Source: Callorhinchus milii
Lineage: Eukaryota
Assembly (NCBI RefSeq): GCF_018977255.1
Contig: NW_024704771.1
Coordinates: 2,046,001 to 2,110,000, forward strand
DNA: 64,000 nucleotides
Direction of reading: 5' to 3'
The position numbers and the translations under genes were made by a program. Of the stretch, positions 1-64,000 are shown piece by piece. The notes below the pieces were generated by a model. That model did not search any database. It saw only the letters and a list, made by a program, of their open reading frames with translations, and had not been told where the DNA came from. Within the stretch, counting starts at the first letter, position 1; every line of letters begins with the position of its first letter.

Positions 1-127
1 GTGTTGGGTGACTGGAGGCAGTGCCTTGAGACATCATGGCAGTGGGGTTAAAATCTATATCAAACGCAAAGAAAAAGAACAAAAAAAAAGCAATCAAAAT
101 GTTCTGTCTCTTGTCCCAAACGTACAG

Positions 128-3100
128 CCTCTCATCTCGCCCCGTCAGTCTGCTCTACAGTAGATGGGAATTCGACGGCAAAGACAGACACTTGCACGTG
201 CTCACTAACCCGGGTAAGTGAACAGTCAGAAGCTTCAGACAAACAGCCATTATTGTAAGCCCCATCATCCGTGGCCGGTGTCAACTGTGACACATGATGG
301 GGCTTACAATAATGGAGGGAATTGACAAGTATGTTCCCGTGTTCCTATGTAACAATATTTCTGTGTTTCCGTGTTTCTATGTACCTATGTTTCCGTGTTC
401 CCATGTTCCTATGTACATGTTTCTGTGTTCCCGTGTTCCTATATACATATGTTTCTGTGTTCCCGTGTTCCTATGTATATATGTTTCTGTGTTCCTGTGT
501 TCCTATGTACATGTTTTGGTGTTCCCGTGTTCCTATATACATATGTTTCTGTGTTCCCGTGTTCCGGTTGTCAGTCAGGGTAATAATTCTTTCAAAAGTA
601 AATAATAATAATAAACAAAAAATTGGTCGCTCAATCCACAACTGTTTGTGGGATGCTGCTGTGCGCAATTGGCTGCCGTATTTTTCCCACAAAATACACA
701 GTTAATTCACTTTACAGTATATCCTGTGAAGCGCTTTGAGACATCTCGAAGACGTGATAAAAAGCTGTATCAAATGCAAGGATTATTATTATTATGTCTT
801 CACCCCTTGGATGGCTAGGATGGGTATTGCAGGACATTCGAATGAGGAATGTGATTTGCCCTCGCAAAAAGGAAGTGGAGATACAGGAATACAGAGCTCA
901 CTTGAGCACATGGTCACCAGGCTCAAGTGAGCTCTGTAGAATAAAAACCCTTATTATTATATTAAGTTTACTTTTTGAAGGGATTATTAACCCCGGAAAA
1001 GAGATCCACCAACCAACTAACAACCAGGTTCCTACTTACTGCCGGGTAAACAGAGGCTCGTGTGTGTGGAGTAAGGAAACTCACCCAAGGTTTTGCCCTG
1101 CCCGGAATTAGGCGAGTGCTCTAACCACTGAGCTCTACTTGTTCGAGTTTCAGCTCCATATTGTCCTTTGACAATTTAGGGGCCGAGAGGGTTTGGGGGA
1201 GAGGGGGATTGGGGCTTGACTGCGGGGAAAATCTTTCATACTCCACAGAATATGGTGCTCTCAAAGTGAAAAGTGTTTTGGTCTAATTCGGTTAATGGAG
1301 GTTGATGAAGAACTAACCTCGCTCACCAATAACAAAAGTATTGTGAATGACATTTTGATGTGGTGAGGTGCTATCAGATCGCAAGTTTCTTCTTTCTCTC
1401 AACCTGGCTTGCAAGGGAAGTGAGTGAGGAAAAAACAACTCAAAATGTTTCTGCTGAGCTTTTGAGAGCCGAATGTTTCCATTGACACAGGAAAGAATAC
1501 TCCAGCAGCAAAGGTCTTGATCATCTCATATATTCAGCTGCTGTCAGCAGAACACAGCGAGTGAGCGAGCGAGTTCTCCTTTCCATTGTTAACCAACCAA
1601 CTAATCAACCACATTGGCTTTAGTGTCAAACCACTTTCATGTTTGGTTTCTTTTCAATTGTCAGCTTTTACATTGAAACGCAAAACACTTGGGTTTATAT
1701 AGCTCCTTATCACGTCGAAACATCTCCATGTATCACATGTAACATTAACCGTTTATCTTCCGAGGGGTGGGGGGGGGGAGGGGAGGGCGCGGGGGTTAAA
1801 CGAGGTGACTGTGGAGCTGAACTGCCCCAAGGTGACAGGCCGTCGCAATGGAATGTGGGAATTGAACCAGTCTCCAGTCTGGTTCCTGAGCCAGACAGGT
1901 CCGTGGTATTCCAGGTCACTGCTGATGGCAGCACAGCCTTGGCTCATCAGCAAAACCTGGAAGAGCAAACCAGTCACTGGGGGCAGGGAATCATCTCACT
2001 CAGCTCCTGTTAAACCTGCAGCCAAAGCTCTAACGGGTACGGTGGCCCTAGCTGGATAAGCAGCGGGAAAGTTTGCCAGAGAGCAACATGAATGGCAAGT
2101 TTTAGCTGGTTAGACTCCAGCAGTTACCCCAACACACACTTTGGGGTCCCCAAGCCTTGGCTCTTGCCAACCAGCCTGATACTTCACAGAATTAGATAAG
2201 CAGGATGGCAGGATACGTCCCTCCAGGGAGAGAGTGGGCAATCCATTTCAACAATCTATCTCTGGGATTTTCATGTGACGGTGGGATGCAAGAAAATCTC
2301 AGCTTGGTTGGGATGCTCTCAAGCATGGTGATGGGTTTCTGCATGTATCAGACACCCTGCTGACAAAACAAAAACCTGTTAAGTGTAGTGACTGCTTTTG
2401 GAGGTAAACGCCCCACCGTTTGCACTCAGTGCGAGACCAGGGAGCAATTTATCTGAGGGTCTATCAACCAGGAATCGGGAGAAACTCTCTCCTCCTTTCG
2501 AATAGTGCCACAAGAGCTTTAACATTCACATGAACAGGCTTCAGTTTGACATCTCATTCTGACAATACAACGTCAGCCTGGACTGTGAGCTCAAAGTCAC
2601 CAATGCCGGGCTTGAGGTCCTGTCTGCGCCTGTTCAGCTGGACGTTTTGTGGAGTCCTGTAGCTCAGTGGTTAGAGCACTCACCGCGCAAGCGAGAGGAC
2701 CCGGGTTCGAAATCTTAGGCAGGTTTCCTTACTCCACACGCCTGTGTTTTTCTAGCAGCGAGAGGAACCCAGTTGTTAATCGATTGGGTGGATTGCTTTT
2801 CTGGAGGTATTCATCCCTTCTAAAAAAAATTTAATTTAAAAAAAATTATCTGTTCACTCAATCCACGACTGTTTGTGGTACGCTGCTGTGTGCAATTGGC
2901 TGCAACAAAAAATACGGTCAATTCAGTTTACAGTATATTCGGTGAAGCATTTGGAGGCGTTTTGAAGATCGGATAAGGCACTATATCAAATGCAAAGATG
3001 ATGATTATTATTATTAGTAATACGATAGCCTTTCCTCCAGTGGATGAAAACCAGGCCTGTGGCTGTGCAGTGAGTCTGGGTTTCACTCTGGGTGACCCAC

Positions 3101-5931
3101 TTCATGTGATGGGCACCGATGATTAAACAGCAAGATCGGAATTTTATCACAACAGGAAAACCTGCCATGTGGGTTTCAACTGAGTGGAAACTCGTAACAG
3201 TTACTGGGAAATTACGAAGTGCTCAGAGCGAATAACAAGCGAGTTAATGTAAGAGAACAGACCAGGCTTGAGGCAGGAGGAAACACACTTTATATAGTAT
3301 TAGTGATAAGTTACACAGCTCAGTTGCTAGGCTCCAACTAAACCAGGAGTGACAAGCTCGTCCCGTTTCAGTTAACGCCGGTGACTTAGTGGGCCCTGCG
3401 GTAAAATGAATAAAGGAAAAAGATATAAACAAGTAACAGTTTCGATATGACTTTGCCTCACTATAATAATAAAACTTGAGAGTCCTGTGGCTCAGTGGTT
3501 AGAGCATTCTCTCTAACATTAAACAAAGTAAGAAAAAAAATAATTTGGACACTTTAACCCACAACTGTGGGTTTATTCTTATTAACAATAAAACTTGTCT
3601 TTGATATAGCGCCTTATCACGATGTTGAGATTTTTTTTTGGTGGGGAGGGATTATTGCCCGGAAAGCGATCCGCCAATCGACTAACAGCCAGATCTCTAT
3701 TTACTGCCGGGGAAGCAGAGGCGTGAGAAGTAAGCAAACGAGGTTGAGGTTTTGTCCTGCCTGGGAATCGAACCAGGGTTCTCTCGCTTGCGAAGCGAGT
3801 GCTCTAACCACTGAGTTACAGGACTCCACAAACTCAATGGTAATTGTTTGTCGTTGTGTGTGTGCATGAGCAAATGCAATCTGTATGCCAACTTATTGGC
3901 TATTTTGACTATTTTTACTGACTGTGTGAGCTATCATGGGCTGAACATGTACATGTACAGGTCATGGGCTGAATGGGAAAGTCACTCATGCAGTGCAGAA
4001 CCACAGGTTTCAATACATGGCTTATGTTATCAAGAGGAGGGTTGATTTAAAGAATATCTCAGATCAGCACAGGATAATCAACGCCAGTTCAGAAACTACA
4101 TTTAAAAAATGGAAATATATTTTTTAAATTTAAAATATCACCAGGAGAGCTGTAAGTTTGCCCTCCCACCTCACACACACACACCCCTCCCCCACTCCCA
4201 CACCCGATCTACGCCTGCCCCCCCTTGTTACCCTCGGAGAGGGGATTCAGTCGTATGGTCGGTGATTGAGAGTGAAACTTGTCTCTTCACTTCTCACGCG
4301 ATTACAAACTTGGCTCCAATGCGCCCCTCACTGGCCAACCTTAACCCACAGCGTCCAATTGTGTGTGTGTGTGTGTACAGTCTATGTGTGAGTGTATAGT
4401 CTGTGTGTGTCTACAGTCTGTGTGTGCACAGTCAGTGTGTGTACAGTATATTGACTATATAGAGAAACACTGATTATTCATAGATTCATAGAATGTTACG
4501 ACACAGAAGGAGGCCATTCGGCCCATCACGTCTGTGCGGCTCTTTGACAGAGCGTCACTTTCACTAACCCCACTCACCAGCTTTCTCCTCATAACTCTGC
4601 AAACCCGTCTTCTCCAGATACCTGTCCAGTTCTCTGTTAAAAGCTGTTATCGAATCGGACTTCACTGCCCTTTCGGGCAGATCATTCCAAATTCGAACAA
4701 CTCGCTGAGTGAAAACATTCCTTCTAACCTCTCCTCTGCTTCTTTTGGTAGATATCTTAAGACTGTAACCACAAGTCACAGACACACCTACCAGCGGAAA
4801 CAGCTTTTCCCTATCTCGCCTGTTGAAACCTTTCATGATCTTGAAGACCTCTATCAGGTCCCCGCGTAACCTTCTCTGCTCTAATGGGAAAAGTCCTAAC
4901 TTCTCCACTGTCCTCATAGCTAAGGTTCCCCATTCCTGGTATCATTCTCGTGATCTCCTCTGCACCCTTTCCAGTGCCTTAATGTCCTTCCTGAGGTAAG
5001 GTGCCCAGAACTGGACGCAGTACTCCAGCTGAGGCCTAACCAGTGTTTTGTACAGATTAACCATAACCCCTACTCTTATACTCTATGCCCCTACTAATAA
5101 AGTTCAGTACACCAAATGCCTTTTTACTGCCTTATCTACCTGCCCCACTACCTTTAATGATTTGCTTACTTGAACACCCAGATCTCTCTGTACGTTCACC
5201 CCCCTTAAGATTGAGCTACCAAGTCTATATTGCCTTCTATCATTTTTCCTACCTAAGTGTATCACCTCACACTTTCTACATTAAATACACACTCACACTA
5301 CAGTGTGTGAAGTATACAGTATACTGTTTACAGCCTATGTGTGAGTATGTGTACAGTCAGTGTGAATATACAGTCATTGTGTCACTAAATAAACGCAAGT
5401 TAATGATAATATTCCTTGCATTTGATGTCATGCCTTATCATGTATTCGAGGTGTCTCAAAGCACTTCACAGAATATACTGTAAAGTGAATTGACTGTATA
5501 CTTTGTGGGTGAAACACGGCAGCCAATTGTGCGCAGCAGCGTACCACAAAGTCATGGATTGAGTGACCAATTTATTATTATTATTTTATTTTTTATTTTT
5601 GAAGGCATTATTGCGCCCTGGAAAAAGTGATCCACCAACCGACTAACTGCTCCTAGTTACTACTCGGTAAACAGAGGCTTGTGTGTGGATTAATGAAACT
5701 TTGCCAATGTTTCGCCTTGTGTGTGTACAGTCAGTGTATGACTGTTCCTGACTGTTCCTCACTGTTGTCTCCCCACAGCTGCCCCACTCCCAGCCCAGCC
5801 CGGAGGAAGTGACGTATGCAGAGATCAAGTGGATGCCAATGAGGAGACCGAACCCAGAGACCAGGACACTGCGTGCTCACGCTGACTGTGCACACACTGA
5901 GTACACCAGTATCCGAGCTCACACGCACTGA
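128..5931 (+). CDS. 3' end (cytoplasmic tail) of an inhibitory immune receptor, probably Ig superfamily; exons 128-213 (tentative) and 5779-5931
   Basis: Exon 5779-5931 follows a pyrimidine-rich acceptor (ctgttgtctccccacag) and reads [50 protein letters not shown]: ITIM VTYAEI plus distal ITSM TEYTSI, the arrangement of Siglec/CD300/NITR-type tails. Exon 128-213 (cag|...CGG|gtaagt) is open in a phase1-to-phase0 frame that joins it. Ectodomain exons would lie left of the window. Confidence 0.62.
329..565. repeat. Minisatellite of ~30-34 nt (atgtttctgtgttcccgtgttcctatgtac-like)
   Basis: Directly visible tandem units; they explain the Cys/Val/Phe-rich ORFs at 294-705. Confidence 0.9.
2651..3016 (+). 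mobile_element. Full-length tRNA-headed SINE (family A) with L2-like 3' tail
   Basis: A box (tagctcagtgg), B box (ggttcgaaatc), shared body (ctgctgtgtgcaattggctgc), tail ...ctatatcaaatgcaaagatgatgattattatt; more than a dozen related copies or fragments in the window. Confidence 0.85.
3597..3829 (-). mobile_element. Family A SINE, internally deleted
   Basis: Reverse complement of the tRNA-like head (gagtgctctaaccactgagttacaggactcc) and of the tail. Confidence 0.8.
4473..5280 (-). mobile_element. CR1 LINE 3' fragment
   Basis: ORF 4564-4917 ([19 protein letters not shown]...[13 protein letters not shown]) is the CR1 ORF2 C-terminus; CR1 3' UTR motif ggccattcggccc. Confidence 0.9.
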
Positions 5932-6090
5932 CACACACACACACACTAAGTACACCAGTATCCGAGCTCACACACACTGACACACACACTGAGTACACCA
6001 GTATCTGAGCTCACACACACTGACACACACATACACACTGAGTACACCACTATCTGAGCTCACACACACTGACACACACACACAATGAGT
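5895..6090 (+). repeat. Minisatellite (~5 units) whose first unit encodes the ITSM TEYTSI
   Basis: Unit actgagtacaccagtatc(c/t)gagctcacacacactga(ca)n repeated straight after the stop codon at 5929-5931. Confidence 0.85.
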
Positions 6091-7082
6091 ACTGCCTGAT
6101 TAGAACTGGAGTTCTGACCCCAGACAAATGCATCACCATGTGAAAGAACTGGGACCAATCATGGAACAAACCTGTGCAATGGACATATACCGCTGTGGGC
6201 AACTGCTAACCGACTGCCACCCAGAATTAGAGAGTGATGATATAAAGAGGATTCTGATAAACGCACTAACCCTTTCACTAAAAACAAAAATTCCCCGTTA
6301 TGCTTTTGGGGCTACAGTCAGAGATGCTGAATTTATGCAAATAATACAGGAGGCATTGGGAATGGGTACCATCCAGGACCCAGCGCGGGAATACGACTTG
6401 GTTAGACAGGAAAAAGACGAGACCCCTTGGCTTTTCATGAGCGTCTAATAATAATAATAATCCGCACAGGTTAGCGTTATCGAAACAGTTAGACCTTCTG
6501 CCCCACCGGCGCCTCAACCGACCCATCTTACATTCCCTCAAGCCAATTTTGAGGAGGATGAATCAGAGTACTGACAACACACAGCCCCCGCACTGCTTCC
6601 ACCATCTCTGAGTACTCGATTATTGCATTTAAACGAATCTTGGATAATCGTCCTTTTGTGTCTGTTACACAGTCCCACAGACTATGCTCATACACTCCGG
6701 GACGAACGCCACCTTATTTCATTCAGAAGACCCAAACGCATTCCTGGGGACCACTAATCAAATACATGAAGTAAAGGGTTTCGAAGGGTTACAACAGGCA
6801 AGAGTGATATTACAACCGACATCACTGTGGGTCGTGTAAATCTTAAAGTTATAGAGCCCATCGCCATCCCGATTCGGAATAAAAAAGGTACATTGGAGTC
6901 CGATGTACTATCTGATAACGGTATAATTGTGGATTACACCAATTCCTGCTTATGGATCTCAGTAACAAACAGCAATAATAGAAAAGGTAACTGTATCATT
7001 TCTGATGCGTTTGCAATCTCAGCTATAAAAACTGACACGGAGTACAAGCCATTAAAGCATTCTGACAAATTTATAATAATAA

Positions 7083-7272
7083 TATAATAATAATCCTTGC
7101 ATTTGATATAGCGCTTTTCACGTCGTGAGGACATCCCAAAGCGCTTCACAGAACACACTGTAAAGTGAATTGACTGTATATTTGTGGGCGAACGCGGCAG
7201 CCAATTGCGCACAGCAATGGCCCACAAACAGTCGTAGATTGAAAATGACCAATTTATTATTGTTTTTGGTTG
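7083..7272 (-). mobile_element. Family A SINE 3' half inserted between pro and RT of the ERV
   Basis: taataatccttgcatttgatatagcgcttttcacg...gccaattgcgcacagc is the reverse of the SINE tail and body. Confidence 0.85.
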
Positions 7273-7965
7273 TTTAAATGAGCGAGCTATTGCTAAACAT
7301 AAATTTAATTGTGGGAGATTGAAAGAGGTGGAGTGCATCAATGGACCTGTGCACCTCCCCGTACAGTAATACCCGGTACCGCGGGAAAGCCACCCCTGTG
7401 TTAAAAGGACAATTGAGTCACTTCTTAAACAAAAAGTCATTACGAAAAGGACCTTCATAACTAATCTACCCATATGGTCTGTGCGCAAACCCGACAGGAG
7501 CTGGAGACTCACTGTTGATTATAGGCGACTCAATTCCGTAACTCATATTTGTGCACTCGTGGTGAGCGACGCACCGACCATCCTATCTCAAATTCCCAGA
7601 TCTGCTACTCCACCTTGGACATATCCAACGGCCTTTGGAGTCTTCCCGTGGAAGGTGATGACCAATATAAATTTGCATTCACTTTCGATGGGCAACAGTA
7701 TACGTGGACGCGCTTTCTCCAACGGTTCCATAATTCCCCTACAATATTCAATAAATGAATGTATGGTACACTCAGAGATTTGGAAGCGTCACCCTGTTCG
7801 GCTGTCTTGCAGTACATTGATGATGTGTTAATTGTAGCAGAGACAGCAGAACAACATTATACCCTACTAGCAGACGTGTTTAACAGACTGAAAGGAGCAG
7901 GGTTAAAAGTTAACCCCAGGAAAGCTCAGCTGCTGTTGTCCACAGTAAACTTTTTGGGTATAACT

Positions 7966-7988
7966 TCCCTAACCCTAACCCTAACCCT
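7966..7988. repeat. Short interstitial telomeric tract, T(CCCTAA)3CCCT, inserted in ERV pol
   Basis: Removing these 23 nt restores the RT frame FLG-ITITTQG-LKTDTRKVETV. Confidence 0.85.
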
Positions 7989-10378
7989 ATAACAACACAA
8001 GGGTTGAAAACCGACACCCGCAAGGTGGAAACGGTACGACGGTTACCACTGCCCCCAAGACGGCATTACGATCATCTTGGGACTCACGGGATATCAGCAA
8101 TCCTTCATTCCTCGGTTCGCTGAGATAGCGAGACCACTGTACGACCTATTGCCCAGTGAAGACAAGGACATTCAGAATACTAACCGGAGTCGAACAACAA
8201 TGTGATCCTTGTGAACGCCACCTTTTAGCAAATTGTTGGGCGGTAGAACAGTTCACGTATATTAACGGGATGCAGAAGGTGATTTTACATTCTGCACACA
8301 CACCACTGAGATTTCTGCGCAAACCCGGCGACACGTTGATCTCTTCACAGCAGCTGAATCGGTGGACCCTGTCGTTGGTGGGACGAGACATTGATATTAC
8401 ACCACGACAGGTAACTTTAATCCCGCAGATGCTGCAATACAACGGAACTGAACACACTTGCCCATTGCCGCTTCTCCAGTTCCCGGATCACCCGGTATCC
8501 CAGAGTCTGGTGCGATCTAGCAATGTTAGTGATGTTTACGTGGATGGCTTATCCTACTATGTGAGTGGACTTCATCATACCGGCTTCGCGGTGATCTTAC
8601 TGGACAGGACTATCACCTTTTCGTGCAAAACCCATTCGGCCCAATATGCAGAGTTGGCAGCTGTGGTTACAGCTGTGCACGAAATCTCCACACAGGCCTG
8701 CAATATTTGGTCGGATTCAGCGTATGCGGTGAACACAGTACGGTTTCTACCACTGTATGCCTCCAGGGAGTTCTATTCAGTAGACAACTGATCCTTGAGG
8801 CATTGACTTCTGTTGTCTCAACTGTGGCTGGCTCTCCAAGACCGACATCCACCCCTGCATGTGGGAAAAGTCAAGGCACACTCACCCAGTGACTCCCATC
8901 ACAGAGGGAACAAAGCCGTCGATCTTGCCGCCAGACAAGCTGCACTGCAAGGGGAGGTATGGCAGCCACCTTGGAAAAGCAGTGAATGCTGTGAACTCAC
9001 CCACCACACCTCTCAACCTGACCAGCATACAAAGCTATCTTTCATCCATACCAAGTCACCATCGAATGGCACCTACGATCACAGCCGTTGCCACAACTCA
9101 GTGGGCCCACAGATCCACCCTTGTAAAGAACCTAGAAACAGATCGCCCACTTTTGATGTACAAAGGAACTGCACCAGGACAAGATGTTGCGTGTGCTCCC
9201 CCTGAAATGTCTGAAGACTTTTTCCATCTTTTTCATACCAGATGGTGGCCATCTATCGGGAAAGATATCACGGATCATTACAACCGGTGTTTTGTGTGTC
9301 TCCAGCACAACCCAGGCATAAAAGAAATATTGTACAGACCATCCCGCTCAGTGGGCGCAAATGCTACCAATGTGTCTCATGGCAATTAGGTCGACCTCGC
9401 ATTCCACCACACGAGTCTCTCCCTATCAAGTTATGACAGGGAGGATAATGTGACTACCCGGACACTTACTGACCCCCAAACCATTAGGTGCCACATTGGA
9501 AGGCAATCCAAATTCGCAGGGGGCCATGAATGAGTGCTGGGTCCTGAAAGTGGTAGAGCGCGCGGTGACAGGGTCGATGGGTAAACACTGACAGTTCAAG
9601 GAGAAGTGATAGTATTAAGAATGTCATTGGTCTGATTTATTTTATGTAACTTACTTTGTCTATTCCAGTATTTCAGTGATGCTCAAAGCCAGCGGGCAAA
9701 GACAGAGAGAACATCCACTCAAATAATATTTCACATTTCTGTGGCCTAATCATGATATTATTGATAATGCTGTAATTACAGATGCTAATATGAAGATTCT
9801 GATGGTGAGAGTGGGGCAGTGTTGTCAGCTTCACCCACTCGAGGTGGGGACTGGACATTTCGCAAACCCAGAATTCATGTTTGTCTTAAGTTAACCAAAA
9901 AGGATATCGCGAAGACTCATGGACTTGTTTTGCTCAAATAGAATTGATTGACATTGGTAAGATAAAGGCTGCCAAGAACAAAAGTATACCGACCTTGAAA
10001 GATACGTTTTTAACCCTACAATGAATGGTAAAAACAAGCTGTTGAAGGTCTCACTGCCGACTTGGCAGATGTGACTAAAAAGATCTAAGTTTGGGAACGA
10101 AGAAGACAAGTCTAACCGATCTTAAGAAGAGATATTCTACAATCAACATTGATCGAACCACGTTAACAAGTCGATCCCTAATCACAGCCACTGCATGAAT
10201 CTGATTAATTAATTGCATTGAACTTTATTACTCATGTCTTATGCGTTTGTGATTGCCGAAGCCATAATTTTATATACAATTGTGTCTTTATGTTGTTTTA
10301 TTCGCTTTATTGGTCTTGGTGTATTTGTGAGACCTCATTATTATCATTATTTCGGGGACTGTTAGATTGAGGAGAATA

Positions 10379-10838
10379 TGTAGAAATTATAACACCTTAT
10401 AGCAATTATAAGACAGGGTTTAAAATGTTAAAAGAATACTGTGGCTGTCGGTTTCAGGCACAGTGAGAAGCTGGCACAACCTTTAATTCTGATGTATGAG
10501 GTAAGGGCCATCTGGAGATAAGGGGAAGACCATGAGCATAATTATTAGTATATTTAGTATAATTATTAGTATTATTAGTATAATTGGGGTGCCACCAGAC
10601 AGAGGTGAGGGGTGGTAGCAGAGCCAGAAAGAGAGAACGTGAGTACAGTAAAAGATTGAGCCTGAGGAGCAGATACGAAAGACTGAAATCAGTCTACGGA
10701 CTACATAGAACTGGTAGTATGACTATTTACCTCTTTTGCTATATACTCATAAACTGTTTGTGAATAATAAACCATCATACCTTCATTAAGGATTGCTGAG
10801 TCATTATTTCGGATCCTCGGGATCGGTATATCCTAACA
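10379..10838 (+). repeat. 3' LTR of the ERV
   Basis: TGT...ACA termini, purine tract gaggagaa just upstream, AATAAA at 10766-10771, abrupt switch to L2 sequence at 10839. Confidence 0.65.
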
Positions 10839-12672
10839 AGTTCCAGAGTGTGGAAGCAGAGATGCTTAATGCTCGACCAACAATGGTGGGGCGGAAACTG
10901 TGGGGGGACCTGAAGCAGCCGGTGTCTGCCGAGTGGAGGGAGCGGACAGGCTTATATGGGGGTCAGGAGGTCGGAAGAGGTGGGGGGGAGCAAGAACATG
11001 GAGGGCCTTGAAGGTGAGAACAAGGGTTTTATACTCGATTCCCTGAGGGATGGGGAGTCACTCTGGGTAAGAGCGGGGGGGGATAGGCTCGCGGAGGCTG
11101 GTGCGGGAGATGACACAAGTTGCAGAGTTCTGAATAACCAGTAGGGAGAATGGCAAAGATGATCCCATCAGCCTGAAACGCTGGAGACCATGACAGCTGC
11201 CTGAGGATTCCTACCTGTGTGTGGGGTTTCTCAGGTAGATTGTGAGAGTGTGATGTGTTTCATGTAATAAATATGTATTTAATGAAGCTGCGTGTCGTGT
11301 GTGTGGCTTAGCTGTCCTCAACGGCTCAAAGCGAAGGCGTGTGTTCTGATACAATTCCAACCGGTTGTTAGTCGATTGCTGGATCGCTATTCTGGGGGTA
11401 ATAATTTCTTTTAAAAAAATAAATTGGTCACCTCATAAATGGTTGTTCGTGGGGACACTGTTGTACGCAATTGGCTGATGGGTTTCACCCACAACATATA
11501 CAGTCAATATACTGAGAAAAGTGACGTCTATTCAAGTGTAATGTGACAGTATTGTTGGTCTGGCTGACCTGTCACTGAAAACTACTTTAAAACCAATCAA
11601 ACGGCGTCAACAAAACTGCAATGGCATAATAATAATAATAAAATAATAATAATAAATAATAATCATTATTATTTGGTAATCACATCATCAAGGTGTCCCA
11701 AAACACTTAACAGTGTAATGTAATGACTGTGTGCTTTGTAGGCGATTGGGTCAGCCAATTTCCACACAGCAATATCCCACAAACAGCCGTGGAGCAAGTG
11801 ACCAATTTTATTTGGGGGAGTTGCTGGCCAGGACACCGGGTGAGAGAACTCCCTTTCGAACCCAGCCTGTAGATCCCTGTCTTAACCGAAATGTTAACAG
11901 AGATTCAATGCCAGGACTAGATCACAAGTTCACAAGATTGGTTTAGCTGAAGAAGGACCTTTGTCCCATCTTATCAAATCCTCCCAGAACATCCATCTCC
12001 CCCACAGCTGCTTTTTCAATAGGTCCAGTGTCCTGGCTTTAACCAGGCTTCCTGGCAACATGGTCTAGTTGTTAATTCCCCTCTTGCCAGATATGTCGGC
12101 ACTGCAATATTTAACCTTAGAAATTATTCCCCCGGAATAGCGATCCGGCAATCGACTAACAACCGGTTAGAATTGCATGAAATCACACGGCCTCGGTTTA
12201 AGCCGTTGAGGACAGCTAAGCCACACACACGACACGCAGCTTCATTAAATACATATTTATTGCACGAAACACATCACACTCTCCCAATCTACCTGAGAAA
12301 TCCCACACACAGGTAGGAATCCTCAGGCAGCTGTCGTGGGGTCTCCAGTGTTTCAGGCTGATGGGATCATCTCTGCCGTTCTCTTACTGGTTATTCAGAA
12401 CTCTGCAGCTCATGTCGTCTCCCACACCAGGCTCCGCGAGCCTATCACTCCCCACTCTTGCCTGGCCTCACTGGCTCCCCATCCCTCAGGGAATCAAGTA
12501 TAAAACCCTCGTTCTCAAGGCCCTCTATGTTGTTGCTCCCCCCCATCTCTCCTACCTCCTAACTCCATATCAGCCTGTCTGCTCCCTCCGCTCGATGGAC
12601 ACCAGCCCCGCACTTTCCGCCCCACCAATGGCGGTCGGGCATTCAACATCTCTGCACCCACACTCTGGAACT
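10839..12672. repeat. Inverted duplication, arms ~10839-11409 and ~12119-12672
   Basis: Arms are reverse complements over ~560 nt (L2 piece + unique segment with AATAAA + SINE piece), with a ~710-nt spacer. Confidence 0.85.
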
Positions 12673-14280
12673 GTATCCCACAATCCCTCCACCTCACCCC
12701 CTCTCTTGCCTCCTTCAGGTCGCATCTTCAGCCACTGCCACTCCCACCCCCGCCCTCCACCCCTACTAACCCCAACTCCCAGCTCGGGTCTAAAACTCCC
12801 TGATTGTCCAGCCCCCTGGGACGTCTTTCCGATCTGAAGGACGCTGTACAAGTGTAGTTAGTTGTTGTTTGCAGTCTGGGCTGATGTTCTGGTGCAGTGC
12901 TGGCGAGCGCTGTTCTTCGGGTGAGACGTTAAACTGAGTCCAATCTGTGGCTGTTCAGGTAGACGTTAAAGAGCCGCGGAGCTACTCAAAAAGTCAAGGG
13001 ATTTTCTCTGTCCTGGTGTCCCGCTGACAATCCCTCAGGTGAATCATTCCCTCGCTGCAGGCAAATTTGTGAGACATTGCTGTGCACAAATTGGCTGCCA
13101 TGTCACATACAAACACAGATTGTATTTGCTCACGTGCACATCAGCGCCACTCTGACTCGGCGGACACGGGTGTAACTGCAGTGAAAAACGCAAAACTGAA
13201 ATACATTTTAGGTCATAACTCATGAACGATAGGAGTTGCCCAAAAACAAATATGCCCGTCTCTCAGCCAGTTACAAGTCCTTTCCGATGAGGTATAAATC
13301 ATGCCTCTACGTTAATCGGTTATTGAGATCCTTCTTGAAGAGCAGAAAGACAGACATTGTTTTATTAGTATAGAAGATAAGAAAGGGAGTTTCCAGCAAT
13401 TGTCAGAAGCAGAACAGTCAGTGAAGCCTGAAGCTCTCCCTCAGAATTGTGTAGCCTAATCAAGCATATATTGTATTGATAGAATCATGGAATTATACCG
13501 CACAGAAGGAGCCATTCGGCCCATCGTGTCTTTGAAAGAGCTGTCCAAATCAGTCCCCCTCCCCCGCTCTCTCCCCATAGCCCTGCAAATTTGTTCTCCC
13601 CAAATATCTCTCTACTTCTCTTTTGAAAGTTGTTCTCAAATTGGCTTCCCCCACCCTTTCAGGCAATGCATTCCAGATACGAACAAATAAAACTTTAATT
13701 CCAATACTCTACATTTCAATCACTTCTGTTTTTCAGCATCAAACGTGTAAACTCTTCGGAGGGAAGGGGACGAGATTGACACTTCTGAGTGGAGAAATGG
13801 GGGTGTGGGGGAGGTGACCACTGGCACGGTCGAAAAGCAAGGTTTTCAGGTGCGACTTGGAAAAGGTGAGAGAGAGGACAAGACAGAGGTATTGAGGGAG
13901 AGTGTTCCAGAATTTTGGGCCATAGAGGCTGAATGTGTGACCTTTAATGTTGGAGCAGAGGGAGTGTTGGAGAGATTGAGATTGTTGTAGCCAGTGTCGC
14001 ACTCCCTGGGTTTGTATCTTTGTTATCTGGGTTTGCCGCTCTCTCTCCTCACCCACACTGGAATGAAATTTGCTCTGTTTACACATCAATGTCGTCACAG
14101 TTCAATCCTAGAAGTTATTCACAATTCCAGCTCAAAGGTGAAGATACATCGATAAGAGAGTGAAGTGAACTCTGTCACAGGGCGGGTCACACACACCACA
14201 GACACCCTGCGTCTGTGAGTAGAGACAGAACCAGAGAAAACTGAAGGTGAACACCAGGATCAGAGCTGGATTGAGGAGCT

Positions 14281-15136
14281 GTGTCACACACACACACTCT
14301 ATCACACACAAAATGTACACCTACACATACTGTATGTCACTCACTGACACGCACACTTTTGTACACACTCTCTCTCTCACTCTGTGACACACACACACAC
14401 TCTTGTACACACATTCCTCTCTGTGCACACACACTCTTGTTCACTCTGTCTTTCTGTACACACACTCTTGTACTCTCCCTCTCTCTGTGCATACACACAC
14501 ACCCTGTTGTACATACTCTCTCTGTGCACACACGCGCTTTCTCTCTGTGCACACACACCCTGTTGTACACTCTCTCTCTCTCTGTGTGCACACACACTGT
14601 TGTACACACACTCTCTCTCTGTGCACACACACACCCTGTTGTACACACATACTCTTTCTCTGTGCACATACACACACCCTGTTGTACACTTCCCCTCTCT
14701 CTGTGCACACACACACACCCTGTTGTACACACTATCTCGCTCTCTCTGTACACACACCCTGTTGAACACATACACTCTCTCTCCGTGCACACACACACCG
14801 TTGTACACACTCTCTCTCTGCACACACACCTTGTTGAACACACACACACCCTGTTGAACACACTCTCTCTGTGCAAACACACCCTGTTGTACACACACAC
14901 ACTCTCTGTGTGCACACACATACTGTTGTACACACACCCTGTTGAACACACACTCTCTCTGTTCACACACCCTGTTGTACACACTCTCTCTCTGTGCAGA
15001 CACCCTGTTGTACACACACACACACCCTGTTGTACACACTCCCTCTATCTCTGTGCACACACACCGTTGTACACACACTCTCTCTCTCTCTGCACACACA
15101 CACCATGTTGTACAAACTCTCTCTCTCTGCACACAC
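14281..15136. repeat. CA/TC-rich minisatellite (cacacacaccctgttgtacacactctctctctgtg-like), resumes at ~17518-17645 after a CR1
   Basis: Tandem units visible on both sides of the CR1; source of the long spurious His/Thr and Cys/Val ORFs. Confidence 0.9.
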
Positions 15137-17517
15137 ATAACATAACATATTCCTATATATTCCATTCGGCCTTCGAGCCTCTGCCCCGCCATTCAATCAT
15201 GGCTGATCTTCTAATCTAACTCCAGCTAATAACCTGACGCTGCCTTATCCCCATATCTCTTAATCCCTTTTGCAATAAGAAATCTATCTATCTCAGTCTT
15301 GAATATGTTCAAGGACTGAGCGTCAACAGCCCTTTGTGGTAGTGAGTTCCATACATTCACCACCTTTTGAGTGAAGTTCTTCCTCAACTCAGTGCGAAAG
15401 AGCTGCCTCTGATTTTAAGTTTTAGTTTCTACAACCGGGGGACACAATCTCCCACTATCTACTCTATCTGCCCTTTGATGATCTTAAAAGTTCTATAAGA
15501 TCCCCTCGAATTCTTCTGTATTCTAGAGAATATAGGCCCAAATTGGTCAGTCTATCCTTGTAACTCATCCCTTGTACTAACCCAGTAAATCTACGCTGCA
15601 CCCTCTACAAGGCAAGTACATCCTTCCTTAAATAAAGAGACCAAAACTGCACACAGTATTCCAGGTGTGGTCTCACCGGGGCCCTATACAGTTGCAGCAA
15701 CACTTCCCTACTCTTATACTCTAATCCTTTCATAATCAATGCTAACATACCGTGCGCCTTCCTAATTGCTGCTGCACCCGCAGACTAACTTTCTGTGGTT
15801 GGTGTACAAGGACACCCGAGTCCATCTGGACGCTAACCCATTCCAATCTCTCCCCTTCTAAAAAGTAACCCACTCTACTGTTTTTGCTACCGAGGTGGAT
15901 GACTTTGCACTTCCCTACATTATACTTCATCGGCCACCTACCTGCCCAGTCACCTCACCTCTCTATGTCTCGCTGCATTTTTTAATGTCACCCTCTGTGT
16001 TGACACTTCCTCCTAGTTTTGTGTCATCTGCGAATTTAGATATATTAGCTTCGATGTCCTCATCAGATCGTTGATGTAGATGGTAAATAGCTGAGGCCCA
16101 AGGACTGATCCTTGTGTCACTCCACTAGTCACATCACGTCAATCCGAAAAGGACCCGTTTATCCCTACTCTTTGTTTCCTACCCGTTAACCATTCCCCAA
16201 TCCACGTTAATATGCTCACGTTAATATGCTCCCCCCAATTCCATGGGCCCTTATCTTTTGGACTAACCTTTTATGCGGCATCTTATTGAATGCCTTCTGG
16301 AAGTCCAAATAGACCACATCCACTGATTCACCCTTATCTAGTTTACTGGAAATATCCTCAAAAAACTCTATGAGATTTGTCAAACATGACTTCCCTTTTG
16401 TAAAGCCATGTTGACTTGGCCTAATTATATTGTGCCCTAAATACCGCACTACCACATCCTTAATCAACGATTCTAAAATTTTTCCTATCACTGATGTGAG
16501 ACTAACTGGCCTATAGTTCCCCATCTTTTCCTTTCCACCTTTTTTAAATAGTGGTGTGACATTTGCGATCTTCCAATCCATGGGGACTGTTCCAGAATCC
16601 AAGGAATTTTGGAAGATCAGACACAAGGCCTCCACTATCTCATAAGCTCCTCTTTTAAAACCCTGGGATGCAAGCCATCCGGACCAGGGGATTTGTCACT
16701 TTTTAGTGCTAACAGTTTCCCAGCACCAATTCTCTACTAATGAAAATTTCCCTAAGTTGCTCCCTGTCCTTATCCCTTTGGTGCATCTCTATTGTTGGCA
16801 GACTTGTTGTGTCTTCTCGGGTGAAGACAGATGCAAAGTACCCATTTAGGGACTCTGCCATATCCTTATCCCCCATTACAACTTCTCCCGTCTCTGACTG
16901 AAGTGGACCTACATTTACCCTCACTAGCCTATTCCTCTTAATATATTTGTAAAAACTTTTACAATCAGACTTAATGTTCCTCGCTCGCTTACCCTCATAT
17001 TCTTTTTTCTCGCTCTTAATGAGTTTTTTAGTTTTATTTTGCTGGTTTCTAAAACTCTCCCAATCTTCAGATTTGCCGCTTTTATTGGCAGTTTTATAAG
17101 CCTTTTCTTTTAATTTGATGCTTTCCCTAACTGCTCTAGTTAGCCACGGATGAATTGCTTTCCCTGTGGTACTCTTATTCCGCAAGGGAATATACGACCG
17201 CTGAGAATTTTACACTACGTCCTTAAATATTTGCCACTGTTGGTCTACATTTTTACCTCTTAATCTTATTCTCCAGTCTATTTTACTTAAATCTTTCCTC
17301 ATATCTACAAAATTAGCCCTATTTGAGTTCAGAATACTTGCCTCGGATTTAACTATATCCCTCTCTAACTTAATGCAGAATTCAATCATATTGTGATCAC
17401 TCTGCCCAAGAGGAGTCTTAATACCTACACTGCCAACTCGCCCTGTTTGTTACACAAAACAAGGTCTAGGATGGCCTGTCCCCTAGTTGGTTCCTCGGCG
17501 CGCTGCTCTAGAAAGTT
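15137..17517 (-). mobile_element. 5'-truncated, degenerate CR1 LINE (end of APE through RT and 3' UTR)
   Basis: ORF pieces [69 protein letters not shown]; broken by stops and frameshifts. Confidence 0.92.
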
Positions 17518-17644
17518 ATCTCTCACACACCCTGTGGTCTACACTCTCTCTCTGTGCACACACACCGTTGTACACACTCTCCATGTGCACACACACCGTT
17601 GTACACACTCTCTCTCTGTTCACACACACCCTGTTGCACACACA

Positions 17645-19520
17645 CACATACACTCACATCCACCAATACCCCCACACACACCCTCACATACCCCCAAAAC
17701 ATGCACTCTTACATGGCCCCCACACACCCTCACATCCCCCCATACACACCCTTACATTCCCCTCACACACAATCACATCCCTCAGCCCCCCTTCACAAAC
17801 ACACATCCTCCTACATACATTCTTAACCCCCCCATATGCACCTTCAACCCCCCCACACACACACCCTCACATTGCCCCCAACACACACACCCACACATTC
17901 CCCCCCACCACATACTTATTATCCCCTCCACAAATACACCTTCACATCTCCCCTACACACACCCTTAAACAACCCCACACACACCCACACACAAACAACC
18001 TCACACATTGCCCCACACACATCCTCATATCCACCCCACAAATAAACTCTCACAACCTGCACACACTCCCCCACACACATCCTCCCTACCCACCCCCCAC
18101 CCCCACAAACACATCCCTCCGCACACACACATTCTCACCCCCCTACACACACCCTCACCCCCACCATCGCACACATATACACTCACCCGGTTCCAAGTAC
18201 ACAAACCCTCACAATCCCCCACAGGCACACAAGCTCACATCTCCCCCCACACATCGTCATATCCACCCCACACATACACCATCACATCCGCCTCCCCCTC
18301 ACACACCCTCACATTCCCCCCTCACACATAATCCCTCACATCCCACCCACACACGTCCTCAAAACCTCCTTCACACACTCCCCCACATATAGCCCCTCAC
18401 ATCCCACACATTCCCTCACATCCCCTCGACACACACATGCTCACATACCAACACACACCATCATATCATCCACACACATACACAGTCACAATCCCCTACA
18501 CACATACCCTCACATCCCACCCACACACACCCTAACATTAACGCCCACACACATACACCCTCACATCCCACCCACACACATATACCCTCATACACACCCA
18601 CACAAACCTTCACATCCCCCCCACACACAAAGCCTCATGCTCCCCCCACCCACAAACACACAAATGCTCACATTCCCCACACACACCCTCACCTCCCCCT
18701 CTACATACACACACCCTCACCTCTCCCTCTACATACACACACCCTCACCTTCCCCTCAGACACATCCTGACAAACCCCTCACACCATCACCCCAACACAC
18801 GCTCACCTCCCCGCCACACGCACCCTGACAAGACCCCACACATCATGACAAACACCAGACACACACCCTCATATTGTATTCGAATCTCTGCACTCCTCTA
18901 CACCTCCCGACCTCTCTGACCTCTTATCTCCTCAAAACAGTACCCGTTGCCTTTGTTCCTCTGGGTCTGGCCTCCTCCGCGTCCCCCGAGTCTTCCGCTC
19001 CACTCTCAGCGGCCGTGCCCCGAGGCTCTGGAACTGCCTTCCTCACTCCCTTCGTCTCGCACCCTCCCTTCCCATTTTCAGGTCTCTGCTGAAGACCTTT
19101 CTTTTCGACTGCACCTTTGGTCACCTTCCTCCCCCTCCCCCTGGCTCGGCCCCGGGATCCGTTACTGTAAAGCGCTCCGAGAAGCCGTCCAGCGTGGAGG
19201 GCGCTATATGAATCCAAGTTGCTGTTGTTGTTGTTGTTGTAAGTACCCTCATAACCTCCGACACATACCCTCATCACAGAACCTCGCATCCCCACATATA
19301 ACCAGCCTTACAACCCCTGCACACATACCCTCACATCTCCCTCACACACACTCACACATGCCCCCCACACACATCCTCATATCACCCCAACCCCAACGCC
19401 CCACCAATACACCATCACATTCATCCACATTCATCCCCCCAACATTTACATCCTGACATTTCCCCCCCGCACACACACCCTCACCACCCACTGTGCCCCC
19501 TCCCCCCACAAACACATACA
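17645..19520. repeat. CA/C-rich low-complexity tract with an embedded L2 3' end (~18880-19240)
   Basis: Irregular cacacaccctcacatcccc units; L2 tail aaagcgctccgag...ggcgctatatgaatccaagttg(ttg)n. A similar tract precedes the B30.2 exon at 45147. Confidence 0.85.
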
Positions 19521-19659
19521 CACAGCCTTTCTGCTGGATTCTGTTCCCAGGAGATGTCGATGTTTTACACAGAGGCTTATCTCCCGGTGACGACACTGAA
19601 GATCATCTTATTTATAATTGTAAATGTGTCTGACATTAATGGTCTGATTCTCTCTCTAG

Positions 19660-20180
19660 TTACAGTCACTCTGGATCCTGACACAGCCCATCCCCGGCTC
19701 ATCCTGTCTGAGGACCGGATCAGTGTGAGATATGGAAATGAATGGCAGCCACTTCCTGATTCCCCAAAGAGGTTTAGTGGATCTCGCTGTGTCCTGGGAT
19801 CTGAGGGCTTCACATCAGGGAGACATTACTGGGAGGTTCATGTGGGCAACAAGACAATGTGGATTGTGGGATTGGCCACAGAGTCTGTCAACAGGAAACA
19901 ACCAATCACATGGACACCAGAGGATGGGGTCTGGAGTGTGAGGCTGTGGGGTGGGGTCTATGAGGCTCTGACGTCACCCCCCACCCGCCTGCCCCTGACA
20001 GTGAGACCCGGGAAGGTCGGAGTGTTTCTGGACTATGAGGAGGGACAGGTGTCATTTTACAACGCTGACAACATGGCTCATCTCCACAATTTCACTGAAA
20101 CTTTCACTGGGAAACTTTTTCCTGTATTCCATCCCATGTTTGATTCTGAGCCTCTAACAATCTGCCCAGTGACAGGTTAA
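19660..20180 (+). CDS. Intact B30.2 (PRY-SPRY) terminal exon of butyrophilin type; no upstream BTN exons found in the window
   Basis: ctag|TT ACA GTC ACT CTG GAT CCT, i.e. [12 protein letters not shown]...GRHYWEV...[15 protein letters not shown]...TG*; closely paralogous to 45147-45655, including the upstream intron. Confidence 0.75.
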
Positions 20181-20859
20181 TGAGGAGAAATGTTGATTGT
20201 TATAATTAAGGAGGAAAATCCTCAGCCATTAACTTGATTCGATGGCGTTGAAAATATACTTGGGAGGTGGAGCGGCCCCCTTAAAATGGGCAACATTTTC
20301 GCCCTACATGTCTGACTCTGCCACTGCCTCACCACTCAGGCTGAAACCCTAATATACACATTTGTCACCTCAAGACCCTCCTTTTTGGTCATGCTAACAG
20401 CCACCCTCCCCCCTGCACTCTCAGTCCCTGCTCCCCAACTGTTCACTGCTTTGGGATGTCCTCGCAATGTGAAAGGTGCTTTACAAATGTAATTTTATTG
20501 TTGTTGTAAACTGGTGGTGCCGCCGAAATCTGCTGGTGACAAGAGGAACCATCATCTTCTTTCACAAATGCACTCACCCAGCCGCTATATTAAACGTAAG
20601 GATTATGATTAATAAGTTAGATATCATATAACTCTAGGGTTCTCGATTTAATATGTAGATTATATCCAATTTACTTGATAAATCTGGTAACCAAAGCCAT
20701 TTTCGTCTCTTCCTGCCATCGCCTCCAGGAAGTGTTAATCACCTGGGAGCCACCAATGATTGATTCCCTCCCCGTCCACCACTTGCAGTCACCATTGCTG
20801 CTGCCCCTGCTGCCCACCCACCCAAGCCACTTATAAATGGCTGGAATCTCCACGAGCGA

Positions 20860-21045
20860 TGAAGGGGGGTAGAGAGATGGAGAGGGCTGGATAGAGAGAT
20901 GGAGAGGGCTGGATAGAGAGATGGAGAGGGGGGCAGAGAGATGGAGAGGGGGGCAGAGAGATGGAGAGGGGGGCAGAAAGATGGAAGGGGGGGTGCTAGA
21001 GAGATGGAGAGTGGGGTGTAGAGAGATGGAGAGGAGTGGGATGGG
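20860..21045. repeat. GA-rich minisatellite (gagagatggagagggg-like)
   Basis: Visible tandem units. Confidence 0.85.
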
Positions 21046-21768
21046 GAGCTGGAATTCATTGTAAAATTCTCACTATTCCTTGTGGCTAAACTCAGAAAAA
21101 AAACATGAACCCAAACTGCAATCTTCTGACCTCTAGAAGTTAATACAGAAGCTATGTCTTCTAATGTTTACCTGAAAGTGAACTTTTCTGGTTTCATTTC
21201 ATTAAAAGTGAGAAAACATAAATTACAACAACAACAACAACAAGATTCCATTTATAAAGCGCCTTTCACGTCAGGAGGACGTCCCAAGGCGCTGCACAGT
21301 TGGGTCATGACCCGAGCAGGGGGGAAATGGTCAGGGTGAGGGGAGGGAAGGGAGGGAGCGAGGAGGGGGAAGAGAGTCGAGAGGGGAGCTGAAGGCACGG
21401 TCAAAGAGAAAGGTTTTGAGACCGGCCTTGAAGGAGGAAAGGGAGGAAGCGGCGAAGGCACTGGGGGATGGAGTTCCAGAGCCTCGGGGCTGAGAGGCTG
21501 AAGGCCCGACCACCGATGGTAGGGCGGTTGGGGCGGGGGACGTGGAGCAGACCGGAGCCAGAGGAACGGAGAGTACGGGCAGGTAGGTAGGTTTACACAG
21601 ATTGCAATCATAAATTACATGCTGCATGTAAAAATAAACTGTACAACGGGAAAACCAAGTCCACTTGGTCCTTCAAGAGTGCTCTTACAACATACCCTCA
21701 ACACCACCCACTTTTGTTTCCTGAGCAAAACTAGACCAGAAATCAGAGACGAGGAAAGAACATAAAGT

Positions 21769-22024
21769 GGAGTCCTGTAGCTCAGTGGTTAGAGCACTCG
21801 CTTTGCAAGTGAGAGACCTGAGTTCAATTCCAGGCAGAGGGCGAAACCTTGGGCAAGTTTCCTTACTCCACACAGAGCCTAATAATAATCCCTCCAAAAC
21901 CAAAAACAATAATAAAATTGGTCATTTTCAATCTACGACTGTTTGTGGGACATTGCTGTGCGCAATTGACTGCCGCGTTCGCCCACAAATATACAGTTAA
22001 TTCACTTTACAGTGTGTTCTGTGT
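21769..22024 (+). mobile_element. Family A SINE, 3'-truncated, fused directly to a SPRY pseudo-exon
   Basis: Head ggagtcctgtagctcagtggttagagc; sequence switches to gggcttcacatcagggaggcattactgg (GFTSGRHYW) at ~22025. Confidence 0.85.
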
Positions 22025-22397
22025 GGGCTTCACATCAGGGAGGCATTACTGGGAGGTGCAGGTGAGCGATAAAAGGTGGATTGTGGGATCGGCCAGAGTG
22101 TCTGTCAACAGGAAAACAACCAATCACATGGGCATCACGGAGTGGGTTCTGGGGGGTGTGGCTGTGGGATGGGGCCTGTTATGCTCTGATGTCACCTCCC
22201 ACCCGCCTGCCCCGGACAGTGGGTCCTGGGAAGGTCGGAGTGTTCCTGGACTATGAGGAGGGACAGGTGCCATTTTACAGCACTGACAACATGTCTCATC
22301 TCCACACTTTCACCAAGCTTTCACTGAGAAACTTTATCCTCTGTTCAATCCTGGGTTTAATTCTGAGCCTCTGACAATCTGCCCAGAGACAGGTTAA
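22025..22397 (+). pseudogene. B30.2 pseudo-exon (SPRY part only, frameshifted)
   Basis: [13 protein letters not shown] in one frame, [14 protein letters not shown] in another; PRY half absent; 3' flank paralogous to those at ~20180 and ~57490. Confidence 0.88.
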
Positions 22398-22689
22398 TGG
22401 GGAGGAACAATTGTCTGTTATAATAAGGAGGAAAAACCCTCAGCCATTAACTTGTTTCGTTGGCGGTGAAAATATTCGGGGGGGGGGAATGGCCGCTTTA
22501 AAACGGGCATCATCAAAGATGGTCGCCCCGCCCTCTCCCCAGCCACACCCTCACATCCCCCCCATATACATCCTTACATTCCCCCACCTCCCACACTCTC
22601 ACATACCCCCAGGCACACACTCAAATCCTCCACACACACCCTCAGATCCCTCCACACACACCCTCACATTACGCATTGTCACATTGTCA

Positions 22690-23090
22690 CCAGAGGGTGG
22701 GGTCTGGGGTGTGGGGATGTGGGGTTGTGAGGTGGGGTCTATGAGGCTCTGACGGCATCTCACTTAAATCTCCCAAATCACTTTGGTATCTATAAACAAG
22801 ATGACATGTTATTCTCCAGTGAGCAGCACTGTATATAAACAATGTGTATTTTCAGTGAGAGCTTTTATCATCTGTAACATTTCTCATTCACTGTAACAAT
22901 CACTCAAGAAGCGATATCTTTAACCCTCACTAAACCGAGGTCCCGTCTGTGTCTGTTCAACTGGATACTGATATCCAAAATATTGTGGTTCACTTACAAT
23001 ATATACTAGATCAATTTACAATAAAACATGCTGTGTCATTATTTTATGTCCAATGATTAAACACAATCTACACACATTTCTTATCCCCTA
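22690..23090 (+). pseudogene. Small SPRY shard joined to a copy of the BTN gene 1 3' flank
   Basis: gtcaccagagggtggggtctggggtgtg...gtctatgaggctctgacg matches the SPRY exon; the sequence after it matches 46405-46745. Confidence 0.65.
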
Positions 23091-24044
23091 AGACACACAC
23101 CTTAACCTGCACCCCGATACACATACCCTCAACACCCAATATACACACCCCTAACCCTTATCCCCTGATACACACAATAACAACAACAAATTACATTTAC
23201 ACAGTGCCTTTCACGTCAGGACGTCTCAAGGAGGTGTAATGTTAGGGATGCCCACCTGAGCTGGTGGTTGGGATCAGGAGGGGTGGAGGGCAGGTAGGGT
23301 AGGCGTAAGAGGGTAATTGAAGGAAAGATCGAAGAGGTGGGTCTAGAGATGGGTCTTGAAGGTAGCAAGGGAGGGGGTGTGGTGAGCAGCCTGAGGGATG
23401 GAGTTCAAGAGGGTGTAGGCAGAGAGGCTGAAGCCTGCTCACCAATTGTGCCCTCCTCGCAGGTCTCCCCAGCTCCCCATACAGAAATACAATTGATTCA
23501 AAATTCTGCCATCTGGATACTCATCCACACGAAACTCTGTACGCCCATCAAACCAGTCCTTGCCAGGCTCCACTTGGTCCCATTATAAAACAATAATATT
23601 CAAAAAATAAATAAAATAATAATCTGTTAAATCAATCCATGACTGTGGGACGATGCTGTATGCAATTGTTGGCTGTGTTTCGCCCTCAAAATATACAGTC
23701 AATACACTTTACAGTATATTCTGAGAGGCGCTTTGAGATGTCTCAACAACATGACAAGGCACTAGGATTTTTATGGTGTCCTGCAGCTCAGTGGTTAGAG
23801 CATTCACCTTGCAAGCGAGAGGACCTTGGTTTGATTCCCGGGCAGGGCAGATTTACTTACTCCACAAGATTATTTACCTAGCATTAAGTAACAACCTGGT
23901 TGTTAGTCGATTGGCAGATCACTTTCTGGCGTTATAAAATGATAATAATTTGGTCACTGAATCCATTTGACTGTTTGTAGGACACTGCTGTGCACAATTG
24001 GCTGCCGAGTTTCTTCCACGAACCACACATTCAACTCACTTTAC

Positions 24045-25235
24045 AGATCACGCCATCCTCCTCCACCGCCTTTCCTCCGTCATCCACCTCAGTGGAACTG
24101 CACTCGCCTGGTTCGAGTCCTACCTCACAAACCCCCAGCAGTACATCTGCACAAACGGCTTCTCCTCCCACTCTCACCCAGTTACCTGCGGGGAACCCCA
24201 AGGATCCATCCTTGGACCCTCCTCTTTCTGATCTACGTGCTCCCTCTTGGGGATGTCATCCGCAGACATGAGGTACACTTCCACATGCATCGGACGACAC
24301 CCAACTTTATATTTCAAACTCACTTTGCGACCCCCAGTCCCCTGTTGTTCTGTCAGCCTGCCTGTCAGATCTCAGGGGCTGGATGAGTGCAAATTTCCAT
24401 CAGCTGAACGTTGACAAGACGGAAGCCAAACACTTTGGCTCTCATAAACATCTAAAATCTCACGGTTCTCATCTCTCCACCTACCTGACCTCCCCCTAAA
24501 ACTCTCCGAACCTATACGCAACCTAGGCGTCAGGTTCGACCCCCATTTTTTCCTTCCTCCCCCACATCCGGTCTCACCAACACCACTTTCTTCCACCTCC
24601 GACGCATCGTCTGTCTCTACCAATACCTCTCCCCAAAAGCCGCTGAAGCCCTGGTTCATGCCTTTGTCACCTCTCGGCTGGACTATTCAAATGCCCTCCT
24701 CGCTGTGCTTCACCCCACTACCATCCATAAAATCCAAATTATTCAATCTCTGTCACCCGCATTCTCACCCGCACCAAACTCCGCTCCCCAATTACCCCAG
24801 TCCTTGCCCGACTGCACTGGCTGCCTGTCCCAGAGAGAATCGACTTCAAGATGCTCACCCTTGTCTTCAAATCCCTCTATTCCTCTGCACCCACCCTACC
24901 TCTCTTGCCTTCTCTCTCCTCAAAACAGTGCCCGTTGCCTTCGTTCCTCCGGGTCTGGCCTCCTCCTTGTCCCCCGAGTCCTCCGCTCCACCCTTGGCGG
25001 CCATGCCTTCAGCCACTATACCCCGGGGCTCTGAAACTCCTTTCCTCACTCCCTTCATCTCGCTCCCTCTCTTCCTATTTTCAGATCTCTGCTGAAGACC
25101 TTTCTTTTCGACCATGCCTTTGGTCACCTTCCTCCCCCTCCCATTGGCTCGGTCCTGGGATTCGTTACTGTAAAGTGCTCTGAGACGCCATCAGGCATGG
25201 AGGGCGCAATATAAATCCAAGTTGTTGTTGTTATA
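24045..25235 (+). mobile_element. L2 LINE 3' fragment (RT C-terminal part and tail)
   Basis: ILLHRLSSVIHLSGTALAWFESYL...GEPQGSILGP, then an L2-type tail ending gttgttgttgtt. Many shorter L2 pieces occur elsewhere (e.g. ~13750-14050, 21230-21590, 33525-33880, 36290-36830, 47870-48375, 59330-59635). Confidence 0.85.
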
Positions 25236-25293
25236 TTCTGTGAAGTGTTTTGAGAGGACTCGAAGACAAGATAAGACGCAATATCAAATGCAA

Positions 25294-25477
25294 GGTGTGA
25301 TGACCACCCTCATGAAGAGGAACTCCACCAACCTAACCAAACAGACCCAGGGTTTCAACGCCTACTCCGACAACCAGCCCGGCATATTGGAGTAAGTGCA
25401 TGAGGGCAAGAGAGCAGTGACCAAGGACTAAAATCTCCTGGGCAAGTTCGAGATGAGTGGAATCCCCCCAGCTCCCC
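25294..25477 (+). pseudogene. Hsp70 fragment (substrate-binding domain, two in-frame stops)
   Basis: Ungapped match to 62574-62757; translates [59 protein letters not shown]. Confidence 0.93.
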
Positions 25478-25484
25478 AACCCTC

Positions 25485-26662
25485 TGATATACACACACCC
25501 CAAACCCTCACCCCATGATACACACACACCTAACCCTCACCCCGATACACACCCCTAACCCTCACCCCCTAACACACACCACCCTGCCCCTCACCCCGAC
25601 ACACACCCCCCTGCCCCTCACCGCGACACACACACCCCTAACCCTTACCCCGACACACATACCCCTAACCCTCACCTGATACACACACCCTTAACCCTCA
25701 CCCCGACACACACATCCCTAACCCTCACCCCCTGACACACACACCCCAAACCCTCACCCCCTGATACACACCCCTAACCCTCACCCCCTGACACACACAC
25801 CCCTAACCCTCACCCCCTGATACACACCCCTAACCCTCACCCCCTGACACACACCACCCTGCCCCTCACCCCGACACACACACCCCTAACCCTTACCCCG
25901 ACACACATACCCCTAACCCTCACCTGATACACACACCCTTAACCCTCACCCCGACACACACCCCTAACCCTCACCCCCTGACACACACACCCCAAACCCT
26001 CACCCCCTGATACACACCCCTAACCCTCACCCCCTGACACACAAACCCTAAACCTCACACCCCGACACACACACCCCTAACCTTCACCCCGAGACACATA
26101 CCCCTAACCCTCACCCCGACATACACACCCGACCCTCACCCCGACACACACACCCCTGACCCTCACCCCCTGACACACACACCCCTAACCCTCACCCCCT
26201 GACACACACACCCCTAACCCTCACCCCGACACACATCCCCTGACCCTCACCCCCTGACACACACACCCCTGACCCTCACCCCCTGACACACACACCCCTA
26301 ACCCTCACCCCCCGACACACACACCCCTAACCCTCACCCCGATACACACACCCCTGACCCTCACCCCCTGACACACACACCCCTGACCCTCACCCCGACA
26401 CACACACCTCTGACCCTCACCCCCTGACACACACAACCCTAACCCTCACCCCGACACATACACCCCTAACCCTCACCCCGACACACACACCCCAGACCCT
26501 CACCCCCTGACACACAAACCCCTGACCCTCACCCCGACACCCACACCCCTGACCCTCACCCCCTGACACACACACCCCTGACCCTCACCCCGACACACAC
26601 ACCCCTGACCCTCACCCCCTGACCCTCCCCCCCTGACCCTCACCCCCTGACCCTCACCCCCC
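25485..26662. repeat. Telomere-variant minisatellite (~26-28 nt: CCCTAA/CCCTGA + CCCTCA + cccc(t)ga(ca)n)
   Basis: More than 40 visible units, a ~248-nt higher-order duplication (anchor cccttaccccgacacacatac at 25642 and 25890), and a CCCTAA-to-CCCTGA gradient left to right. Confidence 0.9.
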
Positions 26663-26939
26663 GGGGCTCATGGCCACACGGCCGCCGAGTTGGGAATCTC
26701 GGTGTTGGTGTAGAAAACCCCTTTGATGTGAAACTGTTGATAGTCACAGATAATAATAATGTATTTAATGTCATTAAATACAATAAGTGATTTGATCTTC
26801 AATGGAAGGATTTCCCACTGAATATGTAATGTATATAACAGTATATGTGCCATTGCTGTTGACTATAGTGACTTTATACCATATTCTCACCAGTTGGGGC
26901 GGAGGTGTCAGAGGGACCGTCGCTCGAGCGCTTTTCTGC

Positions 26940-29881
26940 TTTTTTCGGCACTCAGACTAAGATTTTCGAACAGTATATGGTTCGGTACCTACGATTCATC
27001 ATAGTGCCGTGCCGAATCATAAACGTGCTCTTAAATTTGTAGCCTAATTGGAAGCCAAATTCGCACCTTTTTTATCCTGGAGGGCTTTAACCAGATACTA
27101 ACCGTGTCCTGGCATCGGGAGCTCCACATGGTTGTTTCCTTCCATGCTTCACCTTGTCCTGCGGGCTCCACGGTCCCCACGTCCCAAACGCTCCGTGCTT
27201 TTCCTAAATACCTTATAGGCATAATGAGTATACTCAAGCACCCGGAGAGATATTAATTCTAAGTCTCTTTTGGTCAAACCCAACTCCCCAAGGGATAAGA
27301 CAGATTTAGGGCACCATGCTCCCCTCCAATTGAGGGTTATTGAGGAGAACGTGGTGCCACTAGAATCAGGGAAGGTCTGGTTGACCCAACTCCTGATGGC
27401 GGGGGTATTATAATAGGTGACTTTATTACTATGGGCGGCATCCAGATTGGCATTGTCAGCCACTATTTGGCTGTCCAAGACCCATGTATAATGGTTCTTG
27501 TGGACTATTAAGTCCGGTTTACGTATGCCCGCTGGCGTGGGGATCGCGGGCTCCGATATTACTCGGAAGCCCCTTCTCCCCAGCTTTTGGGCTACGTACT
27601 TACAGACCTGGTCGTGTCTTCGCACACGAATGGAATGGGTGCGAAAGCACGACTGGGAGATGTGGGCTAGGGTTTCCCGGGAACTACACCCTCCGTCGCA
27701 CCAGGGATCGGCTTCACTCCTGCCCCTTGCACGGCGACTTGCCGTGGGGAGCAGGTTGCCACGGATCTGCACGCAGTCGATGTACGATCGACCGGTCAGG
27801 ACTCCCGAGCCCCCAGACACCCAATTTTGATATCCGGGGACTAAGTTGTTACTACTGAGCCCTTTCCCGTCGACAGACTGTTCGTGCAGTAACCGGGCCC
27901 AGATATTACGCGCCGACTTAGTGCAATGGAGAGTTTCGCCAGCGAAATTCCCCGCGCGTGTTCCGTCCAGAATTCGTTTCCGGAAGGAGGCGGTGTTTGT
28001 CGCCTCTCTAACTGCCGCCGAGCCGGATTGCAGTAGGTGGTTTAACCGATTGGTTGTTAGTACAGGAATGGAGGTTCTCAGGCATGGAATGCCCAGACCC
28101 CCGTCCTGTACCGCAGCATGAAAGTAACTCGTCGGCGTGTCCCTGGGCAGCCTTAACCACCTACGGACAGCCGCTCGAGTTTGCAGATCCATGGTCTTGA
28201 GGCGTTTACTTGTCCAACGTCCCAAAACTAAACGGTATTGCAATTTGGGAATAAGATGGTTGTTAAACATATAGATTCGCTGTTGTGGTTTTAGGGGAGC
28301 CCGGGACAGGTTCTGGATACCTTGTTCCAGAATCGATCCGACGGACTCACCCCTCCCCTGATGACGGAAATTTATTCCTAGATATTTAAAGTAATTTATT
28401 GCGGTTAATATATTGAGTGGCTGGTTTTTGACTGTAAATTTTTGTGTTGCATCGACGAGATAACGTTTGTGTTTCCCGTCGATGACAATAGATAACGAAT
28501 TTGATTTACTGGGATTAATTGCTAGCCCAATTTTATCCAAATTGTTGGTTACATGATTTAGGAGGGTCTGCAACCCTAAAGGTGTGGTTGCGAATAACAG
28601 GATGTCGTCCGCAAACACAACAGTCGGTATTTTGGTTTGGCCGCCCAGGCGAGCTCCGATTCCAGATGGTATAGTGTCGAGAATCTCGTCCAGGACGAGA
28701 TTGAAGAGAAACGGGGAGATTGGATCTCCCTGCCTCACCCCCCTCGTCATTGGGATCGGTTCGCCTGGGCAGCCTTTAATCGTAGTGAAGCAATTAGCAT
28801 AGGTTGATCCTATGTAATCGCTAAGGATCTTGGGGATACCCCGCAACTCCATGGCACGAAAGATCGAGCCATGGTTTACGGAATCAAACGCTTTGTGGGC
28901 ATCCAGCGAGGCGACACAGAGAGGCGACAAACTAGAGGTACTATATTGGAAAACGGAATCGAGGATGGTTGTGTTTTCTGCCGTTCCGTCACCCGAGCAG
29001 AACGCTCTTTGTGCGGAGTTAAATGGTACGCTCTGTGAGCATCTTTTTGCAATTATTCTATGAAATAGTCTAGTAACAGTGGACGAAACGGTTATGGGAC
29101 GGAATTGTCCTGCTTCGGTTGGGGACTTAACCTTGGGGATTAAGGTGGTTTGATTAGCCCTGAAGGGCAAGGGGAGGTAAGAGTAATTTAGCCATAAGTT
29201 GAACATTTTGCTCAGGTAACGGGACGGCAGAGATTTGAGGGTTCCAACGGTGATTCCGTCAGGACCGGGAGAGGAAACTGATATACTACGGACGCAGGTG
29301 CGGACCTCCTCCTCTCTAATCGGGAGCACAAGCTCCCAAATAGTGCGTTGGGGGTCCACAGGCCTGTCGTCAGAACAGGAGGGTTTATTAAAAATCTTAG
29401 CCCAATAACTGTAGGTGTCAGTGGGAAGGGACGAGGAAGTTTCCTCGGACCATGTCCCGTCCAGGCACATCTGGGCACATTTTCTACGGTTTTTTCTATA
29501 AATGTTTTGGATTCGTGCGTAGGCTTTCCGCCTAGCAGCCCTTTTCGCTCCGCTAGGCTTTTTATTGGGTTGAATTGGTTTATTACTGGCGGGGGGCCTC
29601 CCGCCCCCAACCTTCGGAATGCCTGGTGCGGCCAACCTGATTAGCTGCTCCGCATGTTTATTTAATAAAGACGTAATTATAGAGTGGGAATAAAGCCCAA
29701 TACACTTAATAATTTGGTTAACAGTTTCCTCTCCAGGGTCACCATTGCCCGGGGGTAGAGACCTTACATAATCAATGATTCCTTGACGGTGGTTCTCAGT
29801 GGCGTTCATGTCGACACTGGGACTCACCGTGTCAGGGATCGGGGGAGTTAAAGGGGTTTTTGGGGCAATGGGAACGAATCG
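26940..29881 (-). mobile_element. 5'-truncated R2-clade (RLE) non-LTR retrotransposon inserted outside rDNA
   Basis: R2-type ORF; ~200-nt 3' UTR ending ...GTGCCGAAAAAA on the minus strand (putative end); no 28S target sequence on either side; boundaries inferred from an imperfect direct repeat GCGCTT(TT)CTG at 26928-26938 and 29882-29890. Confidence 0.8.
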
Positions 29882-30055
29882 GCGCTTCTGGAATGTTCCC
29901 GCCCACCCCCCGCGCATGCGCACCTTCCCGAGTCTGGTCCCCGGCGGGAAAGCGCGGGACCGAGTGACGGTTGGAGACGGGACACAGCGCGCACGCGCGG
30001 GAAGGAGGGGCCGCGCGAGACGGAGACGGCGGGAACAGTGCGCATGTGCCGACAC
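27149..30055 (-). CDS. Uninterrupted ORF (968 aa; 886 aa from Met83 at 29809) encoding R2-like RT, CCHC knuckle and restriction-like endonuclease; no N-terminal zinc finger or Myb domain
   Basis: RKAYARIQNIYRKNRRKC, SPGPDG, FRPITV, LDAHKAFDSVNH, RGVRQGDPISPFLFN, FADD, YLG, APLKPQQR, RRWLRLP, GGLGIP, CDGGCSSRETLAHISQSC, RHD, RKPDLI...VLD...KVTYY. Confidence 0.9.
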   Translation of the reverse strand: MSAHAHCSRRLRLARPLLPARARCVPSPTVTRSRAFPPGTRLGKVRMRGGWAGTFQKRRFVPIAPKTPLTPPIPDTVSPSVDMNATENHRQGIIDYVRSLPPGNGDPGEETVNQIIKCIGLYSHSIITSLLNKHAEQLIRLAAPGIPKVGGGRPPASNKPIQPNKKPSGAKRAARRKAYARIQNIYRKNRRKCAQMCLDGTWSEETSSSLPTDTYSYWAKIFNKPSCSDDRPVDPQRTIWELVLPIREEEVRTCVRSISVSSPGPDGITVGTLKSLPSRYLSKMFNLWLNYSYLPLPFRANQTTLIPKVKSPTEAGQFRPITVSSTVTRLFHRIIAKRCSQSVPFNSAQRAFCSGDGTAENTTILDSVFQYSTSSLSPLCVASLDAHKAFDSVNHGSIFRAMELRGIPKILSDYIGSTYANCFTTIKGCPGEPIPMTRGVRQGDPISPFLFNLVLDEILDTIPSGIGARLGGQTKIPTVVFADDILLFATTPLGLQTLLNHVTNNLDKIGLAINPSKSNSLSIVIDGKHKRYLVDATQKFTVKNQPLNILTAINYFKYLGINFRHQGRGESVGSILEQGIQNLSRAPLKPQQRIYMFNNHLIPKLQYRLVLGRWTSKRLKTMDLQTRAAVRRWLRLPRDTPTSYFHAAVQDGGLGIPCLRTSIPVLTTNRLNHLLQSGSAAVREATNTASFRKRILDGTRAGNFAGETLHCTKSARNIWARLLHEQSVDGKGLSSNNLVPGYQNWVSGGSGVLTGRSYIDCVQIRGNLLPTASRRARGRSEADPWCDGGCSSRETLAHISQSCFRTHSIRVRRHDQVCKYVAQKLGRRGFRVISEPAIPTPAGIRKPDLIVHKNHYTWVLDSQIVADNANLDAAHSNKVTYYNTPAIRSWVNQTFPDSSGTTFSSITLNWRGAWCPKSVLSLGELGLTKRDLELISLRVLEYTHYAYKVFRKSTERLGRGDRGARRTR

Positions 30056-30300
30056 CGCGTGACAGCGCTTTGGGCGTCAGGACCCGAGAAGAGCGCGAGA
30101 GTCGGTAAGTGAGGAGCGGAGGACCGACCCCGCGCTCCCCCCCCGGACCCCAACACACACACACACAGTGACCGCACACCGACACCACACACTCCACACA
30201 CCGGTGGGAGCCGCTGAAGGCGGGAAACGGGGAAGAGAAGCCGCACAAAGGCTGTGGCACAACTCCACACACGCACTGTCCCATCGTTGGTCACTGCCGC
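29882..30300. promoter_or_regulatory. CpG-island promoter with HSE, E2F-like and NRF1 motifs and a + strand splice donor
   Basis: Perfect 3-unit HSE cTTCtgGAAtgTTCc 29885-29899; TTCCCGCC/GGCGGGAAA; GCGCATGCGC 29912-29921 and TGCGCATGTGC 30039-30049; CG|GTAAGT donor at 30105; very CpG-dense compared with the rest of the window. Confidence 0.7.
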
Positions 30301-30479
30301 TTATTAGGAGCCGCGGTCCTGGCGGTCATTTCAGGCTGAAGGCCTTCAGAGTAACCGAAGCTTTCCCGTTGCTCCTTCCTATCAAACACAAAGGTTGTTA
30401 TTGTGTTACCGCCCGCACCCACTTCAGAGAGGGGGTGGTGTTTGCCAGCAGTCGGCATCGCACCTGTGCTTCCTTCCCA

Positions 30480-31135
30480 CCGCACATCGATTCCCTGACC
30501 AGATCGCCGATATCCACCTCTGCCACATCGCCCTCCTCCATCTGTACCGCACATCTGACGCAGCTGAGTCCCTCCTCCACACCTTCATCACTTCCAAGCG
30601 GGTCTATTCTAATGGCCCTCTGATCTGCCCAACTCCACCGTACACACATACCATTTATTCAGACTCCCCTTCCCAGATACTCACCCCCACGAAACTCTGT
30701 ACCACACCAGTCCTCGCCAGGATCCACTGGCTCCCAACCACCGAATGGATTGATTTCAAGATCCTCTCATTTGTTTTCAAATAATTTCATTCCCGTGCAC
30801 TTCCCCACCTATCTGACCTGCTTACCCCACATTCCACCACCCACTGCCTTCGCTCGGCTGTCTCCAACCTATCTGTCCCATCGTGCGCTCCGTTCCCCCA
30901 TCAATGGCCGTGCCTTCAACCACTAGACTCTGGAACTCTCTCCCTCCATCCCTCCACCAGGCTCCCTCCCTCCCTCCCTCCCCACCTTGAAATCCCCCAC
31001 CTAAAAACGTTTCTTTTTGATCTTACTTTTGGTCACCTCCCCTCTCCCTTTCCCCCTGGCTCATTGTCAGACCCCGCCACTGTGCAGTGCTCTGGGATGC
31101 TGCACCGCATGAAGGTCACTACATCGAGTTGTTCT
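30480..31135 (+). mobile_element. L2 LINE 3' fragment
   Basis: HLCHIALLHL...ESLLHTFITSK...PVLARIHWLP...DFKIL, then an L2 tail. Confidence 0.8.
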
Positions 31136-31559
31136 TGTGCATATGTATTTGTACGCTGTGTGGAATCTGGGAGGAAATATAGGTATCAGCTCATCATCCT
31201 GTAGATACAGGCTGACAGAGCGGGGACACAGTATAACTGCCTGTAAATAAAGTGCGTTGAAACAGGAATTGTGAACTTGTTATGTTTACAATAGATTACA
31301 TTCTGTTTTTAAAAATTCAGTTTCTTTGACAACATCAAGTGCTGTTTTAATAGACCTAGGTTTTTGATTCAACCTTGATCATATAGAGATGGTCACGGTG
31401 TTGTTAATACCTGCACCTATGTCCTCCCCCATTCCAGGCTGCGCCAACCTATCAATCTATCTCAGCTCAGCTCCCTGGCTCCCCACCCCCAGCTGATTGA
31501 GTTCCAGATCATGGTTTCACCTCAGTCTCTCCCCTCCCAACCTCAGCAATCTCCTTCAA

Positions 31560-31885
31560 CCATACAGATCTGTTACACATTAACCTGGAAATCAATCACG
31601 TGGGACGTTTTCTGTGGATTGAAGATTATTCCAGGGAAACGTGAGGGTGTAACCAGGGTCTCAGAGCAGGAATGTTAGTTACTGACAGCAAGTGATGAGC
31701 AACAATCAACATTAATGGTGAAAATCGCAGGACTTTTCCCACTCTAAATTGTTGGGAATATTTGAACTGCCCTTTCCCTGTTTGTGTGCCTGTAATGCGA
31801 TTCCCACAGAAACCGAAAGCAGGATTAGACTCTGGACATCACTATCCCGAACACACTTTTCATTTTCGATGCAAAACCTAAATAG
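31560..31885 (+). promoter_or_regulatory. Upstream regulatory block and non-coding exon of BTN gene 1
   Basis: kB-like motifs (gggacgttttc 31602, ggacttttccc 31730), ISRE core GAAACCGAAAG 31809-31819, donor ag|gtaagt at 31886; paralogous block at ~48500-48700 and donor at 49198. Confidence 0.55.
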
Positions 31886-32456
31886 GTAAGTGTCAGAAAT
31901 TGTTTCCTGAAATGAACTATTATTTTAGCATCAAAATAATGACTTAACTTTACTCTTATTTCAGTTATAAAGTTCACTGGTTTCAGTTTTATGTGTGGTG
32001 TGGAGTTTAATTCTATACCAATAAAAACAAAATGTCTGTCTGTGTATCCACCAAGAACACAATAAATGATTGACGTAGAGACATGATTTATACCTCATTG
32101 CAAAGTTCTTGCAAGGGGGAGTGTCATTGCATATTTTTTGGAGGGAACTCCTATCATTGATCTATATTGAAAAATGCTTTAATTAACCCGCAAAATAAGT
32201 ATTCTGCAACAAAATAGCGACAAGAAATCATACAGCCTTCTAGAGAAATACATCTATGTATCCTAATGAAGGCAAAACGTCTGTCTGTAGTAACAATAAT
32301 AATAATAATGTCTATCTGTCTGCCAATAACGCATTGATATGGAGACAAGATTTGTACCTCATCAGAAAGGTCTTGCATGGGGGAATGTCATGGGTATATT
32401 TTTGGGGGCATCTCCTATCGTTGATGAGCTATGACCTAAACAACCACACCAAGTGC

Positions 32457-32755
32457 GGAGTCCTGTAGCTCAGTGGTTAGAGCACTCATTTTGCAAGTGA
32501 GAGAGTTGGGTTCAATTCCCGGCAGAGTGAAACCTTGGGCAAGTTTCCTTACTCCACACGCCTGATAATAATCCCTCAAGAAAAAAATAATAATAAATTG
32601 GTCATTTTCAATCCACTACTGTTTGTGGGACACTGCTGTGCGCAATTGGCTGCTGCATTTCGCTCACAAATACATACAATCAATTCATTTTACAGTCTAT
32701 TCTGTGAAGCGCTTTGAGACGTCTAGAAGACGTGAAATGTAAGGATTATTATTAT
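32457..32755 (+). mobile_element. Full-length family A SINE
   Basis: Head, body and tail as at 2651. Confidence 0.85.
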
Positions 32756-33378
32756 CACAGATGTATGGCAGTTTTGCTTAAGGTGTACATACAGTGTTTA
32801 TGGCATTTCAAATGTGATGGTAACGCTGAAATCTGCATTCCATATTGGATCCTTTGGTTACCAGCAAAGCTGCAACAGGTACAGATAGTGTGAAATAAAT
32901 GTTCTCTATTGTCAGGTTTGTGTCAATAGTACAATGGGAGCTCTGCAGTCAGTTTATTTCCAATTTGTTGTTTAAATGCTGAGAATTAGAGGCAAGTGAG
33001 GAGGGAAGGGAATGGGAGCTCCTCTCTGACCTGCACCTTGTTGGGGTGAATAAGGAGCGGCTATGAGGAGAGGGAGGGCAGGAGCACATTACAGCAGTTA
33101 CACATAACATGTTTCTTCCCCAAACCACCTCATGGAGACCCCCAGTGCAGGGCCAGGGGGGGCCTCACTATCACAGTTAAAGATCCCACATCACTATTCC
33201 AACAGAGAAGGCAGTTTGTTCTGCTGTGTGTGTAAATGCAAAGAACATGTTGGAAATCAAATAATTATTAATTATGTTTTATATTTTATTAATTATATTT
33301 GATCACAAATCTCTGTGTGTAATGATCTGATTTGCTGTGTTGTAACCAGTTGTGATCTCATTGTGAAGGTCCGAGAGG

Positions 33379-36300
33379 ATGAGCTGGAAACACTGTATTC
33401 AGGTCCTATGGTTTGTGCTTCCCCTCTCACTAGCTGGTAAGGAAACACATTGAATCTCTTTGATTTCTGTTGGTGTTAAATTGCTGAAGGTAAATGGAGA
33501 ACCTTTCCAATCTGGTTTCTGCCCATGGTACAGGGTCACAGTTACAAATGACATTCTGTCTTTATGCGACCAGGACTCTCTATGTCTCCTCATCTTTCTT
33601 GATCTCTCCGTTGCCTTTCACACTGCTGACCACTCTATTCTTCTCCACTTCCTCTCCTGTCAGCTCCACCTTCATGACCTTGCCTGGTTCTGTTCTTACC
33701 TTTCCCATCATCTTCACTTTCACCAGTACAGAACCTTGGTTACCTGCGTCACCCTCAACTGTCTTTTATCATCCCACATTATCCATTCTGTCTTCCCCGC
33801 CTCCGCATTATTGCCCGGATCCATCACTATCTCTCTCCTCAGGCTGCTGAAACCTTCATCCATGCTTTCATTAGTCAAAAAAAATTCAGACACTCAATTC
33901 ATGACTAATTGTGGACAATGCTTTGCACACACTTGCCGTCTTTCGCCCACAAAATATACATTCACAGCGCTTTGCAGTATATCTTCTGAAGCTCTTTGAT
34001 ACATCTCTGCAACATGATAATCATAGAATCATCATAGAATTATACAGCCCAGAAGGTGGCTATTCGGCCCATCGTGTCTGTGTCGACTCTTTAAAAAGAG
34101 CTGTCCAAATCAACCCTACTCCCCTGCGCTCTCCCCATAGCCCTGCAAACTTGTCCTCTCCAAATAATTATCTATAAGGTGCCATTTTGAATGCAAGGAT
34201 TATTGATATCTCAGTGAGTGTCTATTGGCAGAGTTTGTCTGAGTCAGTGTGACTGAAAATCCTAACTGTATCCGTTGTTTGTTATTGAACAGAGAGATTC
34301 ACAGTCAGTGGCCCGGCCCTCCCTGTCCCAGCCATTGCTGGTTCGGATGTTGTCCTGGACTGTAAGTGTTCCACAGACCTGCCACGAGAGGGTGTGGAGG
34401 TGAGATGGTTCAGGACAAGGTATGAATCCCCTGTGTACTTATATAGTGAGGGACGTGATCACCTGGGGAAACAGGATGAAGCCTACAGACACAGAACAAT
34501 ACTGTTTGTAGAGGAGTTTATCAATGGCAATGTGTCTCTCAGACTGGAAGATGTGCGGGTGTCAGATAACGGAGAATACACGTGTTTGGTTAGCTACGCC
34601 AGATGGCATGAAGAGGCACTGATAGAGTTGAAAGTTATAGGTCAGTAATGTTTACAACTAATTTTATTTCATGTAAGCTGTGTGTACAAACATTATTTGT
34701 TAATGTTATGTTCAAAATACAATACTTTATATAAACAAGATATATTATATATTCTTTTGTGTAAATTCATTCAGACTGTTACAAACATACCTTCAGTAAA
34801 GTTACTGTAATGTCCCTGGTATAAATATTGTCTGATTCACATTTCCTTTTTCTTCCAGGCCTTGGCAGTCAGCCTTGGATTCATGTTGATGGGCAGCACA
34901 GTGATGGTGTGAGGCTGCTGTGTGTATCCAGTGGATGGTTCCCAGCACCAGAGGTTCTGTGGTTTGATGATCAGGGAAATAACTTAACAATACTTAGTCA
35001 CTGGACGGTTAGAGAGGATTCTAAAGGTCTCTTCTTTGTTAAAAGCCAAATAGAAATAATCCATTCAACCAACAAGATCAGGTGTCTGATTCATAGTTCA
35101 GAAAATGAACAAGAAGGAAAACTCCAAATCTCAGGTCAGTAAATTCACTGAATTGTTAATGATAATCTGATAAATATCTTGCAGCTTGTAAAACACATGA
35201 AGTGAAAACTAGATCAGTCTGGTGATACAGTCCATCTGATTTCATCCTTTCAAAATACCAAACTTCAACAATCTTCAACATCAACAACAAATTATATTTG
35301 TGAAATGCCTTTTATGTCGGGAGAACATCCCAATGTCAGAGGCACTATACAAAGGTGCTGGATATGCAAGGTTTTGGACTTGAGCTGGGATTGGGGTCAG
35401 GAGGCATGGAGAGCAGGGTGGTGGGAGTAGGAATGGGACCAAAGGCGAGGTCAAAGAGGTGGGTCTTGAAGGAGACAAGTAACTGCTCAAGATGGAGGGA
35501 CTGTGGAAGGAATTGGGGCAGAAATATGGAGTTAGCAAATTACAGAGATCAGGAGAAGCAGTACCATGGATATGTTTGAAGGCAATGAATCTTCTCATTA
35601 TAAATTGATACCAATTCTGAAATGACCTCAGCACTCCAGCTCACCCACCTTTCCTGCTAACCTATTCAAGCTGCTGATTACCTTGTGAATGAATCAATAC
35701 TTCGTAACTCACAGCCACCATTGCTTCAGAAAAGGCAAATGTTGCCTGATCCACCTCACAGTGAAGGGAAGACTCCAAATTAAGAGCTGAGAAGCTGCAG
35801 GACAGCAACAACAAATTACATTTTTAAAGCGCCTTTCACATTGGGAGGACATCAGGGAATTGGACCTGGGCTGGGGAATAGGACACAGTTACAGGACATC
35901 CACACAGAGGTAGCAGGACACATGTTCAGCATTCTGAAGATTGAGTTTAAGAACAGACATATACATTTTGGTCACCTTCTGATTATTTGCTTCTATTTAT
36001 TGTTTCCATTAATTTTCCACTCACTTATGTTCATGAGTTGCCAGGTATGGCTCTGTTATTACTGTTATGTTGGGCAGCACCTTCCAGTTTGATTACCACC
36101 AAAATGTGATCATTTAATACATTCGCTGTCTTATTTGTTCCAATGTGCTTTACACTTCTCTTTGGAGTCTCCAATTTGTTTTACTTGACAATAAATGTAA
36201 GAGGTTCCTCCAGAAATCACATTTGTAAACTGAAATAAAATAGACATTAGGAATGATTTCCTTTCCTCTGGCATGGCAATTCTATTTCAGAAATATTGCC

Positions 36301-39300
36301 GTTTACCCTCGTCTCAATAAACTTTCATGAACTCCTCACAATCTCTCTAGCTGATACCCCATTTTCTACCTGCCTTCCTTTGCAAGGTGCTGGGATGCAT
36401 TGTAGCTTCAAAGCCCCATTCCTTACTCTCCCATCATGTAAAGGTTTCTCCAAACTGGCTTCCTCCCTCCTAACAGCACCAAAACAGCCCTGGTCAAATT
36501 CACAGATGATGTTCTCTCTGTCTGTGACCAGGCTCCTCCCTGTGTCTCCTTGTCCTTCTCTATCTCTCACACTATTGACCACTTCTCCATGATTCACCTC
36601 ACAGCCTCTGAACTTTGCTGGTTTCATTCCTGTCTGTCTCAGCATCTCCACTTTATCTTACCAATGGCTTCACATCCTGCCCAGTATATTCACAGATGGT
36701 GTTCCTCAGAGCTCTATCTTTGTTCCTCCTTTTCCTTGTCCACATGTTCACCCTTGGAGTCTGGGTCTCAGGGACTGGGCTAACGAGACGGCCACAAAGA
36801 ATGGATTTTATTCTGACATTCCCTTACCAACCACAACACTTTGGTGCCACTTCAGCTCCAAGACCCCACTTCTCCCCCCAGTAAAAGTACATAATAATAA
36901 TAATAATCCTTGTATTTAATATAGAGCGTTATCACATCTTGAGGTGTCTCAAAGTGCTTCACAGAATATACTGTAAAGTAAATTGACTGTATATTTTGTG
37001 GGAGATACGTGGCAGCCAATTGAACACTGCAGCGTCCCACAAACAGCTGTGGGTTGAGTGACCAAATTATTATTATTATATTGTATTTTTCGATGGCATT
37101 ATTAGCCCCGGAAACCGATCTGCCAATCGACAAACAAGCAGATTCGTACTTACTGCTAGGTAAACAGAATCATGTGGAGTAAGGAAACTTGTCTAATGTT
37201 TCTCCCTGCACAGGAATTGAACCCTGGTCTTCTCGCATGCGAGGCGAGCACTCGATCCAATACACTACCAGGACTTTGAGTGAAGCCTGTGACAGCTACT
37301 GAGCTATTGTGTGTAATGCAGTCACTTGAGGGTAAATAAAGATATTTGTTGTTTGATATGAGAATAGATGTTTAAATGTCTATTTACATTTCTTGACAGA
37401 CGAGTTCTTTCCCAAAGTGCCAGTGGGTTTGGTGGTTTCCTCACTGCTCTTAGGACTTGCCATAATGATGCTGAGTGTTCTTGTCGGCTACAGTGTAAAA
37501 CAACACCGAGAGATCAAAGGTACGTTCCCATCAGTAACATCTCTCATCACAACACTGTTACTGTATGAATGTGTAAGTTCTATAAAACAATTGGTCTCTC
37601 CCTTCACTCAGCGACCCCGGTCTGTTTCATGCCACTGCCTGATCCTCCCCACCATCAGCAGGTCAGGCTTTCAGCCTCTCTGCCGCCACTCTCTGCAATT
37701 CAAGCCAAGAATCCTTCCGACTCGGCCCCTCCCTGCCTCCTTTCAAGGCCTGTATCATGACCTACATCATCCTGCGTTTTCAGTTCATTTTCCCCCTCTT
37801 CCACCCCACCCCGGCCCCCACCCCCAGCTCAGACCCCAGCATTGTCAGTGCTTTGGGATGTCCCCCGCTGTGGAAGGTGCTGTGTAAATGTAAATTTTAT
37901 TGCCCTTCAAACCTCCTGTGATTGTGTTGAGCTGCACTTTGTGTAGTTTCTAACTGTCAATGTTGTAAACATGTAGACTGACCATTAAATAATACTAAAT
38001 TCAGGATCGGTTTCTAACAGTTCTGTTTTGTATTCTCTAGATCTTGAGAAGAGAGTGGGTAAGTTATCAAAATAAAAACCTTATGTTGTAATTAACCTCA
38101 TTCACAAGCTTGATGCAAAGCAGACATAGTTTGCCAACAAAATACTAAGTCACTATACTCTCCAGTAAATCCTGTGAAGTGCTTATGAGGAATCAAATAC
38201 AAGGTTAATATAAGACAACAATGTGCACTTAAATAGTGCCCTCCACACAGTGTAGCGGCTCAGAGTGCTTAACAGTGGCAGAGACCGACTCCGAGATGGG
38301 GGTTGGTGGGGGGGGAGAAGGTGACCATAAGCATGGTCGAAAAGGAAGGTTTTCAGGTGGAGAGAGGGGGGCAAGGTGGAAGGATTGAGAGAGAATGTTC
38401 CAGAGTTTCGGGGCATAGTGGCTGATTACACGATTTCCAATGGTGGAACGGAGGCAGTAGACAGATAGATAGACAGGTATATGACGGATAGAGGTTTGAA
38501 GGGGTATAGAGATATGACAAGTGCAGCTGTTGTATGAACACCTTGCTCTGAGAGCCCATATAGACTCGATGGTGAATGGCCTACTTCTGGGTTGTAAATT
38601 TCAATGAATCTATTCCATGAATTATTACAGGCTGTTTAATTCGATCCACTGGTCTATTTCACATCTTTAACTTTCCCTTTTCTCAGACAGCATTGGCTTG
38701 TGAATACACACACATTTAGGGGGAGAGAGAATAAGTGAGGTTCAATGAGGGAGGATGGGGGGGGGTGCACGGGGAGGAATAGATAGAGGAAAGTAGAGAG
38801 AGAGGGAGGACATGAGAGAATGAGAGAGGGTTGGATTGATAGGAGAGCGGGAGTGAGAGAGGGCGGGCGGGCCCGGGGACCGGCGGGCCAGGGGGCGGGA
38901 GGCAGTGTGATTAGGTTAGAAGCTGCCAAAGGTCTGATCACTTCTTCCTTCTTGGTTCCAGGATTGAAAAGGATTTGCAAGTGTGCAGGTAAGAGTCTGA
39001 GTGACCAAACAACCAACATCCAACACACTGACTCCTTCTCCCTCCAAATACACTCACATCCCCCAACACACCATCACTGATATTCTCCACACACATTTCC
39101 CACCCGCCCACACATCCTCACACCCCCCCCACTCACACACCCCCATACACACAACTTGGACATTCCCCCATACACACACCCTCACATCCGCTTCCACACA
39201 CACCCTCACATCTCGCACACATCCGTGGCCCTACTCCCATCCCCACACAGAACCATCACAGCCCATCCTCCGCAAATGTACACATAGCCCACACACACAA

Positions 39301-42300
39301 AACCTCACACCACCCCCATACGCCCAACAACACATACATCCTCACACCCCACACACACCCACACAATCCCCTTGCATCCCCAGACACACACTGACACACA
39401 TCCTCATGCCCACCAACAAACACATCCTCTCACATGCCTCACATCCACACACACACTTCCCCTCACACCCTCACATCCCCCCTCACTTAAATACACTCAC
39501 ATCCCACCCCCACACCCACCCTCACCTCCCGCCCACACCCACCCTCACCTCCCCCCACCCTCACCTCCCCACCCTCACCTCCCCCCCCTCACCTCCCCAC
39601 CCTCACCTCCCCACCCTCACCTCCCCACCCTCACACCCACCCTCCCCCCCACACCCACCCTCACCTCCCCCCCACAACCACCCTCACCTCCCCCCCCACA
39701 CCCACCCTCACCTCCCCCCCACACCCACCCTCACCTCCCCCCACACACACCCTTACCTCCCACCACCACCAATCACAGTCTCACATCCCACACACCCGCA
39801 TACACAACCCCTCATACACTCACCCTCATATCCCGCTACACACACTACCACCCCCCCCACACAAACCCTCACACACACCCCAAAACATCAAATCCCCTCA
39901 CACATGCACAGCTTTATATCGCCCCATACACCTTGACATCACCCCCCACACACAGCCTCACATCCCCTCCACATGCGCTGACATGCCCACCCTACACACA
40001 CCCTCACATACTCCCCCCACACATACCTTTGCATTACCCCACACATCCTCACATACCACCCCTCACATACCTCCAAACAGACATCTTCACATCACATCCC
40101 TACACACCGTCACATCACCCCCAACACATAATGTCGCATAGCCCCCATTCACCCTCACATCACCCCCGCCGTACAAACCATCCATCGCTCCCCCACCCAC
40201 ACACACATTCACATCTCCCACACACATACCCCACAAACACCCTAACATTCCCCTGCCACATACACACCCTCATGTCCTCCACCCCCACATGCTCTCACAT
40301 ACACCCCCCACACACCCTTACGTCACCTCCAAAAACCCCCTCACATCTCCCCCCACACACACACACCCTCACAGAACCCCACACATTGGAGCAGTGAGGC
40401 AAGGCCAGAGTGAGAAGGAATTGGGTGATAGTGGGAATTAGGTGCAGAGGGGGAAGAATATCTTCTAAACAACAATAATACAGGGATAAATAGAGTGAGA
40501 GGAGAGAATGACCTGGCAGGTGATGTGTGAGGAATGTGGTATGTGGGAGTTGATGGAGGACAACCTGAGCCCGGGCGACTTCATCTGCAACAAATGTCTG
40601 CAACTGAGGAAGCTCCAGCTTAGAATAGCTGAGCTGGAGTCTCTGGTGGAGACAGTGCGCAGCATTAGAGATGGGGAGAGCTTCCTGGACAGTTTCATCC
40701 TGGAGCCAGACACTCCCACGAGTCCCAGGGAACATCCCGTTGCCAACCACAGACAGGACTGGGTGACGGTCAGACAGGCGCGTAAGAGGACCTGAAAGAG
40801 AGGGACAGAGGAACCCCAGGCTTTAATCTTGTCCAAAAGGTATGAAATACTTGCAACCTATGTGGACAAGGAAGTCTGTGAGGAAGATGGGCAAACTTAC
40901 CCCAACACCTCTATACAGGAGGCCACACTGGGAATAGTTAGAAGAAATATAGTGGTAATTGGGGATAAGACAGTCAGGAAGACTGACGCACTTTTCTGCA
41001 GCCGTAGCAGGGAGACAAGAAGTCTCTGTTGCCTTCCTGGGGCCAGGGTGAAGGACATCACTTCTGGGCTGGAGAAAAATTTGAAGCAGGAGGGAGTGGA
41101 TCCAATAGTTATGATTCACATAGGGACCAATGATGTAGGTAGGACAGGTAGGGACGAGTTGAGGAGCAAGTACCGGGAATTGGGAGTTAAGCTAAAGAGT
41201 GGAACTTCAAAGGTATTAATATTGAGATTATTACCTGAGCCGGGGGCAAATTAGTACAGGCAAAAAAAATTAAAGAACTGAATACCTGGCTAAAAGAATG
41301 GTGCGGAGGGCAGGGGTTTCACTTTATAGGCCACTGGCACCAGTATTGGGGGAGACAGGAGCTATTCCAAAGGAATGGACTCCACCTAAACAGGGCTGGG
41401 ACAAATGTCCTGGCAACATGAATAAATAGGGCGATAGACAGGGCTTTAAACTACTAAGGGGTGGGGGGGGGGGGGTAAATTCAATCACATGTAATCCGTC
41501 ACAATTAAAATTAGGACCGATGAAAGTGGGAGAGCAGATTAACCAGGGAGATGAGCAAAGTGTGTCAAGTGGAGAAAGGAAGCCCAGGGATAGGGTATTG
41601 GTGAATAGGACTAATAGCCCGAAGTCAGAATTACAAGCGCTATATCTGAAAGCGCGAAGCATTCGAAACAAGATAGATGAGTTAAATGCACAAATAGAAA
41701 CAAACGGGTACGATCTGGTAGCCATCACCGAGACATGGTTACAGGGAGATCAAGGGTGGGAGCTAAATATTCCAGGGTATGTGGCGTATAGAAAAAAATA
41801 GACAATGTGGTAAACGAGGAGGAGGGGGGTCCTGCTAATAAAGGTTGGGATAAAAACAGTAGAGAGGAAAGATTTTAAATCAGAAAAGCAGGAAGTAGAG
41901 TCAGTATGGGTAGAGGTACATAACAACAAGGGGCAGAAAACTCTAGTGGGAGTAGTTTATAGATCCCCAAACAGAAGTCACAGTATCACTCAAGGTATAG
42001 ATCAGGAAATTAGCAGAGGATGTAACAAAGGAAAAACATTAATTGTGGGTGATTTTAATCTGCACATAGATTGGGTTAACCAAATTGGGAAACGTATGAT
42101 AGAGGAAGAGTTTATAGAATGTATTAGGGATAATTATCTAGATCAGTATGCCGAGGAGCCAACCAGGGAACAGGCCATATTAGACCTTGTTTTGTGCAAT
42201 GAAGCAGAGCTGATCAGCAAACTGGAAATTAAGGCTCCTCTAGGGCAAAGTGATCATAATATGATGGAATTTAGCATTAAGTTAAAGAGAGAAGTAGTTA

Positions 42301-45300
42301 AGTCCAAAGCAAAGGTTTTAAATTTAAGTAGAGCCAATTTTGCTGGTATGAGAGAGGATTTAGCCAAAATAAACTGGGAAATTAGACTTAAGGATTTCAC
42401 AGTAGACCAGCATTTGCAGATGGTTAAGGGGTTAGTGCAAAATTCCCAGCGAGCACGTATTCCTTTGAGGAATAAGAATGCCACAGGAAAGGTGGCCCAA
42501 CTGTGGATAACTAGAGCAGTTAGGGAAACTATAAAGTTAAAGGAAGAAGCCTATAAAACAGCTAAGATGAGTAGTAAACCCGAGGATTGGGAGAACTTTA
42601 GGGATCAACAAAGGAGAACCAAAAAAGTGATTAAGAGGGAGAAAATGGAATATGAGGGTAAACTCACGAAGAACATAAAGACAGACTGTAAGAGTTTTTA
42701 TAAATATATAAAGAGGAAGAGGCTGTCAAAGGTAAATGTGGGTCCACTACAGGCAGAGACGTGGGGAATTATAGTAGGGGACAAAGACATGGCAGAGTCA
42801 TTAAACAAGTACTTTGCTACTGTCTTCACCTTAGAAGACACTGAAAACCTACCAAGAATAGAGGGGAACCAAGAAGACAATGTTAGCGAGCAACTTGGGG
42901 AATTAATATTAGTAAAGAAATGGTTTTAGGTAAATTGTCAGGTCTTAAAACTGATAAATCTCCTGGACCTGATGGCCTACATCCTAGGGTTTTAAAAGAG
43001 GTGGCTACTGAGATAGTGGATGGCTTGTCTTTGATCTTCCAAAATTCTCTGGATTCTGGAACGGTTCCCATTGATTGGAAGATTGCAAACGTAACACCAC
43101 TATTTAAGAAGGGTGGGAGAGAAAAGATGGGGAACTATAGACCAGTTAGTCTGACATCAGTGGTAGGGAAAATTCTTGAGTCCTTAATTAAGGATGTCGT
43201 TATGGGATTCCTGGAAGACCATAACAAGATTAGGCAGAGTCAACATGGCTTTACAAAAGGGAAGTCATGCTTAACTAATCTTTTAGAATTTTTTGAAGAT
43301 GTATCTAGCAGGTTAGATAGGGGGGAACCAGTAGATGTAGTATATTTAGATTTTAAAAAGGCATTTGACAAAGTGCCACACAAAAGGCTATTGCACAAGG
43401 TTAAGGCCCACAGGATTAATGGGAACATATTAGCATGGATTGAAGAGTGGCTAACGGGTAGAAAACAGAGAGTAGGGATAAACGGGTCATTCTCGAATTG
43501 GCAGGATGTGACTAGTGGAGTGCCACAAGGATCAGTGCTTGGGCCTCAGCTATTTACAATTTACATCAATGATCTGGACGAGGACATTGAATGTAACGTA
43601 TCTAAATTTGCGGATGACACTAAAGTAGGTGGGAGAGTAAGATCTGAGGATGATGCAAAAAGATTGCAACGGGATATAGAGAGGGGAGTGGGCGAGTAGG
43701 TGGCAGATGGAATTTAATGTGGGGAAGTGTGAAGTTATTCACCTCATTAGCAAAAATAGAAAAACAGATTATTTTCTAGAGGGGGAGAGATTAGATAGTG
43801 TTAGTGTTCAGAGGGATTTGGGTGTCCTTGTACACCAGTCTCAAAAAGTTAGTTTGCAGGTGCAGCAAGCAACTAAGAAGGCGAACGGCATGTTAGCGTT
43901 CATTGCAAAAGGTTTAGAGTACAAGAGTAGGGAAGTCTTGCTGCAACTGTATAGGGCCTTGGTGAGACCGCACCTAGAGTATTGTGTGCAGTTTTGGTCT
44001 CCTTATTTAAAAAAGGACATACTTGCCCTAGAGGGGGTGCAGCGTAGATTCACCAGGTTAGTTCCTGGGATGAGGGGACTGACCTATGAGGATAGGCTGA
44101 ATAAACGAGGGCTGTATTCTCTGGAGTACAGAAGAGTTAGGGGAGATCTTATTGAAACATAAGATTCTTAAAGGGCTGATAGACACTGAGGGTCTGTTTC
44201 TCCTGGTAGCAGAATCTATAACCAGGGGTCACAGTCTTAAAATTAAGGGTCAGCCTTTTAGAACAGAGTTGAGGAAACATTTCTTCACTCAGAGGGTAGT
44301 GAATTTATGGAATTCACTACCCCAGAAGGCTGTAGATGCTCAGTCCTTGAACATCTTCAAGGCTGAGACTGATAGATTTTTTAAAAAACAGATGCATTAG
44401 GGGATATGGGGATAGAGCAGGTCATTTGAGTTAGGTCTGAAGATCAGCCATGATCTTATCAAATGGCGGGGCAGACTCGAGGGGCCAAATGGCCTACTCC
44501 TGCTCCTAATTCTGATGTTCTTATGCCCTCACATCGCCGCTCCCACACACACACACCCTCACAACTCCCCCCCACACATACACTCTCACATCCCCCCCCC
44601 AAACAGTCACTCACCCCCACCACTCACCCTCACAGTCCCATGCACCTTCACATTGCCCCTACACCCTCATATCCAGACCCGCACACCCGCAGATCACCAC
44701 CCTCACACACTCACACATTCCACCCCCCCCACACACACCCTCACATCCCCCACCACACAAACCCTCACATTCCCACCACCCATACATTCCCATCCCCCTC
44801 ACACATCCCCACAGACACACCTTCACATCACCCTTTCCACACACACCATCTCATCCACCCACACACAGCCTCACCCACACGCTCAAGTTTCCACCCCCCA
44901 TATACCTTCACATCCCAAACACTCCCATCTCCTACTCCTCACATCTCCGCAATACACACACTCACTTCCACCTCCCACACACACACTCACTTCCACCTCC
45001 CCACCTCACACAGATTTTATGCTGGATTCTGTTCACAGGACATGTCGATGCTTACACAAAGGCTTCTCTCCCGGTGACGACGCTGAAGATCAACTTATTC
45101 ATAATTGTAAATGTATCTGACATTAATGGTCTGATTCTCTCTCCAGTTACAGTCACTCTGGATCCTGACACAGCCCATCCCCGACTCATCCTGTCTGAGG
45201 ACAGGACCAGTGTGAGATACGGAGACGAACAGCAGCCGCTCCCTGACTCTCCAAAGAGGTTTAGTAAATCTCTCATTGTCCTGGGATCTGAGGGCTTCAC

Positions 45301-45655
45301 ATCAGGGAGACATTACTGGGAGGTACAAGGGGGTAACAAGAGGTGGATTGTGGGATTGGCCACAGAGTCTGTCAACAGGAAACAACCAATCAGATGGTCA
45401 CCAGAGAGTGGGTTCTGGGGGGTGTGGCTGAGGGCTGGGGTCTATGAGGCTCTGACGTCACCCCCCACCCCCCTGCCCCTGATAGTGGGACCCGAGAAGT
45501 TTGGAGTTTACCTGGACTATGAGGGGGGACAGGTGTCATTTTACAATGCTGACAACATGGCTCATCTCCACACTTTCACCCAAACTTTCACTGAGAAACT
45601 TTATCCTCTGTTCAGTCCCATGTTTGATTCTGAGCCTCTGACAATCTGCCGGTGA
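33379..45655 (+). CDS. Butyrophilin-like gene 1 (SP-IgV-IgC-TM-mini-exons-B30.2), 451 aa; exons 33379-33436, 34293-34640, 34859-35134, 37400-37519, 38041-38058, 38962-38988, 45147-45655
   Basis: All junctions are GT-AG and phase 1; signal peptide [19 protein letters not shown]; 348-nt IgV (C...WFR...DNGEYTC); IgC ([16 protein letters not shown]); TM; 18-nt and 27-nt cytoplasmic exons; B30.2. The CDS sums to 1356 nt with no internal stop. Confidence 0.92.
36892..37275 (-). mobile_element. Full-length family A SINE in a BTN gene 1 intron
   Basis: Reverse-complement tail, body and head. Confidence 0.8.
39030..45015. repeat. CA/C-rich low-complexity tract (39030-40385 and 44525-45015) split by the CR1 insertion
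   Basis: Irregular cacaccctcacatcccc and ccctcacctcccc units on both sides of the CR1. Confidence 0.85.
40390..44525 (+). mobile_element. Near-full-length degenerate CR1 LINE (ORF1 zinc finger + SGNH esterase-like; ORF2 APE-RT) in the last intron of BTN gene 1
   Basis: ORF1 CEECGMWE...[41 protein letters not shown]; ORF2 [50 protein letters not shown]-region, [12 protein letters not shown]; split by stops and frameshifts. Confidence 0.93.
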
Positions 45656-48499
45656 CAGGTTAATGAGGAGGAAAATGTGACTGTTATTTCCATGAGGTTT
45701 GGATGGTGCCGAGTGTTTGATTCTGTGCTGTTGCTCCAGTTTTGAGCTGAGATTGTGATGGGAAGTGAAGGGTGGGGCTGAGTGGGGTCTCCCTGGGAGA
45801 CGTCAGCTCCACATTGTATCCTGTGCCGGGAAAGCCATCTGTGGCCATTGTCACTGAGCAGCCACAACACGGCACCTGCACATTCCAGCATCAATACAGT
45901 AAACCCCACTAACAGGACTCCGGGTATCCTGGATTCACAACCAGCCGGACTGAGTCTGACACCAAAATAGATATCTTTAAAATTTTCGATGGTCCTCGCT
46001 GTGTAACCTCCCACAGGCTCAGCTCTCCTCTCACACTCAGCCGCCTCACCATCCCCACTGGCCTTCACAGGGGCCGGGGATACCCACTGTCACGCAGCAT
46101 GTTCCAGCCTCTGGCCAGGGGTTCAGTGTAATGAGCCACTGTAGCCGCCAGACAGCACAATCAGCACCAGCACCGCAACAGCTCGTCTGGATTAACATCA
46201 TTCAGAGCATCAGAGGAACCTGACACCCAATGTGTCGGAGCAAAACGTGACCCATCTTTGTAAAGCTCATCGCCAGCTCGTCTCTGTGCTCGTGTTGAGA
46301 GAATCTGACTTGCCATCCAGTGTGTGAGCTCACACGCTCTGAGACAGGGATATATATCGCTGATATCTTTCTCTCCAGCAATGCCCAGTCTCACAGTCGG
46401 GGCTGCGCTCAGAATCTCACTGAAATCTCCCAAATCAATTTTATATCTATAAACAAGGAGACATGTTGTACGACGTTGTGCAGTTTTTCTCACTGTATTT
46501 AAACAATGTATATTTTCAGTGTCATCTTTTATACTCTATAACATTTCTCTCATTCACTGTAACAATCACCCAAGAAGCGAGATCTTTAATCTTTGTTAAA
46601 CTGAGGTCAAATCTGTGTCTGTTCAAGTGGATAGTAATATCCAACGTATTGTCATTCACTTGCAAAATACTGCCTCAATTTACAATAAATCATGTTATGC
46701 CATTATTTTAAGTCCAATCATTATACACAGTCTACACACATCCCTGACCCTGAACCCCCGACACACACCCTGAGCTGTCTTAACTCCCTCTCCCCCTTCC
46801 TATACAGAGACCACACAGCGCTGAGACACCGAATGCCCACGTCCTCCTCTGACCCTCATTACTCTCCGCTCCCGTGTTTGTTTCTGATCCGGTTGTTGCT
46901 CCTCTACAGCCTCACCGGCTGCTCCATGTTTGGGGTTTGCTGAGAGATCTCAAAACACTTCAGAGAACATACTGTAACGTGTAGTGACTGTGTGTTCTTT
47001 GGGCAAAATACCGCAGCCAAGTGTGCACAGCAGTATCCCACAAACAGTGGTGATTGAGTGACCAAATTAACCGTGGGAGAGATTATTAACCCCAAAAAGC
47101 GATCCACCAATCAACTATCAACCAGTTTCCAACTTACTGCTTGGAAAACAGAGGTGTGTGGAATAAGGAAACTTGCCTAAGGTTTCACCCCACCCAGCAA
47201 TCTCTCTCTTGTGAGGCGAGTGCTCTAACCACACAGCTATAGGACTGTGTTGTTTTTAAGAGGAAGTTGGATCCTCTAAACCTATCCCCAAACCCTCCCT
47301 TTTATGGGGCTTTCAGGCTGGTTAACAACACACGGGATGAGCACACGTGTTTGGGACACTCCCTTTAAGTATAGTCAGGAGACCTTTGCATGAGGGAGAG
47401 GAGAATTGAATGGAATGGGAGGGAGTAAGGAATGGGTGGAGACTGATGTGGAGTATAAACACCGCCGCAGACTGGTTTGGCGATTTCTGTGCTGTACATT
47501 CTTTGTAAATCTGTACGTTCCTTCAATCAAGTGTAACTCGATGCCCAGCCCCTGAGATGGCCGACTGAGGCTTTCCCCAAACAACTGGAGACAGAAACAT
47601 TCACAAAGAGTGTGAATTACACTCAGACACGGGAATGGCAATTTGTGTCTCCACCTTTTGGGAATATGGTGAATTTGCCCCATGTTGATGCTGTGTTTGC
47701 AGAGACTGATCATTAATCCTGACACTCAGTCTATTCAGTCTGTGTCACAGCCCGTCAGCAAGTCTCCACTATTCATACTCAGACAAAAGCAGACTGAGAC
47801 ACACTGTCACCCACACTATATACATTGAATTTATTATATCAAGACTCAAGTTCGCCTCCACAAGATGCAGATCATCCAGAAACACAACAGGCTCCGTAAT
47901 CCTATCAGCCCCACCCTCACTTAATTTCACTGGCTTCCCATCCCCCAGAGGACAAAATCCTCATCCTCTCCGTCAAGGCCCTCCACGGCCTTGCCCCATC
48001 CTACCTCTGTGACCTGCTGACCCATTACCAACCTGTCCACGCTCCCCGCTCAGCAGCCTCTGGCCTGCTGCATGTCCCCCGTCGGGCTACACCACCATTG
48101 GCGGTTGAGGCTTCAGCCTCTCCACCCCCACACTTTTGAACTCCATCCCACAGTTCTATCACCTCACTCTCTCCCTTATCTCCCTTCAAGGCATATCTCA
48201 ATACCCTCATCTTTGACCGCACCTTCAGTCACACTCCCAACCCCACCCTCCATGCCCTCCACCAATCCTGATACAGACCTCCAGTTTGTGACGAAAGCCC
48301 TGACTGTCCAGCACCTTGAGTCATCCTCCCAATGTGAAAGGCACTGTGCAAATGTAATTTGTTGTTGTTATTGTTGTTAAAACACAGTGTATCACACACA
48401 CTGAGACACACACTGACGTATTCTCTCACACTCATTCGCACACTCTATCACACCCATTGGATAACCAGATGTATGAAGCCTCTGAGAATGCTGTACTCA

Positions 48500-49197
48500 G
48501 TAAATGATCTGTTTTATGAACTGGGAAATCAGTCATGTGGGGACCTTTCCTGTGGGATTGAAGATTATTCCAGGGAAATGTGAAGGTGTAACCAGGGGTT
48601 TCGGATCAGGAATCTTGTGTTACTGACAACAAGCGATGAGCTATTGTCATCACAAACAGGAAAATTGCAGGATTTCCATAATCTATGTTTTATGGAATAT
48701 TTTACCCTTCTCCTTATTCAGTGTCATAACAACAAGTTTACATTTGTATAGCGCCTTTCACATTGGGAGGATATGTGTGTATAGTATATATATGTGTGAA
48801 ATATAGTGGTGTGCTATGTAGTAGTTCACGCAAAGGGTAGTGAGATTGTGGAACTCTCTGCCTGAAGAAGTAGTTGAAACAGTTCATCCTTGCATTTGAT
48901 GTAGCGCCTTATCATGTTGTTGAGATGCCTCAAATTGCTTCATAGAACACATTGTAAAGTGGATTGACTGGATATTTCACAAACAAAATGTTCAGGGAGT
49001 AAGGAATGGGTGAAGACGCCTGTGGAATATAATCACCGCACAGACTGGTTTGACCGAGTTGCCTATTTAGGTGCTGTACATTCTTTGCGATGTAACTCCC
49101 ACAAGACAATTTGACAGTCAGACAAATGCAATTCCGGTCACACATTAATACAGTTTTACCTGTGAAGATTCCTCTCTTTGAAGCAAATCACCAACAG
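48500..49197 (+). promoter_or_regulatory. Upstream regulatory block and non-coding exon of BTN gene 2
   Basis: Paralogous to 31560-31885; GGGGACCTTTCC at 48539-48550; donor cag|gtaagtgtcagaaattg at 49198. Confidence 0.5.
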
Positions 49198-49879
49198 GTA
49201 AGTGTCAGAAATTGTTGCCTGAAATGACATTGGATTGTGATTGAAAAAAATTACTTTATTCTGTATTCCAGTTGTAGGATTTATTGGTTTTACCGTCACC
49301 TCTGGTGATGTGGAGTTTAGACATAAAATCAATGTTCTCTATTGTCAGGTTTGTGTCAATAGTAAAGCGGGAGCTCTGCAGTCAGTTTATTCCCAGTTTG
49401 TTGTTTAGACACTGAGAACTGGAGGCAAGTGAGGAGGGAGGGAATGGGAGCTCCTCTCTGACCTGCATCTTGTTGGGGTGAATAAGGAGCGGCTGTGAGG
49501 AGGGGGAGGGCAGGAGCACATTACAGCAGTTACACATAACATGTTTCTTCCCCAAACCCCCTCATGGAGACCCCCAGTGCGGGGCCAGGGGGGCCTCACT
49601 GTCACAGTTAAAGATCCCACATCACTATTCCAACAGAGAAGGCAGTTTGTTCTGCTGTGGGTGTAAATGCAAAGAACATGTTGTCAGATGACAGAATTAT
49701 TAATTATGTTTTCCATGTTTATTAATTACCAGCTGAACCTATTGCGGCTGTACTTGCAACCAAAGGATCCAATATGGAATGAGCATTTTAGTATTATTAT
49801 ACCTTATATTATATTATGTTTCATATTAGTTTATTGTACTTTATATTAGATTATTGTACGTTATATTAGATTATTGTAC

Positions 49880-50770
49880 TTTATAACAACAACAGCTTGT
49901 ACTTGTATTGCGCCATTCATGCAGAATAACATCTTACAGAGCTTTAAAGGGACGTTGCCTGACTCTGAGTTGGTGACAAACGCATGCACATGTTTATCAG
50001 CTGCATTTGGGATAAGGTACGGTTTGAGGAGGGCAATGTGGCAGAGGTGCAACAAGGCGGTCCTGGTCAGGAATTGTATGTGGGGCAGGAAGGACAGTTG
50101 GAGATTGAACCGGATGCCTAGATTGTGCCCTGAGACTGAAGGAGAGCCCAGAGAGCTTGAGGAATTTAGATCCGCAGCAGTGAAGACATTGACAGACAAG
50201 GAATATGTCTTCCATCTTGTCCATGTTCAGCTGCAGGATGTTTACACTCATCCAGGCCTTGATGTCTGCCAGACAAGCTGATAGGACATCAGGGAAATGG
50301 AGTTTGTAATGGAGGAGGCCAAGTAGATTTGTGTGTCATCGCATACATGTGGAAGTTTATGTCATGTCAATGGATGACATTAGGGGAAAATATAGATAAC
50401 TAAGGGAGATGAGGGAGGACGGTAGTGGAGAAGGATGGCATGGTCAACTGTGTCGGACGTGGGAAAGAAATCCAGGAGGATGAGGAGGCAGAGGGAGCCC
50501 TGGTCACATAGAGAGAATGTCATATGTGTCCTTGAAAAGCACTGTCTCTATGCTGTGGGCAGTGGGAAATCGCAGGGGCTCGAAGAGAGAATTGACCGAG
50601 CACAATGGTGCAGGCAAGCAGATGCTTGAGTGGGTTAATAGAGAGGATGGTGGATGATGGATAATAGCATCTTTGGATTGTTGTTTGCCTCCAGGATGAC
50701 TTTAGATTGAAAGTCAGATTGGCCTGTGAAGGGGAGAGGCAGTAGGTGCGGAGGTGCTCGAGCCACAGCT
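49880..50770 (-). mobile_element. L2 LINE fragment
   Basis: Minus-strand L2 RT/C-terminal pieces (LQLNMDKMEDIFL; HLCHIALLKPYL...HVHAFVT). Confidence 0.75.
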
Positions 50771-51274
50771 GTTTATAGTATATTATTATACTTTTATATT
50801 ATTATTATAATTTATATCCTAATTTATATTACATTATTAGCCTTGATATAAAGATAGGAGATCCACCCAAAAAATGCCCCTGGTTTTCTCTCATGCAACT
50901 TTGTTTCAGAATACATTAGCGTAGATGTATCTCTCTGGAATGGTGTGTGTTTTCTCTGTCAAAACCGTGTTGCAGTATACGATGCACACCTCAAATTGTG
51001 GGGCTGAATTAAAGTATTTTTTAAATGTAGCTCATCAGTGATAGGTGTTCCACAAAACAAATATGCCCATGACACTCCAACTTGAAAGACCTTTCTGATG
51101 ACTTATAATCAATGTCAATTGGTTATTAGCATTATTGGCTTGACACGCAGACAAACTCACACAAACATTTTGTCTTGATTAATATAGATAGATATACAAA
51201 CACAAGTCTCTGTGTGTATGATCTGAATTGCTGTGTTGTAACCAGTTCTAATCTCATTGTGAAGGTCCGAGAGG

Positions 51275-54200
51275 ATGAGCTGGAAACACTTTCTTCAGGT
51301 CCTATGGCTTGCGCTTCCCCTCTCACTGGCTGGTAAGGAAACACATTGAATCTGTTTGATTTTGTTGGTGTTAAATTGCTGAGGGTAAAGGGAGAGCTGC
51401 TGAAGGTGGCGGCTGGGAGTGAGTGTGATTCACACACTGACAGCTGCTAATGTTCCAGGAGTTGGGCAAAGCCTCAAAGATTCAAGTCCAGGTGGGGCTA
51501 AACTTTAGCCAAGTTTCTTTTCTCCACCCTTCTCTGTTTACCTTGCAATAACTAGGAACTCGGTTGTTCACTTATAATCGTGAAGGGAATTTTCTCCAAT
51601 AGCTCTACAATAGCTCCTAACTGTTGGAATCACCTCAATCAGATCACCCCTTAAACATCCTCAGTGCTGAGGAATATAATCTAAGTCTAAACAGCCTCTC
51701 AACACAGCTAAACCATTTCATCCCAGGGATTAATTCATGGATCAGCTTCTCAACATTGGTTGCCTCAAGTCATAGCTTCAGTTGAGGCCTGACAGCACCT
51801 CAATTTACATTCCTCTTGTTACAAAGACCATCATTAATCTCACTTGTTGTATTCTGAACCCGTCCCTCAAGGATTATTATCATTGTTTATGTCGGAACTA
51901 ATTGATATCACAGTGACTTTTTTTTGCTCAGCCGTGATTCTGACACATGCAGAAACCCATTACCGTGTTTAAGAGGATCCAAATCAAGCTGAGATTTCCG
52001 TGCATCCCATCTAGACATGGAAATTTCACAGATAGGTTGTTGGAATGGAATGCGCTCTCTCACCCGGGAGGGAGACATCTTGCATTATAGAGTTTGTCTG
52101 AGTCAGTTGATTCCTAACTTATCCATTGTTTGTTATTAAACAGAGAGATTCACAGTCAGTGGCCCGGCCCTCCCTGTCTCAGCCATTGCTGGTTCGGATG
52201 TTGTCCTGGACTGTAAGTGTTCCACAGACCTGCCCCTAGAGGGTGTGGAAGTGAAGTGGTTCAGGACAAGATATGACTCCCCAGTGCATTTATACAAGGA
52301 GGGACATCATCAACTGCAGAAGCAGAAAGAAACCTACAGAGGCAGAACACAACTGTTTGTGGAGGAGTTTATCAATGGCAATGTGTCTCTCAGACTGGAA
52401 GATGTGCGGGTGTCAGACCACGGAGAGTACACGTGCTTCGTTGAGTACTCTGAATGGTATGAAGAGGCAGTGATGGAGTTGAATGTTATTGGTCAGTAAT
52501 GTTTACAACTCATTTTTATTTGATGAGATCCGCGTTGTACAAAAATAACAATTCATTAACTTAACAACACTCAGTAACTGGATGGTCAGGGAGGATCTTG
52601 AAGGTCTCCTTAGTGTTAAAAGCCAAATGGAAAAAAAACCTTGAATCATCCAGGTTGGTAGACCTCGGGGACCTCAGTTTATCATCTTATCCAAAGAACG
52701 GCACCTCCGACAATGCAACACCTCCAGCAATGCACTGGAGCTTCAGCTTAGACTATTTGATTCCAAATCCCGATATGGGGACTTGAACCCACAACCTTCT
52801 GACTCAGAGGGAAGAGTGCTACCACTGAGCCAGGCTGACACACCACTTCTTTAAATGTCTATTTACATTTCTTGACAGACGACTTCTTTCCCAAAATGCC
52901 AGTGAGTTTGATGGTTTCCTCACTGCTCTTAGGACTTGCCATAATGGTGCTGAGTGTTCTTGTCGGCTACAGTATAAAACAGCATCGAGAAATCAAAGGT
53001 ACGTTCCCAACAGTAACATCTCCCATTACAAGTCACACATTGTTTGTTTTCATGAAACAAATACTTTCTATGAAACAATTGTGACACTAATTGTGATTGT
53101 ATTTCAAAGTCCTTAATTTTATTATGTACCACTAAAACAAGAACAAAATTACATGTGTGTAGCTCCTTTCATGTCGAGAGGACGTCCCAAGGCATTAGAC
53201 AGAGTTTTGGACCCAAGCTGCGGGTTGGGATTGGGGAGGGTGTATGGCATGGGGAATCAGGGTGATTGAAAGCAGGGTCGAAGAGGAGATTCTTAACATG
53301 GGTCTTAAAGGAAGCAAGCAAGGAGGCGAGGTTGAGGTTTAACTGTATTTAGACGTCCAGAGGATCGGTGAGAGTGAATGAGCTCCACCATTTTCATGGC
53401 AGATAATGATCCGTTGCCAAGTTTGGTGCAACATCTTCTGTACCATGATGGAGTAACAAGTTGATATGTATCTCTGATAGCTTGTTTCACCTCCTCTGTA
53501 GTCTTAGAAAATAAAAAATCATTTTAAGAAAGAAAACCTGGGGTTGCTAAACACCCTGTAGATTATCCCTCAACATAAAACTGTATTCATCATAATAATA
53601 ATCCTTGCATTTGATATAGCGCCTTCTCACATCTGCGAGAGGTCACAACTCACCTCATAGAATATACTGCAAATTTATTTGACTGTATATTTTGTGGGCA
53701 AAACACTGCAGCCAATTGCGCTCAGTAGTGGCCACAAAGTCGTGGATTGAGTGATCAAATTATTAATAGTTGTTGGAAGGAATTATTACTCCCAGAAAAG
53801 CCATACACCAATCCACTAACAACCAGTCTCTATGTACTGCTGGGTAAACAGAGGCATGTGGAGTAAGGAAACTTGCCCAACATGTCGCACTACCGGGAAT
53901 CGAACCCAGGTCTCTCGCTTGTGAGGCGAGTGCTCTAACCACTGAGCTACACGACTATACATAATCAGTTTGTCAATGTAGTAACAATTTGTCTATACTA
54001 ACAATTTCAATTTTTTATTCAACAGACCTTCAGAAAAGACTGGGTAAGCAAAATTATACAACAATCTCTGTTGTGATGAAATCTCATTGACATTAGATCA
54101 CCTCAACACCAAATAGTTGCATAAAATGTGTTTCACACAATCTTCGTGACTGAGAGATAAATGTTAACAAACCCCAATATTTATCCTGAGATACTAATAA

Positions 54201-57200
54201 TCGACTGAGATGAAGGTAGTGCATGAACCAAAAAGATAGATTTACTTTGAAAGCAAAAATGTGCAGAGCTATGGGGTAAGAGCAGGAGAATGGGACTAAT
54301 TGGTAGTTATTTCAAAAACATGTCACGGGTACGATGGGCCGAATGCCCTCCTTCTGTGCTGTAAGATACAGTCTATATTTCTAGATATTCTATATATTCT
54401 ATATCAATTCGAGTTATGTTATGGTTATTAATTGGTACACTTCCCCTTCTCTTACACAGCTTTCTTTCCAACCGTCATTGCCTGGAGTTAGTGCTCGGGC
54501 TGCCTCCTTCCTTTGAGAATGTTCCACAAAATCCTGGTCAAATTTTATAAACAGCTTCACTTTTCAGGCCTCACAAGTCCTTTATCACAGTAATAATAAT
54601 AATAATAATGCTTACATTTAATATAACGCTTTTCACATCTTCTAGATGTCTCAAAGTGCTTCATAGAATATACTGCAAAGTGTATTCTATATATTTATGG
54701 GCAAAATGCAGCAACCAAATTGCGCACAGTAGTGTCGCACAAACATTCATGGATTGAAGTGACCAATTTATTATTGTTTTATTTCTTGAGGGATTATTAT
54801 TAGGCGTGTGGAGTGTGGAAACTGAATTAAATTCAGATTTTTATTGATAAATGGTTTCAGATCTTGAACATTTCTGAAGTAAATTATAAAGGAAATATAT
54901 ACCAGTGATATCACCTCACGTGGAAGGTTTCTGATCACTGAAAGCTGAGAAAAAGTAAGTAAATCAAAACTACCAAATTAATTCCAATGTATTACAAACT
55001 TAAACAGGAATAACTTAATTTCAGACCTACTAGAAAAAATAAAGCATAAAGTACATTACGATATATATTATTATTTATAGTAAATACTATCAAGCACATT
55101 ATTATGGCCTTGCTGATTTGGCTAATCTTTTGAATTATGGAGTCCTGTAGCTCAGTGTTTAGAGCATTCGCCTCACAAGCGAGAGGTCACGGGTTTGATT
55201 CCTAAACAGGGAAAAACCTAAGGCCAGTTTCCTTACTCCACGTGCCTCTGTTTACACAGCAATAAGTGGGAACCTGGCTGTTTGTCAATTAATCTTCACT
55301 TTTCCAAGTGTAATAATCTCTTTAAAAGCAAAATAATAATTTGGGTCACTCAATCCATGTCTGTTTGTGTGACACTGCTGTGCGCAATTGGCTGCTGTGT
55401 TTCGCTCACAAAATACACAGTCAATTCACTTAGCAGTAAATCCTGTGATGCGCTTTGAGACATCTCAATGACGTGGTAAAGCTCTATATCAAATGCAAGA
55501 ATTATTACAATGATTATAATTAATTTATAGAGAAAACTCTAATTAAGTTATCAGCATCTCACACATTATAATCTGTGGCTGGTGTGAATTGGCTGAACAC
55601 AGCGGCAGCTCTCAGTGTGAGGGGCAGTGGCTTTCCATGGACTCACTCATGTACATTGACTTCAAACATGAACATACTCCTCATCTGCGTGTGCGGCAGC
55701 TGTGAAACTGATTAATTCTCCTTTCTTCTTGTTTCCAGAGCGGAGAAAGTTCACCCCCTACGCAGGTAAGAGTCTCAGTAACCTGGGAACACAATATTCC
55801 CATAAACCTGCCACGTTCATTGTCAAACACTGGGACTGTCCACTCTGAAAGGAACTCCTGCAATCGGTTACACTCTGTTACAAAGTGGTCCATAAGATAT
55901 GGATTGGTCAGTGACATGTAGAATGAACACAGTCATCCTGGAGGGATAAAAGATGTGTCAGCCGGGCTCAGTGGGAGCTTTCTCGCCTCTGAGTCAGAAT
56001 CTCACATCGGATCTTGGAATCACATCGTCTAAGCTGATGCTCCAATTCAGTGCTGGGGGTGTGTTGTATTGACAGAGGTGTCCTTCAGATGCGATGTTAA
56101 ACCGAGGTCCTGTCTGCCTGTTCTGGTGGCCATTAAAGATCCCGTGGCAGAACTCGACAAGAGAAGGGAGTTTCCCCTGGTCAACAAATCCCCCAAATAA
56201 AATTGATCCCTCACCCCAGGACTGTTGGTGCAACGCTTCTGAGTGCAAACTGGATGCCATGTTTCTCCCATAAATCACACAGTCAATTCACTTTAGAGTA
56301 TATTCTGGTTTGATGATGTGATAAGCACTGTATCAAACACAAGGATTATTATTATAAAAGTCTTGCAGAGTTAAATATATTATAATTTTTCAAATAAGAC
56401 TCTTGGGTGGAAAACAGGTCAGTGGAAATATCAGAAAATTCAATCAGAAGGTGAGAGGAAAATAGGCAGACTCTGCCTTTGTGATTTGAGGAAATGTTCA
56501 GAGCAACAAATGCAAAGTGCAGGAATATAATTTTTCTCCAGAGAGATGGGAAAACTGGAAAAAGTAGTCCATGTTCATCACAATCCATCAACCGGGGAAA
56601 TCTAATCCATGGTTATACAAGATCCTAAAATCATGAACAAGAACAATTTACAGGTTTGTGCTGCCAGGACTGGTTTACTTTTCCAAAATGTAAATGTCAA
56701 CATTTCCACATCGCGGCCTTCGCTTTCCTCCCCCTCCAACACACACACCGTCACTTACACCCCCACACAAAACACACCCTCACATCACCCCCCACCCCTG
56801 ACACACACACACACATACAGTGAACCTTTTTTCTGGATTCTGTTACCACGAGATGTTGATGTATTACACAGTGTGTAATGTGTGATGCTAAAGATTATTT
56901 TATTTATAGCTGTAAGTGTGGTTCACTGTTCTGAGTAATGTTCTGATTCTCACTCTAGTTACAGTCACTCTGGATCCTGACACAGCCCATCCTCAGCTCA
57001 TCCTGTCTGACGACCTGATCAGTGTGAGAGTTGGAGATGAACAGCAGCAGCTCCCGGACATCCCGGAGAGGTTCATTAACTGGCCATTTGTGCTGGGATC
57101 TGAGGGCTACATGTCGGGGGGACATTACTGGGAGGTGCAGGTGGGCAACAAGACTGACTGGATTGTGGGAGTAGCCAGAGAGTCGGTGGACAGAAAAGAA

Positions 57201-57485
57201 CCCATCACAGAGGGTGGAGTCTGGTGTGTGTGTCTGATGGGTGTGGTCTATTATGCTCTGACCTCCCATCGTACCTGTCTGACCCCGAGAGAGAGACCCG
57301 GGAAGGTCGGAGTGTTCCTGGACTATGAGGGGGGACAGGTGTCATTTTACAACGCTGACAACATGGCTCATCTCCACACTTTCACCCAAACTTTCACTGA
57401 GAAACTTTATCCTCTGTTCAGTCCCTGGTATAATGAGGACGGAGGAAACTCTGAGCCGCTGACAATCTGCTCAGTGAGAGCTTAA
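51275..57485 (+). CDS. Butyrophilin-like gene 2 lacking IgC (SP-IgV-TM-mini-exons-B30.2), 365 aa; exons 51275-51332, 52144-52491, 52879-52998, 54026-54043, 55739-55765, 56959-57485
   Basis: All junctions are GT-AG and phase 1; exons paralogous to gene 1; 27-nt exon ERRKFTPYA; the CDS sums to 1098 nt with no internal stop. Confidence 0.88.
52557..52640 (+). pseudogene. Remnant of the IgC exon in BTN gene 2
   Basis: Reads [25 protein letters not shown] versus [25 protein letters not shown] in gene 1 (34980-35060); no acceptor or donor retained. Confidence 0.88.
53591..53956 (-). mobile_element. Full-length family A SINE
   Basis: Reverse-complement tail, body and head. Confidence 0.85.
55139..55510 (+). 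mobile_element. Full-length family A SINE
   Basis: Head ggagtcctgtagctcagtg, body and tail. Confidence 0.85.
55958..56356 (+). mobile_element. Second SINE family (Deu-domain, SacSINE1/AmnSINE1-like)
   Basis: tcagccgggctcagtggg...ctcgcctctgagtcaga head; central gatgttaaaccgaggtcctgtctgcc...taaagatcccgtggca resembles the DeuSINE domain as I recall it; fragments also at ~12885-13110 and 52730-52840. Confidence 0.65.
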
Positions 57486-59679
57486 TAAGATGGAAAACCC
57501 TCAGCCATTCACTAGATTGATAAGCGGTGGGTGAAAATATTCTCGGGGAGATGAGTGGGACTGTTCCCCTTAAGACGGATGTGATCTCTGTGCCATCATC
57601 AAAGATGGGTTCTCCTCCCTCTTCACCACTGACTCCGAGGTCCATCGGCCAATCAGAGCTCATGATGTCCAGACGAGCAGCCGTTGACAAGTTAGGTGAA
57701 GGGCAAGAGGGGCCCATGTGTTGGGGACGTTGAGGAGACTGACTGTGGTCTTCCTCAGGGCTTTTTCCTCCCAGCTCCCCTTAAACAGGTGACGGTAATA
57801 GGTTGTGGGAGGAGGGTGGGAGGAGGGGGGTATGGGTGCTGAGACCCTTCGAGCACTCGTAACCCGCTGTCTACACAGAGCTTTACTTGTTTTTTCTTAT
57901 TAATAATAATCAATCCTTGTGTCTCCCTTTGTGATTGCTTTTGATGACTATATTCATTTTAATACCTTTTATCTGTTTATGTAATTAAACAATGAATCAC
58001 AAGATGATTATTAATGATAACAATAATCCTTGCATTTCATATAGGGCCTGATAACACCTTCGAGATATCTCAAAGCCCTTCACAGAATATAATGGAAAGT
58101 TGATTGCGTATGTATTTTGTGGGCAAAACGCAGCAGGCAATTGCACACAGTAATGTCCCACACACAGTCGTGTTTAAAATTATTTAATTATTATTTAAAT
58201 AATTTTATCTTTCTATCCCAGACAGCTCGGTTTATATATGAAAAATAAAATATTTGAAACTCCTGAAGAAATATTAAACTGAAATTAATCATAATAATAA
58301 CAAAGTATCCGATATGGAACGTAGATTGCAGTGATAGCACTGACAAACCATTTAACATGCCACGAACACTGTATGTACACCTTAAGCAAAACTCCCATAC
58401 ATGTCCGATGGTCCATAGCTCATCAACAATAAAAGATACGGTCAATGCTATGCTAACCGGACGAGTTTATGTGTGATCCAGATTGTCTTTGAGTTATTGC
58501 AAAGCTTCCATGTAGATGACATTTACAGTTTCTCCCTCGAACATGATGTACAGCTTTTGTGATCATGTCTTTCTGTGTCGAAGTCCAACTGAGCTGTTCT
58601 TTATTCTTCAGTTTCATTTAATCGGACTTCTCTCTTTTGTGTGGCATTTTTGTTCTCCTTGGAAGGCTTGATCTTCCCTTAGGTATCCTTAAGATTAAGA
58701 AAATGTGCTTTTTCGATGGTGCCTGTTGGAAGGACTCAATAGGAAGACTCAGTGGGAACATTCCTTGTTGGGAGGACTTAGTGGGAAAACTTCCTTCGCT
58801 TTTTATTGCAGAATATGGAAGGGAGTGTGAATTTGTTGCAGAGTACTGTGCATACTTCATATTTTGAGGATTAAGCTCATCAACGATAGATATCTGCCCA
58901 CAAAAATATGCCCACGACACTCTGCATTGCAAGACTTTTCTGATGAGGTATAAATCATGTCACCTGGTAAATTTCCTTTGCACCCTGCAGAACTCTAGCT
59001 GAGGCCTAACCAGTGTTTTATAAAGTACCACTTCCTGAATTTTGCCCCTATTAATACAGCCAAGTATTTCCTATATATTTTTAAATAGCTTTGTCTTCCT
59101 GTCCTGCGACCTTCAAAGATTTACTGTACCAACTATGAGGTCCCACATCCCGAAATACATCACTTTGCATTTCTCCACATTAAACTTCATGTGCCACATG
59201 TCTGCCCATTCTACCACTCTGTCTACGTCCTCTTATATTCTGCTACTATCCTCCTCTCCGTTCACTGCTTGTCTTAGCTTAGTATCATCTGCAGACTTAA
59301 AACTTGGCAATTGTACTCCCTTTAGCCAATTCAATTCCGCTCAGCCGGCTCTGGCTGCTCAACGTCCCCCGACCCACCCGCCCACCATTGGCGGGAGAGC
59401 CTTCAGCCACTCCGCCCCAACCTCTGGGAATCCATCCCCCAGTCACTCCGCCTCGCCCCCTCCTTAGCCTCCTTTAAGTCTCGCCTCAAGACCCTCCTCA
59501 TCGACCACACCATCGGCCTCTCCCCTCCCCCTCACCCCCGACCCCACTCAGGTCTGAAATGCTGTACTCTGTCCAGCGCCTCAGGACGTCCTCCCGTCGT
59601 GAAAGGCGCTATACAAATGTAATCGTGTTGTTGTCTGAGTGGCTGTTCACATTCTGAACAATTTAATGTACATTTCCAA

Positions 59680-60325
59680 CTGATTCCGGCACTTACTGGA
59701 AACTTCAGCAAATTTCTTGCAGCACTTTCTCGAAGTTACAGCTGATGAGCTGTGGTGTCGGCACTTGACATGAACTTTTGGCTCATTTCCAGCTGCACTG
59801 TCGAGAAACTTCTGCTGATTTCCAGTAACTTTACACATCTTCACTTCAATAATAATAACTTCATATAAACTTTGACTTCGTGATGTTTTGGACACTTTCA
59901 ATGAAGTTTCAGCGGATCTCCCGCTGTGTCTATCACTTCCCCAAAATTTCAGCAAAAATTGCGAACAATTTGATATGAGTTCCCAATGGTTTACAGCACT
60001 TTCCAGAAGTTTCAGCTGATAACCAGCGGTCGAACACTCACGTGAACGTTTGTCTGGTTTCCAGCGACACATTCCCAAAGTTTCGGCTGATTTCCAGTGA
60101 TCGCGATCTCCACATATTAAGAAGAAGTCGCGGCTGATTCCAGATGTTTGGAAACTTTTGCGCTAATTTTCAGCTGATTTCCAGCTGTTTGGGGGCATTT
60201 TTCCTGAAGTTTGTGCTGATTTTCGGGTGTTTCTGCCCTTTCACACTGAGGTGCCGCTGATTTTCAGGTTTCGGCACTTTTGCGCTGTATTTGTGCTGAA
60301 TTCCAGATGTTCCCAGAAGTTTCGA
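59680..60325 (+). promoter_or_regulatory. Degenerate tandem array of HSE-bearing units upstream of hsp70
   Basis: Recurrent cacTTTCcaGAAgtTTCagctgatttccag-like units; perfect TTCcaGAAgtTTC at 60001-60013; 5-unit element with two mismatches at 60301-60323. Confidence 0.7.
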
Positions 60326-60389
60326 TGCGGTTTTCCTGATTTACAGCGGATTCTCCGCTTCGTTCCTTCCTGAGGTTTCCCCACAGTTC

Positions 60390-60520
60390 CGCCGCTCTGA
60401 TTGGCCGCCAACCCGGAAGCTTCTGGGGGTTTCTGTCCGTGACGTCACCGCACCGCCCTCTGATTGGCCGCCGTGGGCGACAGACCCGCCCACAGCCCGA
60501 GCAGCTGATGCCATATACAG
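60390..60520 (+). promoter_or_regulatory. hsp70 core promoter
   Basis: Inverted CCAAT boxes (ATTGG at 60400 and 60463), HSE GAAgcTTC 60416-60423, palindromic CRE/ATF GTGACGTCAC 60439-60448, GC boxes, TATA-like catataca 60512-60519. Confidence 0.8.
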
Positions 60521-60527
60521 AGAGTCA

Positions 60528-61170
60528 GAGCCACAGCCACAGAGTGACGGAGAGCACAGCCACAGCCACAGAGTGACCGAGAGCACAGCCACAGCCACAG
60601 AGTGACCGAGAGCAGAGCCACAGAGTGACCGAGAGCAGAGCCACAGCCACAGAGTGACCGAGAGCAGAGCCACAGAGTGACCGAGAGCACAGCCACAGCC
60701 ACAGAGTGACCGAGAGCAAGCCACAGAGTGACCGAGAGCAGAGCCACAGCCACAGAGTGACCGAGAGCAGAGCCAGCCAGAGTGACCGAGAGCACAGCCA
60801 CAGCCACAGAGTGACCGAGAGCACAGCCACAGCCACAGAGAGACCGAGAGCAGAGCCACAGAGTGACCGAGAGCACAGCCACAGCCACAGAGTGACCGAG
60901 AGCAGAGCCACAGCCACAGAGTGACCGAGAGCAGAGCCACAGCCACAGAGTGACCGAGAGCACAGCCACAGAGAGACCGAGAGCACAGCCACAGCCACAG
61001 AGTGACCGAGAGCAGAGCCACAGCCACAGAGTGACCGAGAGCAGAGCCACAGCCACAGAGAGACCGAGAGCAGAGCCACAGCCACAGAGTGACCGAGAGC
61101 ACAGCCACAGAGTGACCGAGAGCACAGCCACAGAGTGACCGAGAGCAGAGCCACAGCCACAGAGAGACCG
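60528..61170 (+). repeat. 23/29-nt minisatellite (~24 units, cagagccacagccacagagtgaccgagag) between the hsp70 TATA-like box and the start codon
   Basis: Units counted by eye; followed by a GA-rich tract to ~61275. Confidence 0.92.
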
Positions 61171-61358
61171 AGAGAGACCGAGAGACTGAGAGAGAGACTG
61201 AGAGTGAGACAGAGAGAGAGAGAGGAGAGAGAACGAGAGAGAGAGAGAGACAGAGAGAAAGAAGACACAGAGAGAAAAATTTCTTCGCAGTGACTCCACC
61301 ACAAGATCCACTGCCATTGGGACAGCGATTCAGAGTCCGAGTCACTGACTGCAGGACA

Positions 61359-63263
61359 ATNNNNNNNNNNNNNNNNNNNNNNNNNNNNNNNNNNNNNNNN
61401 NNNNNNNNNNNNNNNNNNNNNNNNNNNNNNNNNNNNNNNNNNNNNNNNNNNNNNNNNNNNNNNNNNNNNNNNNNNNNNNNNNNNNNNNNNNNNNNNNGGC
61501 TGATCGGGGAGGCGGCCAAGAACCAGGTGGCCCTCAACCCCCCCAACACCGTCTTTGATGCCAAGAGGCTGATAGGGAGGAAGTTCGATGACCCTGTGGT
61601 GCAGGCGGACATGAAGCACTGGCCTTTCCAGGTGTTGAGCCAGGGGGGAAAACCCATGGTGCAGGTTGAGTACAAGGGAGAGCCCAAGACTTTCAACCCT
61701 GAGGAGATCTCCTCTATGGTTCTAACCAAGATGAAGGAGATCGCTGAGGCTTATCTGGGCTCCAAGGTCACCAACGCTGTCATCACGGTGCCCGCTTACT
61801 TCAACGACTCCCAGCGCCAGGCCACCAAAGATGCCGGAGTGATAGCAGGGCTCAATGTCCTCCGAATAATCAACGAGCCCACGGCAGCTGCCATCGCATA
61901 CGGCTTGGACAAGAAGGGCCACGGGGAGAGGAACATCCTGATCTTCGACCTGGGTGGGGGCACCTTCGACGTGTCCGTCCTCACCATTGATGGTGGGATC
62001 TTTGAAGTCAAATCCACGGCCGGTGATACCCACCTGGGGGGCGAGGACTTTGACAGCCGCATGGTTGACCACTTCATCCAGGAGTTCAAGAGAAAACACA
62101 AGAGGGACATCAGCCAGAACAAGAGGGCGGTCAGGAGGCTGAGGACAGCCTGTGAGAGGGCAAAGAGGACTTTGTCTTCAAGCACCCAAGCCGGCATTGA
62201 GATCGACTCCCTCTTTGAAGGCATCGACTTCTACACCTCCATCACCAGGGCACGGTTTGAGGAGCTCAATGGGGACCTGTTCAGAGGGACCCTGGAGCCA
62301 GTGGAGAAAGCATTAACTGACGCGAAGCTGGACAAGTCTCAGATCCAAGATGTGGTCCTCGTCGGTGGCTCCACTCGCATCCCGAAGATCCAGAAGCTTC
62401 TGCAGGATTTCTTCAACGGCCGAGAGCTGAACAAGGGCATCAACCCAGATGAGGCAGTGGCTTATGGTGCGGCTGTGCAAGCCGCCATCCTGATGGGCGA
62501 CAAGTCTCAGAACGTGCAGGACCTTCTCCTGCTGGACGTGACTCCTCTGTCCCTGGGGCTGGAGACGGCGGGAGGCGTGATGACCGCCCTCATCAAGAGG
62601 AACTCAACCATCCCCACCAAACAGACCCAGTTCTTCACCACCTACTCCGACAACCAGCCCGGCGTCTTGGTGCAAGTGTATGAGGGTGAGAGAGCCATGA
62701 CCAAGGACAACAACCTCCTGGGCAAGTTCGAGCTGAGTGGCATCCCCCCGGCCCCCCGTGGGGTTCCGCAGATCCAGGTCACCTTCGACATCGATGCCAA
62801 TGGTATCCTGAATGTCTCGGCTGCTGACAAGAGCACAGGCAAGGAGAACAAGATCACCATCACCAACGAGAAGGGTCGGCTGAGCAAGGAGGAGATCGAG
62901 AGGATGGTGCAAGAGGCCGAGAACTACAAGGTGGATGACGAGTTGCAGCGGGAGAGGGTGGCGGCCAAGAACGGGCTGGAGTCGTTCGTCTACGCAGCCA
63001 AAAGTGCAATGGAGGACAAGAGCACAGAGGGCAAGGTGGGCGAGGAGGAAAGGAGGCAGGCGCTGGACAAGTGCAGACAGGTCATTGCCTGGCTGGATGG
63101 AAACCAGACGGCGGAGAAGGAAGAGTTTGAGCACCAGCTGAAGGAGCTGGAGAGGGTGTGCAGTCCTGTCATGGCCAGGCTGAGGCAGGGAGGGGCAGCG
63201 GGGAGCGAGCAATCGGGCAAGAGCTGTCCATCTACGGGCCCAACCGTGGAGGAAGTGCATTGA
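61359..63263 (+). CDS. hsp70: Cytosolic heat shock protein 70 (intronless in the visible part, inducible type); N-terminal ~46 codons hidden in an N run
   Basis: [67 protein letters not shown], ending GPTVEEVH*. The start is inferred from GACAAT|N at 61359, which is in frame with the ORF. Confidence 0.93.
61361..61497. other. Run of 137 N inside the hsp70 CDS
   Basis: Directly seen. Confidence 0.97.
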
Positions 63264-64000
63264 ACGTCGCCGATGAACTTCCTGCCACTTTGGCACATGC
63301 TCAGATGATAATCTTTCCCACCTTCGGACACTTGGTTATATCTATGTATGTATATATATATGTGTTTAAATGATAAGTTTGTAGACAGCCACACATATCT
63401 ATATACAGCTTCATGCCAGATATCTGTACACACTGCAGCAGGGCAGGTTTCTGTAAATATGGGAGGACTTTACTTGACGTTTTCGTGGAATATAATATTC
63501 CTTGCATTTGATACTCAATCCAGCACTGTTTGTGGGATGTTGCTGTGTATAATTGATGCTGCATTTCACCCAGAAAATACAGTCACAGCCCTTTACAGTA
63601 TATTCTGTGAAGCACTTTGACATGACTCAACCATGTGATAAGGAGCTATATCAAATGGAAGGATTATTATTGCCACAATTGGAGGCTTTGACGTCTCGAG
63701 GACATTGCAATTCACTTTACAGTGTGTTCTGTGAAGCGCTTTGGGACGTCCTCCCGACGTGAAAAGCGCTATATCAAATGCAAGGATTATTATTATTATT
63801 GCAAGGCGCTACACGGGATTTCACTGTGAAGTTTAGTGACTGCTGTAAAAACTGTATTACTTGGGCTTTCTCTATCTACATCACATTTCAGAGCGTTACG
63901 GAATTTGGCTAATTCTTAAAAACACCTAAAACCTTAATTTTGCAGCTGTACTTTCTGTGAATTCTCGTTCCAGAAAACCCGTTGTCAAATTGAGATTGTT

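Follow-up and report, generated by a model that had tools for sequence, protein, structure and literature searches.

A probable off-target, 5′-truncated copy of a lineage-D R2 retrotransposon outside the rDNA of the elephant shark

How does an intact R2 reading frame come to lie outside the rDNA of the elephant shark, Callorhinchus milii, and does it represent a stray copy, an R2 lineage with another target, or a host gene? The window analyzed here is a 64-kb stretch of C. milii DNA, the minus strand of which holds a stop-free open reading frame (ORF) of 968 codons (27149..30055). Its origin is borne out by the HSP70 gene in the window, the product of which is 100% identical to a C. milii protein. 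An earlier note on the same DNA, made from the letters only, had proposed all three possibilities and taken a recent, off-target, 5′-truncated insertion to be the simplest. The features on which our answer depends are collected in Table 1.

TABLE 1 Features of the R2 copy and its upstream flank, in coordinates of the window
Feature	Position	Strand	Remarks
R2 3′ untranslated region (3′ UTR), provisional 3′ boundary	26940..27148	-	209 nt, ends in A6
R2-derived part of the ORF	27149..29872	-	Residues 62-968 plus stop; aligns to R2-1_HCol and R2Bm
Restriction-like endonuclease core	27422..27520	-	K846-P-D848 ... D861 ... D867 ... K878
CCHC zinc knuckle, CDGGCSSRETLAHISQSC	27647..27700	-	Residues 786-803
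Reverse transcriptase (RT) domain	28370..29137	-	Residues 307-562; Pfam RVT_1, E = 1.9e-32, 113 bits
ORF codons 1-61, read-through of the flank	29873..30055	-	Not R2; contains in-frame Met47
CpG island directly next to the 5′ truncation point, putative promoter	29873..30300	.	GC 0.675, CpG o/e 1.05

The R2 portion of the ORF consists of 907 intact codons, which encode, in order, a post-Myb spacer, an N-terminal extension, the RT (with its FADD motif at ORF residues 481-484), a thumb/linker, the CCHC knuckle, and the restriction-like endonuclease. All of the columns that are invariant in an alignment with 11 R2 proteins are also present in the window ORF; these include C786, C790, H798, and C803 of the knuckle and P847, D848, D861, D867, and K878 of the endonuclease, which align to the R2Bm endonuclease. 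When solved structures were searched, the top match was R2Bm of Bombyx mori (PDB 8gh6; E = 3.5e-141, query residues 170-960 versus R2Bm residues 305-1112); lineage-A R2s scored about 1e-79 and L1 ORF2p about 1e-20. The Pfam search of the ORF gave no APE endonuclease (Exo_endo_phos). Judged by these alignments, the locus can be assigned to the R2 clade, being a single ORF with a predicted R2-type RT and, toward the C terminus, a predicted CCHC knuckle and PD-(D/E)xK restriction-like endonuclease. The RT motifs, knuckle, and PD..D..K residues that the earlier note had read in the frame were thus all recovered.

The closest relative of the window copy is R2-1_HCol, a lineage-D element with one zinc finger and a Myb domain that occupies the canonical 28S site of another chimaera, the ratfish Hydrolagus colliei (supplementary file 16 of PMC13188248). 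Its flank is canonical 28S (TAGCCAAATGCC...), and its C2H2 finger lies at residues 27-51 (Pfam). In a comparison covering the first 400 residues of R2-1_HCol, tblastn aligned residues 144-399, a stretch that takes in the poorly conserved post-Myb spacer, to window positions 29872 to 29129 with 64% identity and 77% positives (E = 2e-100). The next-closest protein, P0001, is 42% identical to the window copy and sits directly behind 28S; the ZF-Myb modules of P0001 and R2-1_HCol share 46% identity. Searches for closer relatives or further copies among 5.8 billion proteins, followed by 1.84 billion cluster representatives, gave nothing better than this 42% match, and, R2-1_HCol aside, no protein among 15 billion exceeds 42% identity.

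Homology to R2-1_HCol begins abruptly, at HCol residue 144, which corresponds to window position 29,872 and ORF residue 62 and lies immediately past the expected position of the Myb domain. No frame of the window encodes anything like HCol residues 1-143 (the ZF and Myb), and tblastn with ZF/Myb-bearing relatives found no C2H2 finger or Myb encoded upstream in any frame. Residues 1-170 of the ORF had no Pfam match even at E ≤ 10, and the read-through codons resemble neither HCol residues 1-143 nor any ZF/Myb. The lack of both domains, which had been noted before, was therefore confirmed. Because the homology starts at HCol residue 144 and everything before it is missing, the copy is best described, on alignment, as a 5′-truncated R2 of 2.93 kb. 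It lacks the N-terminal ZF and Myb of lineage-D R2s, and both are present in HCol and P0001; thus, it is a truncated derivative rather than a complete member. The comparison with R2Bm, the archetypal D-clade R2 (PDB 8gh6 and 8ibw), is similar: the two share their order of domains, N-terminal extension through endonuclease, but nothing in the window corresponds to R2Bm residues 1-304 (ZF and Myb), and R2Bm is 28S specific. Truncation at the 5′ end is inherent in R2 insertion (PMC13580325; PMC11204384). An Rfam E-value scan of positions 26600-30500 found nothing relevant to an HDV-like ribozyme 5′ UTR, which is expected because the 5′ end is lost; Rfam may also have no model for this lineage.

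Three other interpretations of the 5′ region were rejected. A possible host exon-1 splice donor, ACG|GTGAGT at about 29,828, lies inside R2 coding sequence (P-D-T-V-S-P-S) according to the HCol alignment, which also places "tccctgacac," a candidate target-site duplication, within R2 coding sequence. A chimera formed at the 5′ junction through a template jump to another RNA was discarded because the flank has no match among known RNA families.

The ORF ends with a stop codon at 27149-27151, followed by the 3′ UTR. The fold of the 3′ UTR is modestly structured (z = -1.7), with the last helix closing directly before the A-run. It has no similarity to the 3′ UTR of R2-1_CMi, which was curated from 28S and is the only C. 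milii R2 listed in a 2026 survey (PMC13188248); the "...GCCGAA..AAAA" ending common to the two was considered as a 3′-end marker but is too short to count. R2-1_CMi shares the host and the superfamily with the window copy, but where the two overlap, in the N-terminal/RT region, their identity is only 29%, and R2-1_CMi has lineage-A-type motifs. These differences, together with the unrelated 3′ UTRs, indicate that the window copy belongs to a second R2 lineage in C. milii.

In agreement with the earlier note, neither end of the copy adjoins 28S sequence. The window is free of rRNA, LSU rRNA included, and the 28S target TAGCCAAATGCCTCGTCATC has no match in the window with ≤3 mismatches. The likeness of the flanks to 28S does not exceed that of random segments (best P value of 0.04 among five tests), and the conserved insertion site of 28S-resident elements (...TTAAGG^TAGCCAAATGCC...) is absent. 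Both insertion junctions are in unique sequence. No target-site duplication or microhomology was evident, the likeness of one flank to the other being not above chance. The insertion site is intergenic and borders a CpG island, and the copy runs antisense to neighboring butyrophilin-like genes.

The insertion looks very young from its CpG content and the integrity of its ORF. The CpG o/e is 0.885 for the element and 0.99 for its 3′ UTR, versus 0.18 for the adjacent 200-bp flank, 0.30 for a broken CR1-like element, and 0.27 to 0.47 for bulk sequence. In simulations of neutral decay, the probability that the ORF would stay open was 0.15 to 0.21 at 0.5% divergence, 0.02 to 0.04 at 1%, and about 0.001 at 2%. 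The high CpG content could instead reflect germ line hypomethylation beside the CpG island, and an intact ORF is equally a product expected of selection. C. milii evolves slowly, so that a divergence of ≤1% may still mean millions of years. The remaining transposon ORFs in the window are fragmentary, and the earlier statement that every one of them is broken stands: the EN/RT of the CR1-like element is split over frames (41946-43699), and LTR-type pol is in pieces (7.7 to 9.4 kb).

Taken with the abrupt start relative to a 28S-resident chimaera R2 that has both ZF and Myb, the CpG content and ORF integrity support the simplest of the earlier readings. Very probably, the locus is a recent, off-target, 5′-truncated insertion that was dead on arrival and derives from a lineage-D R2 whose native site is the 28S rDNA of chimaeras. 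R2 RNA from a full-length, rDNA-resident master would have been reverse transcribed from its 3′ end at a nick or break outside 28S; cDNA synthesis, or joining to the upstream DNA, would have halted before the 5′ end was reached, leaving out the 5′ UTR and about 430 coding bases, and the upstream junction would have been sealed via end joining. We infer the source element, since R2-1_CMi, which is lineage-A-like, is the only R2 that the survey lists for C. milii. RT, knuckle, and endonuclease would be intact only because the copy is too young to have decayed. Having lost the ZF/Myb module, any ribozyme along with the 5′ UTR, and the rDNA/Pol I context, the copy is not expected to be autonomous or site specific. 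There is a precedent in the extra-rDNA R2 copies of five Drosophila species (Stage and Eickbush 2009, PMC2718515), which likewise lie outside 28S, are frequently incomplete, and make no contribution to the active rDNA population; those copies, however, are in insects and are 1 to 2% diverged from rDNA copies, whereas ours is in a cartilaginous fish.

It is unlikely that the copy belongs instead to a retargeted or non-sequence-specific chimaera R2 lineage, as one of many dispersed non-rDNA copies like those of R2NS-1_SMed and R2NS-1_CSi. Neither flank is 28S, the R2s so far documented in the 28S of C. milii do not include one of lineage D, specificity has been lost independently in R2 lineages (PMC5035012), and sponges have non-site-specific R2 homologues (PMC13188248). 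The R2NS families are also R2-clade elements at non-rDNA sites, but they are multicopy and defined by consensus sequences with many flanks (PMC5035012), whereas the 64-kb window holds a single, truncated R2 copy the nearest relative of which occupies the canonical 28S site. Moreover, the homology to HCol starts in midprotein, as a truncation would give, and, without the N-terminal DNA-binding module and the 5′ UTR, the window copy cannot itself represent an autonomous family.

We consider it quite improbable that the locus is a co-opted, expressed gene, that is, a ZF/Myb-less RT-endonuclease under selection and translated from Met47 or Met83 of a divergent CpG-island transcript, possibly heat inducible through a heat shock element (HSE). 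The intact R2 ORF does abut a CpG island, in-frame ATGs are present, and CpG-island promoters are commonly bidirectional. The island contains a perfect HSE-like motif, GAAnnTTCnnGAA, composed of a trimer, at 29886-29898 and a GCGCATGCGC palindrome at 29912-29921. The earlier note had described the frame as open into this island and in frame with a CpG/HSE promoter. The frame is indeed open, but the R2-derived sequence ends at about 29,872 and not at 30,055. All three minus-strand frames are open in the flank, and that of R2 is the shortest (68 codons versus 139 and 142), so that being in frame with the promoter is an effect of GC composition, from which an open R2 frame through the flank has a probability of about 0.34. 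Likewise, the island and the perfect motif exist, but the number of HSE motifs in the window is not above chance (2 versus 0.65 expected; 12% of shuffles reach 2). Met83 (29809-29807) would give the 886-amino-acid product proposed for it; there is, however, an earlier in-frame ATG in the flank (Met47, at 29917-29915), and an out-of-frame ATG near 30,047 opens a 65-codon upstream ORF ahead of Met83. The island more plausibly belongs to the plus-strand butyrophilin-like gene than to the R2 ORF. CpGs are undepleted even in the noncoding 3′ UTR, which fits youth and not long-term selection at the protein level, and no annotated protein in NCBI-derived or other collections is identical or close to the ORF. 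It is very doubtful that the CpG-island promoter drives an upstream antisense RNA of the ORF and that the encoded protein carries out target-primed reverse transcription without 28S specificity; were this so, the locus would either give rise to untargeted insertions or be a vertebrate gene at an early stage of co-option.

rDNA and R2 are notoriously misassembled (PMC13188248; PMC13580325) and the copy has no target-site duplication or other insertion signature, but it is scarcely probable that R2-containing rDNA reads were wrongly joined to a unique region, with junctions absent in the animal, because such a chimeric join would normally carry 28S at its 3′ junction, where there is none, both junctions are in unique sequence, and a 5′ truncation with a clean reading frame resembles a genuine insertion.

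In itself, this is most likely an ordinary dead-on-arrival retrotransposon copy. Its sequence suggests that the elephant shark carries, or very recently carried, an active lineage-D R2 family related to R2-1_HCol and separate from the catalogued lineage-A-type R2-1_CMi, which would add to the instances of a vertebrate with two coexisting R2 lineages. The locus would also be a clean vertebrate example of an off-target R2 landing, and with its enzymatic core intact, the copy, as a near-consensus template, could help to recover the element at full length.

The flanking HSE and CpG island were also considered as a second HSP70 promoter, which was rejected because the flanks have no homology to the HSP70 locus at 60 to 63 kb. 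The sole other HSP70 piece in the window is on the opposite strand, at 25294-25479.

An ORF scan of the window gave a stop-free frame of 968 codons on the minus strand (30055 to 27149). Pfam found a single domain in it, RVT_1 (residues 307-562, E 1.9e-32), and its top match among all solved structures was the Bombyx mori R2 protein, R2Bm (8gh6, 8ibw; E 3.5e-141), with query residues 170-960 paired with R2Bm 305-1112. Zebra finch R2Tg and other lineage-A R2 proteins reached only about 1e-79 in the same collection, and L1 ORF2p about 1e-20. With invariant R2 residues also in place (see the table), the earlier note's reading of the coding content (RT motifs, CCHC knuckle and PD..D..K residues) was correct.

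Positions of features in the ORF and in the surrounding sequence
Feature	Position	Strand	Basis or detail
FADD catalytic box	ORF residues 481-484	-	invariant columns, alignment with eleven R2 proteins
CCHC knuckle	ORF residues 786-803	-	invariant columns, same alignment
Endonuclease residues	K-P-D848, D861, D867, K878	-	invariant columns, same alignment
Butyrophilin-like IgV exon	34394-34648	+	
Butyrophilin-like BTN3A2-like Ig-C exon	34828-35142	+	E 5.8e-21
Butyrophilin-like hydrophobic transmembrane-like segment	37393-37887	+	
Butyrophilin-like PRY/SPRY exon	45074-45655	+	
Further PRY/SPRY exons	19554-20180, 56916-57485	+	
Intronless HSP70 gene	61290-63263	+	100% identity over 587 residues to P0082
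Masked run of 137 N	61361-61497		within 5' part of HSP70 reading frame
Isolated HSP70 fragment	25294-25479	+	62 codons, 74% identical to intact HSP70 residues 429-490
CR1/L2-like LINE	41946-43699	+	endonuclease (Exo_endo_phos_2) and RT divided between two frames
tRNA(-Ala) calls (seven)	3753-3824, 21772-21842, 23778-23849, 32459-32530, 37202-37273, 53885-53956, 55144-55211		Rfam or ARAGORN
Minisatellite (1.17 kb)	25491-26662		+ C-rich, - G-rich
Related arrays	about 39.3-39.9 kb and 18.5-18.8 kb		

No protein more than 42% identical to the ORF was found in very large protein collections. The top match there (P0001, 42%) has a zinc finger (ZF) and a Myb domain and sits directly behind 28S rRNA. 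The first chondrichthyan R2s were described in a 2026 R2 survey, whose supplementary table has two chimaera elements (PMC13188248). R2-1_CMi, which was curated from C. milii 28S, belongs to a different lineage: its motifs are of the lineage-A type, and it shares only 29% identity with the window ORF. R2-1_HCol, a lineage-D R2 from the ratfish Hydrolagus colliei, is bordered by canonical 28S (…TAGCCAAATGCC); its residues 27-51 form a C2H2 finger, and its Myb module shares 46% identity with the one in P0001. R2-1_HCol residues 144-399 match the window ORF (29872→29129; E 2e-100), with 64% of positions identical and 77% positive; over this span all other homologues gave less coverage and at most 43% identity. 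Modestly new is that, besides the catalogued R2-1_CMi, the elephant shark has or until recently had an active R2 of lineage D.

R2-1_HCol residues 1-143 (ZF, Myb and spacer start) had no counterpart in any frame of the window, in agreement with the earlier note, which saw no ZF or Myb domain before the RT. Because homology starts at residue 144, the R2-derived sequence spans 26,940-29,872 (about 2.93 kb). The copy is 5' truncated roughly 30 codons past the Myb position, with at least 143 codons and the entire 5' UTR missing; consistent with a lost 5' UTR, neither an HDV-like ribozyme nor any other RNA family was detected at the copy. Provisionally, the 3' end is put at 26,940, where an A6 run stops; just ahead of this run, the 3' UTR is predicted to close a helix. 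As had been claimed, neither end carries 28S sequence: the 20-nt target had no match in the window with up to three mismatches allowed, and five comparisons showed the flanks to be no more like the target than chance would have them (best p = 0.04). Nor does any target-site duplication stand out at the flanks.

CpG o/e is 0.885 in the R2 element and 0.99 in its non-coding 3' UTR; it is 0.18 in the 200 bp immediately past the 3' end, 0.27-0.47 in bulk sequence and 0.30 in the broken CR1/L2-like LINE, our yardstick for an old TE. In a simple neutral-decay simulation of the 2,724-bp ORF, which combined substitutions with 10% indels and was run both with CpG hypermutability and without it, the probability that the ORF stayed open was 0.15-0.21 at 0.5% divergence, 0.02-0.04 at 1%, and about 0.001 at 2%. 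Together, these results indicate that the insertion is very recent. Alternatively, the nearby CpG island could have protected the CpGs of the copy.

Given homology from residue 144, non-28S flanks and signs of youth, the copy most probably arose when an R2 transcript of a lineage-D family that resides in chimaera rDNA recently inserted at an ectopic site, as in the earlier note's off-target, 5'-truncated option. That transcript would have been reverse transcribed by target priming at a non-28S nick or break, cDNA synthesis would have been incomplete, and the upstream side would then have been sealed by end-joining. Truncation at the 5' end is among the outcomes inherent in R2 insertion (PMC13580325; PMC11204384), and five Drosophila species are documented to have incomplete R2 copies outside their rDNA (PMC2718515). 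Target-site binding is reported to need the Myb domain (PMC11204384), which is missing here, so any protein from the copy would be without site recognition; the copy is also without a 5' UTR and Pol I co-transcription context. With the closest relative, R2-1_HCol, sited at 28S, a non-specific R2 lineage is improbable.

More doubtful still is an expressed or co-opted gene, which the earlier note had tied to a possibly heat-inducible promoter in frame with the ORF. The undepleted CpG of the untranslated 3' UTR argues for youth rather than long-term protein selection. ORF codons 1-61 (29873-30055) are flank sequence, not R2, and stop codons are few there because of the composition of the CpG island (29873-30300; GC 0.675, CpG o/e 1.05). 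The R2 frame is open for 68 codons into the flank until it meets a stop, the two other frames of the minus strand for 139 and 142, and composition alone gives 61 open codons with P of about 0.34; the in-frame link to the promoter is put down to GC composition. The reported HSE motif (GAACATTCCAGAA, 29886-29898) is indeed there, 14 bp away from the first codon of R2, but two such motifs in 64 kb, versus 0.65 expected, are reached by 12% of shuffles. Met83, the proposed start, is preceded in frame by Met47, whose ATG lies in a GCGCATGCGC palindrome (29912-29921), and a 65-codon uORF from an out-of-frame upstream ATG stops ahead of Met83. The open frame, HSE, palindrome and ATGs near the R2 5' end are no evidence of function. 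Judging from downstream plus-strand exons, the island may be the promoter of a butyrophilin-like gene; a GTAAGT just within it (30105-30110, +; …GAGAGTCG|GTAAGTGAGG) could, by its motif, end a non-coding first exon of that gene. Misassembly is the least probable reading.

No rRNA was found in the window. Two of the tandem butyrophilin-like genes to which the tabulated exons belong flank the R2 copy, which is antisense to them; the butyrophilin-like genes and HSP70 within 64 kb look like an elephant shark neighbourhood of the MHC-paralogous type. The HSP70 comparison, with the C. milii "heat shock 70 kDa protein 1B-like" (P0082), was based on 61500-63260 only and marks the window as elephant shark DNA. 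The isolated HSP70 fragment, probably a pseudogene remnant, directly adjoins the minisatellite. The remaining transposon ORFs are fragments, as the earlier note had said. All seven tRNA(-Ala) calls share about 60 nt conserved past the tRNA 3' end (GAAACCTTGGGCAAGTTTCCTTACTCCACA...), which rules out tRNA genes and identifies them as heads of a tRNA-Ala-derived SINE family. The strand-asymmetric minisatellite begins about 280 bp past the R2 3' end and has about 42 copies of a 27-29 nt unit (ACACACACCCCTAACCCTCACCCCCTGAC).
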